Assembly: GCA_002774875.1 (NCBI GenBank)
Contig: PCYM01000002.1
Coordinates: forward strand, 14,781 to 78,780
Direction: 5' to 3'
Length of the DNA stretch: 64,000 nucleotides
Origin: Candidatus Uhrbacteria bacterium CG10_big_fil_rev_8_21_14_0_10_50_16
Lineage (GTDB): Bacteria > Patescibacteriota > Patescibacteriia > UBA9934 > UBA11717
Part shown: positions 1 to 64,000 of the stretch, one piece after another
Layout of the letters: the number at the start of each line of letters is the position of its first letter
Position numbering within the stretch: the first letter of the stretch is position 1
Made by a program: the position numbers and the translations under genes
The notes under the pieces: generated by a model
The model's input: the letters and a program-made list of their open reading frames with translations, nothing else
What the model was told of the DNA's origin: nothing
The model's database searches: none

Positions 1-234
1 TATCACCATGCCCTTACCGCAGCAGAAAATTCGGTCGTTTACAGCACACACGCGAGTGCCGTCGATAGTGCGCCTACGCAAAAACCTGTTACGTTATTTG
101 TTGGACCAGAAGGTGGATTTACCCAAGATGAAGTCGACTTTGCCGTGAGTCAAAACGCACAGATTGTCTCATTGGGAGCGTATCAGTTCCGTGCCGACAC
201 GGCGGCGCTGGTGGCACTTGCAAGAATTCAATAG
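1..234 (+). CDS. rsmE: 16S rRNA (uracil1498-N3)-methyltransferase RsmE-like, C-terminal fragment (5' end outside window)
   Basis: In-frame translation ...LFVGPEGGFTQDEVDFAVSQNAQIVSLGAYQFRADTAALVALARIQ* carries the GPEGGF...LG.RILR(T)ETAAL motif typical of RsmE C-termini; stop TAG at 232-234. Confidence 0.5.
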   Translation, partial: YHHALTAAENSVVYSTHASAVDSAPTQKPVTLFVGPEGGFTQDEVDFAVSQNAQIVSLGAYQFRADTAALVALARIQ

Positions 235-241
235 GTACCCC

Positions 242-278
242 AACACGCATTTCCCTATCGGCATGCGTGTTTTTTTAC
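242..278 (+). terminator. Rho-independent terminator (acacgcat...atgcgtgt stem + T7)
   Basis: Perfect 8-bp inverted repeat followed by TTTTTTT directly after rsmE stop. Confidence 0.6.
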
Positions 279-724
279 GTCACAGTTCGCTGGCCCACAG
301 ACTCAGCGCAAAAGATCAACAACTCGATTGATTGAAGCCTCATGGTCAAACACGTACGATCGTAGAGATTTGCACGTATGTGGATAAGGGTGCCTGTCCC
401 CTTTAGCCACACCAGTATCATCCAGCAATGTAGGAGCGAAGGGTTGTGTTTAGAAAAAGGGACAGTCGGATAGAGACGCACAAGACTTACTCCTGGCTAG
501 CTGTCTTCTGCGTGCAAGGGATTTAGCGAACGTCGTGATGAGGGTTTTGTATAAAAAGGGGCTCAGTTTATAAAACAGCTTGGCCCCGAGTTTTACGAGG
601 GTGTTTTATGAACTGCGTCAATGGGACGTCCGCAGGAGACGTTGAGTGTCCTTTTTATACAAAGCCCGAGGAACCCTTGACAAAACCCCCTTTTTAGGGT
701 AAACATCACACATAACTCTTAGAT

Positions 725-1993
725 ATGCTTATGCGATCCCATATCTCTTTCTTCGCCATTGTGGCGATTTTGTTCTCGTTTATACAGCCGATTGCCTCGG
801 CGTCGGCAACGTCCCTCGCTCCCATTACCCCATCGTGGAACACCAACGATGAACTTTGGATCGGCGCAAGTGCAACCTGGCAGTATCCAGGCTACTCCGT
901 AGCGCAGTATCAAACGGGCACCTTGATCAACTCAATGATCGATCAAATTCCCGCAGATCAATTTACGGACAGTCAGTTGACTTATGCGCGTACAGAAAGA
1001 CTCTCACATCCACTTGGGGGGAGCTCCCTACGCAATCAAGGATTCTTGCCTCTCACAGACACGTTTACCAATGTGTATCTCTATTCGTTTGTAGAGCATA
1101 AAATCGTTGCAACCGACTACAAGTTTCCAACGACTCGCTGGTGCGAATCTTGTTCAACGAGCCCAGGAGTCGGGACAAAATCCCTTGTTCAAATAAAGGA
1201 TGGGCAACTTCTTGTAACCGATGGTGATTTTAACTGGTATCTTTTGAATCCCTACACGTTACAAGCAACCGTTGTTGTAACAGCCGATACTCTTGAACAA
1301 AAAACGGGCGCACGATATGCATGGCTCCGTGTGATCAATAATCATATTGTCTCGGTTTCTGGTCCCGCATCAAACCTCGTAGCAGCCGGATTCGAGATCG
1401 TCTCTCCAACAGATGTCGTACGGACAAATCTCACTGGATCATTTAGCGAGCCATCCGTCTATTCTGTGTCGGATCAGTACGTCATTGTTACCGATCAGGC
1501 AAACGAAATGTTTACCGGTCAAATTGATGAAGGTGTCTATGTATCACAAGGAAGCACATTGACGAAAATTGGATTCACCGCGCGTGAACAAAATTCCAAT
1601 AACCCAGTGACCCTGCACGAACCACGCTTTATTTCTTCACAAGAGGTTGCTTGGATTGGAGCCGACAATAATCTGTACGTCGCCGATATTACTACGGCAC
1701 CCATGCAACACACGGGTGTTTTAGACACTCCTCGTGGTGTTCCGTTTCGTTCCATGTCCGATCCCAAGGTGTATTATCACGACGCACTTCCTGTGTATCC
1801 CTTTACACCACACGCTTACACATACGAATTTACAACCGAAGCGGATTACTTTGATGTCATGAATACGCAGAACTTTCAGGAGGTTCTCTATCTTCCCGAT
1901 ACTGCCGTGGATCACATTAAACTTCATTACGAGGTGTTAACGCAAGGACAACAGGTAGATATCCGAAGGACGATCTACGCAAACAAGCATTAA
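725..1993 (+). CDS. Secreted hypothetical protein (N-terminal signal peptide, 422 aa)
   Basis: ORF track; hydrophobic N-terminus ...AILFSFIQPIASASA; TTGACA-N17-TAAACA promoter at ~678-706; no recognisable domain. Confidence 0.55.
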   Translation: MLMRSHISFFAIVAILFSFIQPIASASATSLAPITPSWNTNDELWIGASATWQYPGYSVAQYQTGTLINSMIDQIPADQFTDSQLTYARTERLSHPLGGSSLRNQGFLPLTDTFTNVYLYSFVEHKIVATDYKFPTTRWCESCSTSPGVGTKSLVQIKDGQLLVTDGDFNWYLLNPYTLQATVVVTADTLEQKTGARYAWLRVINNHIVSVSGPASNLVAAGFEIVSPTDVVRTNLTGSFSEPSVYSVSDQYVIVTDQANEMFTGQIDEGVYVSQGSTLTKIGFTAREQNSNNPVTLHEPRFISSQEVAWIGADNNLYVADITTAPMQHTGVLDTPRGVPFRSMSDPKVYYHDALPVYPFTPHAYTYEFTTEADYFDVMNTQNFQEVLYLPDTAVDHIKLHYEVLTQGQQVDIRRTIYANKH

Positions 1994-2025
1994 AAAAACA
2001 GCCCTACGGGGCTGTTTTTGTTTCT
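1994..2025. terminator. Bidirectional rho-independent terminator (acagccc-tacg-gggctgt flanked by A/T runs)
   Basis: 7-bp stem with A-run upstream and T-run downstream between convergent genes. Confidence 0.6.
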
Positions 2026-2447
2026 AACACATGTGTGTCACCATCTTGTGATAGATAAAGGTCTAGGCCAGAAAGCGGTGTGTCGAGGCGCTCCGGCCAT
2101 TCGATCATCACGAGGTTTTTTGGATCGGCGAGTAATTCATCCAATCCAATCTGTCGCATTTCATTCGCATCAACGCGAGCTATTCGATACAAATCCACGT
2201 GAACGAGATTTGCGATCACCGCATGATTCACCTGGTGCACATTCACGAGCGTGTAGGTTGGACTCTTAACCGGACGCGTCACGCCAAGCGCCTTTGCTAC
2301 TCCTTGAACAAACGTGGTCTTTCCGGCGCCCAGATCTCCATGCAACAAAATCACGCGCGCAGCAATAAGTTGATCCACCATCTCTGCCGCGAGCACGTCC
2401 ATTTCTTCTACCTTGTGTGTTATGCACCTCATAGCTCCCATTTCCAT
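2004..2447 (-). CDS. tsaE: tRNA threonylcarbamoyladenosine biosynthesis protein TsaE (P-loop ATPase)
   Basis: Walker A GDLGAGKTT, ...LYLSQDGD... YjeE-like sequence; the 218-aa track ORF is trimmed to the Met at 2447; 3' overlap with tsaD. Confidence 0.7.
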   Translation of the reverse strand: MEMGAMRCITHKVEEMDVLAAEMVDQLIAARVILLHGDLGAGKTTFVQGVAKALGVTRPVKSPTYTLVNVHQVNHAVIANLVHVDLYRIARVDANEMRQIGLDELLADPKNLVMIEWPERLDTPLSGLDLYLSQDGDTHVLETKTAP

Positions 2448-3463
2448 TGTCCCCCCAAAATTTTTGCGGGGTCGGCGTCGATAATTAACGGATCCATGGC
2501 CACGCGTCCATCTACCAAAGCCCGCAAACCCGCCGCTCCAATCATCGCAGCGTTGTCCGTGGTGTATTTGATCTGCGGCACAAGCACGGAGACAGAAGTA
2601 TCGGAAAACGCTTCCATAAGTTGACGTCGCAACTCCGTGTTTGCCGATACACCTCCACACAGCATAACCGTGTTTGGTGCGTACTGTTCCGCGGCAAGCC
2701 GTGTTTTTGTCACCAGTACATCCACCACCGCCTGTTGAAACGAGGCGGCAATATCGGCAATAATCGTCGGTGTCAACTCTGCGTGTGATCGAATTTGATT
2801 ACGTACAGCCGTTTTGAGACCAGAAAATGATACATCCAAATCTCCCGAGTTGATCATGGGTCGTGGGAGCGTAATCGCCGTAGCGTCTCCGCCGAGCGCC
2901 GCCTTGGCAATACTTGGACCACCCGGATAGCTCAACCCAAGCTGTGCGGCCGTCTTATCAAAGGCCTCCCCCGCAGCATCATCTCGGGTTTGACCAAGAA
3001 AAACATACTCTCCATGGTCCTTCATGAGCACAATCTCCGTGTGCCCACCGGAGACCACGAGACAGAGAATCGGAAACGCGCTCGCCTCCACAGAGCTATC
3101 CAAAAAGTTTGCATAGATATGCCCTTCTATATGATCCACCGGGACAAGCGACACACCCCATGTGACCGCCAATGCTTTTGCCGTCTCCACGCCCACACGG
3201 AGTGCTGTTGCAAGCCCTGGTCCCGTAGTTACCGCCACCGCATCAAAATCCCCTTGCTTCCACTGCGTGAGCGCTTGGATCATTAACGGCAAAACAGGCA
3301 CATGCATACGTGCGGCAACCTCCGGCACCACGCCGCCATATTGTTGGTGCGTGGCGATCTGTGAGGAAACAAGATTCTCCACAACCACAAAAGATGTTCC
3401 GTCGCCCTCAACAATGGCGACGGCAGTTTCATCACAACTCGTTTCTATGGAGAGGATCTTCAT
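2429..3463 (-). CDS. tsaD: tRNA N6-adenosine threonylcarbamoyltransferase TsaD (Kae1/Gcp family)
   Basis: MKILSIETSCDETAVAIV... and His/Gly-rich metal-site motifs typical of TsaD; 344 aa. Confidence 0.85.
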   Translation of the reverse strand: MKILSIETSCDETAVAIVEGDGTSFVVVENLVSSQIATHQQYGGVVPEVAARMHVPVLPLMIQALTQWKQGDFDAVAVTTGPGLATALRVGVETAKALAVTWGVSLVPVDHIEGHIYANFLDSSVEASAFPILCLVVSGGHTEIVLMKDHGEYVFLGQTRDDAAGEAFDKTAAQLGLSYPGGPSIAKAALGGDATAITLPRPMINSGDLDVSFSGLKTAVRNQIRSHAELTPTIIADIAASFQQAVVDVLVTKTRLAAEQYAPNTVMLCGGVSANTELRRQLMEAFSDTSVSVLVPQIKYTTDNAAMIGAAGLRALVDGRVAMDPLIIDADPAKILGGQWKWEL

Positions 3464-3477
3464 GCGCCGTTTTTACC

Positions 3478-4464
3478 TTATCCTCGCCAAATTGTAAACC
3501 CAAGATACACAACATAGGCGATTGTAAACAAGGCGCCTTCCCATCGACTCAATTCGCCCGTCCGTTTTTGATTGATCATGAATGGAAACAGTATTGCTGT
3601 TGCCGCAAACGCCAAGAAGACATCAATCAGACCACCTGGGAAAACAGGAACCGGCAATATAATCGCCGTGACGCCCAAGATCCAAAGTGTGTTAAAGGTG
3701 ACCGACCCAACAATGTTCCCAATCGCCATGTCCGTTTGTCCACGGTATGCCGCCATCATGGTTGCAGCAATTTCAGGGAGGGACGTTCCGGCAGCAACGA
3801 TGGTAAGAGAAATAAATGCCTGGCTAAACCCAAGCGAGAGCGCCAAAGCACTTGCACTTTCTACGATCAATTCACCACCCAAAATCAATCCAACAAGTCC
3901 TCCAACAATCATGGCAATCGATACTCCCGTCCGTTGTTTTACAACAAAAATAAGATCCTTATCTTTTTTACTCTCACGCCTCTTAACCAACATAGGTTTA
4001 ATCGTGAAGTACAAAAATACAAAAAAGAATGCAATGAGTGCAATGCCTTCTCCACGCGAGAGAATATTTTCCGTTCCCGAGAGAGGACCATCCACCATCA
4101 GCGCAAACAACACACCAGCTCCCAAAATCGCAAACGGAATCTCACGCCAGACCGCAGAGCGTGCTACCACCAATGGTCGCACAAGTGCCGCAAGCCCCAA
4201 CCCCAGCAAAATATTTGCAAGGTTGGAGCCGATCACGTTTCCAAAGGCAATATCCGGATTGCCACCTGCGGCCGCGAACATATTAACTGCCAGCTCAGGA
4301 GCTGAGGAGCCAAAGGCAACAACCGTGAGTCCAATAAATAGGTTCGAGAAACCAAAACGCTTGGCAATCGACGATGCACCCTTTACCAGCTGATCTGCGC
4401 CCACAATGAGAGCAAAGAATCCTGCTAACAAAATAATGATTTGAAAAAACATGTATGAATACAC
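3478..4464 (-). CDS. Ca2+/cation antiporter, CaCA family (YrbG-like Na+/Ca2+ exchanger)
   Basis: Two alpha-repeat motifs (GSSAPELAV..., GTSLPEIAAT...) in a polytopic membrane protein, 328 aa. Confidence 0.75.
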   Translation of the reverse strand: MYSYMFFQIIILLAGFFALIVGADQLVKGASSIAKRFGFSNLFIGLTVVAFGSSAPELAVNMFAAAGGNPDIAFGNVIGSNLANILLGLGLAALVRPLVVARSAVWREIPFAILGAGVLFALMVDGPLSGTENILSRGEGIALIAFFFVFLYFTIKPMLVKRRESKKDKDLIFVVKQRTGVSIAMIVGGLVGLILGGELIVESASALALSLGFSQAFISLTIVAAGTSLPEIAATMMAAYRGQTDMAIGNIVGSVTFNTLWILGVTAIILPVPVFPGGLIDVFLAFAATAILFPFMINQKRTGELSRWEGALFTIAYVVYLGFTIWRG

Positions 4465-4600
4465 AAATAATAGTGATTCAAGTATAGCACCTCCCTCTTG
4501 ACAAAACGTCCACAGTGTCGTAGGTTATCCTCTCGCCTTGAGCGAGAAAAAACGGACACATCATCCTTAGAAATAAGGATCAACTGCGAGGAGGATCGAG

Positions 4601-6259
4601 ATGAACGTAGGACGGCTTTTGATGGCCTGTCTGCTGGTGGTGGCCATGAGCGCCTCCGCTTTCGGACAGGATTCGCTCACTCTGGTGCTCGTGGGTCAGC
4701 CGCGAGAGCCGCAGATGGTGCCCAAGGTCGTGAAGGCCTTTACCCGCGCAACGGGTGGTGGCGTGACGCCCACGTCCGCTGAGACCGCTCTGCCCAACCG
4801 GCAGGTGATGGAAGCTTGTGTGGACACGAACGCAGACTCCGTCTGTGAGAACATGGGCGTCAACACGCTCTACCGTCAGCCGGGCAACCTTCTGCTGGTG
4901 AGCGGTGCGGACCCCGAGTTTCACCCGTGCACGGATCGTGGATCCTACACCGCCATGGAGGCAGAGGACCAGTTCGTCGCCAACAGTCGTGGTGCGAGCA
5001 TCATCGATCAGATGGATGCACTCGCGTACGGAAAGGCTGCAACGGCGCTAATGACGCTCGGAGAGGTTAGCCTCCCTTGCCTCAACGAACGGTTGGAGGA
5101 AGAAACGTTCTGGCGGTATAACTTCGTGGCTGGGTATCTGGCCTACGAGACTGCCAACAACCACTCCGCCGGCATCGATGCCGCGCGGCCGTTCTTTCTG
5201 AACGCCCTCCACACATCTCCGGGTCACACCTGGGACGCCGACTACCCGCCGGCGGCACAGACCGCCTATGCCGAGGCCAAGGTGGCCCTGGTGAAGGAGG
5301 AAATAGGGGAGGTGAACCACGACGCCATGCGAGTGGTGACCCTCGGGGCGTTCGACGCTCTGACGGTAGACACCCAATCCTACGCCGAGGGGATGCACCT
5401 GCACCCCGGCCTGCACCTGCTCCAGTGGAAGTTCCAGGGTATGGAGTACACGCGTGTGTTCAGCGTCCCTGAGGGCGGCGTTGACCAGGTCCTTCTGCTC
5501 GTGGATGGCGCGAGCTGGGCGCAGGCCTTGCTCACCTTCCCCGAACAGCGCTCCCAGGCGCAACGTCTGGTGGTGGCCACAACTCTCAGCCTCATGACCC
5601 GCAACGGTCAGCGGTCGATGGGTGTCGTGGATCTTGCGCAGGACCCTCCACTGGGGCTTCTGTACAAAGCGGATGGCGAAGGCGTGCCACTCCCCGTGGA
5701 TCTGCCGACCTACACCGCCGCTGTAGAGGAGGGCGATGATGATGACGGTCCGGTCCGCCGGCCTCACGTGGAACCGTTCCAGACGGTGGACACCACGCCG
5801 GGTCAACTGGCGCTGGTGGCAGGCGGTGGGTTCAAGGGCTTCGGCCCGGCCACCTACGCCAGCGTCCACCTGGCGCTCGATGCCCACATCCGCAACGGCT
5901 TCGGCGTGGCCATTCAGGGCAACCTGGGGCTCACGTCCGTCTCCCTCCCGGATGGCACCAATGTCCTCGGAGACCTGGTCTCCCTAGGGCTGGGTGTGTG
6001 GTACCGGTTCTGGTCGCCGGTGGGGGTTCGCCCTCTCCTGCTACTAGATCTACTGCTGGACATCAACAGCTACGGCGTCAGTGCCCCCATCCCGCTCCCC
6101 TCCCTCACGGGCGGCGGCGGCGTGGAGGTGCTCCTGCCCGACTCCCGCTTCCGCGTCCGATTCGTCGGCTACGTGGGTGGTGGGTGGGATGGCACCACGA
6201 GTCGACCGCGCTACGGAGCCACGTCGGCTCTGGTGATGGAGCTGCGCCCGGCTCCCTAG
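4601..6259 (+). CDS. High-GC secreted hypothetical protein (552 aa, signal peptide, Cys-rich N-half, Gly-rich beta-like C-half)
   Basis: ORF track; GAGGAGG SD 7 nt upstream of ATG; GC ~65% with GC3 near saturation against ~48% flanks; shadow ORFs on other frames. Confidence 0.6.
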   Translation: MNVGRLLMACLLVVAMSASAFGQDSLTLVLVGQPREPQMVPKVVKAFTRATGGGVTPTSAETALPNRQVMEACVDTNADSVCENMGVNTLYRQPGNLLLVSGADPEFHPCTDRGSYTAMEAEDQFVANSRGASIIDQMDALAYGKAATALMTLGEVSLPCLNERLEEETFWRYNFVAGYLAYETANNHSAGIDAARPFFLNALHTSPGHTWDADYPPAAQTAYAEAKVALVKEEIGEVNHDAMRVVTLGAFDALTVDTQSYAEGMHLHPGLHLLQWKFQGMEYTRVFSVPEGGVDQVLLLVDGASWAQALLTFPEQRSQAQRLVVATTLSLMTRNGQRSMGVVDLAQDPPLGLLYKADGEGVPLPVDLPTYTAAVEEGDDDDGPVRRPHVEPFQTVDTTPGQLALVAGGGFKGFGPATYASVHLALDAHIRNGFGVAIQGNLGLTSVSLPDGTNVLGDLVSLGLGVWYRFWSPVGVRPLLLLDLLLDINSYGVSAPIPLPSLTGGGGVEVLLPDSRFRVRFVGYVGGGWDGTTSRPRYGATSALVMELRPAP

Positions 6260-6620
6260 GCTCTTGGAGCCCCTGACGACGCCCGTTCTGCATCCCCACC
6301 AATCTCGGTGGTCTGCAGAGCGGGTCGTTATTTTTTACACTATTCCTTGTTACGGGTTAACGGAACGCCCATTTTGGGCTAGTCTCCACGTGTTATCTAC
6401 AACCGAGCTGCCTATCTGCAGCTCAACACCCAGGATGAGTTCCTGTGTCACAGAATATTGTTCTGCCTGCTCTGCAAGCACAAGCTCATGCAGACGCGCG
6501 TCTTGATAAAGCTGGACACTATCCCGACACGTTCACCTGGATCGGCGACCCCGCTCCACCCCAGGATCTTCTTCGGAAGTCTCCCAGAGACGGTACTTAT
6601 TTTCACAAAATAAAAAACTC

Positions 6621-7874
6621 CTACCCGGCGGACATAATTTTATAAAACGTATCGCCTCTGCGAACGCGTGCGGTTACCTGCATCGTCATGTCCTCACCCT
6701 TATTGACCGTGGTGACATGCGTATCGTTGCACCAAATCTCTTCCGGCGTTTGACGCACAAACCCGGTCGTCTTTCCCACAAACACACAAGGCTCGCCCGC
6801 CGTAAATCCTTCTGCCTGCACGCGAATCTCGGCCACACCTAACTTGGGAAAGTAATTTAACACCGTTCCCACAAAGACCTTTTTTGTGGTGGCCTTACTA
6901 TCTGATCCTTGGCTCCAATATTTGTAGGCCAATCCACGATAAAATCCATCGCTTAATCCACGATTAAACACCGTTCCCAACCGCGTGTTCCACTGGCTGA
7001 TTTTTTCCTTTGTGCACGACCCATCGCCGATGGCCGCAAGTGCCTCCTTGTAACAGCGAATCACCACATCTACATATTCTGGCGGCTTTCCACGCCCTTC
7101 CACTTTCAAAGACACGGCACCAGACGCTACAATCTCATCAAGCATGCCAATGGTACACAAATCCTCCGTGCTCATAACAAACTCGTTGTCTACGTCTAAC
7201 TGTTTTCCTGTTGCTTTGTCCGTGACCGTGTACGCGCGACGGCAGGGCTGGCTACACGACCCACAATTAGCCGACGTGTTGTACATGTACAAGCTCATTC
7301 CGCATCTTCCACTCACCGCCACACACATGGCCCCGTGCACAAAAATCTCCACCTCCACCAACCGACCCTTTGGTCCGCGAATGTCCTGCGTTTTAATCAC
7401 GTCAACGATTGATTTGATCTGTTTAAGCGTGAGTTCGCGCGCAAGCACGACTCGGTCCGCCCACGTAGCAAAAAATTTTACGGCGTCGATGTTAGAAATG
7501 GAATGTTGTGTAGAAATATGAACCTCGACTCCTTGCGACTTTGCATAAGCGATTGTGGAGAGGTCAAACGCAATCACCGCGTCCACCTGTGCCAGCTTTA
7601 CCGCGTCTATCACCTGCTTCATCTCCTCCAAGTTTTGATCATACACAAGCGTGTTGAGCGCCAAATAGCATTTGACGTTGTATTGATGGCAAAGCGTGCT
7701 GATCTCCTGAATGTCTGCTAGGCCAAGGTGCGCAGAAGAGTTTGCGCGCATATTAAACCCATCCACACCAAAGTAGACCGCATCTGCCCCGGCGTTGATA
7801 GCGGCATGGAGCGCCTCGTAGGACCCTGCGGGTGCCAGGAGTTCGATGTGAGAAATGTCGGTAGGCGTTGCCAT
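6621..7874 (-). CDS. Peptidase U32 family protein (collagenase-like / RlhA-type)
   Basis: ELLAPAGSYEALHAAINAGADAVYFG... and C-x-C-rich central region typical of U32; start set to Met of MATPTDISHIELLAPAG. Confidence 0.75.
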   Translation of the reverse strand: MATPTDISHIELLAPAGSYEALHAAINAGADAVYFGVDGFNMRANSSAHLGLADIQEISTLCHQYNVKCYLALNTLVYDQNLEEMKQVIDAVKLAQVDAVIAFDLSTIAYAKSQGVEVHISTQHSISNIDAVKFFATWADRVVLARELTLKQIKSIVDVIKTQDIRGPKGRLVEVEIFVHGAMCVAVSGRCGMSLYMYNTSANCGSCSQPCRRAYTVTDKATGKQLDVDNEFVMSTEDLCTIGMLDEIVASGAVSLKVEGRGKPPEYVDVVIRCYKEALAAIGDGSCTKEKISQWNTRLGTVFNRGLSDGFYRGLAYKYWSQGSDSKATTKKVFVGTVLNYFPKLGVAEIRVQAEGFTAGEPCVFVGKTTGFVRQTPEEIWCNDTHVTTVNKGEDMTMQVTARVRRGDTFYKIMSAG

Positions 7875-8042
7875 AGAAGAGCTTGAGTTTACAAAAATCT
7901 GGGGGTTCTGGCAATGGTGGGTGGGCTGTATAAAGCAAGAACCGCCCACCGAGTAGACGCACCCCCTTCTTCACAAAACCAAGATCAGCTCGAAGACAAT
8001 GCCCATGCGATGGCAAGATCTATCTCTTTGTCCATACCTAAC

Positions 8043-8072
8043 TTGATAAAATACTAGAAAACACATACGATA
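8043..8072 (+). promoter_or_regulatory. Sigma70-like promoter TTGATA-N17-TACGAT, followed by a 10-bp perfect inverted repeat (8131-8172) in the leader
   Basis: Hexamers and spacing read directly; hairpin ctaccaaagc...gctttggtag. Confidence 0.4.
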
Positions 8073-8255
8073 TGCCTACAATATAGCCTAAACTGTTACG
8101 AAAGTCACAGCATGGCATAAAAATCTACCAAAGCACTGACCCCGTTGTCAGCGAGCTTTGGTAGGTCGTATGTCGAAAGGCATGCGTTGGGAGTAATCCC
8201 ACGAGCTGGCAGCGGGTTTTGTGCTGTCCGCTCGAATAAATCCTACCAAAGCGCT

Positions 8256-8651
8256 ATGACAACCTACAAACAAAATGGCTCCCACGATTGGTTGGGAGAT
8301 GCAGCGGAAAATTATGTCCGCTATTGTTTTGCACGCGAAGGCTACGAAGTCTTCGGGGCAGGTAAATAGGCGACAGACTGCGCCGTGCATGACAAGGAAA
8401 ACGACAAGTGGTATCGGGTAGAGGTGAAAAGCACAGATCGGCCAAAGCGACCTATACGACCAAGAATTTCAAACCTCGCCGGACGCGTAGACCTACTAGC
8501 AGAAGTAGTATTTTCTGATGACTCCGAACATCACAGTACGACCATGACGCTGACTTTGACGAAAATTAGTACAGAGGGACGAAGGGGTGAACGGTGTCCG
8601 ATCTGGGAAAACGGGGATGTGAAAGGGTTCCTTGCTGGACCTAACGGCTAA
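8256..8651 (+). pseudogene. YraN/UPF0102-like PD-(D/E)xK endonuclease interrupted by an in-frame amber (TAG at 8367-8369)
   Basis: Track ORFs 8145..8369 and 8385..8651 are in the same frame. The joined product MTTYKQNGSHDWLGDAAENYVRYCFAREGYEVFGAGK*ATDCAVHDKENDKWYRVEVKST... (~130 aa) has the spacing of the YraN pattern G..AE.A..YL...GY.........EIDLI...D...VFVEVK. Confidence 0.4.
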
Positions 8652-9618
8652 GCATTTGACCAATTGATCTAAGGTTCGAGCTCTTAATTATTTCGCCTAG
8701 ATTCCTTGTCTTTATTTCTTCGATGACCTTCGAATTTTCCTCGCGAGTTTTTAAGACTCTGTTAAGGAGTCTTTGGTTAGCGGTAACTACAAAACGACCC
8801 GCATGAAAGGCCACTCGTTTATTTACTTCTCTAACGATACGATGGTCTACGATCGCGACTGAAATGCCATCAAATTGATAACTCTTTTCCATTAGTAGAG
8901 TAGATCGTGGACCTATTGGTATGACGGTCTCTGTTATCGGACCGCAAGTAGTATAGCCAGTAGTTGTAACTAAAGGATTGTCACTACAAATAAACTGTCT
9001 CCCACTCGGCGCCACAAGTAATGTCCATCGTCGTTTGCTGTATTCACCCTTCATGAGTGGACCAATCATAGCCATTAATTTGAGATTATGATCATTACCT
9101 TCAACTTTCCATGTGATACCACTAGATGGATCAAGTGTATTCAATAACTCCTCTCGACTCGGTAATCCCTTGCCTGGATTCTCTGCTTTCCAGTCGATTT
9201 CAAACTCTCTAAATTTTTTCTTGTCACTCAATATGCTCAAAGCGCGATCGCGATGATCTTTTAGGGCGAGTTTATTCATCTGTTCATGACTGACAGGCGT
9301 GCGTACAGCCTGGAAACCAAAGTAATAGCAAAGGCTTTCACGTTCATCAGCCGATATATCCGAAACATCTAATGTTGCTAGCTTTGCGAGCGGTGCGGCT
9401 GCGGGACCCTCAATATCGTCTGCTAGCATTTCATCTATCGTAAAAGGAAGGTCCACAGGTGCATTCATCTCATAGTAATCTCTCTGGGCACAGATATTTC
9501 TTGGTGAGGTGATGAGTGATTTCTTCTCAGGGATCAAATAAGCAAATACCTGATCGTTTTCGTCAGCCCAGTGGCGAAGATGCATCTGCGCTACGACATG
9601 TTGATTTCTGGTCGGCAT
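8641..9618 (-). CDS. DUF4238-family protein (the family used by the single-gene anti-phage system Rst_DUF4238), 325 aa
   Basis: N-terminal QHVVAQMHLRHW resembles the DUF4238 H-Y-V-P-Q-F-Y-L-(K/R)-x-F motif; length is in the family range; located next to a tRNA; 3' end overlaps the YraN-like gene by 11 nt. Confidence 0.45.
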   Translation of the reverse strand: MPTRNQHVVAQMHLRHWADENDQVFAYLIPEKKSLITSPRNICAQRDYYEMNAPVDLPFTIDEMLADDIEGPAAAPLAKLATLDVSDISADERESLCYYFGFQAVRTPVSHEQMNKLALKDHRDRALSILSDKKKFREFEIDWKAENPGKGLPSREELLNTLDPSSGITWKVEGNDHNLKLMAMIGPLMKGEYSKRRWTLLVAPSGRQFICSDNPLVTTTGYTTCGPITETVIPIGPRSTLLMEKSYQFDGISVAIVDHRIVREVNKRVAFHAGRFVVTANQRLLNRVLKTREENSKVIEEIKTRNLGEIIKSSNLRSIGQMLSR

Positions 9619-9864
9619 GCTCTTAATCTTAGCACTTTTTTATCAAATCACTAACGCTCCTAACGACGAGGTTCAGATTTATTAGATATCTTCTCAACGC
9701 ATCGAGATGCCAGAGGACGCCAAAGACCCATTTATATTTATTAAAACCACGATGCAGCTTGTCATTACAGGGTAATGACCGCTGAAAGAGCGTCTGGCGT
9801 CGCTCTTTGGGTAGTGAGATTGTTTGTTGTATTAAAACCACACTTGAGCCCGTCCCTGCGGTAC

Positions 9865-9897
9865 AAAAAAGCCCCCAGATATACTGGTGGCTTTTTT
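9865..9897. terminator. Bidirectional terminator (gccccca-gatatac-tggtggc with A6/T6 flanks) immediately 3' of tRNA-Glu
   Basis: Stem-loop with one G.U, flanked by AAAAAA and TTTTTT. Confidence 0.6.
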
Positions 9898-9971
9898 GGT
9901 GACCCCACCGGGAATCGAACCCGGATTTCCAGGATGAAAACCTGACGTCCTAACCGCTAGACGATGGGGCC
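9897..9971 (-). tRNA. tRNA-Glu (anticodon UUC)
   Basis: Reverse complement GGCCCCATCGTCTAGCGGTTAGGACGTCAGGTTTTCATCCTGGAAATCCGGGTTCGATTCCCGGTGGGGTCACCA folds as a cloverleaf with anticodon loop TTTTCAT; CCA encoded. Confidence 0.85.
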
Positions 9972-10162
9972 ATGGTATTGCTCCTCTTACAGGCAAATGC
10001 AATGCCAGAGCGCGGAGAATATACGACATTCCACAGGGTCTGTCAATCCTATTCCGCGTATCCATTGACGAATCCACCCTGATTGCTATATTCGGCGTGG
10101 AGGAGCGTCATTTTAACGCACCAATAGTCATCTATACCGGTACGCCGGTAAAGGGAGGTAAC

Positions 10163-11686
10163 GTGACCAACCTGGGCGATACGTTTGGACCGTTTCAGCT
10201 CCAACGCCTCCTGGGCGAAGGAGGCATGGCCAAGGTCTATCTCGCGATTCAGCGCGGGGCACAAGGGTTTGAGAAGTCTGTTGCGCTCAAAGTGATCGAC
10301 CAGCGCGTCACGGAAGACGACCGTTTTGTGAAGGCCCTCATCAACGAGGCGCGGCTAGGTGGTCAGCTCAAGCACCCCAACGTGGTGGAGATCTACGGGT
10401 TCGATCGCGTAGAAGGTCAGTACTACCTGGCCATGGAGCTGGTAGATGGATGGACGCTGGATCAGCTCCTCAAGCCAAACGGCAAGACGAGCACCCCGCT
10501 CCCCGTAACCATTGCATTGGAACTTCTGGTAGAGGTCTGTAAGGGTCTCGCCTATGTGCACGGTCTTGCGGACAAGCACGACACCCCCATGCACCTGGTG
10601 CACCGCGACATCAAGCCAGCCAACATCATCGTGAGCCGGGCAGGAGAGGTCAAGCTGCTCGACTTTGGTATCGCCAAGTCGGACACCAGTCTCTACAAGA
10701 CCACCAACGCCGATGTCACCAAGGGAACCCCTGTCTACATGTCACCGGAGCAGGTGCGAGGTGAGTCTTTGGACGGACGCAGTGACCTATTTGCACTCGG
10801 AATCATCCTGCACGAACTCCTATCGGGTGAGGTGTTGCTGGCAGTAGGAACTCTTCTCGAGATCCTGAATCGGGTTCTCCAGTGCGAGCAACCCATTGTG
10901 CAGAATCGATTCAACGTGCACTCTCCCGCCATCCAGACGATCCTGAGGAAGTGTGTTCGTGCCAACGTCGGCGATCGATTCGCAAGCGCACAGGACATGC
11001 AAACAGCGCTCAAGCAAGCAAGAGCTGAGTTGGACGGGCCCACGCTGGTGGAATGGATCAAGGGAATGGCACCGCAAGACAGCCATCAACCATCCCCTTC
11101 CCCAACTCCCACTCCGGGACCCACACGTCAACAACAGACGCCCAAGCTTGCAAGTCCGGCTGTACAACTGGCGCCCGTGGCAGCCCCCGAGCCTACCGTG
11201 CATGTCACGGTCCCGGCTCCGGTGCAACCGTCACACAGGGTATGGGTCGGTGGCTTGGCAATCGGCGTTCCTGTGCTGGTAGCGATCGCTCTCATCTGGC
11301 CACGAGAGCCAGTTGAGCTTACTGCATCACCTCAAGCGTCGCACGTCGCCTCGTCGACTTTGCCAGGTTTAGGGGTTCTTCCCAACTTGGCGGTAGAACC
11401 AGGCCCGGCGTCCACGTCCCCGCGAGCCACTCGGCAACAACCGAGCCCCGCGCCCGTGGAAACAGGTACAGGAACACTGGTTCTCAACAGCCGACCATGG
11501 TCGCGTGTAGATGTCGATGGACAGTCCGTTGGCGTGACTCCTGTTCACGGATTCATGGTCTCCGCGGGTAAACACACGCTCGTGTTTCACTGCGGCGCCT
11601 GTTTGGATCAACAGGTCCAGACGCAGACCGTCACGGTAACCGTGGCCAATGGCGAGACCGTATCGCTCACTTCCGTTCGATTCTAA
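10163..11686 (+). CDS. Hanks-type Ser/Thr protein kinase with Pro-rich linker, TM segment and C-terminal PEGA-like domain (high-GC)
   Basis: LGEGGMAKVY..ALKV, HRDIKPANI, DFGIAK, GTPVYMSPEQ kinase motifs; C-terminal LVLNSRPWSRVDVDG...VTP..G (PEGA-like); start set at GTG 10163 six nt after the perfect SD AGGGAGGT, where the GC jump also begins. Confidence 0.8.
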   Translation: MTNLGDTFGPFQLQRLLGEGGMAKVYLAIQRGAQGFEKSVALKVIDQRVTEDDRFVKALINEARLGGQLKHPNVVEIYGFDRVEGQYYLAMELVDGWTLDQLLKPNGKTSTPLPVTIALELLVEVCKGLAYVHGLADKHDTPMHLVHRDIKPANIIVSRAGEVKLLDFGIAKSDTSLYKTTNADVTKGTPVYMSPEQVRGESLDGRSDLFALGIILHELLSGEVLLAVGTLLEILNRVLQCEQPIVQNRFNVHSPAIQTILRKCVRANVGDRFASAQDMQTALKQARAELDGPTLVEWIKGMAPQDSHQPSPSPTPTPGPTRQQQTPKLASPAVQLAPVAAPEPTVHVTVPAPVQPSHRVWVGGLAIGVPVLVAIALIWPREPVELTASPQASHVASSTLPGLGVLPNLAVEPGPASTSPRATRQQPSPAPVETGTGTLVLNSRPWSRVDVDGQSVGVTPVHGFMVSAGKHTLVFHCGACLDQQVQTQTVTVTVANGETVSLTSVRF

Positions 11687-11687
11687 T

Positions 11688-11750
11688 ACGCATCCGCGTC
11701 CATGTAACCTTCCGTTACTGGCCTCGCAGATGCGTCAATTTTTTAAAAAA
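11688..11750. terminator. Bidirectional terminator between convergent kinase and GGDEF genes
   Basis: acgcatc...gatgcgt stem followed by AATTTTTTAAAAAAAG. Confidence 0.45.
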
Positions 11751-11794
11751 AGTGAGATCGACGCACCCCGTTCTTGGGTACGCCGATCCGTTGT

Positions 11795-12424
11795 TCACTG
11801 TTGGCTCTTCTTGATTCGCTTGTTCGCGCTCATCGCCGCCGCCACCGGCTGGTAGAGCGAGGCTATGGGATTTTTGAGATCCTCTCGGGAGATGATCGTG
11901 CCAATCCCCCTGTGGATACCCAAACCCCAAAACGGCGTATTGAGCGCGACGAATTCCTTCTCACCCAGCACAAACTCCAGACGCTGCGCAACCCTCCGTG
12001 TCACTTCAAAATCCGCACCTGGTAATAAGACCACGAACTCATCTCCACCCACGCGCGCCGCCGCATCCAATGGGCGCAGAACGGACAAAGAGTCCGTGTC
12101 GCCCGTGTAGACGGCGCCCAGAACCTTCCCCACGTGCCGCAACACATGGTCTCCCGTGGGCTGACCGTACGTGTCATTGATCTGCTTGAACCCTTGGAGG
12201 TCTAAAAAGATCACGCTCAAAGGTTTTCGCTCTCGCATGCACGTCGCCGCCATACGCAACAAGGTCTCTTCCATTCCACGGAGGTTCATTAACCCCGTGA
12301 GGTAGTCGGTTCGCGACATCCGTCGCTCATCCAAGAGCTGAGTCTGCAGTTCCCGAACGCGCGCATGAAGCGCCGCAACCGCTTCCGGCGAACAGTCGTC
12401 CGGCGGTGGTAAAGATGATTTCAT
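11795..12424 (-). CDS. Diguanylate cyclase (GGDEF domain)
   Basis: RVGGDEF active-site motif and GLMNLRG region; AAGGAGG SD upstream of Met at 12424. Confidence 0.75.
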   Translation of the reverse strand: MKSSLPPPDDCSPEAVAALHARVRELQTQLLDERRMSRTDYLTGLMNLRGMEETLLRMAATCMRERKPLSVIFLDLQGFKQINDTYGQPTGDHVLRHVGKVLGAVYTGDTDSLSVLRPLDAAARVGGDEFVVLLPGADFEVTRRVAQRLEFVLGEKEFVALNTPFWGLGIHRGIGTIISREDLKNPIASLYQPVAAAMSANKRIKKSQQ

Positions 12425-12541
12425 GGCTCCTCCTTGGGCACTACATGCCAGCAAGCGTTCCGGAGAATCCGGTGCTCATCCACCATACAAACAAAAAAAC
12501 AGGTATATGTCAACACCTGCCATCTACTCATGATGAAGGTT

Positions 12542-12853
12542 TTAAAAATCCATCATCGTGTCAAGACTCGGCGCCTCCCCCGAATATAACCGCACGAGTT
12601 CTGGCACGTCCTCTACACGCACGTCTCCCAACCACACATTGTCTGGCATCACGACCACGGTGACGCCCGTGCTACATTGCCCCAAGCACCCGGTGCGACT
12701 TACACGAATATCAAACGCCGCCTCTGCAAATCCTAATTTAAGTGCGTCATACACCTCCTCTGCCCCTCGTTGCATGCAACACGCACGGCCGTCAGGTCTG
12801 TCATTGAGGCAGACAAGAATTAATTTTCTGTACACGCGTTCTGGGGTTTTCAT
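12542..12853 (-). CDS. (2Fe-2S) ferredoxin-like protein, thioredoxin-fold ferredoxin/NuoE-like family
   Basis: Four Cys in C...C...C..C-like spacing (LVCLNDRPDGRACCMQRG... GCLGQCSTG), 103 aa. Confidence 0.55.
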   Translation of the reverse strand: MKTPERVYRKLILVCLNDRPDGRACCMQRGAEEVYDALKLGFAEAAFDIRVSRTGCLGQCSTGVTVVVMPDNVWLGDVRVEDVPELVRLYSGEAPSLDTMMDF

Positions 12854-12955
12854 ACTTTGTTGTGAGTTCTAAGTTCTGTTGATTCTATCAGCTAAAAAAC
12901 GTGACCGCGGGACTCAAGGTGAGAATCCCGCGGCCTTCCACGTTGTTGTTGGCCC

Positions 12956-13165
12956 TCAGCGCATGCAGTCCGCCCGCGCTTGCACGTCCCTCGTCACTCC
13001 AACAGCCGCACGCCAAGCATGCGGATCCGCCCCGAGAAGCCCGTCGATCTCATCGCCGTTCGAGACTCTGGGACCTCGTCCCATCGTCACACCAGCGCGA
13101 TTCGGCGACGCCTCGCTATTCTGACCGTCTCCCTGCTGTCCCTCGCCCTGTCCCTGCGACTGCAT
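12956..13165 (-). CDS. Small high-GC hypothetical protein (69 aa, Gln/Gly-rich N-terminus) in a promoter-to-terminator cassette
   Basis: Minus-strand TTGACA-N17-TAGTAT promoter at ~13215-13245, GGAG SD, ORF, then terminator hairpin ggccgcggga...tcccgcggtc + T6 at 12893-12930. Confidence 0.35.
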   Translation of the reverse strand: MQSQGQGEGQQGDGQNSEASPNRAGVTMGRGPRVSNGDEIDGLLGADPHAWRAAVGVTRDVQARADCMR

Positions 13166-13279
13166 GACTCATCTCCGTGCTCTCATTTCGAGCTCGCAGA
13201 TACTATTCTCATTTTCTCCTTCTGTCAATCATCCACAGAGAAGTTAGAATCCCCGCCATAATTCCTATATACTGTACCT

Positions 13280-13654
13280 ATGGATTTACACATTGGCACA
13301 AAAGAGCAGGATTGGGCAGACGTTGTAGAAGGTCAGCTTTCTGTTGATATTTTTGAGACAGAGGATCAAATCATTATCCAATCCGCCATTGCCGGTGTTT
13401 CTGCAAGTGATTTGGACCTCTTTGTAAATGCGGACATGGTCACCATCCGAGGAACCCGCCAACGCGACGCACGCACAAACACGGCCACTATGCATTACGA
13501 AGAGTGTTTTTGGGGAGCCTTTTCCCGCACCGTTGTCCTCCCTTCTCACATCAAGCCAGGAGACGCACAGGCAGAACTCAAAGACGGAATCCTAACGATC
13601 ACCTTACCCAAGGAGCACAAAGGAGGAGCATCTATACCTGTAACCGAACGTTAA
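13280..13654 (+). CDS. Hsp20/alpha-crystallin family small heat-shock protein
   Basis: Alpha-crystallin domain signature ...AELKDGILTITLPK... 124 aa. Confidence 0.8.
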   Translation: MDLHIGTKEQDWADVVEGQLSVDIFETEDQIIIQSAIAGVSASDLDLFVNADMVTIRGTRQRDARTNTATMHYEECFWGAFSRTVVLPSHIKPGDAQAELKDGILTITLPKEHKGGASIPVTER

Positions 13655-13655
13655 T

Positions 13656-13898
13656 ATGTTGTCGCACGCACGCCCCGCCATTGTTACCAATCTCACCGAT
13701 TCAACCATGGAGCTCACCCTAGACGATGTCTCCCTTACCTGGCCAAAATCCGAATTTCAAGAGATTTCCCTCGGTGACACCCTTTACCTCGTTCCCTTTA
13801 CAAAAGCCGGCTTAGAAGAAGAACGCAATGAGATTGCCAAGTCTCTCCTCAACACCGTTCTCAACCCAACACATGAAGATCAACCTCAAGGAGAATAA
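13656..13898 (+). CDS. Small hypothetical protein (80 aa)
   Basis: ORF track only; directly follows hsp20; overlaps the next gene by 26 nt. Confidence 0.3.
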   Translation: MLSHARPAIVTNLTDSTMELTLDDVSLTWPKSEFQEISLGDTLYLVPFTKAGLEEERNEIAKSLLNTVLNPTHEDQPQGE

Positions 13899-15828
13899 GA
13901 CACAACGCCTCGCTGCTATCAGTGTTCTTGGTAGTCTGTTGATTGTTTCGGTTATTGTTATTGCCGGCGTGAGTTATGCCTACGCGTATAACGATCGTTT
14001 TTTTCCAGGAAGTATTGTTGCAACCGTACCGCTCGGTGGTCTCTCCTATGAGTCAGGGCTCACAGCCGTCAATACACGCGTCGACGCGCTCATTCAGGAA
14101 GGAGCATCCATCACCATCAACGGAGAAACGCGCACCATTCCTTTGCAGATTCTTTCTCCTTCCGACCCAGATCTTACGCAGGATCTCGTAACCTTAGATG
14201 TCGCCCTATCTGTTCAAGACGCCTTCAACAAGGGACGCACACGGAATTTATTTGTGCGTGCCTGGGACATGGCGTTTTTGGGGCTCGTTCGTCCCTCTAT
14301 GCCAATCCATGTGGAGACAAATCGCGAGGCCATTGAATCAAATCTGTTAAAAACGTTTGAGGATTATTACAACCCCGCACAGGAACCTACCTTTACAATT
14401 ACCCATGTCGATGACGTGTGGGATGTGCAGGTTGTAGAGGGTCATTCTGGTCGCGCTTTCAATGTGGACGACGCGATTCATGCGTTTACTTCCATGATGA
14501 CGCAGCTCAATAATTCAGAGGTACGCATTGCTCTCGTCGATGAGGACCCCCAGATTACTACCGAACAAGCGAGTGCGCGTGTGGATCAGGTTATGGCCGT
14601 TTTGGAGGCCGCGCCATTTGATTTTATCTACGAACCAAGTCGATTCGAGTCGTTTTCTTATAGCCTCGAGGCTGTCGACCTTGCGGATACACTCCAACTT
14701 GAACGCACAGCAGATGATCGCATAGCGCTCTCGGTTCCTGACTCGCTACCACTGTTTGAAACCATGACGCAGGACATCAACATCGATGCGCGCAACGCAC
14801 GATTCGTGATGGAAAATGATCGTGTGCAGGAGTTTACGCCAAGCATCGAAGGACGCGCCGTAAATACGGATGCCGTTCGACTTGCACTTATAGACCGACT
14901 AAGTACATTTACGCCAATTAGTTCTGTCGTTCCTTCCAACGAACCAATCGCTATTTCTGTAGAACGCACAGAAGCCGACATTACCACCAATGAAGTGAAC
15001 GATCTCGGCATTAGTGAGATTATAGGCGTGGGTGTTTCCGATTTTCACAACAGTCCCGCCAATCGTATTGCCAATATTAAGCACGGCATGAGTAAATTAA
15101 ATGGAATGCTCATTGCACCTGGTGAGGAGACTTCGCTCCTGGAGCACTTGCGACCATTCACGATTGCAGACGGTTACTTGCCTGAGCTCGTCATTAAAGG
15201 TGATGAGATTATTCCAGAGGTTGCCGGAGGGTTGTGTCAGATTGGGTCTACCGCTTTCCGCGCTGTCATGAATTCCGGGCTTACCATTACCTCGCGTCGC
15301 AACCATTCGCTTGTCGTCAGCTATTACAACGACCTCACCAACGGCAACCCAGGAACAGACGCGACGCTCTACGACCCCGCTCCTGACTTTAAATTCATTA
15401 ACGACACAGGTCATTACATCCTCCTTAATACCGAAATGGACATGGCCACAAGCAAACTCTACTTTACATTCTGGGGAACCAACGACGGACGTAAGGGTTA
15501 CTACTCGCCTCCTGTTGTTCTCAACTGGAGTTCGGCAGGACCCGCTGTCACCACCTATACCACAAGCTTGGCACCTGGCGTTAAACGTTGTCAGTCGGCA
15601 CATCCCGGCGCCAACACCACGTTCAACTATTTTGTGGAGCGACCAGATGGAACCGTGGAGAAAACCGTGTATGAGAGTCATTACCGTGCCCTACCCGCAT
15701 CATGTCTTGTAGGTGTGGCGGCAGATAGGCTTGATCCAGACGGTAATCTGATTCCAGAGTCTGTCGAGCCTGCACCTGAGACTCCGATTATCGACGCTCC
15801 GGTAGAAGAACCGATCGCCGTAGAATAA
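13873..15828 (+). CDS. VanW-family protein with N-terminal transmembrane anchor
   Basis: VanW core ...EVAGGLCQIGSTAFRAVMNSGLTITSRRNHS...GTDATLY; start moved to MKINLKENK before the TM helix. Confidence 0.7.
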   Translation: MKINLKENKTQRLAAISVLGSLLIVSVIVIAGVSYAYAYNDRFFPGSIVATVPLGGLSYESGLTAVNTRVDALIQEGASITINGETRTIPLQILSPSDPDLTQDLVTLDVALSVQDAFNKGRTRNLFVRAWDMAFLGLVRPSMPIHVETNREAIESNLLKTFEDYYNPAQEPTFTITHVDDVWDVQVVEGHSGRAFNVDDAIHAFTSMMTQLNNSEVRIALVDEDPQITTEQASARVDQVMAVLEAAPFDFIYEPSRFESFSYSLEAVDLADTLQLERTADDRIALSVPDSLPLFETMTQDINIDARNARFVMENDRVQEFTPSIEGRAVNTDAVRLALIDRLSTFTPISSVVPSNEPIAISVERTEADITTNEVNDLGISEIIGVGVSDFHNSPANRIANIKHGMSKLNGMLIAPGEETSLLEHLRPFTIADGYLPELVIKGDEIIPEVAGGLCQIGSTAFRAVMNSGLTITSRRNHSLVVSYYNDLTNGNPGTDATLYDPAPDFKFINDTGHYILLNTEMDMATSKLYFTFWGTNDGRKGYYSPPVVLNWSSAGPAVTTYTTSLAPGVKRCQSAHPGANTTFNYFVERPDGTVEKTVYESHYRALPASCLVGVAADRLDPDGNLIPESVEPAPETPIIDAPVEEPIAVE

Positions 15829-15835
15829 AAAATAA

Positions 15836-15868
15836 AAACGCGCATCTCTTGGTGCGTGTTTTTTTTGT
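15836..15868 (+). terminator. Rho-independent terminator after vanW-like gene
   Basis: acgcgca-tctcttgg-tgcgtgt stem + T8. Confidence 0.55.
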
Positions 15869-16149
15869 CTCAACGTTGTATCAAACGTGTAAAAAATTTC
15901 CACCCGTCGCCAGCGTACAAGAAGCTTACAATACAAGGAAGAGTCGAGCCGGAGCCTGAGTCATCCTGCGAGTAAACTCCATGCTTGTCGTGCACGCTGG
16001 CGACGAGAGGAAAATCACAGGTCGCCGCTAGCGACTGGGAAAGGTATCACGCGAAGGCCATCCTGTCAAGTCAGCGAGGCTCCTCGAATCATTGCAGGAA
16101 GCATTTTAACACACCTGTGGATAATTTATAAGGAAATACATACATTTTG

Positions 16150-16200
16150 CTCGTAATCCAAACAAAAACACCCCACCGGATCTCCGGCAGGGCGTTTGCT
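16150..16200 (-). terminator. Rho-independent terminator after clpP
   Basis: Minus-strand ccctgccgg-agat-ccggtgggg hairpin followed by TGTTTTTG. Confidence 0.5.
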
Positions 16201-16779
16201 TTATTTGATAATCTTGTCAATGAGACCGTACTTCTTTGCCTCCTCCGAGGTCATAAAGTTGTCACGTTCTGTGTCATCTGTAACCTTCTTGAGTGGTTGA
16301 CCGGTGTTTTTTGCCAAGATTTTATTGAGATCATCCTTCATCTTAAGAATCCGCTCCGCATGAATCTTGATGTCCGTCGCCTGCCCTTGTGTTCCACCGA
16401 GCACCTGATGAATCATAATTTCTGAGCTTGGCAGACAAAATCGCTTTCCCGGCTCCCCCGACGAGAGCAAAAACGCCCCCATACTCGCCGCCATTCCCAC
16501 GCAAATCGTAGAAACATCCGGTTTAATGTAATTCATCGTGTCATAAATAGCCAGACCCGCTGTGACACTTCCACCCGGCGAGTTAATGTAGAGTTGAATA
16601 TCCTTTGCCTTATCTTCGCTGGCTAAAAAGAGTAACTGCGCAATAATCGTATTAGCCACCGCGTCATCAATCGGACCGCCCAAGAAAATAATGCGATCTT
16701 TTAACAAGCGTGAGTAAATATCATACGCCCGCTCTCCATTGGCGGTTTTCTCTATCACGGTTGGGATCAAATAACTCAT
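16201..16779 (-). CDS. clpP: ATP-dependent Clp protease proteolytic subunit ClpP
   Basis: ClpP catalytic-region motifs ([14 protein letters not shown]) over 192 aa. Confidence 0.9.
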
Positions 16780-16861
16780 ATGAATATAGATGTTGAACAG
16801 TAAAAGGTCGTGTGCAGATTATAGCAGATCTTCACGTAACGCGTGAACGATTTTAACAAAA

Positions 16862-17821
16862 TTAAACCACACAAACACAGTCGTCAACAATCTTGATCAC
16901 ACCCTTTACACTGAATCCGCACGCACCGGGGTGACCCCCTCCGCCCGTAAACTGCTTCGCAATGCGCGAAACATCATTATTGATAGATCGCATACTCACT
17001 TTTACCATCCCATCTGAGAGTTCCTTCAGGAAAAAAATCACCTTTACATGGAGCGTTGCCTGCAGGTAATCATGGAGTTCTCCAATGATTTCCGATCCGG
17101 TGCCGGTAAGATCGTAATCTTCTTGTTTGACCCAAAGTATCGCTGTATCAAATTCCCTATGATACACAAGTCGGCTTAACAAAATGCCCCAAAGCTGTAA
17201 TTGCTCAACGCCCATCTGACGCACAATGTTGTCGATCACTGTCTTAATGTTTCCTCCCTGTATGAGCAAAGCGCTCGCACGATCAATCGCATCGGAATTT
17301 GTTACGGGGTTGGAGAACATCCCCGTATCTGTGAGGATACCCGTCATTAAACATTTTGCCATGTCACGCGATAACGGTATGTTGTGGTGACGCAAATATT
17401 CGAAAACTACTTCACATGTAGACGAGACGTCCGAATGTACCACATTCACCTCACCAAACAGGGAGTTACTTGCATGATGGTCAAACAAAATGAGAGAGAC
17501 AGACCGATGGAGCAGCGAAAGGATATCCTTCACATACGATTCGCGTGAGGAGTCGAAAACAATTACAAGATCAATCGTTGGATTCTGGATCACAGATCGG
17601 TCTTCTGTAGCTTGTTCTATTCCTGGCAAAAATCGTAAAGAGATTGGAATCGCAGACCCTGCCACGTGCGTTACGCGCTTGTTTTGCCCCCGTAAATACT
17701 CCGCGAATGCCAAGCTGGACCCAAACGTATCACCGTCAGAGCGCTCGTCAGTCAACAATAAAACATGATCGGCTGGGTCGATCAATCGCTTGGCTCGCTC
17801 AAATGTCTCAATCATGGTCAT
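16862..17821 (-). CDS. DHH-family phosphoesterase, NrnA-like (oligoribonuclease/pAp phosphatase)
   Basis: DHH motif (LFDHHASN), DHHA1 GGGGH..A.G near the C-terminus. Confidence 0.7.
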   Translation of the reverse strand: MTMIETFERAKRLIDPADHVLLLTDERSDGDTFGSSLAFAEYLRGQNKRVTHVAGSAIPISLRFLPGIEQATEDRSVIQNPTIDLVIVFDSSRESYVKDILSLLHRSVSLILFDHHASNSLFGEVNVVHSDVSSTCEVVFEYLRHHNIPLSRDMAKCLMTGILTDTGMFSNPVTNSDAIDRASALLIQGGNIKTVIDNIVRQMGVEQLQLWGILLSRLVYHREFDTAILWVKQEDYDLTGTGSEIIGELHDYLQATLHVKVIFFLKELSDGMVKVSMRSINNDVSRIAKQFTGGGGHPGACGFSVKGVIKIVDDCVCVV

Positions 17822-18252
17822 AAGCCGTGCAGCATACGTTGATTTGAGGTGTCCGTCAAGGGTCGCTCGGGTTATGCTTAAAAAAGTGACTCGGAAGTAG
17901 AGACACGTCTTCGTGCCTTCGCACTCAGAAGACAGCTAGCCAGGAGTAAGCCTTGTACGTCTCTATCCGATTGTCCCTTTTTGTAAACACAACCCTTCGC
18001 TCCTACATTACCTGATGATACATTCTTATTTGGTTGCGGAGCCCCCCGATCACAAAACCCTCGTCACAACGTTTGCCAGAATCCTTCGCGTTCAGAGAAC
18101 AAATCTTTGCAATCTACCATCTACGATCGTGAGCCTAGCACCTTGAATACGTTTTCTCGTTTAGGGTTTATAAAGCTCGTCCCATGGGTCATTCTATGGA
18201 ATCGTATCCCACCCCTTTCTCACGACCGCCCACAATCTGCTATAATCTGGCC

Positions 18253-20508
18253 ATGTATTTGAAAGAGCTTACCTTGCAGGGATTCAAAACCTTTGCAAAG
18301 AAAACAACCATCCAGTTCATTCAACCAACGCACGATCGACGAGGCGTCACAGCTGTCGTTGGACCAAACGGGTCTGGCAAAAGTAACGTTGCCGATGCCC
18401 TTCGGTGGGTTTTGGGAGAACAAAGCATGAAGACATTGCGAGGCAAAGCGGCGCACGATGTGATTTTTTCTGGTTCTAACGGAAAAGGTCGCTCTGGGTT
18501 TGCAGAGGTTACGGTGCTTTTTGGTGAGGCGGACACGGTAGAGGGGGTCGATGCATCTGAGCTTTCTATTAGCAGACGACTGTACCGCGACGGAGAATCT
18601 CAATATTACATTAACAACCAATCCTCTCGCCTCTCGGACGTACACATGCTTTTGGCTCAGGCAAACGTTGGACAAAAAAGTTACGCCATTATTAACCAAG
18701 GACAAATCGATCACATTCTCGCCGCATCTTACGAGGAACGAAAGGCATTTTTTGACGATGCGACCGGCGTTAAACCACTCCAACTCAAGCGTCATAAGGC
18801 GGTACTGAAGTTGAATCGAACACGCGATAATCTGGGCCAGGCGGAGCTCCTATTAGAGGAGCTGGCACCACGTTTGCGAACACTTAAACGGTTGGTTAGT
18901 CGACTCAGCGAGCGAGAAGAAGTGGAGCGTGAGCTCAGCCTCAAGCAACTTGCCTACTATGGATCCCTCTGGAATCAGTTGCAATCCAAGATGCAAGCAG
19001 AGCTCGCTGTGTTTGCAACTCACGAGGCACAGGTAAAAGAGCAGCAAGCGGTTTTTGAACACGAACGCCAACAGTTTAAGGCACTCGAGCTTGCAGAAAA
19101 ACAAGAGAACGCTCCCGAGCAGGGATTAGAAGAACTCTCCGAGCTCCAACGGCGATACGAGGTTCTTCAGGAGCAACGCAACCATGTGCGCGAGGAACGG
19201 TTCGAGCGTGAAAAATCTCTCGAGTTGGCAAGGGCGGCTTCTACCACAAGCTGGACACCGCTTCCCCTCACCAAGATTATTGAGGGAATTGCCGCGGTTG
19301 CAAGTAGCATAGGTAACCTCAAGGCAAAATTAAAGGACGGAACGCTCACCGAGCAAGATCTAGACCATGCCGAGGCGTCGTCGAGTGGATTACTGAATCG
19401 TTTGCAAAAACCCGCACCTGTCGAGCACACACCAGACCCAGAAATTCTCAAACAACTGGAGCGTTTTAAGACCGAAGATGCCAAGATCGTGATTGAGCTC
19501 ACAACGCTCAAACAGGCCATGACAGACCTTGCATCGGCCTCAAAATCGGAGAAAAAAGAGCTGTTTGCTCTACAACACAGAATGCTAGAGGCACAGGAAA
19601 AACTGCATGCCCTCGAATCACGCCTCAATGAACACCGTGTCACACTTGCACGGATAGAGACACGCGCTGAGGACTTGGAACGAGACATGCGTCAGGTACT
19701 AGGTGAACGTATGGCCGAGGCAAAAGCTTCTAAAGAACAGGCTAATGCGGATGCACTCTACCCAGTCATTCAACAACTGCGACACAAATTAGATCTTATT
19801 GGCGGGATTGACGAGGAGACGGTTGCCGAGTTTGAGGAGGCTAAGGAGCGACATGACTTCTTGGACACGCAGATTGCGGATCTCGTACAGGCACTCAACG
19901 ACACGGAGAAAATCGTCAAAGAATTAGATGCGCAGATTACAAGCCAATCCAATAAAACGTTTAAGGAGATTCAGAAGCACTTTGAGCATTACTTTAAGAT
20001 CCTGTTTCGCGGGGGGACATGTGCACTTGTGGAGATAAAAGCTAAAGATCTCGCGCAGACGTCGGCAGATGAGACAAATTCCGTTACAGCGGAGGACGCA
20101 GAAGATGCGGCTCCTCCAATGAGTAAGCAGGAAGGCGAGCGCGTTGTGGGAATTGAGATTCAGGCCACGCCTCCCGGGAAAAAGCTCAAGAGTATCAATC
20201 TCTTGTCCGGTGGCGAGCGAGCGCTCACATCCATTGCGCTCATTAGTGCCATTATGGCCACTAATCCGTCACCGTTTGTGGTGTTGGACGAGGTGGACGC
20301 GGCGTTGGACGAGGCAAACACGGTGAGATTCGCAGAGATTGTAGAAGAGCTCGCCGGAAAGACACAGTTTGTACTTATTACGCACAACCGAGCTACCATG
20401 CATGCCGCCGACGCCCTTTACGGTGTCACCATGCAAAGTGACGGCATCTCGCAACTGATATCGGTCAAACTAGAGGAAATTGAGCAACAAGGAACCGCCC
20501 GGCGTTAG
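18253..20508 (+). CDS. smc: Chromosome segregation protein SMC (short ~750-aa form)
   Basis: N-terminal Walker A GPNGSGKSN, long coiled coils, C-terminal LSGGERALTSIAL...VLDEVDAALD signature/Walker B; start at ATG 18253 just after TATAAT. Confidence 0.8.
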   Translation: MYLKELTLQGFKTFAKKTTIQFIQPTHDRRGVTAVVGPNGSGKSNVADALRWVLGEQSMKTLRGKAAHDVIFSGSNGKGRSGFAEVTVLFGEADTVEGVDASELSISRRLYRDGESQYYINNQSSRLSDVHMLLAQANVGQKSYAIINQGQIDHILAASYEERKAFFDDATGVKPLQLKRHKAVLKLNRTRDNLGQAELLLEELAPRLRTLKRLVSRLSEREEVERELSLKQLAYYGSLWNQLQSKMQAELAVFATHEAQVKEQQAVFEHERQQFKALELAEKQENAPEQGLEELSELQRRYEVLQEQRNHVREERFEREKSLELARAASTTSWTPLPLTKIIEGIAAVASSIGNLKAKLKDGTLTEQDLDHAEASSSGLLNRLQKPAPVEHTPDPEILKQLERFKTEDAKIVIELTTLKQAMTDLASASKSEKKELFALQHRMLEAQEKLHALESRLNEHRVTLARIETRAEDLERDMRQVLGERMAEAKASKEQANADALYPVIQQLRHKLDLIGGIDEETVAEFEEAKERHDFLDTQIADLVQALNDTEKIVKELDAQITSQSNKTFKEIQKHFEHYFKILFRGGTCALVEIKAKDLAQTSADETNSVTAEDAEDAAPPMSKQEGERVVGIEIQATPPGKKLKSINLLSGGERALTSIALISAIMATNPSPFVVLDEVDAALDEANTVRFAEIVEELAGKTQFVLITHNRATMHAADALYGVTMQSDGISQLISVKLEEIEQQGTARR

Positions 20509-20524
20509 TCGGGTGGTTTTTTTC

Positions 20525-20553
20525 TTGACAGTTTTTTAGGTTTTTCCTACACT
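20525..20553 (+). promoter_or_regulatory. Sigma70-like promoter TTGACA-N17-TACACT heading a ~190-nt mini transcription unit
   Basis: Hexamers read directly after the SMC terminator. Confidence 0.45.
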
Positions 20554-20707
20554 TGAGGCCTTCTCCCTCCGTGTTCGAAACCAGGTTACGAAAGGGCCTG
20601 CCTATCGTGTACGCTCCCATCAGCCCCATCAGCCTCCAGATCGTCTTCGGCTGGGGTCGCGCCTGCGACCTGCTCGATCCCGGCATCTGAGCACAACACT
20701 TCTTCCT

Positions 20708-20750
20708 CTGATCGGCGGCCCTCTCAGGGTGCGCCGATCAGTCTTTTTTG
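20708..20750 (+). terminator. Strong rho-independent terminator (10-bp perfect stem ctgatcggcg...cgccgatcag + T6)
   Basis: Perfect inverted repeat followed by TCTTTTTT. Confidence 0.7.
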
Positions 20751-20941
20751 AGCGGTGTTTAAGAAAACAAAGACGATAAACACGCTCTTACAAGCTCATG
20801 CTTGACATTTTCTTGTATTTCTCGTATTCTCACACCACTCTCGCGATCCGTCGTGAAGGCAGATGGTCCAACGCCAGTTAATCTGGAATATCTCGTTGGT
20901 CATTATCTACCTGTTTGTATCTATTCCTATCTATCAATTAC

Positions 20942-21442
20942 ATGTTGTCTATCCGTTTTCAACGCACAGGAAAGAAGAAAGCCCCACAGTACCGCGTGGT
21001 GGTAACCGAAAAAACTCGTGACCCATGGGGAAAGCATAACGAGATCGTCGGACACTATAACCCTCGTACCAAAGAAGCGGTTCTTAAAGAGGATCGTATC
21101 CAGTACTGGGTAAGTGTCGGTGCACAACCAACCAACTCCGTTCGCAACTTACTCATTCGCTTGAACGTAATCAAGGGCGAAAAGGTAAAATCCATCACCA
21201 TCAGCAAAAAGCGACAGGGTGCATTGGATGCTAAGAACACAGAGAAGATGGAGGCCCTTGCAGCCGCAGAAGAGGCAAAGAAGGCAGAAGCAGAAGCCAA
21301 GAAGGCGGCGGCTGAGGCTGAGAAAGCTGCTGCAGAAGAGGCAAAGGCAGCTGCAGAGACAGCACCTGTGGAAGAAGTACCTGCAGAGGTTGCTTCAAAG
21401 GTGCCAGAAGAAGAGGCTCCCGCAGAACCCGTTACAGAATAA
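20942..21442 (+). CDS. rpsP: 30S ribosomal protein S16 with Lys/Ala/Glu-rich C-terminal extension
   Basis: MLSIRFQRTGKKKAPQYRVVVTE...; the repetitive KAEAEAKKAAAEAEKAAAEEAKAAAE tail is unusual. Confidence 0.85.
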   Translation: MLSIRFQRTGKKKAPQYRVVVTEKTRDPWGKHNEIVGHYNPRTKEAVLKEDRIQYWVSVGAQPTNSVRNLLIRLNVIKGEKVKSITISKKRQGALDAKNTEKMEALAAAEEAKKAEAEAKKAAAEAEKAAAEEAKAAAETAPVEEVPAEVASKVPEEEAPAEPVTE

Positions 21443-21445
21443 CCC

Positions 21446-21475
21446 AAAACGAGCTCATCCGAGCTCGTTTTTGTA
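21446..21475 (+). terminator. Rho-independent terminator after rpsP
   Basis: acgagctc-atcc-gagctcgt + T5. Confidence 0.65.
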
Positions 21476-21738
21476 TAACTATATTTATTCTTCCCCCCTC
21501 CTTTTTGTTTCGCCAAAAAGGAGGCAAAAAGCATTGTGTCTGCACTGTGTGCGCCGTAAGACCCACGTCAACACTCCGCGTCGCTGCAGGTGTGTGCCGA
21601 TCGTGGCGATTCATACAGAATCTTCAATTGGCTACACGGCTTCGCTCTACAGAAGAGCTTCGTTTATGCCAAGGTCTTACCGGCGTACTCGTGGGGACAC
21701 GCGGAGGGAACTCTCGAAGATTGCTATATGGCGAGGGT

Positions 21739-22398
21739 CTATGTCTCCCCTGTTTTCCGATGTTCCTCTCGCCATTTGGCAATCTCCGCATGATTCCCCG
21801 ACAGCAACACGTCCGGAACGCGCCAGCCCTTAAACTCCTCCGGCTTTGTATATTGTGGGTATTCCAACACGCCTTCTTCATTGTGTGATTCATCTGTGAG
21901 CGTATCATCATTGCCCAATACACCCGGAATATTGCGCACGATCGCATCCGTCATCGTGAGCGCCGGCAGCTCACCACCGGTCAACACATAATTTCCCACA
22001 GAAAATGACTCATCCACGAGTTGATCTTCCACCCGCTGATCCACCCCCTCGTACCTGCCACACACAAAAATAAGATGATCATACTCTTTGGCTAGACGCT
22101 GGGCATCCTTCTGCGTGAACATCTTCCCTGCCGCCGAAGTCATAATCACATACGTGCTCTTTCGCTTTAAAAACGGTTTGAGCTTTTTGAGTGCTGCATA
22201 CATTGGCTCCACTTTCATAACCATTCCCGCGCCCCCACCATAGGGCGTGTCATCCACCTGCGCGTGTTTCCCCTCTGCAAAATCACGTAATTGCACAGCC
22301 TCAAGCTTGATCCCTATCCGCTGTGCGCGCCCCAAAATCGACCCGTCCAAATAGGGCTGAACCATCTCAGGAAACAATGTGAGAATTTGTATTTTCAT
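21739..22398 (-). CDS. trmD: tRNA (guanine37-N1)-methyltransferase TrmD
   Basis: SPOUT/TrmD motifs (GRYEG, TGGELPA) over 219 aa. Confidence 0.85.
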   Translation of the reverse strand: MKIQILTLFPEMVQPYLDGSILGRAQRIGIKLEAVQLRDFAEGKHAQVDDTPYGGGAGMVMKVEPMYAALKKLKPFLKRKSTYVIMTSAAGKMFTQKDAQRLAKEYDHLIFVCGRYEGVDQRVEDQLVDESFSVGNYVLTGGELPALTMTDAIVRNIPGVLGNDDTLTDESHNEEGVLEYPQYTKPEEFKGWRVPDVLLSGNHAEIAKWREEHRKTGET

Positions 22399-23078
22399 AC
22401 CTGTAGCAGTGCTTTTAGTAGATCTGCAGCCTGTTTATGACGCTTCCAGTCCGCATCGTTGGGTTTGAGCTCGTGCTGTTTTACGTCGAGCCGAGGAACA
22501 ATCAGGGAAAAAATATCCTTGTGATCAGCAATCCCCCTGGGCTCAATGTTTCCAAGCTCTAACAGCGAATTTGCGGCATGATAGCGTGTTAAATACCCGG
22601 GTGCATGAGCCACACGGTCCAGCAACGCATCCACAATCTCTTGGTCAATCGGCAGCTTGCGCGCCGCAATAATCGTATCCAGAGCGTGAATTCCTCGATC
22701 TTCTGTAACCATCCCTATGATCAAATCATGATACAGGGTCTTTTCCTTCTCCGTCGCCTCTAAATCATATTGAAAAAGAAATTGCGCAAGTGCCGCGATA
22801 AATCCACCTTTCTCTCCGTGAGCAACAAGCGGTTTTATGACCTCTACTCCTTTTTGTGCATCAAACACTGCCCACGCCGGAATCGCATCCACGTCTTTTT
22901 CCTCAACAATTCCACGTGTGAGCATTTTTGCCGTGTGAAGTCGCTCCTGTGGATCTTTTATAGCCCGAATCTGCTCCACATCTGGTCCACCCTCATGCCA
23001 CACCATGTAGGCCGGCCCAAACACACGTTCTCTAAACGCCTCGTAGGATTCGTTTGGATCAAATTGCTGCTGTTTCAT
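22395..23078 (-). CDS. Hypothetical protein (227 aa) co-transcribed upstream of trmD
   Basis: ORF track; 4-nt overlap with trmD; no recognisable motif. Confidence 0.5.
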   Translation of the reverse strand: MKQQQFDPNESYEAFRERVFGPAYMVWHEGGPDVEQIRAIKDPQERLHTAKMLTRGIVEEKDVDAIPAWAVFDAQKGVEVIKPLVAHGEKGGFIAALAQFLFQYDLEATEKEKTLYHDLIIGMVTEDRGIHALDTIIAARKLPIDQEIVDALLDRVAHAPGYLTRYHAANSLLELGNIEPRGIADHKDIFSLIVPRLDVKQHELKPNDADWKRHKQAADLLKALLQV

Positions 23079-23167
23079 AACGTGAGTTGACGTGTAATTC
23101 CTCTCTATACTATCATGCTTGCACTGACAGACGTCAGGGAGATTCTTATTAGACGTAACGAAACGCT

Positions 23168-23521
23168 ATGGCTGAGCAAGATCAGCAGTTTGTCGAGGAC
23201 GTGGTGAAAGCCATCGTCAATCATCCAGATGACGTACGCACAGAGCGTACCGTGGATGAACGTGGGGTGCTTATTACACTTCACACAAACCCAGAAGACA
23301 TGGGGTATGTGATTGGACGCAGTGGTCAAACCGCGCGTTCCATTCGAACGCTTCTCCGAATTGTGGGAGCCAAGAACAACGCCCGTGTGACCCTCAAAAT
23401 CATTGAGCCGGAAGGATCCACACATCGCCGACGCGACGAGATGGAACCCGAGGTTCAAGAAGACGAGGCTGGAATGGATGATGATATCGACACTTCAACC
23501 GTTGATGATCTAACCATCTAG
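23168..23521 (+). CDS. KH-domain RNA-binding protein (KhpA/YlqC-like) with acidic C-terminal tail
   Basis: KH core VIGRSGQTARSIRTLL; 117 aa. Confidence 0.65.
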   Translation: MAEQDQQFVEDVVKAIVNHPDDVRTERTVDERGVLITLHTNPEDMGYVIGRSGQTARSIRTLLRIVGAKNNARVTLKIIEPEGSTHRRRDEMEPEVQEDEAGMDDDIDTSTVDDLTI

Positions 23522-23583
23522 TCATGCAACCGCTACAAGACCTGCACGCAAACGTGCGGGTCTTGTTTTTGTTGCGTTTTTTC

Positions 23584-23613
23584 TTGACAATCTCGTTTGC
23601 CATTCTGTATGCT
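23584..23613 (+). promoter_or_regulatory. rRNA operon promoter P1 candidate TTGACA-N18-TATGCT
   Basis: Read directly; followed by strong SD + 22-codon ORF (23655..23723), a 9-bp GC hairpin (23723-23790) and a boxA-like CTCTTTTTATAACA (23796-23815). Confidence 0.45.
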
Positions 23614-23891
23614 TGTTTTTGTACAACGAGCTTCGGCTCAGAAAGGAGTCGGCCATGTTGGCCAACTTGCCGATCGACGGGCAGTGCCCGTCCCTCGTCT
23701 CGACGATCATCTGCGGGAGCTAGGCGCCCGTCTGCTCCAGCCCCCGCAGGGATCCTTCACCCCTTCTTCGGCCGACGCCCCACGGGCGCCGGCCGAACTC
23801 TTTTTATAACAGCTTTTATTGAATATTTTGATCCACAACCTCGCTCTTACCAATACCTCTCTAGCCCGCTTCCTCTCGCCTTTAAGAATCC

Positions 23892-23920
23892 TTGACAAGA
23901 TTTTCAGCCTGTATTACAAT
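23892..23920 (+). promoter_or_regulatory. rRNA operon promoter P2 TTGACA-N17-TACAAT
   Basis: Near-consensus hexamers ~265 nt upstream of the 16S 5' end. Confidence 0.6.
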
Positions 23921-24184
23921 TCCGTCGCATTGGAGTGATTCCTCTACCGACCTCATTCGGCCCCTGGCCAACGGTAGTTGAATATCGTCAAGGATCATTA
24001 CAAGGAAGCAAAGTTGGAGCTCATCCTGCACTTCTGAGATTTGTCTCGGAAGACGCACATGACTTCAATCTTTCACAATTGTGCATTACGTGATTGTAAC
24101 GTCTATTTCAAGTCCTTCTCTACTCCGAGAAGGCAACTGACAGATATTTATTGAATGTTTAATTTATTAAGCATTCGTAAGTGT

Positions 24185-25666
<1,482 letters not shown>

Positions 25667-25854
25667 AACGGAATTATACGTTGGTCGAGGTCTTGTACAT
25701 CAAGATCAGTCTCTCGAGACTAAAATCAAAGTCCGCGCAGTACCGCGGCAAGTAGACGTTGCAATCACGTAGCACACAATAAATAAACTCCCCATGTTGA
25801 GGCATGAGGAGTTTTTGTTTCTTTGACACGCTCAATAAGACACCGTAGGATAGA

Positions 25855-26538
25855 ATGACTATGCACCCCTGGGAACACGAATATCGACAACATCAACTAA
25901 TTCACGAGAATCTGGAACCGCTTGCCTGTGTCCGCGTTTTGTTGCGACAGCTCAAGAAACTGAAGTTTGATTTTGCCCATGCGCACGTCCTTGATTTAGG
26001 TACCGGCACTGGCAGACATGCACTTGCTTTTGCGGACAAGGGAGCAACCGCGATCGGTTACGACATCTCCCCTTCTGCTATCCAGATTGCAACGGCGAAT
26101 CAAACAGATCATCCAGGTACGGCCACCTTTTCTATTCGTGATATTGGTGAACCCTACCCTGTTCAGGACGCATCGATAGATCTTGTTCTCGATGTCACAA
26201 GCTCGCACGCCCTCATGCAGCCTCAGCGCTCTACCTACATCAATGAGGTGACACGTATACTCAAACCAGGCGGATATTTTTTTGTACGAACGTTTGCCAT
26301 GGAGGGTGATGCAAATGCCAAGCGGCTGATAAAAGAGTATCCAGGTCCAGAGCCAAGCACCTATATTCTCCCAGGGTTAAATCTTACGGAACGTGTTCTA
26401 ACAAAAAAGGAACTTATTGAATCATTTCCTCGGCTCACCCTTGTTACCCTTAAGCAAGTAACCGGGTACACTGTAGTTGCCAATCAACGCTATAAGCGCA
26501 ATTACTGGATCGCGCTCTTTCAAAAGCAGAGAGAATAG
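25855..26538 (+). CDS. Class I SAM-dependent methyltransferase
   Basis: Motif I LDLGTGTGRHA; TTGACA-N17-TAGGAT promoter just upstream; 227 aa. Confidence 0.7.
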   Translation: MTMHPWEHEYRQHQLIHENLEPLACVRVLLRQLKKLKFDFAHAHVLDLGTGTGRHALAFADKGATAIGYDISPSAIQIATANQTDHPGTATFSIRDIGEPYPVQDASIDLVLDVTSSHALMQPQRSTYINEVTRILKPGGYFFVRTFAMEGDANAKRLIKEYPGPEPSTYILPGLNLTERVLTKKELIESFPRLTLVTLKQVTGYTVVANQRYKRNYWIALFQKQRE

Positions 26539-26539
26539 G

Positions 26540-26578
26540 CAAACAAAAAACCGCCTCATAAAGGTGGTTTTTACTTAT
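26540..26578. terminator. Bidirectional terminator (ccgcct-cataa-aggtgg with A/T flanks)
   Basis: Stem-loop flanked by A6 and T5. Confidence 0.55.
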
Positions 26579-26582
26579 CTGG

Positions 26583-26657
26583 TGGTGCCGGGAGTCAGAA
26601 TTGAACTGACGACACGTGGCTCTTCAGGCCACTGCTCTACCACTGAGCTACCCCGGC
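26583..26657 (-). tRNA. tRNA-Phe (anticodon GAA)
   Basis: Reverse complement GCCGGGGTAGCTCAGTGGTAGAGCAGTGGCCTGAAGAGCCACGTGTCGTCAGTTCAATTCTGACTCCCGGCACCA; anticodon loop CTGAAGA. Confidence 0.85.
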
Positions 26658-26904
26658 GTTTTGGTTCCGCTTGTGTGTTCGCGATCTCTTTTTTCAGCCA
26701 TTCCGGTGCTCGACAACGTACATATTCGTACGTATTACTTTGCTCCTCATAGCTTTAAAAAGATCTCATCAAACACACTTCGCTCACATATGCACGACTA
26801 ACTTGCATCCGTACCATGATAGCCTTCAATGCACTTCGCTCGTATGGAACGCGCAAACAAATCCTGTAAAATACGTGATCAATCTCTATACACAAGAAAG
26901 TGAT

Positions 26905-26981
26905 TGGTGGGCGTGCCAAGAATCGAACTTGGGACCTCAGCATTATCAGTGCTGCGCTCTAACCATCTGAGCTACACGCCC
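26905..26981 (-). tRNA. tRNA-Ile (anticodon GAU)
   Basis: Reverse complement GGGCGTGTAGCTCAGATGGTTAGAGCGCAGCACTGATAATGCTGAGGTCCCAAGTTCGATTCTTGGCACGCCCACCA; anticodon loop CTGATAA. Confidence 0.85.
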
Positions 26982-27007
26982 GTTGTAACGGCGCTACTGT
27001 ATCAGTA

Positions 27008-28216
27008 TTGCCCCAACATGGCAAGAGTGCAATAATGATAGATATGAAACACCTCCTCACCCTCCTATCCTTCTCCCTCCTGCTTCTTCCCTCACCAGGG
27101 CACGCGGAGAGCCTCTACAGCCACGTTGCCGTCAGTTCTGGGGTCAACGCCCCAAGTTCGATTACAGGAGCACCAGACGGGGCTTCTACCACATTTACCT
27201 CCTCCACCTCCTGGGTGGAGCCAGGATTCCCTCAAACCTCCACTGGAGACGTCTCATTTCAATACACGGCCCCCTCCGACGACCTCTATTCCATGACGGT
27301 TAATTTTATGAATGGAGCGAGTATTGAGCATTCGGCGATCGTGATTTTTGTAGGAACGGCCCCAACGGGTATCGAGACGATTCAAAACCCAGATGGGGTG
27401 ACATTTGATCGCATTCACATCTCTCCAGATGATCCGTTATTTGGCATTGACGCCGTATGGATCGAAACTGCCGGATCAGATCCTGTGGTTGATCCAATCA
27501 GCGAGCCTGTAACACCCGTGGATTCCACGACAGACGACGCACTTACCGGACAGCCTGCTCCAGAGCCCTTAGATCGTCCAATCGGCTATCCTCGTCTTGT
27601 TAAACTCACAGATGATCACAACGCATCAACGCAATATGACACCGCTGTCTACGCGATCGATTCACAAGGAAAGCGTCGACCTTTCTCCAATGAGACCATC
27701 TACTTTTCTTGGTTTCCTGGGTTTGACGATGTAGAAGAAATCTCTGCAAGTGAGATGGCAAGCATTCCCCTTGGGGCGGCAATGCCCATGCATCAAGGGA
27801 CATGGCTTGTGAAAATTCAAAGTACACCGGACGTCTACGCCGTAGAACAAGGGGGTGTCTTGCGACGTATCCCCGACGAGACAACGGCACTTTATTACTA
27901 CGGACCAGACTGGGCAAAGCGCGTGCGTGATATTGCTCCCACGGATTGGCCGCGCTACACCAAGGGAGAAGATCTTTCCTACGTTCACCCAGATGACAGC
28001 ATTGTGCGGGACCAGAATCTTGTAGTGTGGCATATCAGAAACGGCGTAAAACGACAGATCTCAGAAAATGATCTAGCCTTCTATGGGATCGATGACGATG
28101 TGATCGTTTATAGCCTGTTTAGTGTCTTTAATCCTAGCCTCGTAGACCTTGTTGACTCCTACCCAATCGGCATGATGTACGACCGATCGGACGACTTTAA
28201 TTGGTACAGCTTTTAG
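27008..28216 (+). CDS. Secreted hypothetical protein (signal peptide, Pro/Thr-rich linker, 402 aa)
   Basis: ORF track; ...LLLLPSPGHA signal; true start may be Met 27035 or 27044. Confidence 0.55.
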   Translation: MPQHGKSAIMIDMKHLLTLLSFSLLLLPSPGHAESLYSHVAVSSGVNAPSSITGAPDGASTTFTSSTSWVEPGFPQTSTGDVSFQYTAPSDDLYSMTVNFMNGASIEHSAIVIFVGTAPTGIETIQNPDGVTFDRIHISPDDPLFGIDAVWIETAGSDPVVDPISEPVTPVDSTTDDALTGQPAPEPLDRPIGYPRLVKLTDDHNASTQYDTAVYAIDSQGKRRPFSNETIYFSWFPGFDDVEEISASEMASIPLGAAMPMHQGTWLVKIQSTPDVYAVEQGGVLRRIPDETTALYYYGPDWAKRVRDIAPTDWPRYTKGEDLSYVHPDDSIVRDQNLVVWHIRNGVKRQISENDLAFYGIDDDVIVYSLFSVFNPSLVDLVDSYPIGMMYDRSDDFNWYSF

Positions 28217-28311
28217 GGCTCGACAAAGGAATGGGCTTGTGGCATAATGCCTCCGCTGATGAGTCATAGAGATGTTAAAGGCCCTGGCGCCTTTGCTCGT
28301 TATGCGCGGAT

Positions 28312-28388
28312 CGGGCTGTAGCTCAGTAGGCTAGAGCGCTTGGTTTGGGACCAAGAGGTCGTGGGTTCGAGCCCCGCTAGCCCGACCA
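28312..28388 (+). tRNA. tRNA-Pro (anticodon UGG)
   Basis: CGGGCTGTAGCTCAGTAGGCTAGAGCGCTTGGTTTGGGACCAAGAGGTCGTGGGTTCGAGCCCCGCTAGCCCGACCA; anticodon loop TTTGGGA; terminator acaccacc-gaaa-ggtggtgt+T5 at 28391-28420. Confidence 0.85.
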
Positions 28389-28464
28389 TCATGAACACCA
28401 CCGAAAGGTGGTGTTTTTGTTGTATTTACTGGCATTTTTTTTAAAAAAATAGGGCGCAATACCT

Positions 28465-28493
28465 TGACAAAACACCAAAATCGTGTTATAACG
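28465..28493 (+). promoter_or_regulatory. Sigma70-like promoter TTGACA-N17-TATAAC in AT-rich DNA driving a high-GC ORF
   Basis: Read directly. Confidence 0.5.
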
Positions 28494-28529
28494 GCAGCAG
28501 TTTCCAAACCCCCGGATCTTGGAGGATCC

Positions 28530-28910
28530 ATGCAGAACGTGAACGTGACTGTTGCTGGCGAAATCACCACCCTCCCCTGGAAGGAGGCCCTCCACCTCCT
28601 CCTGGAGGTGACAGAGTCGAAGCTCGACTTCGGCGACGGAGTCGAGCTGTCCCGCATCGGACCCCTCTGGGGGATCCGATGGACCGGACAGCCGTCCGCC
28701 CACCCGGGCACGGTGGACACCGCGGACATCCGCGGTGTGACGGTTCAAATGCGCCGTCACGCGAGAGCCCTCCCCCAGGCGTTGGAGGGGCTCCTGCGGG
28801 GGTCCCACCGCCGGGTGAGCCTCATGTGGGGCAGCACCCGGCGGTATGCCGGGATGGCACTCGAGCTCGTCGTCGAGGACGACGAGCTCTACGCCACGAT
28901 CTCCGTCTGA
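28530..28910 (+). CDS. High-GC hypothetical protein (126 aa) in a self-contained cassette
   Basis: GGAGGA SD then ATG at 28530 (the track ORF starts earlier in AT-rich leader); GC3-saturated; followed by 9-bp perfect hairpin atgccccgc...gcggggcat. Confidence 0.5.
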   Translation: MQNVNVTVAGEITTLPWKEALHLLLEVTESKLDFGDGVELSRIGPLWGIRWTGQPSAHPGTVDTADIRGVTVQMRRHARALPQALEGLLRGSHRRVSLMWGSTRRYAGMALELVVEDDELYATISV

Positions 28911-28989
28911 CAACCCCTGCTATGCCCCGCTTCCCAATCCTGGGAGGCGGGGCATACTGTTTGACAAAAAAACGTGCAGTCTGTAGCGT

Positions 28990-29300
28990 ATAGGTAGTCC
29001 TTTTACAACAACAAAATCAATGACTCGAGAAGTAGTACTCTTATTACTCCCTGCAAAGCGAATCCGGGATGGTGGAAGCCGGATCATAGAATAAGAAGAA
29101 ATTGGACTCGATGAGATGACGCGTGCTTTTGTGCGTGTCCGGCATCCCCCGTAACCTTGGGATAATGTGTATCTACGGAGCACATGAAAGAGCCTTCTTT
29201 TTTTAGAAGGAATTGAGGTGGTACCGCGGTGGTGGAGAACCCCCGTCCTCAGACAACGTCTTGTTGTCTTTGGGCGGGGGTTTTTTGCCCCACGCAAGGA
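28990..29300 (+). promoter_or_regulatory. T-box riboswitch leader with intrinsic terminator
   Basis: Canonical T-box sequence AATTGAGGTGGTACCGCGGTG at ~29205-29225 (17/19 to AAUUAGGGUGGUACCGCGG); ~300-nt leader; terminator ccccc gtcc...gggcggggg + T6 at ~29242-29290 just before the SD of the downstream operon. Confidence 0.65.
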
Positions 29301-29307
29301 GTGTCTC

Positions 29308-30099
29308 ATGGATCTAACCCCTTTGTTCAAACATGCCTGGCGCGACCATGTCGGCATTGAGCGTGAATTTACGCTCAACCAGAATGAATGTGCCGTTCCC
29401 CTCTCACCTTCATTTCTTCGTTGCATGCATCATCTCCAACGTTCACTCGGACACAACCCAGATCGCTGGGCGCCAGAGCTCTCTGCGTGTCAGGTAGAGG
29501 ATCGTACTGTGCCTCATCGACGGCTCGCAACACTGCGCTCCGACCTGGCTAGTGCTCAGAACCGTGGAACACGCGTAGCTGCATCAATCGGGTGCAGGCT
29601 TGCGGCATCCGAAGTCGTTCCTCATGATGTCGTACGAGTTACGCATCCGAAGTACAGACATCTACAAGAACGTCTCCCGGAGAATGTTCTCATGGCTGCC
29701 TATCGAGTAGCGGGTGTCCATGTGCACATTGGATGTGGGTCTCTCCATGAAGCCGTGGAACGTCATGATCTGCTCTGCGATGCCCTCGTGGAGCTTGCTC
29801 GCATCTCTGACCACAGCAACGGTGAGCGGCTGCGACTGTACGGTGAGGTGTTAGCCTTCACCATGGGATCGAATGCGCCTAATACAATCGGAACCTCGCC
29901 ACATTACGAATCTCCAGAAGGCTGGCATGCACGCATGCGTGCGCTTGGAGTCGAGCAACTCGCCTCCTGTTACGACCTGGTTCGCATCACCAGTTACGGA
30001 ACTGTAGAGGTACGTATCTTCGGCATGACAGAGTCACCAGACGAGATCATTGATTGGGTAGAAAGGATTCATTCACTCGTCGGTATTACGACGATCTAA
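29308..30099 (+). CDS. Carboxylate-amine ligase, glutamate-cysteine ligase family 2 (YbdK-like)
   Basis: GCS2-like sequence over ~260 aa; AAGGAG SD 7 nt upstream of ATG 29308. Confidence 0.55.
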   Translation: MDLTPLFKHAWRDHVGIEREFTLNQNECAVPLSPSFLRCMHHLQRSLGHNPDRWAPELSACQVEDRTVPHRRLATLRSDLASAQNRGTRVAASIGCRLAASEVVPHDVVRVTHPKYRHLQERLPENVLMAAYRVAGVHVHIGCGSLHEAVERHDLLCDALVELARISDHSNGERLRLYGEVLAFTMGSNAPNTIGTSPHYESPEGWHARMRALGVEQLASCYDLVRITSYGTVEVRIFGMTESPDEIIDWVERIHSLVGITTI

Positions 30100-30137
30100 C
30101 GCCCCTGCCTGGGGGAAACCCCAGGCAGCTTACTTCT

Positions 30138-31004
30138 ATGCCTATTTCTTCTATTACAACACACACTGGCAGTTCACCTGGTCCCACGGTGACGATTCTT
30201 GGAGCGACCCATGGCGATGAACCAGGGGGTGTTCGAATTGTTGAGCGCCTTCGTAACTATCTTGATTCACAACTTTTTTATGGCACCGTCAACTTAGGAA
30301 TTGGAAATCCGGAGGCGTACAAACGACGATCTCGTTCTGCAGATCCCGATTCTAACACAAACATGAATCGCGTCTTTACAGCAAAGCGTCTTTTAGATCC
30401 GCAGCCGCGATCAAGAGATGTCCTTAGAGCTCAGGAGCTCGCACCACTTCTTGCAAAAACGGATTATCTTATAGATCTCCATGCGACAAGTCTTCCGTCA
30501 GAGCCGTTTCTCTGCTTTGGACTAAACCCTGAAAAACACTCCCCACTAACACGGTTCGCTCCAGTGCAACGTATTCTCATTGATTCAAATCATTTCATGG
30601 GTAAAGAGCTTGGAACAACGGATGCCTATGTGGATCGATCAGGTGGCATAGGTATTTGTTATGAAACAGGACAATGGTCCAATCTCTTACAACAGGATAA
30701 AGCTTACAAAGGCGTTCTGAATATGCTACAAGGAATCGGCGTGATCCCCAACGGTGCAGCCGTTACCGTACCTTCGCAGCAAATATATACAATCGTCGCG
30801 CAGGGTAAAGCAAAGAGTGCTACTTTCACCTTTGCACCGCGTGCTTCCCACAATTGGGCGCCTATTAAATGTCGTGAATATATTGGTTCACATGGCCACA
30901 GCACGGCCGAGCTCGCTACCCATAACGGCGTCATTCTGTTTCAAGTTCGTAAGGAACACATACGTCCAAATGGATTTCTCTATTCGATTGCTGCACCTGT
31001 GTAA
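30138..31004 (+). CDS. Succinylglutamate desuccinylase/aspartoacylase (AstE/AspA) family metallo-hydrolase
   Basis: Zinc-site motif ILGATHGDEPGG and second His region (IDLHAT). Confidence 0.6.
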   Translation: MPISSITTHTGSSPGPTVTILGATHGDEPGGVRIVERLRNYLDSQLFYGTVNLGIGNPEAYKRRSRSADPDSNTNMNRVFTAKRLLDPQPRSRDVLRAQELAPLLAKTDYLIDLHATSLPSEPFLCFGLNPEKHSPLTRFAPVQRILIDSNHFMGKELGTTDAYVDRSGGIGICYETGQWSNLLQQDKAYKGVLNMLQGIGVIPNGAAVTVPSQQIYTIVAQGKAKSATFTFAPRASHNWAPIKCREYIGSHGHSTAELATHNGVILFQVRKEHIRPNGFLYSIAAPV

Positions 31005-31042
31005 GTCTTTGTACCCGGTCCATTTCTTGCTAAGATAAAAGC

Positions 31043-31690
31043 ATGATCGCCTCTCAACAATCCTACAAAGAAGTTCTACGGCGACTACGGAAGCGATACA
31101 AAAAATCGCCAACAGATTTTGTGCACTGGTCTAACCCATTGGAATTGATCATGGGAACCGTACTGTCTGCCCAATGTACCGACAAGCGCGTTAACCAAGT
31201 CACAAGGGTGCTCTTTAAAAGGTATAAGACAGCAGCGGCTTACGCACAGGCGGATCTTGTGAAACTCAAGCAGATTGTTCGATCTACGGGATTTTATAAT
31301 TCTAAGGCACGTTATCTTAAAGGGATCGGCACGATCCTTGTTCGCGATCATGGAGGAAACGTTCCCGCGGATTATGATGCGCTCATGCAGCTCCCCGGCG
31401 TCTCCAATAAGACGGCAAATCTCATTATGGCAAAAGCCTTTGGGATAAACGTAGGTGTTGCCGTCGACACACATGTAAAGCGCATTGCTCCACGCATCGG
31501 ATGGGTGACAAAAACAGAGAACACCGCCAAAATTGAACGAGAGCTCAACGCCATTGCCGACCCCAAAGACTATCTTGATCTCAACGAGTACTTAATTTTG
31601 CTTGGTCGTGATGTGTGCGGCCGCACACCAAACTGTGCCGCCTGCCCGCTTAATGATCTGTGCAAAACTGGAATCAAAAACACCCACTAG
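31043..31690 (+). CDS. nth: Endonuclease III (Nth), [4Fe-4S] DNA glycosylase/lyase
   Basis: HhH-GPD region LPGVSNKTANLIM, C-terminal Cys cluster CGRTPNCAACPLNDLC. Confidence 0.85.
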   Translation: MIASQQSYKEVLRRLRKRYKKSPTDFVHWSNPLELIMGTVLSAQCTDKRVNQVTRVLFKRYKTAAAYAQADLVKLKQIVRSTGFYNSKARYLKGIGTILVRDHGGNVPADYDALMQLPGVSNKTANLIMAKAFGINVGVAVDTHVKRIAPRIGWVTKTENTAKIERELNAIADPKDYLDLNEYLILLGRDVCGRTPNCAACPLNDLCKTGIKNTH

Positions 31691-31722
31691 GGGTGTTTTA
31701 AAAACGCAGCAAAAAACGAACA

Positions 31723-33237
31723 CTACAACTGCCTAACCACTTTGATATTGGCACCAAGCTTACTGAACTTTTCGGCGATATCCTCGTATCCACGGTTAAT
31801 GGAATAGACGTTTCGCAACATCGATGTTCCCTTTGCCGACAACATAGCAATAAGAATTAACATCGCCGGACGCAGCGCCGGTGGCGTAGTAATGTCAGCG
31901 GCCGTAAAGGCGACCGGACCATCCACCTGCGCACGATGAATATCTAACAACGTCACCTTCCCTCCTACTTTGGTGAGCTCCGTGTAATAAATCGCGCGGT
32001 TCTCATACGGCCAGTCGTGGATGAGTGTACGTCCCTTTGCCTTACATGCAATCAGAACAAAGAAGGGAAGATTATCCATGTTAATCCCCGGGTATGGACG
32101 CGGCGCGATCTTATCGGTCAACGCGGTCAGAACCGAGGGCAACGTTTGAATATCCACCAATCGCGTCTGGCCATTATCCGCAAGGTACGACTTTTTGATC
32201 TCATACTTAAATCCCATATTGGAAAGATAGAGCAACTCCAGCTCAAGAAAATCAATGGGACAGCGTTTTAACGTGATAGACGAATCCGTAACAATCGCCG
32301 CCGCTAAAAATGACATAGCCTCAATAGGATCCTCGCTTGGCGCGTAGGTAACGTCCATATTGATCTCCGATTTTCCGTGGATGGTCAGCGTAGAGCTTCC
32401 AATTCCTTCGATTTTGACACCGAGTTTTTGCAAATAAAAGCACACATCCTGCACCATGTAGTTTGCTGACGCGTATTTGATTACGGTTATACCGTCTATT
32501 TTTGCCGCCGCCATCAGCACATTCTCCGTTACCGTGTCGCCCGCCTCCGACAAAATAATCTCAGCCGGTTTAGGGCGTTTTACCTCCACGTGATACACAC
32601 TTTCCTTGACCTGCACACGCAGCCCGAGTTTCTCTAACCCCTCCAAATGTGGGTGTACGCTGCGCGTTCCTAGTTTACAACCACCCGCATACGGGAGATC
32701 GAACGATTTTGTCCAATGCATGAGCGGCCCCATGAACATAATAATGCTCCTAGTTTTCGCACCCGCCTCTGCATCTAACCCAGCAAGATTAAGTTCTTTT
32801 GGCGGTGTAATTTTGAGATCATTCCCCTCTATCCACTTTACATTTACGCCGATACTCTCCAACACCTCAATAAGCCGATAGACTTCCTCAATACGAGGCA
32901 CATGCCTGAGTGTGGTGACACCATTATTGAGTAATGACGCACACAGCAAACCCACGGCAGCATTCTTAGATGTGCTCATGGTCACCGATCCTTTAAGCTT
33001 TTTGCCACCCACAATCTGAAAGTTGAGTGCACCTGTCCCAAGAGACACAATCTGATAGTTGAGCGCGCGAGAAATCCGAGAAAGCGTGTCCACACTCAGG
33101 TTTTGTTCTCCCCGTTCAATCCGCGCTACGGCACTTTGGCTTGTTTTGAGTTGACGCGCGAGGTCTGCCTGCGTCATGCCTTGCTGTTTACGTAGTTCCG
33201 TAATAAAGGCACCAATCTTTTTTTGTTCGGTTTGCAT
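31723..33237 (-). CDS. murA: UDP-N-acetylglucosamine 1-carboxyvinyltransferase MurA fused to an N-terminal XRE-type HTH domain
   Basis: Residues ~8-62 KIGAFITELRKQQGMTQADLARQLKTSQSAVARIERGEQNLSVDTLSRISRALN = HTH_XRE; from ~70 onward FQIVGGKKLKGSVTMSTSKNAAVGLL... aligns to MurA including catalytic Cys (GGCKLGTR); no stop between the two parts. Confidence 0.75.
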   Translation of the reverse strand: MQTEQKKIGAFITELRKQQGMTQADLARQLKTSQSAVARIERGEQNLSVDTLSRISRALNYQIVSLGTGALNFQIVGGKKLKGSVTMSTSKNAAVGLLCASLLNNGVTTLRHVPRIEEVYRLIEVLESIGVNVKWIEGNDLKITPPKELNLAGLDAEAGAKTRSIIMFMGPLMHWTKSFDLPYAGGCKLGTRSVHPHLEGLEKLGLRVQVKESVYHVEVKRPKPAEIILSEAGDTVTENVLMAAAKIDGITVIKYASANYMVQDVCFYLQKLGVKIEGIGSSTLTIHGKSEINMDVTYAPSEDPIEAMSFLAAAIVTDSSITLKRCPIDFLELELLYLSNMGFKYEIKKSYLADNGQTRLVDIQTLPSVLTALTDKIAPRPYPGINMDNLPFFVLIACKAKGRTLIHDWPYENRAIYYTELTKVGGKVTLLDIHRAQVDGPVAFTAADITTPPALRPAMLILIAMLSAKGTSMLRNVYSINRGYEDIAEKFSKLGANIKVVRQL

Positions 33238-33304
33238 AGTAAAAACATTTTATATCATATATGGTATATTGTCAATCAACAAAAACCTGCTATACTTGAG
33301 TCCT

Positions 33305-35104
33305 ATGGAAAAGCCCTCCGCCTTTTTGAGACAAGAAGCCAAGAAGCGACCCGAAGCTGCAGAAGTCCGCAGTGCAAAAGCTGCAGAGCTCGTTGAGGCA
33401 CGCACGCAAGACAGAGAACGCAGGGAGCGTCTTGCAGAACTCGCCGAGCAGATAGAAAACGGACGTTCGGAGGCATCACGCATAGAAGAAGGACTCCTTA
33501 CAGAGGCAGCGCAAGAACTCTCCACTGTGGAACAACAACTTAAAGAATTGCGAACCAGTAAACTCGCGGAAGTTTGGAATTGGAGACAAATCAAACAAGT
33601 AAAGGCAGAGATTGCACAGATACGAGCAAAACAAGGCGAGGGGGAATCCAGCCTGTACGTTGCTCAAGACTCCGTCAATAAGGCACAGGAACAACTGTAT
33701 GTCGCCAAGCAGAAGACGGATGTCCCATCGGCTCACGATATTTTGAATCAATACTACGAGGACGAGAAAGCTCTTTGGGAAAATCGTGAGGCTTCCATGG
33801 ACGATGTAGCTGAGTATTTTAGGGCAGACAAGCTTGCCGATATGGATATGGAGAGCTATGTGGACCTGCTGCGCCGCTTCCCTTCCGAAATGGTTACACA
33901 CGTTAGCCGTCGCGGCATCCGAGATCATGCCGAGCTTAGTTACCATACCTCTGGATTACAGGAATATCATGCAGCGTTTGATAGTGTCTTGGAAACAGGT
34001 CGGCTACAGTCAGCAATCAGTATTAAACTCGAAGGTGATCAAAAGGATGACGCGATTGCAAAACAGCTTAAATTAGACTCCTTTGCGACAAAAGAAGAAG
34101 CCTATGCGCATCTTGATCAACTAACCCAACGAGAAGGCTGGAATAGTTTTGCCGATCATAGCGCTGTTCATTTTGCCACAGAATGGGTGGCCGATGCCTA
34201 CTACGGATCCGAACGAGATAATGAAGTCTTTATTGCGTTTCCCTCTGCCCTTATTGCATCCGAATTCCAGTTTGGCGGGGGGCATGGTCGCGATCTTACA
34301 GAAGCAGGTGAAGACTCAGTAAGAAATGATTTGTGGGTTTGGCAAAAAGACGAGGAAGGCATCCCAATTGATGCAGGAGTCACATTCCTGCCAAAAGAAG
34401 CAGCCGTGGATCCAGAAACAGGCTCTCGCTATGAACTCGATACGGACAAAAACCCTATCGTTGATACGGAACGTGTACAACAATTAAAATCGGTACTTGA
34501 ATCCGGAGTCATTATTGAACTCGCAGCAGCATCCAGAGAAAAAGAATATGAATCCTACTCTCTTCCACCGTCAGAAAGAGTGTGGAGAAAAAAAGAGATA
34601 GAAACCGAGCTAAGGAAAAACATTCAAGAGGCACTGGGTATCTCTGATAAAACAGCCAAGGATGTACTCTATGACGTTGTGCCTCTCGTCGTCTTATCAG
34701 AGAGAGTTCAAAAAGCCCTTGCTGCAGAACCAGATCCAAACAACCAAGTAGTCGAGGATATGAATAACGCCCTTATTAAAATGGGCGCGTATTATAAAAC
34801 GGCAGAAAGGACGATTCCCTCTCAAGAGTATTGGAACAAACGATTCGAGGCGCACCCGGACCAAAAACCAAGTAAAGTCGTTTTTTACGAGGGGGACTCA
34901 CCTTCTGCCGCCCTCTATAAATGGCGAAAAGACAACGGGTTAACAAAACGCAGTGATAGCTTAGATGGCGACTTGAATGAAAAAAAGGTTACGACCGGAC
35001 AAGATACCATCGTCCAGTCTCGCTACAAAGACATTGCTCGTTCCATTATCGACAAACATTTTGATCAACAAGACACCTCCCAAACAGAAAAACAGGCCGC
35101 GTAG
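33305..35104 (+). CDS. Large hypothetical protein (599 aa; N-terminal charged coiled-coil region)
   Basis: ORF track, start moved to MEKPSAFL; no recognisable catalytic motif. Confidence 0.5.
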   Translation: MEKPSAFLRQEAKKRPEAAEVRSAKAAELVEARTQDRERRERLAELAEQIENGRSEASRIEEGLLTEAAQELSTVEQQLKELRTSKLAEVWNWRQIKQVKAEIAQIRAKQGEGESSLYVAQDSVNKAQEQLYVAKQKTDVPSAHDILNQYYEDEKALWENREASMDDVAEYFRADKLADMDMESYVDLLRRFPSEMVTHVSRRGIRDHAELSYHTSGLQEYHAAFDSVLETGRLQSAISIKLEGDQKDDAIAKQLKLDSFATKEEAYAHLDQLTQREGWNSFADHSAVHFATEWVADAYYGSERDNEVFIAFPSALIASEFQFGGGHGRDLTEAGEDSVRNDLWVWQKDEEGIPIDAGVTFLPKEAAVDPETGSRYELDTDKNPIVDTERVQQLKSVLESGVIIELAAASREKEYESYSLPPSERVWRKKEIETELRKNIQEALGISDKTAKDVLYDVVPLVVLSERVQKALAAEPDPNNQVVEDMNNALIKMGAYYKTAERTIPSQEYWNKRFEAHPDQKPSKVVFYEGDSPSAALYKWRKDNGLTKRSDSLDGDLNEKKVTTGQDTIVQSRYKDIARSIIDKHFDQQDTSQTEKQAA

Positions 35105-35123
35105 GACCTGTTTTTTTCTTAAA

Positions 35124-36026
35124 CTACTTGAGCCGAGAAACGTCGCGGGTAAAGCAGTCATGACCAACTTTATGCGCGTAAAAGTCACGCTCGGCGAGTC
35201 CACTTCCATAAGGAATTGGTCGTGAGTATCCCATGTCCGCGGTTGGTGCATAGGTAAACGTGGCACAAAGTTCATAGGTCGTGTCCGTCAACCGATTGTA
35301 CTCATACCCCTCACCCGTTTGTGGATCCACGGGTAACGTAAGGTATACGTTGACACCCGTAAGCGATTCTGGAAGTGCTGTTTGTTCATACCAATAGTTT
35401 TCTACCGCTCCTTGCACGGTCCACAAGTCTGTAACACGCTGGTTGTCTAACTTTTCTAGACGCTGTTGTGCGGGAGATTCCATGATAAAGAATCCGCCAA
35501 TCACGCTTGCTGCCAACAGCACCAACGTGACACGTGCCAACCACATCATCTTGACAGGCATTGCCTTAGCCTCGCGTCTGATATCCCAAATGTAATACGC
35601 AAAGACCGCAGCCGCAACAATTAATACGGAGAGGGTTTTAAGCGCAAACCGCATGGACAACTCGCCACCGAGAAAATTATAGATCAGCGTCGCGAGATCG
35701 ATCATAATAGTAATCCCCGACACAAATAGCGTGAGATGAATCAACCACCTACGAATCGCCAGGCTATATTTACCCGCGTGTGCCAGCATATCCTTGTTCA
35801 AAAACCACGCAACCCACACGTAAACCGGCGTAAATATGATCAGAACAGACAAAGAAACACGTAGGACGTCTGAAACATTATTAAAACTATTCACCGGATC
35901 CGGAAAAAAGTGGTTCACATATTGAAACAACGTCGAGATAGCCGACACAGAAATCGTATAAAGCGTAACGGTCACAAGGAGGTACAAGAACACGTCCCGA
36001 GCCGTTGAATTGGTTGTTTGGTTCAT
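35124..36026 (-). CDS. Integral membrane protein (multi-TM N-half, soluble C-half)
   Basis: Hydrophobic helices in first ~170 aa; 300 aa; family not recognised with certainty. Confidence 0.5.
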   Translation of the reverse strand: MNQTTNSTARDVFLYLLVTVTLYTISVSAISTLFQYVNHFFPDPVNSFNNVSDVLRVSLSVLIIFTPVYVWVAWFLNKDMLAHAGKYSLAIRRWLIHLTLFVSGITIMIDLATLIYNFLGGELSMRFALKTLSVLIVAAAVFAYYIWDIRREAKAMPVKMMWLARVTLVLLAASVIGGFFIMESPAQQRLEKLDNQRVTDLWTVQGAVENYWYEQTALPESLTGVNVYLTLPVDPQTGEGYEYNRLTDTTYELCATFTYAPTADMGYSRPIPYGSGLAERDFYAHKVGHDCFTRDVSRLK

Positions 36027-36100
36027 ATGGTATTAGTATAGAGCGGTTGCCCGTTTGCGACAAGCAACTACCAAAAAACCCGGTTTCCCGGGTTTTGTAT

Positions 36101-37900
36101 TTACATTTTTGAACCGTGACGTTTGCGATCCACCTCTGTGAGGTACTTTTTACGAATACGCGTAAAGTGGGGCGTTACCTCCACATACTCGTCTTCTACA
36201 ATGTACTCAAGTGCACGCTCAAGCGTCATATCCAACGGCGGCGTGAGGTTAAGTGCCTCGTCCGCACCGCTGGAACGCATGTTGGACAACTGTTTTCCCT
36301 TACATGGGTTAACGGTCATACTCTCTTTGGCGCTTGCCCCAATCACCATTCCCTCGTATACCTCAACGGTAGGCTCAATAAACAAGGTTCCTCGTTCCTG
36401 GAGGTTGGCGAGCGAAAATCCAAGTGCTTTACCTGTAACTCCAGAGATAATGGATCCCGTTGTGCGTTTCTCAATCTCTCCCTTGTACGGTCCGTAATGC
36501 GAGAAAATGTGCGATAGCGTTCCTTCGCCCTTGGTGGCCGTCACGAAATCCATACGGTATCCGAGCAATCCACGCGTAGGGATGACGTACTCAAGTCGCG
36601 TAAATCCGTCTCGGCTTTCCATGTTGATCATCTCGCCTTTTCGCTTTCCAAGCGCTTCAATGACGGCGCCCGCACTCACATCTGGCACATCAATTGTTAC
36701 GGACTCATATGGTTCTTCTTTTACACCATCAATCATCCGAATAATTGCTTGTGGCTGACTCACCTGTAACTCATACCCTTCGCGTCGCATGGTCTCAATC
36801 AACACCGCAAGGTGCATTTCTCCACGTCCACTCACATGGAACGCTTCACCAGTATCGGAATCCGTAATCTGCAATCCAACATTTGTCTCCAACTCGCGAT
36901 CAAGGCGCTCTCGAATCTGTCGGGACGTAACCAGGTTTCCATCTTTTCCAACGAACGGCGAACTGTTGGCCATAAAATCCATGGTCAACGTTGGCGGGTC
37001 GATGTGAATCGCAGGTAGCGCCTCCACGGTAGCGTCTTGTGCTACGGTCTCTCCTACGTTAATGTTTGGAATTCCGGCGATAGTCACCACGTCACCGGCA
37101 TAGGCCTCTTCCACGTCTCGCTTAACAAGACCCATCGTAGTTTGCAACTTGGTGATTTTTTGATTTTCCTTGGTTCCATCGAGTTTTGTAACCACAACGG
37201 ACATTCCTGACTTCATGGTTCCCTCTACGATGCGACCCATAGCCATACGACCAACGAATTTATCGTACGAGAGGTTGACCGGCTGCATGCGCATTGGCTT
37301 GCTATTCTCGCTCGGTGCTGGTGGCACGGTCGCCAAAATCAAATCAAACAACGGTTGCAAGTCGGTTCCCTGTACCCTTGGATCCGTAACGGCAATCCCG
37401 TCTCGTGCGATAGTGTAAATGTACTTAAAATCGAGCTGTTCATCTGTTGCACCCAATTCGCTAAACAAATCAAACACCATATCCACCACCTCATCTGGGC
37501 GTGCGGAGGGTTTGTCGATTTTGTTGATCACCACAATCGGCTTGAGGCCAAGTTCCAACGACTTGCGCAACACAAACTTGGTTTGTGGCATAGGACCCTC
37601 GTAGGCATCCACGAGCAAAAGCACGGAATCCACCATTTTAAGCACACGCTCCACCTCGGATCCAAAGTCTGCGTGACCTGGCGTGTCGATAATGTTGAGC
37701 TTGGTCTCGCCAAGCATAATAGCCGTATTCTTTGCGTAAATGGTGATTCCGCGTTCTTTTTCCAAGTCATTATTGTCCATCACGCGTTCTTCAATAATTT
37801 CCCGATCAGAAAAGGTACCAGACTGTTTAAGCATGGCGTCCACAAGTGTCGTTTTACCGTGGTCAACGTGAGCAATGATGGCGATGTTTCGAAAATCCAT
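36101..37900 (-). CDS. typA: Translational GTPase TypA/BipA
   Basis: AHVDHGKTT, DTPGHADF, NKID G-motifs and EF-G-like domains; 599 aa. Confidence 0.9.
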   Translation of the reverse strand: MDFRNIAIIAHVDHGKTTLVDAMLKQSGTFSDREIIEERVMDNNDLEKERGITIYAKNTAIMLGETKLNIIDTPGHADFGSEVERVLKMVDSVLLLVDAYEGPMPQTKFVLRKSLELGLKPIVVINKIDKPSARPDEVVDMVFDLFSELGATDEQLDFKYIYTIARDGIAVTDPRVQGTDLQPLFDLILATVPPAPSENSKPMRMQPVNLSYDKFVGRMAMGRIVEGTMKSGMSVVVTKLDGTKENQKITKLQTTMGLVKRDVEEAYAGDVVTIAGIPNINVGETVAQDATVEALPAIHIDPPTLTMDFMANSSPFVGKDGNLVTSRQIRERLDRELETNVGLQITDSDTGEAFHVSGRGEMHLAVLIETMRREGYELQVSQPQAIIRMIDGVKEEPYESVTIDVPDVSAGAVIEALGKRKGEMINMESRDGFTRLEYVIPTRGLLGYRMDFVTATKGEGTLSHIFSHYGPYKGEIEKRTTGSIISGVTGKALGFSLANLQERGTLFIEPTVEVYEGMVIGASAKESMTVNPCKGKQLSNMRSSGADEALNLTPPLDMTLERALEYIVEDEYVEVTPHFTRIRKKYLTEVDRKRHGSKM

Positions 37901-38021
37901 ATTAGGTGCAAAGAATCAATACCGGCGGAGTATAGCTGGAAATGCCGTTTTGGTCAAGTACAGGAGGTGTTAAAAGACAAAAAAAACACTCGGTTGTTGA
38001 GACTTCTGGGTGTTTGTCTGG

Positions 38022-38855
38022 TTATGACTGATTGGTATCAATAATGACACTCACCGGATCTCCCAAGTGGTCCCATGTACTTTCTGGGATGTTTGAGACG
38101 AGTTTTGGAACACCGTGATCCTCGTGCACACGCAACTCTGATACATAACCCGACAACTGTTCCTCGTCTCTCAGTCGATCCGCAAATTCTGGCGTCTCAA
38201 AATCTCTTACAGAATATCCTGGGAGCGGAACCCGAGAGAAGCTCTCCCCTTTTGATTGAGGCTCTACAAAAAGTGTCAATTCCATCATCGGTTGAATCAC
38301 ATGACACCAGGCCAGGTTATCGTCATACAGTGCCAACCGTTTGAGCCGCATCGACGCGCCGTGCTCAGACAGATAGTACAGCGAATCATCTGGACGAATT
38401 GTATCGGACACCTCACCTGGTGCACCCCCAGATTGAGTCGCAAACTTGTAGCGCCACACGGACTGTTTGTCTAAATATGCTGCGATATCATCCACGGCCT
38501 CTTTGGTAATACGACGATACGCGTCAGATGTTCGCTTAAGACCTACTAAACGTTTAACGGTTCTCACGCGTAGACGTTCCACCTCTTGCGAAACATGACT
38601 TAGCCCCTCCATTTCCCGCTCGGGAATCATAGGATACTCAAATGGTAACGCAGCAAGTTCACCTTTCCGTTCTTGCATTGCTCGCAGATGACCGATAACC
38701 AAGGAGGGTTTTACTGATTGTTCTGGTTTCTGTACCTCTCCTTCTAATACCTGTACCGGTTGTCGATATTTACTTTTAAGATCTGCCAAAAGACGATCGC
38801 TCCCCATGGCACGCAATCGCTCTTCCTCAGATGACCCACCTTTGTATTCACTCAT
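38022..38855 (-). CDS. Hypothetical protein (277 aa)
   Basis: ORF track; no motif recognised. Confidence 0.45.
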   Translation of the reverse strand: MSEYKGGSSEEERLRAMGSDRLLADLKSKYRQPVQVLEGEVQKPEQSVKPSLVIGHLRAMQERKGELAALPFEYPMIPEREMEGLSHVSQEVERLRVRTVKRLVGLKRTSDAYRRITKEAVDDIAAYLDKQSVWRYKFATQSGGAPGEVSDTIRPDDSLYYLSEHGASMRLKRLALYDDNLAWCHVIQPMMELTLFVEPQSKGESFSRVPLPGYSVRDFETPEFADRLRDEEQLSGYVSELRVHEDHGVPKLVSNIPESTWDHLGDPVSVIIDTNQS

Positions 38856-38876
38856 ACATTACACGTTCAAAATTCT

Positions 38877-39833
38877 TTATTTACAAAGATACTTATGGAC
38901 CACAAATCTAAACGGCAGCAACATAATTGCCCACGGGAATACTACGAGCACCGTTGCAAGGAGTACGTTTGGATCGGAAAAGTAGAGACCAGCAAGATAA
39001 ATAGCCAGTGTAAAGTTCATAAACGTCATGCAAATGGAAACGGCTGTACGATCATTGCAAGGACGCCAGTACGCCACAAAGTAGCCCGCCACCAGTAGCA
39101 AACTAATAAAACAGAACAAAGCGATAACGAGTGAGAGGAGTGTTTGATCAAGGTTGGTCAAAATGACATGCGATTGCTTTGCCACAACGCCCGCAATCAA
39201 CATGCCGAGTAGCAGAAGCGAGATCGGCTTAAAGGTAAATGCCATTTTCTGAATGTGCTTTTGAAAAAACGATCGAACACCCTGTGCGAGAACAAACGGA
39301 ATAACGATCACCTTCACTAAACTCCAAAACATCGTCACACCGCTCACGGTAACGGCAGTGCTCGCAAAAATACCAATCACAAACGGGATCGTAAACGGTG
39401 CTAGCAAGGACGTTGTGAGAGTAAGGACAAGTGCAACATCTGTTTTACCTCCTACAACCTCCGAGAGGAGAGGTGCTGTCATGCCCGTTGGCATTGCCGC
39501 AAGAAGCATGAGCGCAATCGCAAATTCCGGCACAATCCATTGCGCCAACAGATACACAACGGACGGCAACAGCAAGAGCATAAACACGTTTGCCGCAATC
39601 AACATCTTTGTATTTCTGACCGTGCGGAAAATCTCTGTTGGATTGAGCTTGAGGCTCGTGAGAAAAAAGATGATTTGCAAAAGAAGCGTCGCAAAGGGTG
39701 CGAAAATTATTGCGGAATCAGGAAGAAGCAAGCCTGCTCCAAGAGCCAAAAGAATAAGAAAGAAATAGGACTGGACGAGCTGTACGAACCATTGGATAAG
39801 TCTTTGTGACATAATAGCTTTAGTATACCTCAC
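38877..39833 (-). CDS. Bile acid:sodium symporter (BASS) family transporter
   Basis: ~10 TM helices with BASS-like repeats; start may be the downstream Met (MSQRLIQW, 39812). Confidence 0.6.
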   Translation of the reverse strand: MRYTKAIMSQRLIQWFVQLVQSYFFLILLALGAGLLLPDSAIIFAPFATLLLQIIFFLTSLKLNPTEIFRTVRNTKMLIAANVFMLLLLPSVVYLLAQWIVPEFAIALMLLAAMPTGMTAPLLSEVVGGKTDVALVLTLTTSLLAPFTIPFVIGIFASTAVTVSGVTMFWSLVKVIVIPFVLAQGVRSFFQKHIQKMAFTFKPISLLLLGMLIAGVVAKQSHVILTNLDQTLLSLVIALFCFISLLLVAGYFVAYWRPCNDRTAVSICMTFMNFTLAIYLAGLYFSDPNVLLATVLVVFPWAIMLLPFRFVVHKYLCK

Positions 39834-39857
39834 CGTCTCTGTTATACTGAGCCTACT

Positions 39858-40619
39858 ATGTTAAACAAATGGATCAACACGTTTATTCAACTTGGGTTGA
39901 GTGAAGTGGAATCAAAAATCTACTTTGCGGGGTTGGAGTTGGGGCCCACGAGCGCGCAAGAATTAGCACGCAAGGCGAGTGTCTCACGCACGGCCACGTA
40001 CGATGCGATTAATGCGCTCAAAGGGAAGGGATTGTTATCGACGTTTCAAAAGGGAGCAAAAACGGTGTTCACAATCGAGCAGCCTGAGGACGCGCTGCGT
40101 TACTTCCGCAAACAATCGCGACAAATGCGAGATAAGATTGAACTCATGGAAGAGGCCGTGCCGGAAATGAAAAGCCTCTCACCTGGGGAGAAGCCGTTTA
40201 TTCGATTTTACGAGGGACCCGAGGCATTGCGCAACTTATTTGCGGACGTACAGGCCGTCAATCCTCCTTCCATCTACGAGTTTGTAAATATTCAGGATGT
40301 GTATCATTCCGTGCACGACGGGACACCAGAGGTTAAAAAAATATTTGCCGAAGCTCACAATGTATCAGATCCATCACGGCAAGATATACGTCTCCTACAT
40401 ACGGGAAATGTACGAGAAAATTATCAACATCGTAAAGGCGTAGCGTTTCGACAACTGAACAATTCATTTGGTGAGTTTCACGGCGACATCTGGATTTATG
40501 GCGACCGAGTTGTGTTCACCTCATTTAAGGGATCCATTATGGCAATTATCATTCAAAGTGAAATGTTTTCTCAAACTGCCCGTGTCATGTTTGAAGCCGC
40601 CTGGTCTATAAGCAAATAA
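39858..40619 (+). CDS. TrmB-family transcriptional regulator (wHTH + C-terminal domain)
   Basis: N-terminal winged-helix EVESKIYFAGLELGPTSAQELARKASVSRTATYDAINALKGKGLL; paralogue of 45951..46757. Confidence 0.6.
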   Translation: MLNKWINTFIQLGLSEVESKIYFAGLELGPTSAQELARKASVSRTATYDAINALKGKGLLSTFQKGAKTVFTIEQPEDALRYFRKQSRQMRDKIELMEEAVPEMKSLSPGEKPFIRFYEGPEALRNLFADVQAVNPPSIYEFVNIQDVYHSVHDGTPEVKKIFAEAHNVSDPSRQDIRLLHTGNVRENYQHRKGVAFRQLNNSFGEFHGDIWIYGDRVVFTSFKGSIMAIIIQSEMFSQTARVMFEAAWSISK

Positions 40620-41079
40620 CAAACCGCGACCTGCCAGGTGGGCGGATCGCGGTCACAAGATCTGGCGGATCGCGGGGCGCGGACGTCGGAGAACCGACGC
40701 CGCACCCCGCTCTCCGCGCTTCTCAGCCGTTCATGGTGCCCTCCTGTGGCCATGGCTGGTGAAGCTATTCTTCCAACAAAGTTAAGGTCTCTGTGAAGAC
40801 CTGTCCTTGTAGATGCGACGCCGAGGGGGCGTCGTGGTTGGAGTCGCGTGGTACGCGACTTCCGGCCGGGTCTTTCACCCGGCGGAGGGCTGTGGGGGGG
40901 GCTAGCCGCCGAACATGGCGTACCCCTTTCCAGGTTTGATGAACGCATGAGCGCGTTCAATCAAAACCATCTATACCACAATTTTGCGGCTTTGTCAAGC
41001 GTAAGAGGCGTGTTTGTTCGCCTGCGACGTACTAAATAATCTTAAATTTACTGTGAGTTGTCCGCCAAAAGCGTACAAA

Positions 41080-41110
41080 ATAAACCGCTAACTTAAGCGG
41101 TTTATTTTAA
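41080..41110. terminator. Bidirectional terminator aaaccgct-aactt-aagcggttt
   Basis: Perfect 8-bp stem with A/T-rich flanks. Confidence 0.6.
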
Positions 41111-41126
41111 TTCTGGCAACAATGGA

Positions 41127-41155
41127 TTGACACAATGCCTCTTCCATGTTAATCT
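41127..41155 (+). promoter_or_regulatory. Sigma70-like promoter TTGACA-N17-TAATCT at the entrance of the high-GC island
   Basis: Read directly; no convincing ORF for the next ~1.1 kb. Confidence 0.5.
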
Positions 41156-42304
41156 GCTTTGTTCACTGATAGAGCACAACGCCTCAGTGATCCATGCATC
41201 TTACAAACAAACAGTGAAACAGGGCTTGTAACAACTACGTTGCAAGAACAAAGGACGATCGATATGGATCGTTCTCCTGGAATGTGCGTATGGCTGTAGG
41301 AAATTTCATGTAACGGCACTACAACGTACGGCAATCTGGATTAAAAAGGCTGGATCCATGGTCTACAACACCGTTTGAGACACATGTGTCCCCGCCACGC
41401 GGCCCCGCCGCGGATCTCTCGCTAGCACCACATAGACGCCATGCTATAGCTGGTAGCGGGAGATCCGCGGCAGAGGACGCAACCTGTCCAATCCGCACAA
41501 GAACTCTGTTGCCGGTGGGACGGCAAAACAGGGTGGGTGCTTGGCACACCCAGACCATCTGGTCAAAGATAACTCCTGGTAACAGGAGGAAACTCATGGC
41601 GGTAACACCATGGGGATGCGAAAGCATTCATAGCGCCACGCCTATCATGACGTATCCACGTTGGGTCGGGAGACCCCTCCAGGATCGGTACTGGAGTTGA
41701 TAGGTGCTTGCGGGTTGGAACCCTGCAAGAGTGAGTGCGGACAGTGGATTCTCCAATCCACGTTTGCACAGCAATGGTTTGGGCTACGCCCTCAACTGAT
41801 CGCAACCATTTTGTTACCGGCATCGCGCCCGAGTGGCGCGACCAATCAACCACCGGGTTGGTTTGCTGGGGCAATGGCGATCAGGTTGTATGCAAGGAAG
41901 GGCCTAACCGGTGAATCGTTCGTGTCAGTCATCTGCACGGCGATGATCCGGATAAAAAGGCGGATGGTTTGGGCGCCCCCCATTCCGTCCGCTCAACCAG
42001 GAGTCCCAGGCCGGCCAGCCAGGATTCTGAAGTTGAGAACTTGCATACTCCTAAGGCTGACACCCATCAGCCGACCGAATTCCATCGGGTTTTTCCGCTC
42101 AGACGGGCGGAAGACACACGGAAGGGTCAAAGACTGGTTGGCGGTCGCAACCGTCTCGCACAGCCTGAGAAGGCAACCAGCCGCGGGAGTAAGCACTTGC
42201 GTTACTTATTCCCACCTTATCTTCGCGCCCGAGCTTGCAATTCTGCTTGCTCGGACGCTCCACAAACTGCTTGAGTAACTCGAGCTGTTCGTGGAGGAGG
42301 AGCG

Positions 42305-42460
42305 ATGGCCATCACCCCCAGCTACGGAGTGGTGCGTCACGGCGCGGTCTGGTTTACCACCAGCCCGCAGCAGCTCAAGCGTGAGGCCCGTGAAAAGGCC
42401 GATCGCGAGCTGCAGGCGAAGCGACCTTGTGTCGTAATCCGCCGCCGCGCGCACCGGTAG
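42305..42460 (+). CDS. Small high-GC hypothetical protein (51 aa)
   Basis: GGAGGAGG SD immediately upstream of ATG; GC3-rich; below the track length cut-off. Confidence 0.35.
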   Translation: MAITPSYGVVRHGAVWFTTSPQQLKREAREKADRELQAKRPCVVIRRRAHR

Positions 42461-42681
42461 TCCTCATACGCTCGTGGGTCACACGAGCGTAAAAGGGTGC
42501 CGCAAACACCCTGCCCTAGCCAGGCAAAACCCCCGGGCTGCAGGTCCCATCTTGATTGAAAATTCCTGCACAACGTGGACCTGGGCACTGCTCGGGTCTT
42601 CCACAAAGGCGCGATCCTGTATGGCATTTTTGTGGAGGATACAACTCACTTACTGTTCTCGGAGGAGAACGAGGAGGTTCC

Positions 42682-42972
42682 ATGCGTCGATACACATTGT
42701 TCAGTAGCTGGCGTCGATCTGAGCTCGAGATCCCCTCCTCCGGGAGAAGGATCAAGAAGCTGGATAGGACGTTCGAGGTCGGCACCCCGCGGTACCTGAA
42801 GTGGCTCCGGCGCATGTTCCCCGATCAGGTTTACCTGGTCGTGGCGCAGGGAACCATGCCTCAAATGCTCGACCGCGTTCGCGCGCGGTTTGGACAGGAG
42901 GAGGTTCCCGGCGTGGTGTCTGCCACCGTTCAGCTTCAGCGGGACATCCGAGAAAACCCAAGTCTCTACTGA
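42682..42972 (+). CDS. Small high-GC hypothetical protein (96 aa, basic)
   Basis: GAGGAGG SD + ATG 42682 inside track ORF 42556..42972; preceded by a repeat-leader copy. Confidence 0.45.
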   Translation: MRRYTLFSSWRRSELEIPSSGRRIKKLDRTFEVGTPRYLKWLRRMFPDQVYLVVAQGTMPQMLDRVRARFGQEEVPGVVSATVQLQRDIRENPSLY

Positions 42973-42990
42973 AAGGAGGTGCTTCCGTGG

Positions 42991-43055
42991 CCTGAGGAGA
43001 ATCGCTTCTTGGGCCCTGCATAGAGTCTTTGCAAAACGAAGGTTCTATGGAGGAA
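42991..43055 (+). repeat. Repeated ~65-70-nt leader module (copy R1) with conserved 11-bp stem-loop ending in the SD
   Basis: GCCTGAGGAGAATCGCTTCTTGGGCCCTGCATAGAGTCTTTGCAAAACGAAGGTTCTATGGAGG is ~80% identical to the copy at 43711-43790; compensatory base changes keep the CAUAGAGUCYU/ARGRUUNUAUG stem. Confidence 0.55.
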
Positions 43056-43293
43056 AGGAAGTGTCAAATACCCCAGGTGGTATTGACGGCACTTCTGGCG
43101 CCTCACGACCATGTGCTCTCACCAGCACAAATTGGTCACAAAAGAGACGAACAGCAATGCGTCGCGGCTGCCAGTAGGAGGTATACGTACGAGGCCTGAG
43201 AAGATTCACTTCTCGGGCACTCTACAGAATTCTAGGCAGAAAAGGATTCTGAGAGTTAATCAATGTACGCAACAAGAGATTGGGAGGTGTGCG

Positions 43294-43569
43294 ATGAACA
43301 AGCTCAATGTGGTTGAGATAGGTCTTCGTAATGGCAAGGGTCTGAGCTTCACCTGCGGCAAGCTCTATGTCCGCATTACGGTAGACGGCCTCACGCTGCG
43401 CGTTGAGACCAACCTGCCGGTGCGGGCCAAGGAGCTGGCCGAGTCCGAGACGACCCCCGTTCGCCGGTCCGTGTTTGACCGCGCCGATGAGCTGCGCCGA
43501 GGAGGACGGCACAGCGACGTGGACGTGGCGGCAACAGGAGGGCGGCGGGTGATCCGACGCAGAACGTAA
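43294..43569 (+). CDS. Small high-GC hypothetical protein (92 aa)
   Basis: GGGAGG SD + ATG 43294 inside track ORF 43111..43569; preceded by a partial leader-module copy at 43194-43238. Confidence 0.45.
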   Translation: MNKLNVVEIGLRNGKGLSFTCGKLYVRITVDGLTLRVETNLPVRAKELAESETTPVRRSVFDRADELRRGGRHSDVDVAATGGRRVIRRRT

Positions 43570-43710
43570 ACCCCAGCCCGCGATCGGAACACGCGGCAAA
43601 GGCTGTTCCACCCCTCGCCCTCGCGAGCAGACCCCTTGCGTTTGAGCCACGCAATCGGGTCCCGTCCAGAACGGGGTAAGCCATCGCTCCGGGCGGTCAC
43701 GCGCCCCCTT

Positions 43711-43790
43711 GCCTGAGGTCAACTGATTCTCGGGCACTGCATAGAGTCCTTGCTGCACGAGGATTGTATGGAGTCTACAACTTTTGGAGG
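43711..43790 (+). repeat. Repeated leader module (copy R2) abutting the ATG of the 189-aa gene
   Basis: GCCTGAGGTCAACTGATTCTCGGGCACTGCATAGAGTCCTTGCTGCACGAGGATTGTATGGAGTCTACAACTTTTGGAGGTCACC then ATG. Confidence 0.55.
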
Positions 43791-43795
43791 TCACC

Positions 43796-44362
43796 ATGCG
43801 CCTGTTCGGACTTTCTGACTGTTACGATGCGATGGATCTGTACGTCTGCATCAACGGCAAGCACGTGCTCCTGTCCCGGTCGGAGGGGTGGGTGTCTGCC
43901 CGTGTGAAGCCGTGTGACAAGAGCTGTGTTCCCACGGAGATTGATCTGGAGGTGTGGCTGCAGAAGGCACCGCGGAAGGTCCGCAAGGATCCTCGGCTGC
44001 TCGCGTTCGTGGAGCAAGGAGTGCCCGCGTACACGGTGCACCGTTCCTTCGCCAAGCGCTCCGGCGGCAGCGAGACGGTCTGGATCGGCAACCTGGCGAT
44101 CACGTGGAGCTTTTGCGACGCGTCGCGGTTGAGCCAGCGGGACCGGTGGCGAGACCGCTTTGAGATCTGCCCCATCGGGGAGAATGATCTGCTGTGGTGG
44201 ATCCGCGACGTCCTCCCGTCCTCAAGACGGCTCGAAGACGTTGCCGAGGAGATCCGTCGCAATGACGATCTGCTCCTGAGCGAGCTCCGGCAGCGCGGCA
44301 CTCCGGACGCAAACACCCTGGACGCGGATGCCTTCCGGCAGTTTCTCTTGAACCTGCTGTAA
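43796..44362 (+). CDS. High-GC hypothetical protein (189 aa)
   Basis: Start at MRLFGLSD with GGAGG SD supplied by the leader module; terminator gccaaaatccc...gggatttggc+T7 at ~44400-44460. Confidence 0.5.
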   Translation: MRLFGLSDCYDAMDLYVCINGKHVLLSRSEGWVSARVKPCDKSCVPTEIDLEVWLQKAPRKVRKDPRLLAFVEQGVPAYTVHRSFAKRSGGSETVWIGNLAITWSFCDASRLSQRDRWRDRFEICPIGENDLLWWIRDVLPSSRRLEDVAEEIRRNDDLLLSELRQRGTPDANTLDADAFRQFLLNLL

Positions 44363-44592
44363 GAAGACGATCGTGCTCCCCAGCTCCCCGGTTCTCGGGT
44401 TGAGCCAAAATCCCTACGTCAATCCCATCTGTTCTTCTGGTGGGATTTGGCTTTTTTTGCTACATTTCTATTTAATTTTCATCGCCCAACAAACCTAGGG
44501 CGGCGGCATTTATTTATAAACAATACGACCTGAGACTTGATTATCTTATTTTTCTTTTAGGCTAAAATTAGCCATTTTTCCATGGTCACCTC

Positions 44593-44621
44593 TTGACAAA
44601 AGGTGTTTTTTATGGTATAAG
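44593..44621 (+). promoter_or_regulatory. Sigma70-like promoter TTGACA-N17-TATAAG in AT-rich spacer driving the next high-GC ORF
   Basis: Read directly. Confidence 0.5.
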
Positions 44622-44761
44622 ATTGTTACGCCAAAGGTGGAATAGGTTCACCTAACGCGCAGACGATCCGGAACGCTGATTCATACAGCATTCTGAAAGA
44701 CGATAACGGATCGGTCTCGTGCAAGCGAGATACCTATGAACGGGGCTTACCACCCCACGGA

Positions 44762-45460
44762 GTGATGATGGAAAAGGAAACCAACGTCATGGTGCGCCTC
44801 CCGGCGCGAGAATGGGAAATCCTCATCAAGGAGGTCCTCGCCGCAGAGGCAGATCTCCCCTCGTGGGAGTGGTGCAGAACAAGCGGAGCCCCCCGCGAGG
44901 AGGAGGGGCGGCGGCGCGATGCCGCCAGGACCGCTCTGAGGGTGGCCATGGGTCGCTCACCGGCCAACGAGAGGATGGAGGACCGTCTGGCCAACAAGGC
45001 CGGGTGCGTCCTCCTCGTGGACGGCCGGTTTGAGATCGGGGGCTCCGTTGGGGAGCGCAAGCTCCTGATCAACGGCCGAATCCGGGCCACCCTCCGCCTG
45101 GGGGGCCGTCTGGACGGCCGCGTGGATGTCGTCACCCGGGAGGCGGCCGAGGCCGCCTACCAGGAGCGACGACAGGCCTCCCGCCACGCCGAGGCCGCCT
45201 ACAAGGCGGCCCGGCAGGAGCTCATCCACGAGCTCCTGCAGGCGGACCTGGCCGAGCCCGCCGACTTCGGTCGGTGGACATACGCCTACGGGCAGTTCGG
45301 TGGGTATTTCTACCGAACGGGGGTGAGCGGCCCCCGCGTCGCCGCCAACTCCGCCTTCGTGGCGGCGTTCGGCCGCGACTGGAGGAAGACCGCCAACGAT
45401 CGGCGTTGCGAGAAGATCGAGCTCGAGCTCGATCGTCGGCTCTACGGCGCCCGCTACTAG
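44762..45460 (+). CDS. High-GC hypothetical protein (232 aa, Arg/Ala/Glu-rich)
   Basis: GGAG SD then ATGATG; GC3-saturated; followed by a terminator-like hairpin + T-run at ~45517-45575. Confidence 0.5.
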   Translation: MMMEKETNVMVRLPAREWEILIKEVLAAEADLPSWEWCRTSGAPREEEGRRRDAARTALRVAMGRSPANERMEDRLANKAGCVLLVDGRFEIGGSVGERKLLINGRIRATLRLGGRLDGRVDVVTREAAEAAYQERRQASRHAEAAYKAARQELIHELLQADLAEPADFGRWTYAYGQFGGYFYRTGVSGPRVAANSAFVAAFGRDWRKTANDRRCEKIELELDRRLYGARY

Positions 45461-45950
45461 CCCCCCAAAAAAATCCTGAGCAAGCAGGAACCCTTCGGAG
45501 CACATGTCTTGCTACATGTCTCCACCTACGCCCCGAACCACCCCCGTGCAAAATCACGGTCTGGAGGTCCGGGGTTTTGCGTTTTAAAATAGCTGTCTCT
45601 CTTAAACACCCGCATTTTTTTAACATGTTTTCCTGCGTGAGGAGATGCGACGGGTGAAGAAGATGAGATACATCTGACCGCCCAACCAAGAACCGACCCC
45701 CATCGATACGTCGATGAAGGGCGACGTCACTCGGTGGGCGGTTCTTGTTTTTGTTCGTCTCGCAGTAAACATCATTGATACGCCAGGCGAATATTTGAGA
45801 GGATAGTGATATAGGTTGAGTATTTCTACCAGGTGATCACTAATGACTTATGCCGTAGAATTATCCTCTACATCTCGATAAGCACGCATTGCCCTTTTTT
45901 CAGTACTTTGCTAAGTTACATACATGAGTAAGTAGATTTTATTTCCCCAA

Positions 45951-46757
45951 GTGAGCATAATCCCCTATCTTATGAGTGAGCTCAACACAATCAAAACGGC
46001 GCTACAACACCTGCATGCAAGCCCGAACGCCATTTCGTTCTTTCTAACGAGCTACAAGCTGAGTCGTTCTTCCGTTGGACTGATTGCCAAGACCGCCAAG
46101 ATGGATAGGTCTTCGGCATACATCGCCTACGAGCAACTCAAAGAGCTAGGTCTCATGGAGGAGGAGACGGTTGGCAGACGAAAGGTGGTTTGGACACGCG
46201 AACCAAAGGCCGTCATTGCTCGTCTACGCACCGAGATCCGCCGCATGCGAAGGCAGGTAGAGTCTATCGAAGAAGCAATGCCGGAACTCCTCGCACAGTA
46301 TGGCAGTCGTAATGACCGCCCCGTTCTGCAAGTATTTACTGGAAACGACGGTCTCCATCAGATAAAGAACGATATCTTGTCGGGCTCGGGCTTTGAGCTT
46401 CTCCTCATGTCCAACTTCCGTGAGGAGGCTGAGGTTTTTTCACGAGAGGAGCATGACAGCTTTATTCAACAGCGACTCTCGCAAAACATCACACTGCGTC
46501 TCATTGCGACAGACTCTCTCGAGGCACGCAAGATCCAAAGCTCCGATGCAAAAAATCATCGTGAAACTCTTGTAATAGAAGGTGATGCCCCATTTAATAA
46601 TGAAACCTACATCTACGGCAATAAGGTCGCGATGCTCTCATTCAATGAGCAAACTGGCGTTATTGGCTTTATTATTCAGTCAAAGGAGTTTGCAGATGCG
46701 CAGCGCTGGATGTTTGAGCAGATTTGGAAACAATTAAATACAAGTAACAAGACTTGA
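45951..46757 (+). CDS. TrmB-family transcriptional regulator, paralogue of 39858..40619
   Basis: C-terminal IYGNKVAMLSF...GFIIQSKEFADAQRWMFEQIW parallels IYGDRVVFTSF...AIIIQSEMFSQTARVMFEAAW of the first copy; start may be Met 45972. Confidence 0.55.
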   Translation: MSIIPYLMSELNTIKTALQHLHASPNAISFFLTSYKLSRSSVGLIAKTAKMDRSSAYIAYEQLKELGLMEEETVGRRKVVWTREPKAVIARLRTEIRRMRRQVESIEEAMPELLAQYGSRNDRPVLQVFTGNDGLHQIKNDILSGSGFELLLMSNFREEAEVFSREEHDSFIQQRLSQNITLRLIATDSLEARKIQSSDAKNHRETLVIEGDAPFNNETYIYGNKVAMLSFNEQTGVIGFIIQSKEFADAQRWMFEQIWKQLNTSNKT

Positions 46758-46794
46758 TAGCAGCTCACAACCGTTATCAAGGGACTATTAATCT

Positions 46795-47547
46795 ATGCAG
46801 ATCATTGTAAATAACCTTGATACGGAATATACGGATAACGGAGCAGGCGCAACAATCCTCTTGCTACACGGTTGGGGTACAAATGCGCGTTCGTTCAGCT
46901 CACTCACAAATATCCTAAGCTCCAACAATAGGTGCATATCTCTTTCTTTGCCCGGTTTCGGAAAGAGCGAGAACCCTCCTAAGGCATGGGCAGTTGAGGA
47001 CTACGCTGCGTTTGTTCGTCAGTTTCTAATAAAGCTCGACATAGACAATCCAGATGTCCTTATTGGACATTCATTTGGTGGTAGGATCGCCGTTAAGGCA
47101 GTTGCAACGCTCAAAATCTCTCCCAAGAAACTAGTGTTAATTGCTTCTGCTGGATTGGCAGAGGAGACCAAGCACGCATACTTGGCAACGGGAATCATAA
47201 AGATCGGAAAGATCGTCACTTCGATCCCGCCTTTTTCGATTGCACGAAATACGTTGAAGCGCGTAATGCGACGCGCACGTGCAAGCAAGGACTATACGGA
47301 AGCCGGTGCGCTCAAAGACACGTTCGTTAATGTAGTCAATGAACATCTTGGAACAGATGCAAAGAAAGTACGTACTCCAACGTTGCTTATTTGGGGTAAG
47401 GAGGACGCCGAAACACCACTTACAGAGGCAAACGCCTTCAAGCAGAGTATCCCCAACTCTGAGCTTTGCATTATTCCAAACGCCGGTCATTTTGTCTTTC
47501 AGGAACAGTCCCGTACCGTCGCAAGAGCCATAAAACATTTCCTATGA
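46795..47547 (+). CDS. Alpha/beta-fold hydrolase
   Basis: HGWG oxyanion region and nucleophile elbow GHSFGG. Confidence 0.7.
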   Translation: MQIIVNNLDTEYTDNGAGATILLLHGWGTNARSFSSLTNILSSNNRCISLSLPGFGKSENPPKAWAVEDYAAFVRQFLIKLDIDNPDVLIGHSFGGRIAVKAVATLKISPKKLVLIASAGLAEETKHAYLATGIIKIGKIVTSIPPFSIARNTLKRVMRRARASKDYTEAGALKDTFVNVVNEHLGTDAKKVRTPTLLIWGKEDAETPLTEANAFKQSIPNSELCIIPNAGHFVFQEQSRTVARAIKHFL

Positions 47548-48974
47548 CTACCTCTTTTCTATCTCGCTATCGTCCTCGATTCTTACGCTCACTCGTATAC
47601 ATGCTCCAAGCCACGGAATACAACATTGGTGATTACATCAACTGGCTCCACCGAACGCGTGACTTTAGTAAGGTCGAGAAGCGCAAGCAACTTAAGCAAT
47701 CGCACAAAGCGCTTGCTCTCCTGTACCTTGGCAGACTTCTTTGGCTCGCGCTCATACTGTTAGGCACTTCTCTTTCTGTTTATGGGTCAGCTATTGCTAC
47801 AAAACTCTTAGGCATCCTCGTACTCATGCTGTCTCCGTTTCTATTGGCGTACATAATCACGATCCCCCTATTTATTCTCAAACTATTTGTACAAAAACCC
47901 ATCGAAGCACTCATAATCTGGCGTGCGACGCAAACAATGGCACGTCACAAAGGGGTAAAAATTGCTATTGCTGGTAGTTACGGAAAAACATCCATGAGAG
48001 AAATGCTCCACACCGTTTTGTCTGAGGGTAAGCACGTTGCAGCCCCTCCACATAGTTACAACACGCCGCTAGGCGTTAGCGCTTTTGTTAAAACACTCAA
48101 AGGAGATGAGAAAGTGTTGATCTTTGAGCTGGGAGAATACTACCCGGGTGATGTAGCAAAGCTTTGCAAGATCGTGCAACCCGACATCGGGGTCATTACT
48201 GGAATCAATGAGGCACACCTGCAGAAATTTAAAACATTAAAGCAAACCGCCAAAACGATCTTTGAGTTAGCCGAGGCGTTACCATCGCAACCAGTTTATA
48301 TAAATGGAGAGAGTCAAATTGCGTGCACATATGCAAAAGAATCTCACATCCTTTATGACCAAAATGGAATTGGGAGCTGGCACGTACATAATCCAGCAAC
48401 AGACCTATCGGGCACATCTTTCACGCTCACAAAGGATGACCAACAGATCAAGCTCAAATCAAAACTTCTCGGCATGCATCAGATTGGTCCATTAGTCGCG
48501 GCAGTCGACATCGCTCACAAGCTCGGCCTAACAAACGAACACATTCAGTCCGGCGTTGCCAATACAAAACCATTTGAGCATCGCCTCGAACCAAGAGTTG
48601 ATGAAAGCGGTATTACAACGCTTGACGACAGCTATAACGGTAACCCCGACGGAGTACGTGTCGTCATCGACTTTCTTAAAACCCTCAAGGGTCGTCGATT
48701 CTATGTAACGCCCGGGCTCGTGGAGATGGGCTCGCGCTCAAAAGAGGTTCACATGAAGATTGGCCATCAGCTCGCTAGCGCGAAGATAGAGCGCGTCGTA
48801 CTAATAAGCAACTCTGTCACCCCCTATATTGAGCAAGGGTTGCGAGAAGCCAACTACAAGGGAGAAATTATTTGGTTCGATGATGCTCTCAAAGCCTACG
48901 CAACCTTGCCTAGCATGACCGTGAAGGGCGACATTATTCTTCTTCAAAACGATTGGCCCGATCAATATGCCTAA
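47544..48974 (+). CDS. murF: UDP-N-acetylmuramoyl-tripeptide--D-alanyl-D-alanine ligase MurF with N-terminal membrane extension
   Basis: Mur ligase P-loop IAGSYGKTS and C-terminal Mur ligase domain; ATGA overlap with the upstream gene. Confidence 0.75.
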   Translation: MTTSFLSRYRPRFLRSLVYMLQATEYNIGDYINWLHRTRDFSKVEKRKQLKQSHKALALLYLGRLLWLALILLGTSLSVYGSAIATKLLGILVLMLSPFLLAYIITIPLFILKLFVQKPIEALIIWRATQTMARHKGVKIAIAGSYGKTSMREMLHTVLSEGKHVAAPPHSYNTPLGVSAFVKTLKGDEKVLIFELGEYYPGDVAKLCKIVQPDIGVITGINEAHLQKFKTLKQTAKTIFELAEALPSQPVYINGESQIACTYAKESHILYDQNGIGSWHVHNPATDLSGTSFTLTKDDQQIKLKSKLLGMHQIGPLVAAVDIAHKLGLTNEHIQSGVANTKPFEHRLEPRVDESGITTLDDSYNGNPDGVRVVIDFLKTLKGRRFYVTPGLVEMGSRSKEVHMKIGHQLASAKIERVVLISNSVTPYIEQGLREANYKGEIIWFDDALKAYATLPSMTVKGDIILLQNDWPDQYA

Positions 48975-50112
48975 CAAGAAAACAATCGCAGTAATCTTTG
49001 GTGGGAAAAGTGCCGAGCATGACGTCTCTATTATCACGGCCCACACGCCCATCATCCAGTCACTTGTTGCTATGGGCAAGTACAACATCCTACCTATCTA
49101 TGTTACAAAGGACGGTGATTGGTATTCCGATGAAGCAATGAACGATATGGCTTACTTTAGGAAAGGTGGTATTGAAGGCAAGCTCAAGAAATTAAAGCCT
49201 CTTCAACTGTCACTCGGGAATGCTTTGTCTATTATTTTTCCAGGCATCATCCCGAAGACTGTAAAAGTCGACATTGTATTTCCAGCTATGCACGGAACGT
49301 TCGGCGAAGATGGGAGTCTCATGGGGGTTCTGCGCATGGCAAACGTTCCGTTCGTCGGTTGCGATCTTGCCGCATCTGCCGTTGCCATGGACAAGGTATT
49401 CACCAAGCAAATTGCAGAAGCAGAAGGCATCCCAGTTGTGCCGTATGTTTGGTTTACCAAACAAGAATGGCTATCCGATATGGACGTTTGCATCAAGAAG
49501 ACCGCCGGACTAACGTGGCCACTGTTTGTAAAGCCGGTACACCTTGGCTCATCTATTGCTATTACAAAAGTAAAGAATCAAACAGAACTCAAACGCGCTA
49601 TTGAAGTCGCATTTCATTATGACGACAAAGTGCTGGTTGAGGAGAGTGTAGACAATCTCATTGAGGTCACGCTTCCAATCATGGGGAATGACCAGCCCCA
49701 GGTTGCCAGCATTGAGCGACCTTTGAACAAGACAGAGTTTTTTAACTTTGAAGACAAATATCTGTCTGGCGGGAAAAAAGGATCGGGAGGTAACAGCGCT
49801 TATAGTGAAGTCCCTGCAAAAATATCATCAGATCTTGCACACAAAGTAGAAGAGCTGGGAAAACAAGTCTATCGCGTTCTAGGATGCACGGGCACCGCAC
49901 GCGTTGACTTCCTTATTAACTCAAAGCGAGAGCACATATTCGTTAACGAGGTGAACACGCTCCCCGGGAGTCTCTACCATCACAACTGGAAGATGTCGGG
50001 TGTGTCTAATATTGATCTTGTACGCAGACTTATCGAGCTCGGAGAGGAAAAATTCCTAAGAGAATCAACAATCGTACGTGTGTTTAAATCCAACGTGTTG
50101 CACAAAGACTAA
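48967..50112 (+). CDS. ddl: D-alanine--D-alanine ligase
   Basis: ATP-grasp Ddl pattern (IAVIFGGKSAEHDVSI..., FVNEVNTLPG). Confidence 0.8.
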   Translation: MPNKKTIAVIFGGKSAEHDVSIITAHTPIIQSLVAMGKYNILPIYVTKDGDWYSDEAMNDMAYFRKGGIEGKLKKLKPLQLSLGNALSIIFPGIIPKTVKVDIVFPAMHGTFGEDGSLMGVLRMANVPFVGCDLAASAVAMDKVFTKQIAEAEGIPVVPYVWFTKQEWLSDMDVCIKKTAGLTWPLFVKPVHLGSSIAITKVKNQTELKRAIEVAFHYDDKVLVEESVDNLIEVTLPIMGNDQPQVASIERPLNKTEFFNFEDKYLSGGKKGSGGNSAYSEVPAKISSDLAHKVEELGKQVYRVLGCTGTARVDFLINSKREHIFVNEVNTLPGSLYHHNWKMSGVSNIDLVRRLIELGEEKFLRESTIVRVFKSNVLHKD

Positions 50113-50168
50113 TGGCATATGCTCTCCCACCCTGCAACGAAAAACACCCCTTTCGGGGTGCCTTTCGT

Positions 50169-50244
50169 TGGAGCGGGTAGAGGGAATCGAACCCTCATCT
50201 CAAGCTTGGAAGGCTCGCATAATAAGCCACTATACTATACCCGC
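50169..50244 (-). tRNA. tRNA-Gly (anticodon UCC)
   Basis: Reverse complement GCGGGTATAGTATAGTGGCTTATTATGCGAGCCTTCCAAGCTTGAGATGAGGGTTCGATTCCCTCTACCCGCTCCA; anticodon loop CTTCCAA; T-arm GAGGG-TTCGATT-CCCTC. Confidence 0.75.
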
Positions 50245-50475
50245 ATATTGTTTAATGTACCTTCTTCCCTCTCCCGACTTCAGCCACTTTTCTCGAATGC
50301 GACCTACTATAAAGTCAGGATGAGTTTCCGTTAGAATAACACGGAACGGCCGTTTGTGTTTTGTTGATCGATTTCTTCCGGAATTGTGCTCACTTAATCG
50401 TCGATCAAGATCTTTACACATTCCTATGTACAGAGTCCCATCAAATTCACTCACCAGCGCATAGACAGTTATCAT
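50230..50475 (-). CDS. GIY-YIG nuclease-domain protein, YhbQ/UPF0213-like (81 aa)
   Basis: ITVYALVSEFDGTLYIGMCKDLDRRLSEHNSG matches the GIY-(x10)-YIG...R...H.xG core; its last 15 nt overlap the 5' end of tRNA-Gly. Confidence 0.65.
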   Translation of the reverse strand: MITVYALVSEFDGTLYIGMCKDLDRRLSEHNSGRNRSTKHKRPFRVILTETHPDFIVGRIREKWLKSGEGRRYIKQYAGIV

Positions 50476-50508
50476 AGCTCGGATTTTGTTTTCGTAGATG
50501 TAAATCCC

Positions 50509-50587
50509 CGAACCCTCATCTCAAGCTTGGAAGCCTGCCTGCCGGCAGGCAGGGCTCGCATAATAAGCCACTATACTATACCCGCAT
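50509..50587 (-). repeat. Partial duplicate of tRNA-Gly (positions ~1-57) with a 20-nt palindromic insertion CCTGCCTGCCGGCAGGCAGG at the anticodon loop; T-arm/acceptor 3' half missing
   Basis: 59 nt identical to the intact tRNA gene at 50180-50244 apart from the insertion at 50534-50553. Confidence 0.7.
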
Positions 50588-50712
50588 GTTCTTTTTCGTA
50601 GGCAACTATAACAAATAGGTCATTTTTTTGCAAGAGTTGATCCAGTTGGCCTTACTATTCATTGTTCTTATGAGGTAACTCATCGTAGAGAGCCATTTTG
50701 CCAATCCCTCAT

Positions 50713-51156
50713 AAAAAAGTGAAACGGCAGCCTCGGATGGCCGCCGTTCACGTACGTTGACATAGATTTGGGCTTTTTACACCCTACCCGCTTGAGTAAC
50801 CAGGACCTCGCACGCCCTTTCCGATGGTCACCTAGCGTCTGCAATACCCTAAGCGCGTTTCATACAAAAGTCGCGCGCTCCACAGGTCTCTCCGTACGTG
50901 GCTGACCAACCAACGTACCCCGTGTGGACTAACTACCGCAGGTGCTTTCTCACCTCAAATGATCCTCTTTGTCCAAGGTCGGTAGTTCTTTCACCTTCAG
51001 CGCGGCGCGAGCCGTGCGCGGAAGGTGTGGTCGAAGATGTCGAGTGGGGGGGTGTAGGCGTTTGCGGAGAGAGCTTCCGCTGCCTACATACATAGATTCA
51101 TACTGTCCTCCTTCCGTTCGACCTAACCTTTATACCCTAAAATACCATTTTGTCAA
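50713..51156 (-). ncRNA. Candidate ~410-nt non-coding transcript bounded by a TTGACA-N16-TATAAA promoter (51129-51156, minus) and a 14-bp hairpin + U6 terminator (50713-50751, minus)
   Basis: No ORF with SD in either strand; strong promoter and terminator on the same strand; identity (tmRNA/RNase P/SRP/other) not established. Confidence 0.4.
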
Positions 51157-51213
51157 TAGTTCGCGTATAAAACAATAAAAAAACGCCTAAAACGGCGCCA
51201 TTTTTAACAATCA

Positions 51214-51693
51214 CTACCCAACCAACCCAGCCCAGGCAATAGCTGCAGCATCGGCAGCGTCATCTGGTTTTGGAATCTCCTTTAGGTGCAAAATTCGCTT
51301 TATCATTTCCTGAACCTGCTGCTTGTCTGCTGCTCCATTGCCTGTGACGGACTGTTTAACTTGCCCAGGTCCCAACTCAATCACCTCTACTGTAAACGCA
51401 CCGGCGATTGCCAACACCACGCCGCGTGCCTCGGCCACCGCCAGAGCCGTGGTCTGATTATTAGAAAAAAACAATGTCTCAATCGCCAAGCGCGTGGGGT
51501 GATGTGTATCAAACAACCCGCGAACCTCCCTTGCAATCACACTCAATCGCTTTGCATGCGTGTCCGTCTTCTCCGTTTGAATACACCCCACATCCAACAA
51601 CGTTTCCTGTCCCACATCACCAACAATAACCGCATACCCCATGCGGTCGTATCCTGGATCAATCCCGAGCGTAACTTTAGGTGTTGTGTTCAT
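51214..51693 (-). CDS. ruvC: Crossover junction endodeoxyribonuclease RuvC
   Basis: LGIDPGYDRMGYAVI... RuvC N-terminus and catalytic acidic residues; start at MNTTPKV. Confidence 0.8.
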   Translation of the reverse strand: MNTTPKVTLGIDPGYDRMGYAVIVGDVGQETLLDVGCIQTEKTDTHAKRLSVIAREVRGLFDTHHPTRLAIETLFFSNNQTTALAVAEARGVVLAIAGAFTVEVIELGPGQVKQSVTGNGAADKQQVQEMIKRILHLKEIPKPDDAADAAAIAWAGLVG

Positions 51694-51709
51694 TCTATTG
51701 GCCAACACC

Positions 51710-52432
51710 CTACTTGATATTCGTAAACACCTCCTGCACATCATCCAAATCCTCCAACGCGTCGGTGATCTTCTCCACTTTTTCATGTGCTTCCTCATCT
51801 ACCTCCATGGGCATTTTGGACACGTACTGCAAACTCGCCTCTTCTGGCTTAATGTTCATAGCTTCTAACGCATCGATCAACGCTTTAAACGTATCGATCG
51901 CACCCGTAACAATCCACCCTTCATCACTTTCTTCAATATCTTCTGCGCCCGCCTCAATCAACGCAATCTCCATGTCCTCGGGTGAGACAACCTCGGCGTT
52001 ACGAGCTACAACCACCACGACTTTTCGATCAAAATTAAACAACACGCTCCCCTGTTCTGCGGGCGTAGCTCCCGACTTCTTAAGCGCCGTTTGAACCTCT
52101 GCCACAGTTCGATTCTTATTATCCGATAACGTCGAAATGACAAACGCGACACCCTTTGGGCCGTACGCTTCATACAATCCCTCCACCATCACGTTGCCTT
52201 CACCCTCACCAGTTCCACGCTTAATCGCGCGATCAATATTGTCGTTTGGCATGTTGGCCGCCTTGGCTGAGTCGACCGCAATGCGCAGCTTAAAATTCAT
52301 GCTCATGTCTCCCCCACCTTCACGCGCGGCCACCGCGATCGCTTTTGCAATTTTTGTAAACGCACCCGCACGTTTTGCGTCGGCTGCCCCCTTTTTATTC
52401 TTGATTTTGGACCACTTGTTATGTCCAGACAT
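51710..52432 (-). CDS. yebC: YebC/PmpR-family DNA-binding transcriptional regulator
   Basis: MSGHNKWSKIKNKKG...; conserved yebC-ruvC arrangement. Confidence 0.85.
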   Translation of the reverse strand: MSGHNKWSKIKNKKGAADAKRAGAFTKIAKAIAVAAREGGGDMSMNFKLRIAVDSAKAANMPNDNIDRAIKRGTGEGEGNVMVEGLYEAYGPKGVAFVISTLSDNKNRTVAEVQTALKKSGATPAEQGSVLFNFDRKVVVVVARNAEVVSPEDMEIALIEAGAEDIEESDEGWIVTGAIDTFKALIDALEAMNIKPEEASLQYVSKMPMEVDEEAHEKVEKITDALEDLDDVQEVFTNIK

Positions 52433-52460
52433 AGCGAGGAGTTAACAATGAATAGAAATG

Positions 52461-52970
52461 TTACTGCACCATGGCTGCCCAAACATCTTTGAGCGCGCGT
52501 GCGTCACTGAGCGCGTGATGTTCTGGGTAGTCGTTACCGTCTAATCCCAAATAATGCATCAACACGCCGCGGCGCTCGGATCGCATTTGACCCGGGTCTT
52601 GCCCATCGCCAAAGAGCATGGAGGCAAAATCGATCGGCATCCAATGAAAGGGAAGTGACTCTGTTCCAAAAAGCTTGACCATGTACACCATATCGTACTG
52701 CGGGACGAATGCTACCATGTGTGGTTTCCCTGCTCCCAAAAAATCTGCAATCTTCTTTTTTGCCTCGTCGCGCGAGATATTCTCTCCCGTGAGCGTTGGT
52801 AAAATATTGGTGCGAACCCACGGATGTATCTCTCCCTCATAGGCAATCTCCACATAGAATTCCTCCCCATTTGGCTTAACCATGCCCACCGATAAAATCT
52901 CACCTGTGTAGGGGTTGAGGTCCGTAAACTCTGTATCCACATACACAATATTGTTGGAAAATGCTTTCAT
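52461..52970 (-). CDS. DEDDh 3'-5' exonuclease (DnaQ/oligoribonuclease-like)
   Basis: Exo I VYVDTEFTDL, exo III H..SDA (HHALSDARAL); 169 aa. Confidence 0.65.
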   Translation of the reverse strand: MKAFSNNIVYVDTEFTDLNPYTGEILSVGMVKPNGEEFYVEIAYEGEIHPWVRTNILPTLTGENISRDEAKKKIADFLGAGKPHMVAFVPQYDMVYMVKLFGTESLPFHWMPIDFASMLFGDGQDPGQMRSERRGVLMHYLGLDGNDYPEHHALSDARALKDVWAAMVQ

Positions 52971-53048
52971 AGTGGTTGTATCCTACCAATCTGCGGCTAT
53001 TCTGTCACTCCAACCAAAAACCCCACGCACAAGGCGCGGGGTTTACTC

Positions 53049-53900
53049 TTACTGATTCCAAACGCGTTCGCACGACATGTGTCGTTTACCGATAATCTCG
53101 TTGCCGGACGTATCCGTCGCCGGTGAGTCTACACACGTCTCTACCATATCCGTTGCCTGTGTAGCACTATCCAGGATGTAGTAGCTCCACCAAACATTTC
53201 TCATGTCTCCACGACTTGTTCCCACGACGGTTTGATGAGGAAGGAAGTCACCTAAAAAGTACCCATCCTCCATAACACCACTGAGCGGTTGATAACGAAT
53301 AAATATATTTCCGTTCCACATCATCGGATGGCCATATCCTTCTCCGTTTTTGACAAAGGCATAAACCTCCGTACCAAACTTACAAAGTTGAATCTGATTA
53401 CCGTTCAGGTTGTTAGCCGTTTTTACGATTTTTTGTGTGAAGACCGCATCATTGATTCTAGGCACATAGTTGTTTTGTGCAACATCCGCTATTGTAAACG
53501 GTAGACCGTAAGATGAGACAGAAGATGTTTCACACGTTCGCGCCTGTTCGAACATGCCAGCCACAAGCTTTTGCATCGCCGTTTTATATCCCTGACCCGT
53601 CTGTGCGTCAACATCATACGTAATATCAAGCCCTGTTGCCGACAACTCTCCCAATCCAGGGAGTGTACTGTCGGATTCCGTAGACCCTTCTTCCACGATA
53701 TCCGATGCGACCTCGTTTGTTGCATCTGATTCTTCCGATCGCGGATTCGAGGATGTGACAACGACATCTGAGGAATCCGATTGGTGAACACCAAACCAGA
53801 TGGCCGCACCCGTCGCACTAAGCGCAAGCACAATGAGAATAATCACCAAGTACCACGGTGCGCCATGCGATGCTGATGTTGGGGGTGTAAATGATTCCAT
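53049..53900 (-). CDS. Membrane-anchored hypothetical protein (N-terminal TM, extracytoplasmic domain)
   Basis: ORF track; WYLVIILIVLALSATGAAIWF TM helix; terminator hairpin at 53005-53045. Confidence 0.5.
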   Translation of the reverse strand: MESFTPPTSASHGAPWYLVIILIVLALSATGAAIWFGVHQSDSSDVVVTSSNPRSEESDATNEVASDIVEEGSTESDSTLPGLGELSATGLDITYDVDAQTGQGYKTAMQKLVAGMFEQARTCETSSVSSYGLPFTIADVAQNNYVPRINDAVFTQKIVKTANNLNGNQIQLCKFGTEVYAFVKNGEGYGHPMMWNGNIFIRYQPLSGVMEDGYFLGDFLPHQTVVGTSRGDMRNVWWSYYILDSATQATDMVETCVDSPATDTSGNEIIGKRHMSCERVWNQ

Positions 53901-53989
53901 AATGGTTTCATTGTATCAAACTTTGAGATCAACCGGGAGCGACGTGGTCTTTTGCACAAAACAAAGAAGCGCCGAAGCGCTTCTTTGTT

Positions 53990-56900
53990 TTATTCCTCGT
54001 CCACGGACGCAAGTACCTCTTCTGTTGGCTCCTCGTCGTCCTCTGTATCTTCCTCAATCTCTTCGACGTCCTTTTCTACGACGTCTTCTACATCAGAAAC
54101 CTCACCTTCCGGTAACTCACCAATCGTCTTGGTTGTGGCCTCCATGATCTCATCGGCAACGGCGATCACGTCTCCCGCACGAGGCTCCGGTGTCACAACC
54201 TCATACAACTCAGGATCTTCCATGAAGTCTGGATCTTCCTCAAGTGGCAGCATGCCTGTACCTGCTGGGATGAGTTTTCCAATAATCACGTTCTCCTTAA
54301 GTCCACGCAACTCGTCCACCTTTCCGGTAACGGCGGCGTTAATCAACACGCGTGATGTTTCTTGGAACGATGCAGCAGACAGCCATGAGTCCGTAGAAAG
54401 CGAGACCTTGGTGATTCCTTGGAACATCTCCTCAACCGTCGCTTGCTTCTGATTCTTCTTGAGCTGATCGTTTGCAATCAACCACGTAGAACGCTCATAG
54501 ATCTCGCCTGGCAACAAATCGGTGTCCCCAGGATCTGCCACACGCACACGCGAGAACATTTGTCGCACAATCACCTCAATGTGCTTGTTGTTGAGCTTCT
54601 GTCCCTGTGACGCGTAGATGAATTGAATTTCCTTAGACACATAGCGCTCAACGGCGTTACGTCCCTTGGTTGCATAGAGCAACTGGAGGTCCAAGTGACC
54701 CTCGGTCAACTCGTCACCCGCTTCTACTTCATCTCCATCCTTCACGAGCACGGTAAATCCAGCTGGGACCAAGTACTCACGCGACTGCTGTGATTCAAAC
54801 ATCACGTGCACATGCGTTTTTTCGATCTTCACAACTCCATCAACCTCAGAAACGTGCTGCTCACCGTTTGGCTTCTCACAAACCACGTCTCCCGCCTTTA
54901 CCGTGTCGCCATCCTTAACTTTTACCTTTCCACCACGACCACACTTGTAAATCTTTACGTCCATCATCGCGTGATGAATCATAATGATCTTTTGTCCCGG
55001 TCGCGTATCTACAATCTTTTGACCCGTCTTGGATTCCAGAACCTCACGCTTTGTGGTCACAATCTCCACGGTTCCTGGAACCTCTGTCATAAGCGCGCGA
55101 TGCTTTGGCGTTCGTGCCTCAAACAACTCCTCCACACGTGGCAAACCTTGCGTAATGTCCTTACCGGCAACTCCTCCCATGTGGAAGGTACGCATCGTCA
55201 ACTGTGTTCCAGGCTCTCCAATGGACTGCGCGGCAATAATGCCAACCGCTGTTCCCATCTTCACGACCTTGTTGTGTGCAAGGTCATATCCATAACATTT
55301 GATACACAATCCACGACGTCGCTGACAACTCACCACGGATCGCACATGTGCCTCTTGTAACTCGGCCTCTGCCTCTTCGATCTCACGGATATGATCCTCT
55401 ACCACCAACTCACCAGCCTTGATTACCACTTTACGTGTTCCCGGCTTCTTGATATCAGACAATGCGTAACGACCGAGAATACGCACCGTAAGTGGCTCTC
55501 CAATCTCATCTGATTCTTCTTTGGTGAGCACGACACCTTCTGTATCTCCACAATCGTCCGTCACCACAACCACGTCTTGCGCCACATCCACCAATCGACG
55601 TGTGAGGTATCCGGCGTTTGCCGTTTTAAGCGCCGTGTCCGTAAGTCCCTTTCGCACACCATGAGAGGAGATAAAGAACTCCATTACATCCAATCCCTCT
55701 TTAAAAGATCCTTTGACAGGTAGCTCCAAGGTTTCTCCAGACGCCGACGACACCAATCCCTTCATACCGATCATCTGCGTCAACTGTCCCAAACTTCCAC
55801 GGGCACCAGATTCGATCATTGTGTACGCCGATCCGCGCTTTGGAAGCACGTCGCGTGACAAAATCTCAATCTGATCCTTTACGTCCGTCCAAATCTTTAC
55901 GATCGCGCTGTGTCGCTCAGAGTGTGTAAGTAGTCCTTGTGCGAAATGCTCGTCCACCTCCAATGCCTTTCGCTCTCCTTCCTTAAGGATCTCTGGCTTT
56001 TCTGGAATCGCTGGCAATTCTCCCATTCCCCAGCTAAATCCGGAGAGTGTTGAATACTTAAATCCGAGGTTCTTAAGACCATCAAGCAACGTTACGGTTC
56101 GAGGCTTTCCTTCTTTCTCCAAAACCGTACGGACAATTGCGGACAATTGCTTCTTGCCAAGCGTCTCATTGCGATAACCAATGACCTCTGGGATGTACTG
56201 GTTCACCAACCACCGTCCAACGGTTGTCTCCATACGCCCGTATCCTGGAACCACCATGGTCACCAACTCACGCATGCCAATTTTTCCTGCTTGCTGCGCG
56301 TAGAACGCATCTCGTGGCGTGGCAAATTCTTTACGCTCGCCTTCCGGCTTCTGTTCCTCGTCCAAAATCATGGTGAGGTAGAAACATCCCCAAGCAATGT
56401 CTTTTCCAGGACGCGTAATCGGTTCTCCCGCAGACGGCTTAAGCAAGTTACTTGATGCAAGCATCAAATGCTTGGCCTCCATACGTGCTTGTTTTGTAAG
56501 TGGCACGTGCACGGCCATTTGGTCTCCATCAAAGTCGGCGTTAAACGCGTCACACACTAATGGATGCACCTGAATCGCCTTTCCCTCAATCAACTTAGGT
56601 CGAAAGGCTTGAATTCCCAAACGGTGAAGCGTCGGAGCACGGTTCAACAACACATAGGAATCACGAATGATCTCTTCCAAAATATCCCAAACTTCCAATC
56701 GATCCGCTTCAATAAAGCGGTTTGCACTACGAATGTTATAGACGTACTCGCGTTGAATCAACTTGGAGATTACAAACGGTCGAAACAACTCCAATGCCAT
56801 ACGCTTTGGAATTCCACACTCTCCCAAGTTAAGATGTGGCCCTACAACAATCACGGAACGTCCCGAGTAGTCGATACGCTTTCCAAGTAAGTTCTGTCGG

Positions 56901-58123
56901 AAGCGACCTTGCTTTCCTTTAAGGTTATCTGAGAGCGACTTAAGCTGACGCTTACGTCCTGTTGCGGCAATTACTGTCTTACTGTGACGCGCACTATTGT
57001 CCAACAAGGCATCTACCGCCTCCTGCAACATGCGCTTCTCATTACGTTGAATCACCTCTGGCGCGTTCAATCCCTGCAATCGTCGCAAACGGTTGTTACG
57101 GTTAATCACACGTCGATACAAGTCGTTGAGATCCGACGTTGCAAATCGCCCGCCATCCAGCGGCACCATTGGGCGCAAATCTGGCGGAATCACAGGAACA
57201 GCCGTCATGACGGTCCACTCTGGGCGGATATGGTTAATCTCCAATGCTTTTAAAAGCTTTACTCGACGAATAATACGATCCGATTTTGCTTTTCCAGCCT
57301 CTTTCCCTTCCTGTTCTAACAACGCGATCGTCTCAGTGAGGTTCATGCGTTGCAACAAGCTTCGGATTGCTTCTGCACCAATAGACGCTTCAAAAATGTG
57401 ACCATAGCGAATGGACCAATCTTGGTAGGTGGTCTCACCAATCAACTGCATGGGACGCATGTCCTTCAGCTCCTTGTCCACGATCACAAAGTCTCCTTCC
57501 AGTTCTTCCAACTTGTGGTCGCGAATTTCAAGCAACCGCGCATCCTCTAATTTTAGCTTATCTGGTGTTCCCTCGAGGTTGGTCTTCGCACGATCTAAAT
57601 CGCGCTTGTACTCTCCTTCGATCATCTTGCGCTTGTTCTTGTACTCTGCCTGTAATTCCTCCAAGGCCATGGTGCGCGCGTTCTCATCCACGTCGGTAAT
57701 CACAAACTGCGCAAAGTAAATCACTTTCTCTAATTGCTGAACGGACAAATCAAGAATCGTTCCAATCTTGGAAGGCACGCCACGCAAGAACCAGATGTGT
57801 GATACAGGAACAGCAAGCTCAATGTGACCCATACGCTCACGTCGCACTAATGCATAGGTCACCTCTACGCCACACTTGTCGCAAACAATTCCTTTGTATC
57901 GTATTTTCTTGTACTTTCCACAATAACATTCCCAGTCCTTAGAAGGTCCAAAAATTTCTTCCGCAAACAATCCCATTTTTTCTGGTTTTTGTGTGCGGTA
58001 GTTGATGGTTTCCGGCTTTGTTACCTCACCATAGGACCATTCACGAATGACCTCTGGACTCGCCACGCGTAATCGGATCGAATCAAAGTCCGTCGCCTTC
58101 AATGTTTCTCTAAACATCGCCAT
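53990..58123 (-). CDS. rpoC: DNA-directed RNA polymerase subunit beta' with acidic C-terminal tail
   Basis: Zn-binding CxxC...CxxC N-terminus, NADFDGD active site, 1377 aa. Confidence 0.95.
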   Translation of the reverse strand: MAMFRETLKATDFDSIRLRVASPEVIREWSYGEVTKPETINYRTQKPEKMGLFAEEIFGPSKDWECYCGKYKKIRYKGIVCDKCGVEVTYALVRRERMGHIELAVPVSHIWFLRGVPSKIGTILDLSVQQLEKVIYFAQFVITDVDENARTMALEELQAEYKNKRKMIEGEYKRDLDRAKTNLEGTPDKLKLEDARLLEIRDHKLEELEGDFVIVDKELKDMRPMQLIGETTYQDWSIRYGHIFEASIGAEAIRSLLQRMNLTETIALLEQEGKEAGKAKSDRIIRRVKLLKALEINHIRPEWTVMTAVPVIPPDLRPMVPLDGGRFATSDLNDLYRRVINRNNRLRRLQGLNAPEVIQRNEKRMLQEAVDALLDNSARHSKTVIAATGRKRQLKSLSDNLKGKQGRFRQNLLGKRIDYSGRSVIVVGPHLNLGECGIPKRMALELFRPFVISKLIQREYVYNIRSANRFIEADRLEVWDILEEIIRDSYVLLNRAPTLHRLGIQAFRPKLIEGKAIQVHPLVCDAFNADFDGDQMAVHVPLTKQARMEAKHLMLASSNLLKPSAGEPITRPGKDIAWGCFYLTMILDEEQKPEGERKEFATPRDAFYAQQAGKIGMRELVTMVVPGYGRMETTVGRWLVNQYIPEVIGYRNETLGKKQLSAIVRTVLEKEGKPRTVTLLDGLKNLGFKYSTLSGFSWGMGELPAIPEKPEILKEGERKALEVDEHFAQGLLTHSERHSAIVKIWTDVKDQIEILSRDVLPKRGSAYTMIESGARGSLGQLTQMIGMKGLVSSASGETLELPVKGSFKEGLDVMEFFISSHGVRKGLTDTALKTANAGYLTRRLVDVAQDVVVVTDDCGDTEGVVLTKEESDEIGEPLTVRILGRYALSDIKKPGTRKVVIKAGELVVEDHIREIEEAEAELQEAHVRSVVSCQRRRGLCIKCYGYDLAHNKVVKMGTAVGIIAAQSIGEPGTQLTMRTFHMGGVAGKDITQGLPRVEELFEARTPKHRALMTEVPGTVEIVTTKREVLESKTGQKIVDTRPGQKIIMIHHAMMDVKIYKCGRGGKVKVKDGDTVKAGDVVCEKPNGEQHVSEVDGVVKIEKTHVHVMFESQQSREYLVPAGFTVLVKDGDEVEAGDELTEGHLDLQLLYATKGRNAVERYVSKEIQFIYASQGQKLNNKHIEVIVRQMFSRVRVADPGDTDLLPGEIYERSTWLIANDQLKKNQKQATVEEMFQGITKVSLSTDSWLSAASFQETSRVLINAAVTGKVDELRGLKENVIIGKLIPAGTGMLPLEEDPDFMEDPELYEVVTPEPRAGDVIAVADEIMEATTKTIGELPEGEVSDVEDVVEKDVEEIEEDTEDDEEPTEEVLASVDEE

Positions 58124-58134
58124 AGTGATGGGGG

Positions 58135-61100
58135 TTAGGCTCGGTCACGATCATGATCGTTTTGATCACGCTCGTGCGGCTCAAGAATCTTAGTACCGTC
58201 TCGCAGGAGTTCCACGTCCAATCCCAATCCCTTTAACTCGCGTGTTAACACGTTGAACGACTCTGGGATGTTGACCTTTTTAACACTATCTCCCTTGATA
58301 ATAGACTCATACGCTTTTGATCGCCCCGGAACGTCATCGGACTTGATAGTGAGAATCTCTTGTAACGTATGTGCGGCTCCATAGGCCTCCAATGCCCAAA
58401 CTTCCATTTCTCCAAATCGTTGACCTCCATGCTGGGCCTTTCCTCCAAGCGGTTGCTGTGTAATAAGCGAGTACGGACCAATGGACCGCTGGTGCATCTT
58501 GTCCTCGATCATATGTCCGAGTTTAAGCATATACATATATCCAACCGTCACCTGGTGCTCAAATGCCACACCTGTTCGTCCGTCGTAGAGCGTCTGCTGT
58601 CCGTTTTCGTTAAATCCTGCGCGCTCGAGCTCGGATCGAATCTCGTGCTCTTTTACGCCGTTCATTGGCAACGTCGCCACTTGGTAACCGTGTGCATTTG
58701 CCGCAAGCGACAAGTGAACTTCCAAAATCTGACCCAAGTTCATACGAGACACAACTCCCAACGGGGTCAAAATCACATCCACCGGTGTTCCATCTGGCAA
58801 GAATGGCATGTCCTCTTGTGGAACCACGCGGGAAATAACTCCCTTGTTTCCATGACGTCCAGCCACCTTGTCTCCAACCTGAATCTTTCGCAAGTTTGCA
58901 ATCGTCACCTCAACGGATCGGATCACCCCTGGTGCCAACTTATCTCCATCTTCACGTGTGAAGATTTTAACGTCGATCACTTTTCCATGGGCACCGTGGT
59001 CTAGGTAGAGTGAGGTGTCTCGCACATCACGCGCCTTCTCTCCAAAGATCGCACGGAGCAATTTTTCTTCTGCGGATAATTCCGTTTCTCCCTTTGGCGT
59101 AATCTTTCCAACAAGAATGTCTCCAGAACTTACCTCTGCTCCGACGCGAATAATGCCTTCGCTATCCAAGTTTTTAATCTTTTCTTCACTCACATTCGGA
59201 ATGTCGGCCGTAAGCACTTCTGGTCCCAACTTGGTGTCGCGCAATTCTAACGTGTGGCGTGACAAATAGAGCGAGGAAAGCGTGTCATCTTTTACTAATC
59301 GACTCGACACAATCACGGCGTCGTCAAAGTTATATCCATCCCATGCCATAAAGGCCACAAGGAGGTTTTGACCCAATGCCAACTCCGCGTTCTTGGTTGA
59401 AGCACCATCTGCTAGCGGCGCACCTGTTGCAACCTTGTCTCCCACGTTCACAATCGGACGCTGGTTCATGCCAGACGAGTGGTTGGAACGGTCAAACTTT
59501 GCAAGGCGGTAGCGCGTGTCCCCTTCATCTCCCTTTACAACGACATGCGAGCCACTTACTTCTGTAACAACACCCGACGCTGTTGCACGAACCACGTGAC
59601 CAGAGTCTAGTGCGGCTCGCGCCTCTACGCCCGTTCCAATAATAGGGGCTTCTGGTCGCACGGTAGGCACAGCCTGACGCATCATGTTCGTTCCCATCAA
59701 GGCACGCGTTGCATCGTCGTGCTCGAGGAAAGGAATCAACGCTGTTCCAACAGAAATAATCTGCTTGGAAGAGACGTCCATGTGCTGCACACGCTCGCGT
59801 GCAATCAATCGAGGCTCTCCACCTTCTCGACCCTCTACGTAGTCTTTAATAATGTAACCATCCTCCGTCATCTTGGTGGTCGCGATGGTTGTTGCCGTCT
59901 TTTCTTCAGAAAAGGCGTTCAAATATTCAATCTCATCTGTAACACGTGCACCCTTACTGTCTTGGACAACTTTTCGATAAGGCGTTTCAATAAATCCATA
60001 CTCGTTGATACGCGCATAGCTTGCCAAGTGACCCACAAGTCCAATGTTAGGACCCTCAGGTGTGTGAATTGGGCAAATACGTCCGTAGTGCGTAGGATGC
60101 ACGTCACGAACTTCAAATCCAGCACGCTCACGCGTGAGTCCACCTGGTCCCATGGCACTCAAGCGTCGCTTATGCTCCAACTCCGCCAATGGGTTTGCCT
60201 GATCTAGGAACTGAGACAACTGCGAGCTCATAAAGAACTCACGAACCGCACCAATCACAGGGCGTGCGTTAATCAACCGAGCAGGAGTCAATGTATCAAT
60301 GTCATGTGTGGACATGCGATCTTTTACAATACGCTCCATGCGCGCAAGACCGATACGGAATCGTCCTTGCACCAACTCTCCCACAGCACGCACACGACGG
60401 TTTCCAAGATGGTCCACGTCATCTGGTGGATCTTGCGTAATGTTAAGACGAATAATCTCGCTCAATACTTCCAATAAGTCATTCAACGACAAAATACGTT
60501 TTGATTCTGGCGCGACGTCTTCCTTGGCAGTCGACTTTCCAAAACGTACGTTAAACTTGTAACGTCCCACCTTGTCAAAGTCGTAACGATCAAAGTTGAA
60601 GAACATGGAATGGATCAACTGACGGGCATTGTCCACGGTTGCCAAGTCTCCCGGTCGAATACGCTTGTATACCTCCTTTAACCCCTCATCCCCGTTTTTG
60701 GAAGCATCCTTACTAATGGTTGCTTCGATGTAGTCCGCCATTGGATGCGTGTTTACGGCCTCAAACGCTTTGAGAATCGTCGCATCATCTTCCATTCCAA
60801 AAGCACGCAAGAGGGCCGTGGCAGCCACCTTACGCTTTCTGTCGATTTTTACCCAAATCACGTTGTTTGCATCTGTCTCGAACTCGAGCCAAGCACCACG
60901 GTTTGGAATAATCTTTGCACCGTAGTAGCGACGTCCGCGAATTGCGTTGGAGGTAAAGAAGACCCCACTTGATCGCACGAGTTGTGAAACGATTACGCGC
61001 TCAATACCATTAACAATAAAGGTTCCACGACCTGTCATAACAGGAAGGTCACCCAAATAAATCTCCTGCTCCTTTTCCTCGTTTGTACGAAGGTTTTTAA

Positions 61101-61392
61101 GCACCGCACGCACACGCAAAGGAGCCTCGTACGTTACGTTTTTCTCTTTTGAGGTAACCTCGTCGAATTTTGGTTCGTCGAGATAATGATCCAAGAGAGT
61201 CAACTCCAGGTCTCGGCCAATAAAGTCCGTGACGGGGTTAATCTCTTTAAATAGTTCCGCAATACCGTCGGTCAGGAACCACTCGTAAGAATCGCGCTGG
61301 ATACTTGCCAAAAATGGCAATTCCATGGCATCTGGAGCCGCTCCGAATACACGACGATCTGCTTCCTGAATAGGAAGACGTTTAAAAATCAT
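58135..61392 (-). CDS. rpoB: DNA-directed RNA polymerase subunit beta
   Basis: Start chosen at [17 protein letters not shown] (spacing matches E. coli M-x12-R-x-FGK); conserved beta-subunit blocks throughout; the upstream part of the track ORF is assigned to the leader. Confidence 0.9.
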
Positions 61393-61470
61393 ACCGGGCT
61401 TTAAGTTATGAGTTACCGGTGGCACCCTACGCTCTACGCATGTCCATCCACCAAAAGGTGGACAGAACAA

Positions 61471-61504
61471 CAAAAAACCTGTTTTCAACAAGGGAAAACA
61501 GCTG
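61471..61504 (-). promoter_or_regulatory. Leader attenuator/terminator upstream of rpoB (ctgttttc-ccttgttg-gaaaacag + GTTTTTTG)
   Basis: Perfect 8-bp stem followed by U-run on the minus strand, ~80 nt before the rpoB start; minus-strand TTGACA-N17-TAGTAT promoter at ~61676-61705. Confidence 0.45.
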
Positions 61505-61767
61505 TTACTTGCCTAATATTGGTGCAGCGACGCTGAATATCCGTTTCGCCACGAAAGCGGATAGAGCGTTTAGCATGGGGATGAAACTCACTGAATGGGG
61601 GTTAGGATTTAGTGAGTTTTGACCTGAGTCCGCTCGGATCAGCAGACCAAGACAGATCCGTCAAGAGCGTTGCAATACTATAGCGAAAAGACACATTTGT
61701 CAAACATGAGCAAGTATTCTGTCAAGAACAATCAATATTTAGCTAATACTAGGCGAATAACTATACC

Positions 61768-61797
61768 TTGACAAAATCTGCTTTTTCTGGTACATTC
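61768..61797 (+). promoter_or_regulatory. Sigma70-like promoter TTGACA-N17-TACATT heading a ~390-nt structured leader into the last high-GC gene
   Basis: Read directly; leader contains several perfect short hairpins. Confidence 0.45.
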
Positions 61798-62185
61798 GGC
61801 CGTTCATTAAAACCTGTATAACATTAGATTGAAGGAGGAAGAGGAGCGTTGGAAACCGGCTAGATTCGTTTAGCATGGCGACAGTGTTCTTGAGTCATCT
61901 ATCGGTGAAACTGGGTCTCACTCACTCTCTCCGAACAGATGCCTCGCGAATGTAGATTACCTTGGTAAACCTACATTCATCCCCTTCAATCTGCTGTGAT
62001 ACAGCAGGCGTTTCCCGCTTCACCCCAGAAACCTGTCGTTTTTGGCGATTTTCTGTGTTGAGGTGGGAGAACGAGCGTTCTTTCCATATTTAGCCTGCAA
62101 CCCCGTGGTGGGGAAGTTGGCTTTTTTGATACGTCGCCGCGTGTACGGCACGTTTTGCGGCAATGCCGTGGAAGAGGAGAGGGAG

Positions 62186-64000
62186 ATGAGCAAGACCATG
62201 CCGATCCGCCTGCGCCTGGCGGACAACGAGGAGGTCAGCGAGGAGATGCCCACCGGGCTCTCGTTCGGGGACATCCGGACCCTCGGGTTGCTGGAGGTCG
62301 CCGAGATCGGAACGCGCCTCGCGCTCCCCTCGGGGATCGAGGTAGTCCGGACAGAGTCCGGCCTGGGGTTCATCACCAAGACCGCGCCCGTGAGCACGGC
62401 CGCCCCGGCTCCCAAGGCCGAGGTGGTCCAGACCGCGCGCCCGGCGGCCAAGGAGCCGAGGGTGACCGCCCAGGTGGCGGACATCTTCGGCGGATCCGTC
62501 GCCGTCCCCTCGGGGCGGCTGGCGGTGGACGCCTCCGTCCCCGTCCCGGCACCCAAGGCCGAGGTGGTCCAGACCGCGACCGCGCCCCCGGCGGCCAAGA
62601 TCGAGATCAAGACGGGCTCCGCCCAGGTGGCGGACATCGTCGAGGACGAGGCCCGCTTGGAACGGGAGAAGAAGGCCGCCGCACACGCGGCCAACCTCGC
62701 GGCCCGGGCCGCGATCATCCCCGGACTGGTCGTCGCCCTCGTGGCGCTGGCCAAGGAGTTCCTCAAGGAGGGCGGCCACATGGCCGGCATCTTCCTGGAG
62801 GAGGCCTACGTCAAGTCCGGCCCCTTTGCCACCCGCGTGGTGGCCGAGGGGATCGAGACCATCGAGAACTCGGTCGTCATGGACGGCCGCGCCATCCTGA
62901 ACGCCCTCCGGGCGCTCAACTCCAACCACCCCCTCCGGGGGATGGTGGACGCGATGGTCCTGCACGGCCCCCATGCCGTGCACTACGATCGGATCTTGAT
63001 CAACCGGAACCCCAAGGGGAAGGTCTGGATCCTCCCCTTGTGGGCGCCAGTGGCCTCGGCCGTCACCGACCGGCTCAGGAACGAGCTGGTGGGCGTCGCC
63101 CGCTACACGAAGCTCAAGAATGAGCTTCGCCGCCGCCTCTCGGGCGGCGCCGTGGTCAAGGGCGGGCGGAAGATCGCCCGCCACCCCAACGGGGGCGTGG
63201 ACTGGGACAGGCTCCACGACAAGTTCGAGGGAAAGGAATCCCTCGAGGGCCGCAAGGTGGCTTGGGGCCACATTGCCCTCATCGGCGACTGGGCCTTCTG
63301 CCTGGACGCCACCGACTACGACAAGACGACGGTGGTCGCCGTCGCCGCGGAGCTCACGGACGAGGGCCGCAAGGAAGAACAGGCCAAGGTGCTCCAGGAC
63401 ATCAACTGGGCCAACCGGTCCGTGAACGGGGTCAAGTTGATCCCCTTCAACACCCGGCAGACCCCCGAGGGGGCCTACCGGGTGGACCGGATCCTGAAGC
63501 AGGACGGCACCTGCCCGATCAGCGGGCAGGAGATCCCCCAGCAGAAGGGGGGCGCCTTCCACTTCCTGGTCTACGCCCCCCGTGGTGGGAGTGATCCCGC
63601 CCAACTGGTGGAGGAAATGGGCTACGTCCCCCTCCGCCCCTGGGTGGGCTACGCCCTCCTGGAGGACCTCTCCATCCTCCCCACCGACTGGGAAGTGTGG
63701 CAGAGGTGGGAGATCGTGACGCGGTTCTCCGCCACGGTCTCGTTCGTGGCGGACAAGAGCATCAAGCTCGAGCCCGCCTCACCTCGCAAGAGCAAGGGGA
63801 GCGTCTCCCTGAGCTCCCGCAAGCTCAAGGAGGAGCGCTCCGACGCCGATGCCAGGAAGGCGCTCGGCGGGGGCAAGAAGAAGAAGGGCGGGGGGTCCAA
63901 GAAGACCACCCGCCGGCTCCGAGCACGGACTCCAATGTCGGTCACCGACCGCCTGATCGAGTCCTGGGAGCACAAGTCGCCCGAGGAGTTCGGGATCATG
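62186..64000 (+). CDS. Large high-GC hypothetical protein (at least 605 aa; 3' end beyond window) with tandem ~45-aa PAPKAEVVQTA...AQVADI repeats and Lys/Gly-rich segment
   Basis: Frame-2 ORF translated by hand with no stop from ATG 62186 (GGAGAGGGAG SD) to 64000; absent from the track (no stop in window); track ORFs 62155..63123(+), 62090..63604(-) are its shadows. Confidence 0.6.
   Translation, partial: MSKTMPIRLRLADNEEVSEEMPTGLSFGDIRTLGLLEVAEIGTRLALPSGIEVVRTESGLGFITKTAPVSTAAPAPKAEVVQTARPAAKEPRVTAQVADIFGGSVAVPSGRLAVDASVPVPAPKAEVVQTATAPPAAKIEIKTGSAQVADIVEDEARLEREKKAAAHAANLAARAAIIPGLVVALVALAKEFLKEGGHMAGIFLEEAYVKSGPFATRVVAEGIETIENSVVMDGRAILNALRALNSNHPLRGMVDAMVLHGPHAVHYDRILINRNPKGKVWILPLWAPVASAVTDRLRNELVGVARYTKLKNELRRRLSGGAVVKGGRKIARHPNGGVDWDRLHDKFEGKESLEGRKVAWGHIALIGDWAFCLDATDYDKTTVVAVAAELTDEGRKEEQAKVLQDINWANRSVNGVKLIPFNTRQTPEGAYRVDRILKQDGTCPISGQEIPQQKGGAFHFLVYAPRGGSDPAQLVEEMGYVPLRPWVGYALLEDLSILPTDWEVWQRWEIVTRFSATVSFVADKSIKLEPASPRKSKGSVSLSSRKLKEERSDADARKALGGGKKKKGGGSKKTTRRLRARTPMSVTDRLIESWEHKSPEEFGIM

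What the first reader, a model, noticed from the sequence alone, without database searches (positions are those of the whole stretch)
28990..31004. T-box riboswitch controlling a GCS2 carboxylate-amine ligase plus AstE/AspA-family deacylase operon
The leader contains AATTGAGGTGGTACCGCGGTG (17/19 to the T-box consensus), followed by a terminator whose 5' strand can alternatively pair with the T-box.

T-boxes normally gate aminoacyl-tRNA synthetase, amino-acid biosynthesis or transporter genes. A GCS2-type ligase paired with a succinylglutamate-desuccinylase-like zinc hydrolase under tRNA-charging control is unusual. It suggests an amino-acid- or peptide-related pathway sensed through an uncharged tRNA.

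The specifier codon could not be assigned by eye.
Basis: partly seen in the sequence, partly recalled or inferred. Interest (0 to 1): 0.65.

Follow-up and report, generated by a model that had tools for sequence, protein, structure and literature searches.

The report
Tryptophan T-box controlling unknown ligase–hydrolase pair
A genuine tRNA-sensing T-box riboswitch, which I assign to tryptophan, switches on a minimal glutamate-cysteine-ligase-like enzyme and an amide hydrolase of unknown function, and this pairing recurs across many lineages of the tiny, uncultured "candidate phyla radiation" bacteria, pointing to an undescribed tryptophan-starvation response.

Summary
Rfam RF00230 matches window 29011-29253 (+) at 96.8 bits (gathering score 93, E 5e-20). 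A strong terminator follows, and its 5' strand competes with the antiterminator. The two genes are a 263-aa GCS2/YbdK-fold ligase (29308-30099) and an AstE/AspA-family zinc hydrolase (30138-31004).

New here: the specifier is UGG (Trp), at 29103-29105. The window comes from a Candidatus Uhrbacteria-like CPR bacterium. The ligase belongs to a small family found almost only in CPR genomes. About 35 of 89 related loci have a T-box directly upstream of it, and UGG plus a purine is conserved in nearly all of 29 unique leaders. The bulge base that pairs with the tRNA discriminator is only ever C or U. That fits the G73 seen in all 10 CPR tRNA-Trp genes examined and excludes Leu, Ile (A73) and Gly (U73). 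trpS (22 loci) and tRNA-Trp genes (10 of 60 loci) cluster beside the cassette.

The gene after the ligase alternates between AstE-like, gamma-glutamyl cyclotransferase and Peptidase_C26 enzymes. This suggests the ligase makes a gamma-glutamyl amide that the partner cleaves. The physiological role (Trp capture or salvage?) is inferred, not shown. I found no prior description in the literature searched.

The parts
28961..28989 (+). Putative sigma-70-type promoter: -35 TTGACA (28961-28966), 17-nt spacer, weak -10 TAGCGT (28984-28989)
   Evidence: Read directly from the sequence. The consensus scan did not report it because the -10 matches only 3 of 6 positions. A TTGACA box at a similar distance upstream of Stem I recurs in most related leaders. 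This part is inferred, not shown.
29017..29117 (+). T-box Stem I (full-length type): K-turn (AUGA 29020-23 / GAUGAGA 29110-16), lower helix UCGAG 29025-29 with CUCGA 29107-11, specifier loop with AGUA / GAA S-turn motifs, AG bulge AGCGA 29057-61, distal loop 29066-80
   Evidence: cmscan alignment to RF00230. The centroid fold gives the 5-bp lower helix. The lower helix covaries across 29 leaders.
29103..29105 (+). Specifier codon UGG (Trp), followed by the conserved purine A29106
   Evidence: It occupies nucleotides 2-4 from the 3' end of the specifier bulge, which is the TBDB positional rule (PMC7778990). UGG plus a purine is conserved in nearly all of 29 unique leaders, while the flanking bases vary (AUUGGA, AUUGGG, GUUGGG, ACUGGG, GCUGGG).
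29118..29210 (+). Stem II (29118-29139), Stem IIA/B region (about 29140-29175) and Stem III (29193-29210)
   Evidence: cmscan alignment and folds.
29214..29251 (+). Antiterminator with the 7-nt T-box bulge UGGUACC (29219-29225). UGGU pairs with the GCCA 3' end of uncharged tRNA-Trp
   Evidence: Fold. Over 27 leaders 95.9% of cells pair and 5 of 9 pairs show compensatory changes, against about 50% pairing in slid controls. The variable base N is C in 15 and U in 13 unique leaders. CPR tRNA-Trp has G73 in 10 of 10 genes.
29231..29286 (+). Intrinsic terminator: core stem CCCCCGUCC 29240-48 with GGGCGGGGG 29272-80, then U6 29281-86. Mutually exclusive with the antiterminator
   Evidence: -53.7 kcal/mol, z -6.55. 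Equivalent terminators occur in 27 of 28 unique related leaders.
29308..30099 (+). Minimal (263 aa) GCS2/YbdK-fold carboxylate-amine ligase, member of a small family found almost only in CPR genomes
   Evidence: Pfam GCS2 26.4 bits. TIGR02050 49.7 bits, far below its cutoff of 176. A PDB profile search finds only YbdK (1R8G, 1TT4) at E about 1e-7. AF2 model pLDDT 96. Foldseek top hit is YbdK (TM 0.71), followed by GCL, GshF and glutamine synthetases. Invariant residues include E18, E20, E57, E64, H138, H140, E234 and R236.
30105..30128 (+). GC-rich 10-bp intercistronic hairpin between the two genes (role unknown)
   Evidence: Terminator-like scan. The U tail is weak and the feature was not analysed further.
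30138..31004 (+). AstE/AspA-family (M14-like) zinc amidohydrolase, 288 aa
   Evidence: Pfam AstE_AspA_cat 65.6 bits. No NCBIfam equivalog cutoff is reached. The HGDE / DLH / ETG motifs align with 3CDX. A homologue lies directly downstream of the ligase in 32 loci.
31043..31690 (+). Endonuclease III (nth), 38 nt downstream on the same strand with no terminator detected between; possibly co-transcribed
   Evidence: TIGR01083 200 bits. Linked to the cassette in only 7 loci of the Uhrbacteria clade. No terminator-like site between 31004 and 31043.

Best explanation
This is a transcription-attenuating T-box riboswitch specific for tRNA-Trp, in a Candidatus Uhrbacteria-like (CPR/Patescibacteria) genome. 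It controls a two-gene cassette, possibly with nth read through behind it.

Mechanism of the switch. The leader is transcribed from a promoter near 28961. Stem I presents the specifier UGG (29103-29105) to the CCA anticodon of tRNA-Trp. If the tRNA is uncharged, its 3' end G73-C-C-A pairs with UGGU (29219-29222) in the 7-nt bulge and stabilises the antiterminator (29214-29251), so RNA polymerase reads into the operon. If the tRNA is charged, the terminator (29231-29286) forms instead. The RNA anatomy, its conservation and the tRNA assignment are shown here. Function in vivo is inferred from the well-established T-box mechanism.

The cargo. It is a minimal ATP-dependent carboxylate-amine ligase with the glutamine-synthetase / gamma-glutamylcysteine-ligase fold, plus an amide hydrolase. 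In other CPR lineages the gene in the hydrolase position is a gamma-glutamyl(amine) cyclotransferase or a Peptidase_C26 gamma-glutamyl hydrolase. I therefore infer that the ligase makes a gamma-glutamyl amide and the partner cleaves it. Given the exclusive Trp control, the amine is most simply tryptophan itself or a tryptophan-derived amine.

My best guess at the role is ATP-driven capture or buffering of scarce tryptophan (metabolic trapping followed by release to TrpRS) in organisms that cannot make it. This last step is speculative.
For: T-box identity: Rfam hit above threshold; terminator and antiterminator folds; antiterminator covariation; the leader is conserved upstream of orthologues at 60% and 50% protein identity.

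Trp assignment:
- UGG plus a purine is invariant at the 3' end of the specifier bulge in nearly all of 29 unique leaders, while the lower helix covaries freely.
- The CUGGG variants remove AUU as a shared frame.
- The bulge base N is C in 15 and U in 13 leaders.
- CPR tRNA-Trp has G73 in 10 of 10 genes, whereas tRNA-Leu has A73 (4 of 4), tRNA-Ile A73 and tRNA-Gly U73.
- A U opposite G73 is a documented trait of Trp T-boxes (46% of them in TBDB, PMC7778990).

Independent genomic links: TrpRS lies within 3 genes in 22 of 89 loci, and 10 of the 49 tRNA genes found in 60 loci are tRNA-Trp, where about 1 would be expected.

Cargo chemistry:
- GS/GCL fold, with all top structural hits being enzymes that activate the glutamate gamma-carboxylate.
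- Metal and ATP ligand positions are invariant.
- Partners at the +1 position are AstE-like (32 loci), GGACT/AIG2 (5 loci) and GATase1/Peptidase_C26 (L071; L084 at 161 bits).
- There is precedent for a co-encoded GS-like gamma-glutamyl ligase and a hydrolase that reverses it: AtdA1/AtdA2 and NpaA1/NpaA2 (PMC11335346).
Against: The Rfam score clears the gathering threshold by only 3.8 bits. No tRNA-Trp gene or trpS lies in the window, so the cognate tRNA of this particular genome was not seen. With U in the bulge, the window's own leader could also pair with an A73 tRNA, so excluding Leu and Ile rests on the related leaders.

A ligase co-expressed with a hydrolase of its own product is a futile cycle on paper. 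No substrate was identified. AstE/AspA enzymes characterised so far cleave N-alpha-acyl Asp/Glu or N-acetyl-DABA, not gamma-glutamyl amides. More than half of the family's loci have no T-box, and one clade sits in clusters with several ligase genes. The ligase is not tryptophan-poor (4 W in 263 aa), which is a little odd for a Trp-starvation protein.
Confidence: 0.8

Rival explanations
1. The T-box is real but responds to tRNA-Leu (specifier UUG, or CUG in other lineages) or tRNA-Ile (AUU), not tRNA-Trp.
For: The window's loop reads GAA-AUU-GG-A, so AUU, UUG and UGG are all possible frames. cmscan itself places AUU/UUG at the model's codon columns. In the short-Stem-I leaders, if the G after UGG closes the helix as a G.U pair, the positional rule would read UUG or CUG, and both are Leu codons. 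The window's bulge base U would pair with A73. A tRNA-Ile(GAU) gene lies 2 kb upstream.
Against: Fifteen of 28 unique leaders have C in UGGN, and C cannot pair with the A73 found in all CPR tRNA-Leu and tRNA-Ile genes examined. AUU is absent from the GUUGGG and CUGGG leaders. Only UGG is common to all. The loci are enriched for trpS and tRNA-Trp, not leuS, ileS or their tRNAs.
Confidence: 0.04
2. The cassette is a defence against an inhibitor of tryptophan charging. A Trp analogue or TrpRS inhibitor raises uncharged tRNA-Trp, the T-box fires, and the ligase inactivates the compound by gamma-glutamylation while the hydrolase keeps the conjugate in check, as in the aniline/naphthylamine systems.
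For: T-boxes respond to any cause of uncharged tRNA, not only starvation. GS-like ligases gamma-glutamylate aromatic amines, with a co-encoded hydrolase as a safety valve (PMC11335346). An exporter-type ABC gene lies near the ligase in 6 loci.
Against: Conservation across very diverse CPR lineages and habitats (groundwater, ocean, sediment) argues for a housekeeping role and against resistance to one particular compound. There is no oxygenase or other follow-on detoxification gene. Exporter linkage is rare.
Confidence: 0.08
3. The ligase and hydrolase act on a protein or peptide, not a free metabolite. This would be reversible gamma-glutamyl-type tagging, by analogy with PafA/Dop pupylation or glutamylation/deglutamylation, that remodels translation or proteolysis when tRNA-Trp is uncharged.
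For: PafA and Dop belong to the same carboxylate-amine ligase superfamily (PMC2588565 and PMC7947786, listed). From general knowledge, M14-like enzymes include protein deglutamylases and GGACT acts on gamma-glutamyl-epsilon-lysine. One family member also hits Pfam Amidoligase_2 (P0016).
Against: No conserved small tag protein or proteasome gene was seen beside the cassette. The closest structural relative is YbdK, not PafA. Peptidase_C26 and GGACT partners are most simply small-molecule enzymes.
Confidence: 0.07
4. The leader is a decayed or chance T-box-like sequence without regulatory function.
For: The score is only 3.8 bits above Rfam's gathering threshold. The cargo is not a classical T-box target.
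Against: E 4.9e-20. All domains are present and a very stable competing terminator follows. The leader is conserved, with compensatory changes, upstream of orthologues across deep CPR lineages.
Confidence: 0.01

Closest known systems
Class I (Bacillus-type) transcriptional T-box riboswitches, Rfam RF00230; specifically Trp T-boxes such as those of Firmicute trpS, trp operons, rtpA and trpXYZ
   Same: Full-length Stem I with K-turn, S-turn specifier loop, AG bulge and distal loop. Stem II, IIA/B and III are present. There is a 7-nt UGGN bulge in an antiterminator that competes with an intrinsic terminator, a UGG specifier, and U or C opposite the G73 discriminator, as reported for Trp T-boxes (PMC7778990).
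   Different: The host is a CPR bacterium. I found no paper linking T-boxes to CPR/Patescibacteria. The cargo is not an aaRS, a biosynthetic operon, a transporter or a known regulator. trpS in related loci has no T-box of its own.
Truncated-Stem-I ('class II') T-boxes of Actinobacteria (e.g. the ileS type), which are translational
   Same: Most CPR relatives of this leader have a drastically shortened Stem I lacking the distal platform, while Stem II and IIA/B are retained.
   Different: The CPR short-Stem-I leaders end in intrinsic terminators (27 of 28), so they are transcriptional. The window's own leader keeps the long Stem I.
YbdK / GCS2 carboxylate-amine ligases (PDB 1R8G, 1TT4) and gamma-glutamylcysteine ligases
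   Same: Same fold (Foldseek TM 0.71 to YbdK). The GIERE, HxH and GTVEVR motifs align.
   Different: About 110 residues shorter (263 vs 372 aa). Only 15-17% identity. It scores far below the YbdK-family cutoff (49.7 vs 176.4 bits). It forms a separate small clade found almost only in CPR genomes (177 clusters at E<=1e-30 among 1.84 billion representatives). The substrate is unknown.
GS-like gamma-glutamyl ligase plus GAT-like hydrolase pairs (AtdA1/AtdA2 for aniline, NpaA1/NpaA2 for 1-naphthylamine; also PuuA/PuuD)
   Same: An ATP-dependent glutamate-amine ligase is co-encoded with an enzyme that hydrolyses the gamma-glutamyl amide it forms (PMC11335346). Some CPR cassettes use a GATase1/Peptidase_C26 partner.
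   Different: Those ligases are full-size type-I GS homologues in catabolic clusters that also contain oxygenases or dehydrogenases. Here there are only two genes, a different ligase branch (GCS2), and control by tRNA-Trp.
AstE/AspA family (succinylglutamate desuccinylase, aspartoacylase, DoeB)
   Same: The catalytic-domain Pfam hit is above cutoff, and the Zn-binding H-x-x-E...H and catalytic E are conserved.
   Different: It is below every equivalog cutoff, so it is not an orthologue of any characterised member. It is paired with a ligase, not placed in arginine, ectoine or N-acetylaspartate pathways.

Membership tests
T-box leader (RF00230) | Covariance-model score at or above Rfam's gathering score | tested here: met
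   96.8 bits vs 93, E 4.9e-20, full model 1-219. The margin is narrow. Orthologous leaders score 96.7 (L001) and 88.4 (L004).
T-box leader (RF00230) | Stem I with K-turn and a specifier loop that presents a codon followed by a purine just 5' of the lower helix | tested here: met
   AUGA / GAUGAGA K-turn, AGUA / GAA S-turn motifs, UGG-A at 29103-29106 abutting helix CUCGA. The A/G alternation at the purine and the covarying lower helix are seen across leaders.
T-box leader (RF00230) | Conserved T-box sequence forming an antiterminator with a 7-nt bulge containing UGGN | tested here: met
   UGAGG[UGGUACC]GCGG...CCGUCCUCA. 95.9% pairing and 5 of 9 pairs with compensatory changes over 27 leaders.
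T-box leader (RF00230) | Mutually exclusive expression platform (terminator or sequestrator) | tested here: met
   Terminator 29231-29286, -53.7 kcal/mol, z -6.55, shares CCCCCGUCC with the antiterminator. Present in 27 of 28 related leaders.
T-box leader (RF00230) | A host tRNA whose anticodon matches the specifier and whose discriminator pairs with UGGN | tested here: inconclusive
   No tRNA-Trp gene lies in this window. In related CPR loci tRNA-Trp(CCA) has G73 in 10 of 10 genes, which is compatible with N = U or C. This was not verified for this genome.
T-box leader (RF00230) | Antitermination dependent on uncharged tRNA | not testable with these tools
   Requires in vitro transcription or a reporter assay.
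GCS2 / YbdK carboxylate-amine ligases | Pfam PF04107 at or above the gathering score | tested here: met
   26.4 bits vs 21, but only residues 52-155 align.
GCS2 / YbdK carboxylate-amine ligases | NCBIfam TIGR02050 (YbdK family) or the GCL equivalog cutoffs | tested here: not met
   49.7 vs 176.4 bits. All GCL and YbdK equivalogs are far below cutoff. It is a distant relative, not a YbdK or GshA orthologue.
GCS2 / YbdK carboxylate-amine ligases | GS/GCL catalytic fold with conserved metal and ATP ligands | tested here: met
   AF2 pLDDT 96. Foldseek top hit YbdK, TM 0.71, prob 1.00. Invariant E18, E20, E57, E64, H138, H140, E234 and R236 align with the YbdK motifs. Assigning them as ligands is an inference.
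GCS2 / YbdK carboxylate-amine ligases | Full-length architecture of about 370 aa | tested here: not met
   263 aa. Family members are 245-290 aa. TM normalised to YbdK is only 0.54.
GCS2 / YbdK carboxylate-amine ligases | ATP-dependent ligation of glutamate to an amine | not testable with these tools
   Needs an enzyme assay. Supported only indirectly, by gamma-glutamyl-specific partner enzymes.
AstE/AspA family | Pfam PF24827 catalytic domain at or above cutoff, with the Zn-binding H-x-x-E...H and catalytic Glu | tested here: met
   65.6 bits vs 25. HGDE, DLH and ETG align with 3CDX.
AstE/AspA family | Orthology to a characterised member (AstE, aspartoacylase, DoeB) | tested here: not met
   44.9 vs 180, 19.8 vs 170 and 26.3 vs 402.7 bits.

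The most novel reading that the evidence does not exclude
The small GCS2-like ligase and its interchangeable gamma-glutamyl-cleaving partner form a previously unrecognised, ATP-driven tryptophan acquisition or salvage system. One possibility is gamma-glutamyl trapping of host-derived Trp, a soluble analogue of the gamma-glutamyl cycle. This system, and not trpS or a transporter, would be the main output of tRNA-Trp sensing in CPR bacteria, which cannot make tryptophan. The same regulon also documents transcriptional T-boxes with ultrashort Stem I, a combination that current models under-detect.
Probability: 0.3. Interest if true: 0.8.

Novelty: new variant of a known kind. Interest (0 to 1): 0.62.

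Why it matters
T-box specificity works as a free functional label. It says that an uncharacterised enzyme pair found almost only in CPR genomes belongs to tryptophan homeostasis, in organisms whose metabolism is mostly inferred from missing genes. The evidence is consistent across dozens of lineages: the specifier, the discriminator pairing, and the linkage to trpS and tRNA-Trp. That makes a concrete biochemical hypothesis testable with two small soluble proteins (Glu + Trp or a Trp-like amine + ATP, then cleavage).

There are two practical points as well. Rfam's T-box model scores most CPR T-boxes of this regulon well below its threshold, so riboswitch censuses probably undercount them. And truncated-Stem-I T-boxes are not restricted to translational control.

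Tried and rejected
1. Assigning the specifier from the window alone. Three frames fit (AUU, UUG, UGG), and cmscan's own alignment leaves 'ac' as an insertion, which would shift the frame. I resolved this only by comparative analysis.
2. I seriously considered a Leu reading (UUG/CUG) for the short-Stem-I class. I rejected it because half the leaders have C opposite the discriminator and CPR tRNA-Leu is A73. Gly frames (GGA/GGG) were rejected because tRNA-Gly is U73.
3. My automatic helix finder mis-assigned 8 of 29 leaders (L004, L005, L035, L049, L057, L068, L070, L073, L075 region). I read these by eye. L066 and L035 remain structurally unclear: in L035 UGG appears to sit in a terminal loop.
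4. Literature searches for T-box + CPR/Patescibacteria, and for gamma-glutamyl-tryptophan + carboxylate-amine ligase, returned nothing relevant.
5. I looked for trpS, GGCT, GATase1, M20 or extra GCS2 genes in the window and found none. The 'CM-MT' cluster member at 25855-26538 is only a methyltransferase with no chorismate mutase domain.
6. The neighbouring HTH + EPSP_synthase gene first looked like an aromatic amino-acid link. Pfam PF00275 also covers MurA-type enzymes and the gene is on the opposite strand, so I did not use it as evidence.
7. The word-indexed protein search found only 19 relatives, which understates the family. The genome scan (80 loci, capped) and the profile search (177-471 clusters) give the better picture.
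8. I did not run a second structure prediction or fold search for the hydrolase.
Full report
1. CHECK OF THE OBSERVATION

Rfam's T-box model RF00230 matches 29011-29253 on the + strand over its full length, at 96.8 bits. The gathering score is 93 and the E-value is 4.9e-20. The core GGTGGNACCRCG occurs once in the window, where 0.05 matches are expected by chance.

cmscan aligns all the usual domains:
- Stem I with K-turn, specifier loop, AG bulge (AGCGA) and distal loop (GGUGGAA);
- Stem II, the IIA/B region and Stem III;
- the antiterminator.

The segment 29192-29290 folds into Stem III plus a long terminator hairpin (-53.7 kcal/mol, z = -6.55, none of 200 shuffles as stable), followed by U6. 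Without the terminator's 3' strand, the RNA forms the textbook antiterminator UGAGG / [UGGUACC] / GCGG...CCGU / CCUCA. The terminator's 5' strand reuses the antiterminator's 3' strand.

The one caveat is that the Rfam margin is small.

2. THE GENES

The mechanical ORF 29218-30099 begins inside the leader. The plausible start is ATG 29308, 8 nt after AAGGAG.

The first product is 263 aa.
- It hits Pfam GCS2 weakly (26.4 bits, cutoff 21), over residues 52-155 only.
- It hits the YbdK family model TIGR02050 at 49.7 bits, far below the cutoff of 176.

The second product (30138-31004, 288 aa) hits AstE_AspA_cat at 65.6 bits, but reaches no NCBIfam equivalog cutoff. Its HGDE, DLH and ETG motifs align with the Zn and catalytic residues of PDB 3CDX.

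nth follows 38 nt later on the same strand, with no terminator-like site between.

Neither protein is an orthologue of a characterised enzyme.

3. ORGANISM AND FAMILY

Most records are named as Patescibacteria/CPR lineages: Uhrbacteria, Parcubacteria, Paceibacterota, Yanofskybacteria, Liptonbacteria and others. The rest are mostly uncultured MAGs labelled Gammaproteobacteria or simply 'bacterium', and I did not check those labels. The closest locus (60% identity) is Candidatus Uhrbacteria UBA11717.

An exhaustive profile search gave only 177 clusters at E <= 1e-30, and 471 at E <= 1e-10, among 1.84 billion representatives. Nearly all are 245-290 aa long.

The family has sharp invariant motifs: GIERE, ELSACQVEDRT, RVAGxHxHxG, GDHSNGERLxLY and HGTVEVRxFG.

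The AlphaFold model is confident (pLDDT 96). Its best structural matches are YbdK (TM 0.71 normalised to the query), then plant GCL, GshF and glutamine synthetases. A PDB sequence-profile search finds only YbdK-type entries, at E about 1e-7.

The protein is therefore a minimal version of the GS/GCL-fold carboxylate-amine ligases, about 110 residues shorter than YbdK.

4. THE T-BOX IS A CONSERVED PARTNER OF THIS LIGASE

The same leader precedes the orthologues at 60% (L001-3, L011; 96.7 bits) and 50% identity (L004-5; 88.4 bits).

Across all 89 loci with a ligase ORF, 33 have the T-box core 100-350 nt upstream of the ligase. A covariance model of the antiterminator (R1) added L069 and L087. It found no T-box in the other locus types.

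Over 27 leaders the antiterminator pairs in 95.9% of cells, and 5 of 9 pairs show compensatory changes. Pairing is 42-60% in slid controls.

Twenty-seven of 28 unique leaders have a hairpin plus U-run that overlaps the antiterminator's 3' strand, so all of these are transcriptional attenuators.

The Uhrbacteria-type leaders (window, L001, L004, L015, L017, L023) keep a long Stem I. Most of the others have an ultrashort Stem I of the form GGUCCC-hairpin-GGG(A/G)UUGGGCC. Rfam scores those at only 30-58 bits, so routine annotation would miss them.

On a neighbour-joining tree, T-box-linked ligases occupy most of the tree, including two deep branches. Loci of the type GCS2-like / GATase1 / ligase / 445-aa GCS2-like form one derived clade without T-boxes.

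5. SPECIFIER ASSIGNMENT

In the window, the 3' side of the specifier loop reads GAA-A-U-U-G-G-A and is followed by CUCGA, which pairs with UCGAG 29025-29029. TBDB's positional rule places the specifier at nucleotides 2-4 from the 3' end of the bulge, with the last nucleotide being the conserved purine (PMC7778990). That gives UGG at 29103-29105, followed by A29106.

Comparative data:
- The position after GG alternates between A and G, while GAAAUUGG is invariant in the close relatives.
- Across 29 unique leaders the lower helix covaries freely. Examples are UCGAG/CUCGA, GCAGG/CCUGU, UCCCAGG/CCUGGGA, UUCAAAG/CUUUGAA and CCGGU/GCCGG.
- UGG plus a purine is retained throughout. The bases 5' of it vary: AU, GU, AC, GC.

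I took one alternative seriously. In the short class, the G after UGG could close the helix by pairing with a conserved U. The rule would then read UUG or CUG, and both are Leu codons.

The acceptor-end interaction settles this. The variable base of UGGN is C in 15 and U in 13 unique leaders, and never a purine. In CPR loci:
- tRNA-Trp(CCA) has G73 in 10 of 10 genes;
- tRNA-Leu has A73 in 4 of 4;
- tRNA-Ile has A73 in both cleanly delimited genes;
- tRNA-Gly has U73 in 5 of 5.

C can pair only with G73, so Leu, Ile and Gly are excluded for half the leaders. U.G wobble covers the rest. For example, L057 has UGGU next to a G73 tRNA-Trp. This U/C split opposite G73 is a documented peculiarity of Trp T-boxes: 46% of them have U (PMC7778990).

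6. INDEPENDENT LINKS TO TRYPTOPHAN

Of the 49 tRNA genes found in 60 scanned loci, 10 are tRNA-Trp, and they lie within about 2 kb of the ligase. Roughly one would be expected by chance.

Clustering of neighbouring ORFs shows a TrpRS gene (Pfam tRNA-synt_1b, 243 bits) within three genes of the ligase in 22 loci. Its orientation and position vary. In L079 it is co-directional downstream: T-box, ligase, GGACT, trpS.

trpS itself has no T-box in the loci scanned with Rfam or with R1. Conventional aaRS T-boxes do exist in CPR: L074 has a second T-box before a class II D/K/N synthetase.

These counts are not phylogenetically independent. They do come from many different arrangements.

7. WHAT THE CARGO PROBABLY DOES (INFERENCE)

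The gene directly after the ligase is one of the following:
- an AstE/AspA-like hydrolase, in 32 loci;
- a GGACT/AIG2 gamma-glutamyl(amine) cyclotransferase, in 5 loci (55 bits);
- a class-I GATase / Peptidase_C26 enzyme (L071; L084 at 161 bits).

In a few further loci an M20 peptidase gene lies next to the ligase, on the opposite strand.

GGACT and C26 enzymes are specific for gamma-glutamyl amides. All significant structural neighbours of the ligase activate the glutamate gamma-carboxylate. The simplest reading is that the ligase forms a gamma-glutamyl amide which the partner cleaves, and that this cleaving step has been taken over by unrelated enzymes in different lineages.

A co-encoded GS-like ligase with a hydrolase that reverses it has precedent in AtdA1/AtdA2 and NpaA1/NpaA2 (PMC11335346).

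Every T-box found in front of this family reads UGG, so the amine is most simply tryptophan or a tryptophan-derived amine.

Why a starvation signal should induce both halves of what looks like a futile cycle is unexplained. My preferred guess is ATP-driven trapping and buffering of scarce, externally supplied Trp in organisms that are generally thought to lack amino-acid biosynthesis. I give this specific role about 0.25-0.3. The rivals are detoxification of an inhibitor of Trp charging, protein or peptide tagging, and protective-group chemistry with a missing middle step.

8. COMPARISON WITH KNOWN SYSTEMS, AND NOVELTY

The RNA is a bona fide member of the T-box family and a Trp T-box by every sequence criterion I could test. 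What is unusual:
- the host clade, since I found no paper linking T-boxes with CPR;
- the cargo, an uncharacterised minimal GCS2-fold ligase plus an amide hydrolase, where one would expect an aaRS, biosynthetic, transporter or regulator gene;
- among its relatives, the combination of an ultrashort Stem I with an intrinsic terminator. TBDB notes that transcriptional T-boxes generally have the longer Stem I.

I rate this as a new variant of a known kind. The switch itself is ordinary. The regulon it defines is new and gives a precise, testable functional lead.

9. LIMITS

- No tRNA-Trp or trpS gene is present in the window.
- The promoter is only a sequence match: TTGACA, 17 nt, TAGCGT.
- The substrate is not identified.
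- L035 and L066 have unclear Stem I structures.
- The absence of literature is limited to the open-access library searched.

Noticed in passing
window 8085-8202 (+): Match to the LOOT RNA family (RF03000), 78.1 bits against a gathering score of 46.4, E 5e-13. This is a structured RNA of unknown function.
   Followed up: no
window 24185-26981: The 16S rRNA gene (24185-25665, about 1480 nt, with several helices shortened relative to the model) is followed by a SAM-methyltransferase ORF (25855-26538) and by tRNA-Phe and tRNA-Ile on the opposite strand, not by 23S. The rRNA genes appear to be unlinked. The same layout is seen in L001 and L004.
   Followed up: partly
window 30105-30128 (+): A 10-bp, GC-rich hairpin (CTGCCTGGGG-GAAA-CCCCAGGCAG) sits between the ligase stop and the hydrolase start, with only a weak U tail. 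It could be an mRNA-stability element or a partial terminator that sets the ratio of the two enzymes.
   Followed up: no
window 31723-33237 (-): A fusion of an N-terminal HTH_3 DNA-binding domain with an EPSP-synthase/MurA-fold domain (148.6 bits). It is conserved beside the cassette in the Uhrbacteria clade (L001, L003, L004, L005).
   Followed up: partly
L052, L062, L063, L067, L073 and others (genes just upstream of the T-box): A recurrent CPR gene pair: trpS followed by a chorismate-mutase-type-II domain fused to a SAM methyltransferase (CM_2 42 bits plus Methyltransf_25). This is an odd partner for TrpRS in organisms thought to lack the shikimate pathway.
   Followed up: partly
L024, L027, L033, L041, L044 and about 10 more loci: A second context for the same small ligase: a four-gene cluster of a 308-aa protein whose GIEVE motif resembles the ligase's by eye (no Pfam hit), a class-I GATase, the small ligase, and a 445-aa GCS2-like protein. 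It has no T-box and forms one derived clade. It looks like a multi-ligase biosynthetic module or a hetero-oligomer.
   Followed up: partly
L074 7347-7411 (+): A second T-box (32.5 bits with model R1) precedes a class II aaRS of the Asp/Lys/Asn type. CPR genomes therefore also carry conventional aaRS T-boxes. Its specifier was not determined.
   Followed up: partly
L050, L055, L060, L063, L071, L074 (leaders upstream of the ligase): T-boxes with an ultrashort Stem I but clear intrinsic terminators. Rfam RF00230 scores them 30-58 bits, well under its gathering score of 93, so standard annotation will miss most CPR T-boxes of this kind.
   Followed up: yes
L050, L056, L067, L070, L076, L077: An exporter-type ABC protein (fused membrane and ATPase domains by eye, about 590 aa; not scanned against Pfam) lies within a few genes of the ligase in six loci. 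This could hint that the ligase product or its substrate crosses the membrane.
   Followed up: no

What the first reader, a model, noticed from the sequence alone, without database searches (positions are those of the whole stretch)
31723..33237. XRE-family HTH domain translationally fused to the essential cell-wall enzyme MurA
A 60-aa Cro/C1-type HTH (QQGMTQADLARQLKTSQSAVARIERGEQNLS) is continuous with a full MurA including the catalytic Cys. There is no internal stop or alternative MurA start.

A DNA-binding module fused to a first-committed-step peptidoglycan enzyme would couple transcriptional control to cell-wall precursor synthesis. It is a lineage marker worth checking.
Basis: partly seen in the sequence, partly recalled or inferred. 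Interest (0 to 1): 0.5.

Follow-up and report, generated by a model that had tools for sequence, protein, structure and literature searches.

The report
Self-regulating MurA with DNA-binding head
The first enzyme of bacterial cell-wall synthesis (MurA) is here permanently fused to a small DNA-binding domain whose conserved 18-bp target lies in the gene's own promoter, so the enzyme most likely represses its own gene; the design is shared by hundreds of ultra-small (CPR) bacteria and some cultured actinobacteria, and I found no description of it in the literature.

Summary
Window 31723-33237 (minus strand) is one uninterrupted 504-aa ORF: an XRE/Cro-C1 HTH (aa 8-63), a ~10-aa linker, and a complete MurA with every catalytic residue (Cys187 = E. 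coli Cys115). It is not an assembly artefact. The identical protein lies on 9 independently assembled contigs. The fusion occurs in at least 594 species-level genomes across Patescibacteria and in cultured Actinomycetota (Nocardioides, Knoellia, Aeromicrobium, Kribbella, Nostocoides).

The new evidence is an operator. An 18-bp palindrome (TATAyCAyATrTGrTATA in CPR, TATCTCAyATrTGAGATA in actinobacteria) fills the -35/-10 spacer of the gene's own, nearly leaderless promoter in 78 of 80 testable loci, at GC contents from 0.29 to 0.75. In the window it is the only such site in 64 kb (33251-33268). Three unfused relatives lack it.

Catalytically dead HTH-MurA paralogues keep the HTH and the operator. 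In four contexts they sit back-to-back with murA-murB or Mur-ligase operons.

Best reading: a bifunctional enzyme and autorepressor (a "trigger enzyme" in the manner of BirA or PutA) for the first committed step of peptidoglycan synthesis. Control of DNA binding by a UDP-sugar or PEP is plausible but untested. Eight literature searches found no description.

The parts
31723..33237 (-). HTH-MurA coding sequence, 504 aa plus stop codon
   Evidence: Single uninterrupted ORF with an ATG start. The identical protein is on 9 independent contigs.
33049..33216 (-). XRE/Cro-C1 helix-turn-helix domain (aa 8-63)
   Evidence: Pfam HTH_3 at aa 14-63, E 8e-16. AF2 predicts helices 2-18, 23-30, 34-41 and 49-59 with pLDDT 80-92. 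Invariant family residues are T22, Q23, T32, Q34, R39, E41, G43, Q45 and N46.
33115..33144 (-). Predicted recognition helix TSQSAVARIE (aa 32-41)
   Evidence: Third helix of the AF2 model. It is nearly invariant across CPR and Actinomycetota. Its rare variants (TTQSA, SQGA) go with variant operators.
33022..33048 (-). Short linker (aa 64-72) between the HTH and MurA
   Evidence: Residues 61-70 are among the lowest-confidence blocks of the model, mean pLDDT 61. Length and the pattern IVxLxxGAxNF are conserved.
31735..33021 (-). MurA (UDP-GlcNAc enolpyruvyl transferase) domain, aa 73-501
   Evidence: Pfam EPSP_synthase. NCBIfam NF006873 above cut-off. PDB MurA at E 4e-55. Foldseek TM 0.90-0.93 to MurA structures. 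K91, N92, R163, C187, R192, D388, R456 and R482 correspond to E. coli K22, N23, R91, C115, R120, D305, R371 and R397.
32677..32679 (-). Codon of catalytic Cys187 (TGT), in the flexible loop GGCKLGTR
   Evidence: Read from the sequence. Invariant in alignment A1. Loop 187-190 has pLDDT below 50, as expected for the mobile Cys115 loop.
33251..33268 (.). 18-bp palindromic operator: TATACCATATATGATATA on the gene strand
   Evidence: The only match in 64 kb to the family consensus, with 0 mismatches and up to 3 allowed. Detected as a palindrome. A homologous site lies at the same place in 78 of 80 testable loci.
33270..33275 (-). -35 hexamer TTGACA of the murA promoter
   Evidence: Promoter scan, 11 of 12 consensus matches with a 17-nt spacer. 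TTG is conserved at this position in CPR loci.
33247..33252 (-). -10 hexamer TAAAAT; its first two bases are the last two of the operator; 9 nt to the ATG (near-leaderless mRNA)
   Evidence: In all 42 Actinomycetota loci that entered the matrix the same positions read TAnnnT, followed typically by 6-7 nt and the start codon.

Best explanation
The gene encodes a bifunctional protein: an active MurA carrying an N-terminal XRE-type HTH that binds, as a dimer, an 18-bp palindrome occupying the spacer and the first two bases of the -10 box of its own promoter. Binding blocks RNA polymerase, so the concentration of the first committed peptidoglycan enzyme represses its own synthesis (negative autoregulation from a nearly leaderless transcript).

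Likely but unproven extension: the MurA body, which in known MurAs closes over UDP-GlcNAc and binds UDP-MurNAc tightly, also acts as dimerisation and ligand-sensing module. Repression would then respond to precursor supply, making this a 'trigger enzyme' like BirA or PutA.

Shown: the fusion, its conservation, intact catalytic residues, the operator with its position and conservation, and the dead-enzyme paralogues. Inferred: DNA binding, repression, enzyme activity and ligand control.
For: (1) Fusion and conservation. One ORF. Both domains are significant. The exact protein is on 9 contigs. At least 594 species-level genomes encode it, and the best 80 all cover residues ~1-7 to ~504. The HTH is conserved as strongly as the enzyme, with a near-invariant recognition helix.

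(2) Operator. In 78 of 80 loci with upstream sequence, the best match to TATMYCAYATRTGRKATA in the whole ~9.5-kb locus lies at most ~180 nt upstream of the gene. 67 sites scoring at least 16 of 18 lie in the upstream windows, against 1 in the rest of 634 kb. The site is kept at locus GC contents from 0.29 to 0.75.

(3) Position. The site is flanked by TTG(ACA) on one side. Its last TA starts a TAnnnT -10 box (T at +22 in 42 of 42 actinobacterial loci). The start codon typically follows 6-7 nt after the box. In the window the layout is TTGACA-17 nt-TAAAAT-9 nt-ATG.

(4) The operator follows the HTH, not MurA. Three unfused relatives (59, 47 and 43% identity) have no site.

(5) Fused paralogues that lost C115, R91 and R120, and in most cases R397, keep the HTH and the operator. 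In L084, L088, L091 and L215 they lie divergent to an intact unfused murA with murB and/or Mur-ligase genes, and in an operon with Ddl or Mur-ligase genes. Regulation is therefore a selected function of this architecture and is tied to peptidoglycan precursor genes.

(6) Reverse test. Of 80 metagenome loci fetched only for an exact operator match, 12 have a full HTH-MurA starting 21-130 nt away.

(7) Recognition-helix variants accompany operator variants: TTQSA with TATAGC...GCTATA, and SQGA with TAACTC...GAGTTA.
Against: - There is no experimental evidence of DNA binding, repression or enzyme activity.
- MurA is usually described as a monomer (my knowledge), while an XRE HTH needs a dimer. 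The AF2 monomer says nothing about oligomers.
- Two loci (L010, L021) lack a recognisable site.
- The palindrome type is not unique to this family. Small stand-alone XRE proteins use it, and about 60 of 80 exact metagenome matches are next to no such HTH.
- The helix/operator covariation is few events and not exclusive: half-sites GAGTTA and GCTATA also occur with the common helix.
- No extra operator was found near other genes, so any 'regulon' beyond murA itself is unsupported for the catalytic form.
- The protein misses the strict TIGR01072 murA cut-off.
Confidence: 0.72

Rival explanations
1. Pure homeostat. The HTH gives constitutive negative autoregulation of MurA level, and no metabolite changes DNA binding. 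The MurA body is only cargo, or at most a dimeriser.
For: The operator is found only at the gene's own promoter. Autorepression alone explains the promoter overlap. Nothing computed here demonstrates a ligand effect.
Against: Dead-enzyme paralogues keep the whole ~430-aa MurA fold, and five of the seven examined keep D305 and most of the K22/N23 and GDT motifs, while losing the Cys loop and the PEP-binding arginines. That is hard to explain if the fold had no sensing or oligomerisation role.
Confidence: 0.3
2. The HTH does not bind DNA specifically. It is a protein-interaction or structural appendage, and the palindrome is just an AT-rich promoter element.
For: Most exact matches to the palindrome in metagenomes are not next to this HTH. 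In every locus the site coincides with the promoter.
Against: - An 18-bp AT-rich palindrome is kept in genomes of 66-75% GC.
- It is absent from promoters of unfused relatives.
- The recognition helix is near-invariant.
- Variant helices go with variant sites.
Confidence: 0.08
3. In this organism the fused protein is only a regulator or sensor, and another, unfused MurA does the catalysis, as in the L084, L088, L091 and L215 genomes.
For: Such a division of labour exists in relatives. The whole genome of the window organism was not available. The TIGR01072 equivalog cut-off is missed.
Against: All eight catalytic and substrate residues are intact and invariant in this clade, unlike in the dedicated regulators. 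No second MurA-like sequence is in the 64 kb. The NF006873 cut-off is passed.
Confidence: 0.1
4. The HTH-MurA is an activator of its promoter (spacer-binding, MerR-like) rather than a repressor.
For: The site lies exactly in the -35/-10 spacer, where MerR-type activators bind (my knowledge).
Against: - The window promoter already has near-consensus hexamers and an optimal 17-nt spacer, so it needs no activation.
- The domain is XRE-type, not MerR-type.
- The site overlaps the -10 box.
Confidence: 0.07
5. Artefact: a frameshift or mis-assembly joined a small XRE gene to murA.
For: None found. Stand-alone XRE genes with the same operator type do exist, so a two-gene ancestor is plausible.
Against: The identical ORF is on 9 independent contigs. 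Hundreds of genomes from two phyla, including closed isolate genomes, have the same architecture and a conserved linker.
Confidence: 0.01

Closest known systems
BirA (biotin protein ligase and bio-operon repressor)
   Same: One polypeptide with an N-terminal HTH-type DNA-binding domain and an active biosynthetic enzyme. It binds a palindromic operator overlapping the promoter of its pathway genes (my knowledge).
   Different: BirA has a winged HTH, represses a separate biosynthetic operon, and uses its own reaction intermediate as corepressor. Here the HTH is XRE-type, the target is the enzyme's own promoter, and a corepressor is only hypothesised.
PutA and NadR (other 'trigger enzymes', sensu Commichau and Stuelke)
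   Same: Enzymes that double as transcription repressors of their own pathway, linking metabolite flux to expression (my knowledge).
   Different: They have different DNA-binding folds (RHH in PutA) and belong to different pathways. None acts in cell-wall synthesis.
Canonical MurA (E. coli, Enterobacter cloacae) and its known controls
   Same: Same fold (Foldseek TM 0.90-0.93) and the same catalytic residues including the fosfomycin-target Cys.
   Different: Only 27-28% identity to E. coli MurA, and the clade has an ~11-residue longer hairpin. Canonical MurAs have no DNA-binding domain. Known controls are post-translational: UDP-MurNAc feedback, and ClpCP/ReoM proteolysis in Firmicutes (my knowledge).
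Autoregulated XRE repressors (lambda cI/434 type, R-M controller C-proteins, HigA/HipB-type antitoxins)
   Same: Same HTH family. The PDB hits of the HTH part are the controller protein (4ia8, 4i6t) and a designed DNA-binding protein. They also have a palindromic operator in their own promoter and leaderless transcripts. Small stand-alone relatives with the same operator type were found (L114, L151).
   Different: Those proteins have small oligomerisation domains or toxin partners. Here the partner domain is a 430-aa essential-pathway enzyme, and no toxin gene is a conserved neighbour.
MraZ (transcriptional regulator of the dcw/mur cluster)
   Same: A DNA-binding regulator at the head of cell-wall and division genes that represses its own operon (my knowledge; PMC8871954 lists it as the DNA-binding member of the dcw cluster).
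   Different: It has an unrelated fold, is a separate protein, is not an enzyme, and binds direct repeats.

Membership tests
MurA, UDP-N-acetylglucosamine 1-carboxyvinyltransferase (EC 2.5.1.7) | Two-domain EPSP-synthase/MurA fold | tested here: met
   Pfam PF00275 at E 3e-43 over aa 77-490. AF2 pLDDT 89. Foldseek TM 0.90-0.93 to MurA structures, which rank ahead of NikO and AroA.
MurA, UDP-N-acetylglucosamine 1-carboxyvinyltransferase (EC 2.5.1.7) | Catalytic and substrate residues K22, N23, R91, C115, R120, D305, R371, R397 (E. coli numbering) | tested here: met
   All are present (K91, N92, R163, C187, R192, D388, R456, R482) and invariant in 37 family members. D369 is Ala in this clade.
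MurA, UDP-N-acetylglucosamine 1-carboxyvinyltransferase (EC 2.5.1.7) | Curated family score cut-offs | tested here: inconclusive
   NF006873 (subfamily) scores 328, above the cut-off of 297. TIGR01072 (equivalog) scores 316, below 393, and NF009470 scores 219, below 552. This is a divergent MurA clade.
MurA, UDP-N-acetylglucosamine 1-carboxyvinyltransferase (EC 2.5.1.7) | Enolpyruvyl transfer to UDP-GlcNAc; being the cell's working MurA | not testable with these tools
   This needs an enzyme assay or complementation. Only one MurA-like gene is in the 64-kb window. The whole genome was not available.
XRE / Cro-C1 helix-turn-helix regulators (PF01381) | HTH_3 profile match and a 4-5 helix bundle | tested here: met
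   58 bits against a cut-off of 23. Four helices are predicted at pLDDT 80-92.
XRE / Cro-C1 helix-turn-helix regulators (PF01381) | Cognate palindromic operator, usually in the regulator's own promoter | tested here: met
   An 18-bp palindrome at 33251-33268 is the only site in the window. A homologous site is present in 78 of 80 testable loci.
XRE / Cro-C1 helix-turn-helix regulators (PF01381) | Sequence-specific DNA binding as a dimer | not testable with these tools
   This needs EMSA, footprinting, or a complex model with DNA.
Trigger enzymes (bifunctional enzyme-repressors: BirA, PutA, NadR) | Catalytically competent enzyme domain and DNA-binding domain in one polypeptide | tested here: met
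   (by sequence only).
Trigger enzymes (bifunctional enzyme-repressors: BirA, PutA, NadR) | Controls genes of its own pathway | tested here: met
   The operator lies in its own promoter. In dead-enzyme paralogues the operator lies between the regulator operon and a divergent operon that includes murA, with murB and/or Mur-ligase genes. The evidence is comparative only.
Trigger enzymes (bifunctional enzyme-repressors: BirA, PutA, NadR) | DNA binding switched by substrate, product or catalytic state | not testable with these tools
   Only an indirect hint exists. Dead paralogues tend to keep residues that I recall as UDP-GlcNAc contacts, while losing the Cys loop and the PEP-binding arginines.
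Type II antitoxin (HipB / HigA / PezA-like XRE) | Adjacent cognate toxin gene | tested here: not met
   Only weak sub-threshold NCBIfam hits to the HTH part. Neighbours are an endonuclease III-like gene and a 599-aa unknown in the window, and GDPD, RbpA and MDMPI genes in Nocardioides. No toxin gene and no conserved neighbour was seen.

The most novel reading that the evidence does not exclude
The MurA fold has been recruited as the ligand-sensing and dimerisation module of a transcription factor family. In the catalytic form (this window) the enzyme would read its own substrate or product state (UDP-GlcNAc, UDP-MurNAc or PEP) and set murA transcription accordingly. That would be the only dedicated regulator of peptidoglycan precursor entry in genome-reduced CPR bacteria. 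In rare offshoots the enzyme died and became a pure UDP-sugar-responsive repressor of murA-murB, mur-ligase and ddl operons. The whole cassette (leaderless promoter, operator, HTH-MurA) moved between a Saccharibacteria lineage and Actinomycetota, the phylum that includes known Saccharibacteria hosts.
Probability: 0.35. Interest if true: 0.8.

Novelty: new variant of a known kind. Interest (0 to 1): 0.68.

Why it matters
MurA is the first committed step of peptidoglycan synthesis and the target of fosfomycin. How cells set its level is known only for a few model organisms, and there the control is mostly post-translational. Three points follow.

- This is a simple, directly testable transcriptional feedback built into the enzyme itself. 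The predicted operator is given to the base pair, and the system is present in cultured, tractable actinobacteria (Nocardioides, Aeromicrobium, Kribbella, Knoellia) as well as in the largely uncultured CPR.
- It adds a cell-wall example to the small set of enzyme-repressors. Through the dead-enzyme paralogues next to mur operons, it also shows an apparent path from enzyme to dedicated regulator.
- It offers a regulatory handle for CPR bacteria, whose gene regulation is almost unknown. It also gives a possible marker of gene exchange between Saccharibacteria and Actinomycetota.

Tried and rejected
- **Literature.** Eight full-text searches combined MurA with HTH, XRE, Patescibacteria, CPR, Saccharibacteria, trigger enzyme, autoregulation and HGT. 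Two papers were inspected. No description of an HTH-MurA was found. The library lacks most subscription journals, so this is not proof of absence.
- **Frameshift or assembly artefact.** Rejected.
- **Internal start giving free MurA.** The candidate codons are not conserved.
- **Antitoxin reading.** No toxin neighbour and no conserved neighbour at all.
- **A wider regulon.** No second operator in the window with up to 3 mismatches allowed. Outside the upstream windows, only one site scoring at least 16 of 18 was found in 634 kb of loci.
- **Apparent exceptions.** L019, L025, L032 and L057 seemed to have other palindromes, but they carry a perfect 18/18 site 109-135 nt further upstream.
- **Second MurA copy.** Whether Actinomycetota or CPR genomes hold a second, canonical murA could not be tested.
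- **AF2 monomer.** It confirmed the folds and a flexible linker but gives no information on dimerisation or DNA binding. A dimer or DNA complex could not be submitted.
- **Helix/operator covariation.** Examined and kept only as suggestive, because the variant half-sites also occur with the common helix.
Full report
**1. The observation**

Window 31723-33237 holds, on the minus strand, one ORF of 504 codons with an ATG start and no internal stop.

- Pfam finds HTH_3 at aa 14-63 (E 8e-16) and EPSP_synthase at aa 77-490 (E 3e-43).
- NCBIfam places the C-terminal 430 residues in the MurA subfamily NF006873, above its cut-off (328 against 297). They fall below the strict equivalog model TIGR01072 (316 against 393).
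- The best solved relatives are MurA enzymes: 5ujs at E 4e-55 over aa 73-499. NikO and AroA are far weaker.
- The catalytic cysteine is Cys187 (codon 32677-32679), in GGCKLGTR.

In-frame GTG and ATG codons exist near the junction (V64, V76, V85, M87). None is conserved in the family, and M87 would delete the first MurA strand. A separately translated MurA is therefore not supported.

**2. The fusion is real and widespread**

The identical 504-aa protein is encoded on 9 contigs from different samples and assemblers, always with the same neighbours.

A search of 5.8 billion proteins returned 8000 of 8000 scored candidates. The best 120 (59-83% identity) are all ~500-545 aa with HTH plus EPSP_synthase, apart from one truncated entry. 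Their source names span Uhrbacteria (closest), Paceibacterota, Saccharibacteria, Kerfeldbacteria, Liptonbacteria, Taylorbacteria and Colwellbacteria.

All of the best 80 cover query residues ~1-7 to ~504. About half of these are Actinomycetota, including isolates and closed genomes:

- Nocardioides sp. R1-1
- N. halotolerans
- Nostocoides japonicum
- Knoellia subterranea
- Aeromicrobium massiliense
- Kribbella koreensis
- Allokutzneria

The HTH is under the same constraint as the enzyme. Mean top-residue frequency is 0.71 for the HTH, 0.62 for the linker and 0.75 for MurA. T22, Q23, T32, Q34, R39, E41, G43, Q45 and N46 are invariant in 37 diverse members.

All MurA catalytic and substrate residues are invariant: E. 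coli K22, N23, R91, C115, R120, D305, R371 and R397.

AF2 with this alignment gives pLDDT 89 and pTM 0.81. It predicts:

- a four-helix HTH (helices 2-18, 23-30, 34-41, 49-59);
- a low-confidence linker (aa 61-70);
- a MurA body whose Cys loop (187-190) is disordered, as in real MurAs.

Foldseek gives TM 0.90-0.93 to MurA structures.

**3. A conserved operator in the gene's own promoter**

I printed the DNA upstream of the conserved 'IG' anchor for all loci. Almost every one shows the same 18-bp palindrome:

- Actinomycetota: TATCTCAyATrTGAGATA, or ...GAGTTA.
- CPR: TATATCAyATrTGATATA.
- The window: TATACCATATATGATATA.

Scoring every position of every ~9.5-kb locus against the degenerate consensus gave a clear result. 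The best site lies at most ~180 nt upstream of the HTH-MurA anchor in 71 of the 73 anchored loci that have upstream sequence. It also lies there in all 7 loci my first regular expression had skipped. The total is 78 of 80 testable. The exceptions are L010 and L021. L030 has no upstream sequence.

Sites scoring at least 16 of 18 number 67 inside the upstream windows, against 1 in the rest of 634 kb.

In the window, the consensus with up to 3 mismatches matches once in 64 kb, at 33251-33268, with 0 mismatches. It is the only inverted repeat found in the intergenic region.

The site fills the promoter spacer.

- In the window the layout reads TTGACA (33275-33270), 17 nt, TAAAAT (33252-33247), 9 nt, ATG. 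This matches 11 of 12 consensus positions.
- In the position matrix, CPR loci have TTG just 5' of the site.
- Both phyla have TA (the last two operator bases) followed by nnnT. T is at +22 in 42 of 42 actinobacterial loci, which is the actinobacterial TAnnnT -10 box.
- The start codon typically follows 6-7 nt after the box. The mRNA is therefore leaderless or nearly so, as is common for XRE repressors (my knowledge).

An AT-rich 18-bp palindrome preserved in genomes of 66-75% GC, at a fixed promoter position, alongside a near-invariant recognition helix, is best explained as the binding site of the fused HTH. Promoter occlusion, meaning autorepression, is the expected outcome.

**4. Controls and extensions**

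(a) Unfused relatives of the same MurA clade exist: P0122 (59% identity), P0125 (47%) and P0135 (43%), all with intact catalytic motifs. Their loci contain no operator. The site goes with the HTH, not with murA.

(b) The exhaustive representative search also found fused proteins of 32-42% identity in which the enzyme is dead (P0130, P0131, P0141, P0143, P0146, P0190, P0250).

- The Cys loop GGCxxGxR is gone.
- R91, R120 and R371 are mostly lost; R397 is lost in three of the seven.
- P0190 and P0250 have also lost K22, N23 and D305.
- The HTH helix TSQSA(V/I)xR(I/M)ExGxQN is intact.

Five of the six such loci examined carry the operator at the promoter of the regulator's own gene or operon. L092 has none.

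In four contexts the regulator is divergent from an intact unfused murA:

- L084: murA <- Mur ligase <- 164-aa gene | HTH-pseudoMurA -> Mur ligase.
- L088 to L090: murB <- murA | regulator -> Ddl -> Mur ligase.
- L091: murB <- murA | regulator -> Mur ligase.
- L215: murB <- murA <- three Mur ligases | regulator -> Mur ligase.

In L087 the operator precedes a NUDIX - sugar nucleotidyltransferase - regulator operon.

These dead-enzyme forms are rare, about a dozen clusters. They show that regulation is a selected function of the architecture. They also show that it is tied to peptidoglycan precursor genes and that the MurA fold is retained even when catalysis is not. Several keep K22/N23, D305 and the GDT motif while losing the Cys loop and the PEP-binding arginines. 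From my memory of MurA structures, this suggests UDP-sugar binding is retained. That is inference only.

(c) Reverse test. 80 metagenome loci were fetched solely for an exact TATAYCAYATRTGRTATA match.

- 12 have a full HTH-MurA beginning 21-130 nt from the site.
- About 7 have a small stand-alone XRE protein of the same helix type.
- The remainder show no such HTH within 700 nt and are probably chance matches in AT-rich DNA.

The stand-alone cases (for example L114, with TTGACA-G-operator-TACT, and L151, with helix TSQSAVARME) suggest an origin. The N-terminal module may derive from a self-regulated XRE gene that brought its promoter and operator with it.

(d) Helix and operator variation.

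- The four loci with TTQSA (S33T) have TATAGC...GCTATA-type sites.
- The two with SQGA (S35G), which lie in different actinobacterial sub-clades, have TAACTC...GAGTTA.

I treat this as suggestive only, because the variant half-sites also occur with the common helix.

**5. Phylogeny**

In an NJ tree rooted with E. coli MurA, the Actinomycetota sequences are monophyletic (93 of 100 bootstraps). They are sister to one Saccharibacteria clade (L007, L009, L013, L015, L033; that clade 97 of 100, the sister relation 73 of 100), nested within CPR diversity.

Mean identities are 78% within Actinomycetota, 62% within CPR, 57% between the two, and 28% to E. coli.

The two groups also share the helix variant SAINRIEKG. 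This points to lateral transfer between a Saccharibacteria lineage and Actinomycetota. The direction is open.

I could not test whether the actinobacteria also keep a canonical murA. The locus in Nocardioides (MDMPI-like gene | HTH-MurA, GDPD, RbpA, FxsA) is not the atp-linked position of murA that I recall from mycobacteria.

**6. Context in the window**

The gene stands alone. Downstream is a convergent endonuclease III-like gene (31043-31690). Upstream is a divergent 599-aa ORF with no Pfam match (33305-35104). That ORF's predicted promoter (TTGTCA at 33269, 16-nt spacer, TATACT) abuts the operator. Neighbours differ between lineages, so no operon partner is conserved. No other MurA-like or closely related HTH sequence is in the 64 kb.

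**7. Mechanism, with status of each step**

- Shown by sequence: the fusion, intact active-site residues, a conserved HTH, a conserved palindrome in the spacer and -10 box, and a near-leaderless layout.
- Inferred with good support: the HTH binds the palindrome as a dimer and represses its own promoter, so the MurA level is self-limiting.
- Inferred with weak support: the MurA body provides dimerisation and senses UDP-GlcNAc, UDP-MurNAc or PEP, making repression depend on precursor supply.
- Not testable here: enzyme activity, oligomeric state, ligand effects, and whether this is the only MurA of the cell.

**8. Comparison with known systems**

It works like the enzyme-repressors BirA, PutA and NadR ('trigger enzymes'). 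Its DNA-binding part is like autoregulated XRE repressors or controller proteins. It is a member of the MurA and XRE-HTH families by sequence and fold. It is not an antitoxin, because there is no toxin partner.

Known MurA controls are feedback by UDP-MurNAc and regulated proteolysis in Firmicutes (my knowledge). They do not involve a DNA-binding MurA. Eight literature searches and two inspected papers gave no description of this architecture or its operator. Databases simply name these proteins MurA, and once 'helix-turn-helix domain-containing protein'.

**9. Verdict**

The finding is a new variant of a known kind (enzyme-repressor), with a base-pair-level, experimentally testable prediction in cultured actinobacteria. 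Interest 0.68. Confidence in autoregulatory DNA binding about 0.7. Confidence in ligand control about 0.35.

Noticed in passing
L084 3498-5003; L088 8001-9503; L091 5211-6740; L215 7001-8518; L087 10001-11554; L085 1474-2952: Fused HTH-MurA paralogues with dead active sites (Cys loop and R91, R120 lost, R397 in some) keep the HTH and the operator. In four contexts they lie divergent to an intact unfused murA with murB and/or Mur-ligase genes. They look like dedicated regulators derived from the enzyme.
   Followed up: partly
L022, L031, L038, L052, L058, L060, L071-L073, L079, L080 (match at ~4001-5510 in each): The same HTH-MurA plus operator is present in cultured Actinomycetota: Nocardioides, Knoellia, Kribbella, Aeromicrobium and Nostocoides. 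They form one clade, sister to a Saccharibacteria clade (NJ support 73 of 100), which suggests lateral transfer. Whether these genomes also keep a canonical murA is unknown.
   Followed up: partly
L114 1903-2274; L151 5865-6176; also L096, L130, L131, L167: Small stand-alone XRE proteins (97-125 aa, antitoxin-like) with a related recognition helix lie near exact copies of the same palindrome. In L114 it lies between TTGACA and TACT. This is a possible ancestor of the N-terminal module.
   Followed up: partly
L019 3833-3988; L025 3845-3988; L032 1657-1786; L057 3818-3967: In one Paceibacterota/Parcubacteria sub-clade the operator and -10 box lie 109-135 nt upstream of the start codon. The leader shares a short CCCGT motif about 20 nt after the -10 box, and in some loci it holds other palindromes close to the start. 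This may be a long 5' UTR with unknown function.
   Followed up: no
window 33269-35104 (+): A divergent 599-aa ORF (start 33305) with no Pfam match and a highly charged N-terminal part. Its predicted promoter (TTGTCA, 16-nt spacer, TATACT, with TG extension) abuts the murA operator, so it could be co-repressed. This neighbour is not conserved in other lineages.
   Followed up: partly
window 29011-29253 (+): A T-box leader (97 bits, gathering score 93) lies in front of a GCS2-like carboxylate-amine ligase ORF (29218-30099) and an AstE/AspA-like gene (30054-31004). These are unusual genes to find downstream of a T-box.
   Followed up: no
window 24185-25665 (+): A complete 16S rRNA gene with no 23S rRNA match anywhere in the window. 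The next features downstream are an ORF and the tRNA-Phe and tRNA-Ile genes on the opposite strand. This suggests an unlinked rRNA arrangement.
   Followed up: no
window 8085-8202 (+): A match to the LOOT RNA family (RF03000, 78 bits against a gathering score of 46).
   Followed up: no
P0123 (529 aa, representative search): The opposite decay also exists: a relative with intact MurA catalytic motifs whose N-terminal domain has lost the TSQSA recognition helix.
   Followed up: no
L010 (Kerfeldbacteria) and L021 (Micrococcales MAG), upstream of the match: Two fused genes with a normal HTH but no recognisable operator anywhere in the locus.
   Followed up: no

What the first reader, a model, noticed from the sequence alone, without database searches (positions are those of the whole stretch)
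39858..46757. Two TrmB-family paralogues bracket a 5-kb high-GC island
The regulators at 39858-40619 and 45951-46757 share architecture and C-terminal sequence (IYG..V...SF......IIQS..F....R.MFE..W).

Everything between them, 40620-45600, is compositionally foreign. This looks like insertion of cargo into, or alongside, a tandem regulator pair. Alternatively one TrmB copy may travel with the cargo.
Basis: partly seen in the sequence, partly recalled or inferred. Interest (0 to 1): 0.5.

Follow-up and report, generated by a model that had tools for sequence, protein, structure and literature searches.

The report
Foreign ORFan island with structured RNA
Between two distantly related regulator genes of a groundwater Uhrbacteria (CPR) genome lies a real, horizontally exchanged high-GC island: a 1.1-kb hairpin-dense non-coding RNA leader followed by small proteins with no known relatives, each preceded by the same double-hairpin element, while the two flanking regulators are neighbours by coincidence, not a split pair.

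Summary
TrmB-1 (39858-40619) and TrmB-2 (45951-46757) are full-length but distant paralogues (23% identity, E 5e-18). The 5.3 kb between them is 58% GC against 47-48% in the flanks.

The "split tandem pair" reading does not hold. TrmB-2 belongs to a conserved trmB2-hydrolase-murF-ddl block whose upstream neighbour differs in every Uhrbacteria relative examined. In the sister species UBA11717 the island follows TrmB-1 but abuts tRNA-Gly, with no TrmB-2 at that position.

The island is foreign and was shared recently:
- Island ORFs have GC3 0.73-0.86 (host 0.42-0.54).
- Four of five have a full GGAGG Shine-Dalgarno site; 0 of 27 host genes have even GGAG/GAGG.
- ORF188 and ORF231 have no homologues in 5.8 billion proteins.
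- Synonymous divergence from the sister species is 0.04-0.19, against 0.6-0.75 for host genes.

TrmB-1 sits at background divergence, so it does not travel with the cargo.

The island contains no integrase and no att repeats. It holds a promoter, a ~1.15-kb hairpin-dense non-coding leader (fold z -3 to -7, compensatory changes, no Rfam match), four small ORFs each preceded by a conserved double hairpin, a terminator, and a separate ORF231 unit. Function is unknown. The best reading is an accessory operon exchanged by homologous recombination. Interest is moderate.

The parts
39858..40619 (+). TrmB-1: wHTH regulator with an uncharacterised C-terminal domain. Native host gene. Its last ~33 nt (from 40587) belong to the low-divergence block.
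   Evidence: Pfam TrmB 3.6e-11; pS 0.73 and 84% aa identity to UBA11717; junction alignment
40620..41076 (+). GC-rich (60%), hairpin-dense non-coding segment directly after the TrmB-1 stop. Probably a structured 3' UTR or a separate RNA; strand uncertain.
   Evidence: No coding signature; fold z -3.6 to -7.3 on both strands; about 4% diverged from species B
41077..41108 (.). 13-bp hairpin flanked by A- and U-runs. Candidate bidirectional intrinsic terminator.
   Evidence: Fold -16.2 kcal/mol, z -4.4
41127..41155 (+). Candidate sigma-70 promoter: TTGACA-17-TAATCT with TG at -14.
   Evidence: Read from the sequence; 41101-41200 has 0 differences from species B. Not flagged by the consensus scan.
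41161..42217 (+). Long hairpin-dense non-coding leader RNA of about 1.1 kb, including a hypervariable sub-domain at 41260-41390.
   Evidence: No ORF with a coding signature, and no recoding rescues one; z -3 to -5.3 per 200 nt; 6 differences in 700 nt (41390-42090) against pS about 0.08 in neighbouring ORFs; compensatory and + strand G-U-compatible changes; no Rfam match
42218..42306 (+). Double-hairpin element, diverged copy m0, abutting the SD and ATG of ORF51.
   Evidence: CM R1 13.5 bits in A and 16.6 bits in B; two hairpins in the fold
42305..42460 (+). ORF51, a small basic protein.
   Evidence: GGAGG SD, GC3 0.79; called by independent gene callers
42455..42503 (+). Conserved hairpin after ORF51 with 3 fully compensatory base-pair changes between the species.
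   Evidence: Fold -29.1 kcal/mol, z -6.5; A-U>G-C, C-G>U-A, G-C>A-U
42569..42647 (+). Double-hairpin element, diverged copy m00, upstream of ORF96.
   Evidence: CM R1 22.7 bits, E 6e-5 in A; 27.9 bits in B
42682..42972 (+). ORF96, a small basic protein.
   Evidence: GGAGG SD, GC3 0.73; pS 0.043, pN 0.014
42980..43062 (+). Double-hairpin element m1. The 38-40-codon frame that follows it (43061-43185) is probably not coding.
   Evidence: the frame shows Sd 0 / Nd 7 and GC3 0.44
43184..43266 (+). Double-hairpin element m2. In species B a 1.4-kb three-gene segment sits between two copies of it.
43294..43569 (+). ORF91, a small protein with a basic C-terminus.
   Evidence: GGAGG SD, GC3 0.74; pS 0.068, pN 0.015; 6-nt in-frame indel between the species
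43701..43783 (+). Double-hairpin element m3, upstream of ORF188.
43796..44362 (+). ORF188, an ORFan protein.
   Evidence: GC3 0.81, GGAGG SD; matches only itself in 5.8e9 proteins and in 1.84e9 representatives; no Pfam, PHROG, PADLOC, NCBIfam or PDB hit
44418..44458 (+). Intrinsic terminator (hairpin plus U7). The right end of the segment shared with species B (~44421) falls inside it.
   Evidence: Fold; blastn end-point
44593..44623 (+). Candidate sigma-70 promoter for ORF231: TTGACA-17-TATAAG.
   Evidence: Read from the sequence; inferred
44765..45460 (+). ORF231, an ORFan protein (69% GC, GC3 0.86). A separate module, absent from the species-B locus.
   Evidence: a 42-nt in-frame deletion variant exists
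45686..45753 (+). Long hairpin plus U-run. Candidate terminator closing the ORF231 unit.
   Evidence: Fold -36.6 kcal/mol, z -3.0
45951..46757 (+). TrmB-2 (gene callers start it at ATG 45972, giving 261 aa). Head of the conserved trmB2-hydrolase-murF-ddl block.
50169..50244 (-). tRNA-Gly(UCC). In species B the island ends 218 nt from its 3' end; in this window 5.7 kb of extra DNA lies between them.

Best explanation
The 5.3 kb is a horizontally acquired accessory island. It circulates among closely related Uhrbacteria by homologous recombination and sits at a synteny breakpoint. Its position between two TrmB paralogues is coincidental.

Shown:
- It has two transcription-unit-like modules.
- Module 1 (about 41130-44458) consists of a promoter-like site, a ~1.15-kb hairpin-dense non-coding leader, and then four small SD-led ORFs (51, 96, 91 and 188 aa). 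Each ORF is preceded by a structurally conserved double hairpin placed just 5' of the ribosome-binding site. The module ends at an intrinsic terminator.
- Module 2 (about 44593-45753) is a promoter-like site, a 130-nt leader, ORF231 and a terminator.
- The sister species shares module 1 at 96-99% identity while host genes are saturated at synonymous sites.
- The left crossover lies inside the 3' end of TrmB-1.

Inferred:
- Module 1 is transcribed as one polycistronic + strand RNA.
- The leader and the double hairpins act in cis at the RNA level. The likeliest roles are intercistronic processing or 5'-end stabilisation, or operator sites that control translation of each small ORF. T7 RNase III sites and phage operator hairpins are the analogies.
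- The genes came from an SD-using, high-GC donor, probably a mobile element whose mobility genes are not, or no longer, present.

What the proteins do is unknown.
For: Foreign origin:
- GC 58% against 47-48% in the flanks; GC3 0.73-0.86 against 0.42-0.54.
- A full GGAGG SD on 4 of 5 island ORFs against 0 of 27 host genes with GGAG/GAGG. The host 16S keeps the anti-SD, so the sites are usable.
- ORF188 and ORF231 match nothing but themselves in 5.8e9 proteins, and ORF188 nothing in 1.84e9 representatives by exhaustive HMMER.

Recent exchange:
- Island ORFs have pS 0.04-0.19 against 0.59-0.75 for TypA, EPSP synthase, TrmB-1 and other host genes.
- Divergence drops from 26-29 differences per 100 nt to about 1 at ~40587, inside TrmB-1.
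- Divergence rises again gradually on both outer flanks (SBF 4%; GIY-YIG 4-7%; RuvC 13%; then 24-30%).

Real genes:
- Codon-position GC pattern, SD sites, in-frame indels, pN/pS 0.2-0.5, and consistent calls by independent gene callers.

Structured RNA:
- Fold z -3 to -7 across 40600-42500 against about 0 in host coding DNA.
- 9 double substitutions keep pairing and 1 breaks it, against a mean of 2.7 kept in shifted controls.
- Paired positions change at 4.5%, unpaired positions at 8.4%.
- Stem substitutions in 41400-42000 keep pairing only on the + strand.
- The hairpin at 42455-42503 has three compensatory pairs.

Motif:
- 5 copies in species A and 6 in species B, all on the + strand, all inside the island, one before each ORF of module 1 (in species B the three extra genes share a single copy). 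None is found elsewhere in the window or in relatives lacking the island.
- The two-hairpin architecture is kept although copies m0 and m00 share little sequence with m1-m3.

Coincidental bracketing.
Against: - Only two sequence variants of the island exist in the public data, so covariation support is thin. Single-sided stem changes are no better preserved than in shifted controls (44% against 41% kept).
- Strongly negative z-scores occur on both strands, so DNA-level palindromes cannot be excluded for much of the leader.
- The promoters are read by eye and were not flagged by the consensus scan. There is no transcript evidence.
- Uneven divergence within the island could reflect mosaic recombination rather than selection on the leader.
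- TrmB-1, at background divergence between two low-divergence blocks, is not explained by a single recombination tract.
- No donor, mobility gene or att site was found, so the route of original acquisition is unknown.
Confidence: 0.6

Rival explanations
1. The island is a remnant of a site-specific integrative element (prophage, satellite or integrative plasmid) that inserted at the 3' end of tRNA-Gly and has since lost its integrase. In the window genome a later rearrangement placed ORF231 and the trmB2-murF-ddl block between the element and the tRNA.
For: In species B the island ends 218 nt from the 3' end of tRNA-Gly(UCC), confirmed in three assemblies. Homology between the two genomes resumes within 6 nt of the tRNA 3' end. 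Composition is foreign and content is all ORFan. Gene content varies between the species.
Against: There is no integrase, recombinase, replication or structural gene in either species. There is no direct repeat or tRNA fragment at the other end. The left boundary lies inside the conserved 3' end of TrmB-1, as expected for homologous rather than site-specific recombination. No match was found in phage, plasmid or viral-contig collections.
Confidence: 0.2
2. The island is an integron-like cassette array. The double hairpin would be a structure-defined recombination site (attC-like), and each hairpin-plus-ORF unit a mobile cassette.
For: The ORFs are small, co-oriented ORFans separated by a repeated element that is conserved in structure rather than sequence. 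A 1.4-kb segment present only in species B is bounded exactly by two near-identical copies of motif m2.
Against: There is no IntI-type integrase or attI. The element is two separate short hairpins rather than one long imperfect palindrome with R''/L''-L'/R' boxes, and no conserved GTTRRRY core is present (sequence). Invariant G-U pairs work only as + strand RNA. The element lies 5' of each ORF next to the SD, and none follows the last ORF. The indel is equally explained by homologous deletion between 76-nt direct repeats. The extra segment carries three genes behind one motif.
Confidence: 0.07
3. One reading: a tandem TrmB regulator pair was split by insertion of cargo, or one TrmB copy is part of the cargo.
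For: The two genes are true paralogues on the same strand flanking foreign DNA. TrmB-1 is next to the island in both species that have it.
Against: No relative has the two genes adjacent. TrmB-2 is tied to murF-ddl across the lineage with variable upstream neighbours. Species B has the island without TrmB-2. At 23% identity the duplication is ancient, and L013 carries yet another paralogue only 24% identical to TrmB-1. TrmB-1 is at background divergence and host GC, unlike the island.
Confidence: 0.04
4. The non-coding 1.7 kb is decaying foreign DNA (pseudogenes). Its hairpins would be a by-product of GC-rich sequence, and only the small ORFs, if any, would be functional.
For: The region has no Rfam family. 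Z-scores are negative on both strands. Single-sided stem changes are not better preserved than in controls. pN/pS of the ORFs is fairly high (0.2-0.5).
Against: Z-scores are computed against dinucleotide shuffles, so GC content is controlled. tblastx and recoding find no gene remnants. 41390-42090 is about ten-fold less diverged than synonymous sites of the adjacent ORFs. Double compensatory changes are enriched, and stems change half as often as loops. The promoter region is 100% conserved.
Confidence: 0.09

Closest known systems
Genomic islands / horizontally transferred accessory gene clusters exchanged by homologous recombination between related populations
   Same: Deviant GC and codon usage, ORFan content, presence or absence and content varying between close relatives, location at a synteny breakpoint and (in species B) next to a tRNA gene, and a trough of divergence around the locus.
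   Different: No integrase, transposase, att repeats or any recognisable mobility or cargo function. A third of the island is a structured non-coding region.
Large 'ornate' structured RNAs often carried on mobile DNA (GOLLD, ROOL, HEARO, OLE; Rfam families)
   Same: A long (>1 kb), hairpin-dense, non-coding stretch that is better conserved than neighbouring synonymous sites, on horizontally moving DNA.
   Different: No match to any of 4227 Rfam models, even at E up to 10. Only two variants are known, so a conserved architecture cannot be demonstrated. It directly precedes an operon, so it may be simply a 5' leader.
Intercistronic RNA hairpins of phage operons (T7 RNase III processing sites; operator hairpins bound by phage coat or RegA-type repressors; the two-stem put antitermination RNAs of HK022). 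Comparison from general knowledge, not tested.
   Same: A repeated 60-80-nt stem-loop element between cistrons of a short operon, just 5' of the ribosome-binding site, conserved in structure more than in sequence.
   Different: No sequence or model similarity was tested or found. The processing enzyme or binding protein is unknown. There are five or six copies within 1.6 kb.
Integron cassette arrays / CALINs
   Same: An array of small, co-oriented ORFan genes separated by structure-conserved repeats, with an indel bounded by two repeat copies.
   Different: No IntI, no attC core sites, two short hairpins instead of one long one, and G-U pairs that imply RNA rather than folded ssDNA.
TrmB family transcriptional regulators (Pfam PF01978)
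   Same: Both flanking proteins have the N-terminal winged-helix domain, followed by a ~150-aa C-terminal domain and a coiled linker.
   Different: The C-terminal domain is not the sugar-binding domain of archaeal TrmB: NCBIfam equivalog scores are 22-32 bits against cut-offs of 500-650. The two genes are not functionally or evolutionarily tied to the island.

Membership tests
TrmB family (PF01978) | N-terminal TrmB-type winged HTH scoring above the Pfam gathering cut-off (25.6 bits) | tested here: met
   TrmB-1 scores 43.2 bits, E 3.6e-11. TrmB-2 alone scores 13 bits (not met), but it is homologous to TrmB-1 over its full length (E 5e-18), and several of its orthologues carry PF01978.
TrmB family (sugar-sensing TrmB/TrmBL1 equivalogs) | Full-length match including the C-terminal sugar-binding domain | tested here: not met
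   NCBIfam NF040851, NF047390 and NF047392 score 22-32 bits against cut-offs of 500-650, and only residues ~4-106 match.
Tandem/split paralogue pair | The two genes are adjacent in relatives that lack the insert | tested here: not met
   Five contexts of TrmB-2 orthologues and one context of a TrmB-1 orthologue were examined; the genes are never adjacent.
Horizontally acquired genomic island | Composition and codon usage deviating from the host genome | tested here: met
   GC 58% against 47-48%; GC3 0.73-0.86 against 0.42-0.54; SD usage differs from the host.
Horizontally acquired genomic island | Patchy distribution and phylogenetic incongruence with flanking genes | tested here: met
   Absent from the TrmB-2 contexts of other Uhrbacteria. 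Island pS 0.04-0.19 against host 0.6-0.75.
Site-specific integrative element (prophage/ICE/IME) | Integrase or recombinase gene | tested here: not met
   No Pfam, PHROG, NCBIfam or PADLOC hit for any island ORF in either species.
Site-specific integrative element (prophage/ICE/IME) | Flanking direct repeats (attL/attR), typically a duplicated tRNA 3' end | tested here: not met
   No repeat longer than 9 nt between the ends and no tRNA-Gly fragment in the island. tRNA adjacency is seen only in species B.
Integron / CALIN | IntI integrase with attI and the Pc promoter | tested here: not met
   No tyrosine recombinase in or beside the island.
Integron / CALIN | attC sites: a single imperfect palindrome with R''(RYYYAAC)...R'(GTTRRRY) cores | tested here: not met
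   The element is two separate hairpins and the copies share no such cores.
Any Rfam RNA family (including GOLLD, ROOL, OLE, HEARO, group I/II introns, riboswitches) | Covariance-model score at or above the gathering threshold | tested here: not met
   No hit at gathering threshold. Only chance-level miRNA-type hits at E up to 10.
Structured functional RNA (generic) | Thermodynamic stability beyond composition, plus compensatory substitutions | tested here: inconclusive
   Z -3 to -7. 9 of 10 double changes keep pairing, against 16 of 34 in shifted controls, but single-sided changes show no enrichment and only two variants exist. The motif hairpins show 3 covarying pairs among paralogous copies.
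Anti-phage defence system (PADLOC) | Match to a known defence protein model | tested here: not met
   Best hits have E 0.0026-0.04 and are partial.

The most novel reading that the evidence does not exclude
The ~1.15-kb leader and the double-hairpin element repeated before each ORF of the operon would together form a previously undescribed RNA-centred system, carried on integrase-less mobile DNA of CPR bacteria. One version is a large structured RNA that works with the small basic ORFan proteins, as an RNP or as a cis-acting processing, antitermination or translation-control system. This would let an SD-dependent foreign operon be expressed in a host that otherwise uses leaderless mRNAs.
Probability: 0.2. 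Interest if true: 0.6.

Novelty: new variant of a known kind. Interest (0 to 1): 0.4.

Why it matters
Horizontal gene flow and mobile DNA in Candidate Phyla Radiation bacteria are poorly documented, because these organisms are known almost only from metagenomes.

This locus is a clean, multiply assembled example of inter-species exchange in Uhrbacteria. The recombination end-point is mapped to within a few tens of nucleotides inside a host gene. The foreign genes use Shine-Dalgarno initiation in a host whose own genes in this window appear largely leaderless.

If the long leader and the repeated double hairpin are functional RNAs, they would add a new structured-RNA class from a lineage with almost no characterised non-coding RNAs.

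For the original finding, the practical lesson is negative. Paralogous regulators flanking a compositional island need not be a split pair, and synteny in relatives showed that directly here.

Tried and rejected
- **rRNA or another known RNA in the ORF-less stretch:** no Rfam hit at gathering threshold or at E up to 10, and no tRNA.
- **Alternative genetic code:** reassigning TGA, TAG or TAA does not open long frames.
- **Assembly chimera:** rejected, since the locus is identical in at least 6 independent assemblies.
- **Pseudogene remnants of relatives' genes (for example iPGM):** no blastn or tblastx similarity.
- **Homologues of island proteins:** none by word-seeded search, by exhaustive HMMER for ORF188, or in Pfam, PHROGs, PADLOC, NCBIfam or PDB.
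- **Structure prediction:** single-sequence AlphaFold gave pLDDT 45-46 for ORF188 and ORF231, so fold searches were not run; they would be meaningless.
- **Motif core pattern in public collections:** 0 hits in viral contigs and 13 in metagenome contigs. All 13 are single matches lacking the second hairpin and any island similarity, which is about the number expected by chance.
- **Phage and plasmid collections:** no blastn match.
- **att repeats or tRNA fragments at the ends:** none.
- **Literature:** searches for Uhrbacteria HGT and for CPR SD/leaderless usage returned nothing relevant to this locus.
- **The TrmB upstream of iPGM in L013 as a TrmB-1 orthologue:** rejected at 24% identity.
- **First sliding z-score script:** it timed out and was rerun with smaller windows.

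Full report
**Source and reality of the locus**

The window comes from Candidatus Uhrbacteria bacterium CG10_big_fil_rev_8_21_14_0_10, a CPR (Patescibacteria) organism; the name is given by the sources for the island proteins. The stretch 39858-46757 is 100% identical in independent JGI, ENA and Logan assemblies. One population variant carries a 42-nt in-frame deletion in ORF231. The island is therefore not an assembly artefact.

**Check of the observation**

- TrmB-1 passes the Pfam TrmB cut-off. TrmB-2 does not pass on its own, but it is its reciprocal best match, and these are the only two such ORFs in the window.
- The intervening DNA is 58% GC against 47-48% in the flanks, and it is the most GC-rich 5-kb stretch of the window.
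- It is not uniformly foreign. Two AT-rich spacers (41041-41160 and 44363-44764) and the tail 45461-45950 have host-like or lower GC.

**Anatomy**

No frame is open for more than about 280 codons, and reassigning any stop codon does not help.

Codon-position GC identifies five credible + strand genes: ORF51 (42305-42460), ORF96 (42682-42972), ORF91 (43294-43569), ORF188 (43796-44362) and ORF231 (44765-45460). They have GC3 0.73-0.86 and GC2 0.44-0.52. Four of them have a GGAGG Shine-Dalgarno site at proper spacing. Independent gene callers call the same ORFs.

The first 1.7 kb (40620-42304) has no coding signature. No Rfam family matches anywhere in the island, even at E up to 10.

The following signals were read from the sequence and checked by folding:
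- a bidirectional terminator at 41077-41108;
- a TTGACA-17-TAATCT promoter at 41127-41155;
- a terminator with a U7 tail at 44418-44458;
- a TTGACA-17-TATAAG promoter at 44593-44623;
- a long terminator hairpin at 45686-45753.

The promoters are inferences. The consensus scan did not list them.

**A repeated RNA element**

A 68-nt direct repeat occurs three times. RNAalifold resolves it into two hairpins of 11 bp and 9 bp. Three pairs covary, and invariant G-U pairs can form only on the + strand.

A covariance model built from these copies finds two further, diverged copies at 42569-42647 and 42218-42306. The element therefore precedes each ORF of module 1, ending 0-35 nt before the start codon. 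It occurs nowhere else in the 64-kb window or in relatives lacking the island.

Each copy folds into the same two-hairpin shape, although m0 and m00 share little sequence with m1-m3. The core pattern is absent from viral contigs. The 13 metagenome matches are chance hits.

**Structure of the leader**

In 200-nt windows, folding z-scores against dinucleotide shuffles are -3 to -7 throughout 40600-42500, and close to 0 (between about -2 and +2) in host coding DNA. The + strand is favoured at 41800-42100 and 42900-43300.

**Synteny test**

- TrmB-2 has orthologues at 40-75% identity across Uhrbacteria.
- In every context examined it heads hydrolase-murF-ddl, or ddl alone. The genes upstream differ each time, and no island DNA is present.
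- The TrmB gene upstream of iPGM in L013 is only 24% identical to TrmB-1, so it is another paralogue.
- The single genome with a TrmB-1 orthologue, UBA11717 ('species B', 84% aa), is collinear with the window from 31064 to 43264.
- It then carries an extra 1.4 kb (three high-GC ORFs, one weakly receiver-like) bounded by two copies of motif m2.
- It resumes at 43189-44421 and continues straight into tRNA-Gly, GIY-YIG and RuvC.
- ORF231 and trmB2-hydrolase-murF-ddl are not at that position.
- Three independent assemblies confirm the arrangement.

The two regulators are therefore not a conserved or split pair. Their juxtaposition is specific to the window's lineage.

**Age of the island**

- Between the two species, host genes are saturated at synonymous sites (pS 0.59-0.75). 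TrmB-1 is among them at 0.73.
- Island ORFs have pS 0.04-0.19 and pN/pS of about 0.2-0.5.
- Divergence falls from 26-29 differences per 100 nt to about 1 at ~40587. That is 33 nt before the TrmB-1 stop, within the codons for the conserved MFEAAW motif.
- Divergence rises again stepwise on the outer flanks.
- This pattern, together with the absence of an integrase, att repeats or tRNA fragments, fits recent inter-species exchange by homologous recombination better than site-specific insertion.

Inside the island, short patches of 20-30% divergence (41260-41390, 42094-42113, 42400-42500) suggest a pool of older island variants that recombine.

One feature remains unexplained. TrmB-1 is fully diverged while SBF on its left (pS 0.11) and the island on its right are nearly identical between the species.

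**Is the non-coding part functional?**

Evidence for:
- 41390-42090 shows 6 differences in 700 nt. That is about ten-fold below the synonymous rate of the adjacent ORFs.
- Using the structure predicted from the window sequence alone, 9 double substitutions keep a pair and 1 breaks it. Shifted controls keep 16 of 34.
- Paired positions change at 4.5% and unpaired positions at 8.4%.
- The stem substitutions in 41400-42000 keep pairing only on the + strand.
- The hairpin after ORF51 has three fully compensatory pairs.

Evidence against:
- Single-sided changes are no better preserved than in controls.
- Z-scores are negative on both strands.
- Only two variants exist.

I rate a functional + strand RNA as likely but not demonstrated.

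**Foreign translation signals**

None of 27 host genes in the window has a GGAG or GAGG motif upstream. Many have a TATACT-like box 7-10 nt before the start codon, which suggests leaderless mRNAs. Four of the five island ORFs carry a full GGAGG. The host 16S rRNA retains CCUCC at its 3' end, so these sites are usable.

**Content**

- ORF188 and ORF231 match only themselves in 5.8 billion proteins.
- ORF188 also matches only itself in an exhaustive HMMER search of 1.84 billion representatives.
- Nothing matches Pfam, PHROGs, PADLOC, NCBIfam or PDB.
- Single-sequence structure predictions are unusable at pLDDT 45-46.
- Phage and plasmid collections hold nothing similar.

**Conclusion**

The 'tandem regulator pair' and 'TrmB travels with cargo' parts are not supported.

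The best reading (confidence about 0.6) is a horizontally exchanged accessory island made of two modules:
- a long structured leader followed by an operon of four small ORFan proteins punctuated by a double-hairpin RNA element;
- a separate ORF231 unit.

The island sits at a rearrangement-prone junction. Its function is unknown. The most likely role of the hairpins is RNA processing or stabilisation, or translational control.

It is a new variant of a familiar kind of feature (a genomic island). A modest chance (about 0.2) remains that the RNA components represent a new structured-RNA system of CPR mobile DNA.

Noticed in passing
whole window; e.g. upstream of 39858, 39812(-), 36026(-), 33305, 53900(-): Host genes lack Shine-Dalgarno motifs (0 of 27 with GGAG/GAGG). 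Many have a TATACT/TATAAT-like -10 box 7-10 nt before the start codon, suggesting predominantly leaderless mRNAs, although the 16S 3' end keeps the CCUCC anti-SD.
   Followed up: partly
window 4601-6259: A second high-GC gene (552 aa, 65% GC, GC3 0.78) with a GGAGG SD and no Pfam domain. It carries the same foreign signature as the island ORFs.
   Followed up: partly
window 62000-64000 (runs off the end): A 68-69% GC stretch with one + strand frame open for more than 667 codons, GC3 0.92, and no Pfam hit. It looks like another, larger high-GC acquisition just downstream of rpoB.
   Followed up: partly
window 10097-12454: A Ser/Thr protein kinase with a PEGA domain and a GGDEF diguanylate cyclase, at 58% GC (GC3 0.64-0.67), form a further compositionally deviant patch.
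   Followed up: no
window 38877-39833 (-): The SBF/bile-acid:sodium symporter-family gene is 96% identical (pS 0.11) to its species-B orthologue, with sharp gene-length boundaries, while its neighbours are 70-85% identical. This is a second recently exchanged segment, separated from the island by the fully diverged TrmB-1.
   Followed up: partly
window 8085-8202; 29011-29253; 24185-25665: Rfam hits above gathering threshold: LOOT RNA (78 bits), a T-box leader (96.8 bits), and a 16S rRNA gene with no 23S rRNA anywhere in the 64-kb window, so the rRNA genes are unlinked.
   Followed up: no
window 45146-45218 (inside ORF231); locus L009: Two 31-nt direct repeats 42 nt apart. One population variant (L009, protein P0003) has lost exactly 42 nt in frame, giving a 216/217-aa form of ORF231.
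   Followed up: partly
L017 13405-14815 (= L033 7993-9396): Species-B-only segment with three high-GC ORFs (128, 150 and 117 aa). The 150-aa protein has a weak N-terminal response-regulator receiver match (E 6e-5, below the cut-off) and a PHROG of unknown function (1.4e-7).
   Followed up: partly
window 41596-41700: A 34-codon frame inside the 'leader' has a perfect AGGAGG SD 6 nt upstream but no coding GC3 signature, and the two species show no substitutions there to test it. A micro-ORF cannot be excluded.
   Followed up: no
window 50230-50475 (-) and L015/L033: A small GIY-YIG-domain gene sits beside a tRNA gene downstream of ddl in this genome. One also sits near a tRNA downstream of ddl in a distant relative (L015) and beside tRNA-Gly in species B (L033). 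This region is 93-96% identical between species A and B, so it belongs to the low-divergence trough.
   Followed up: no
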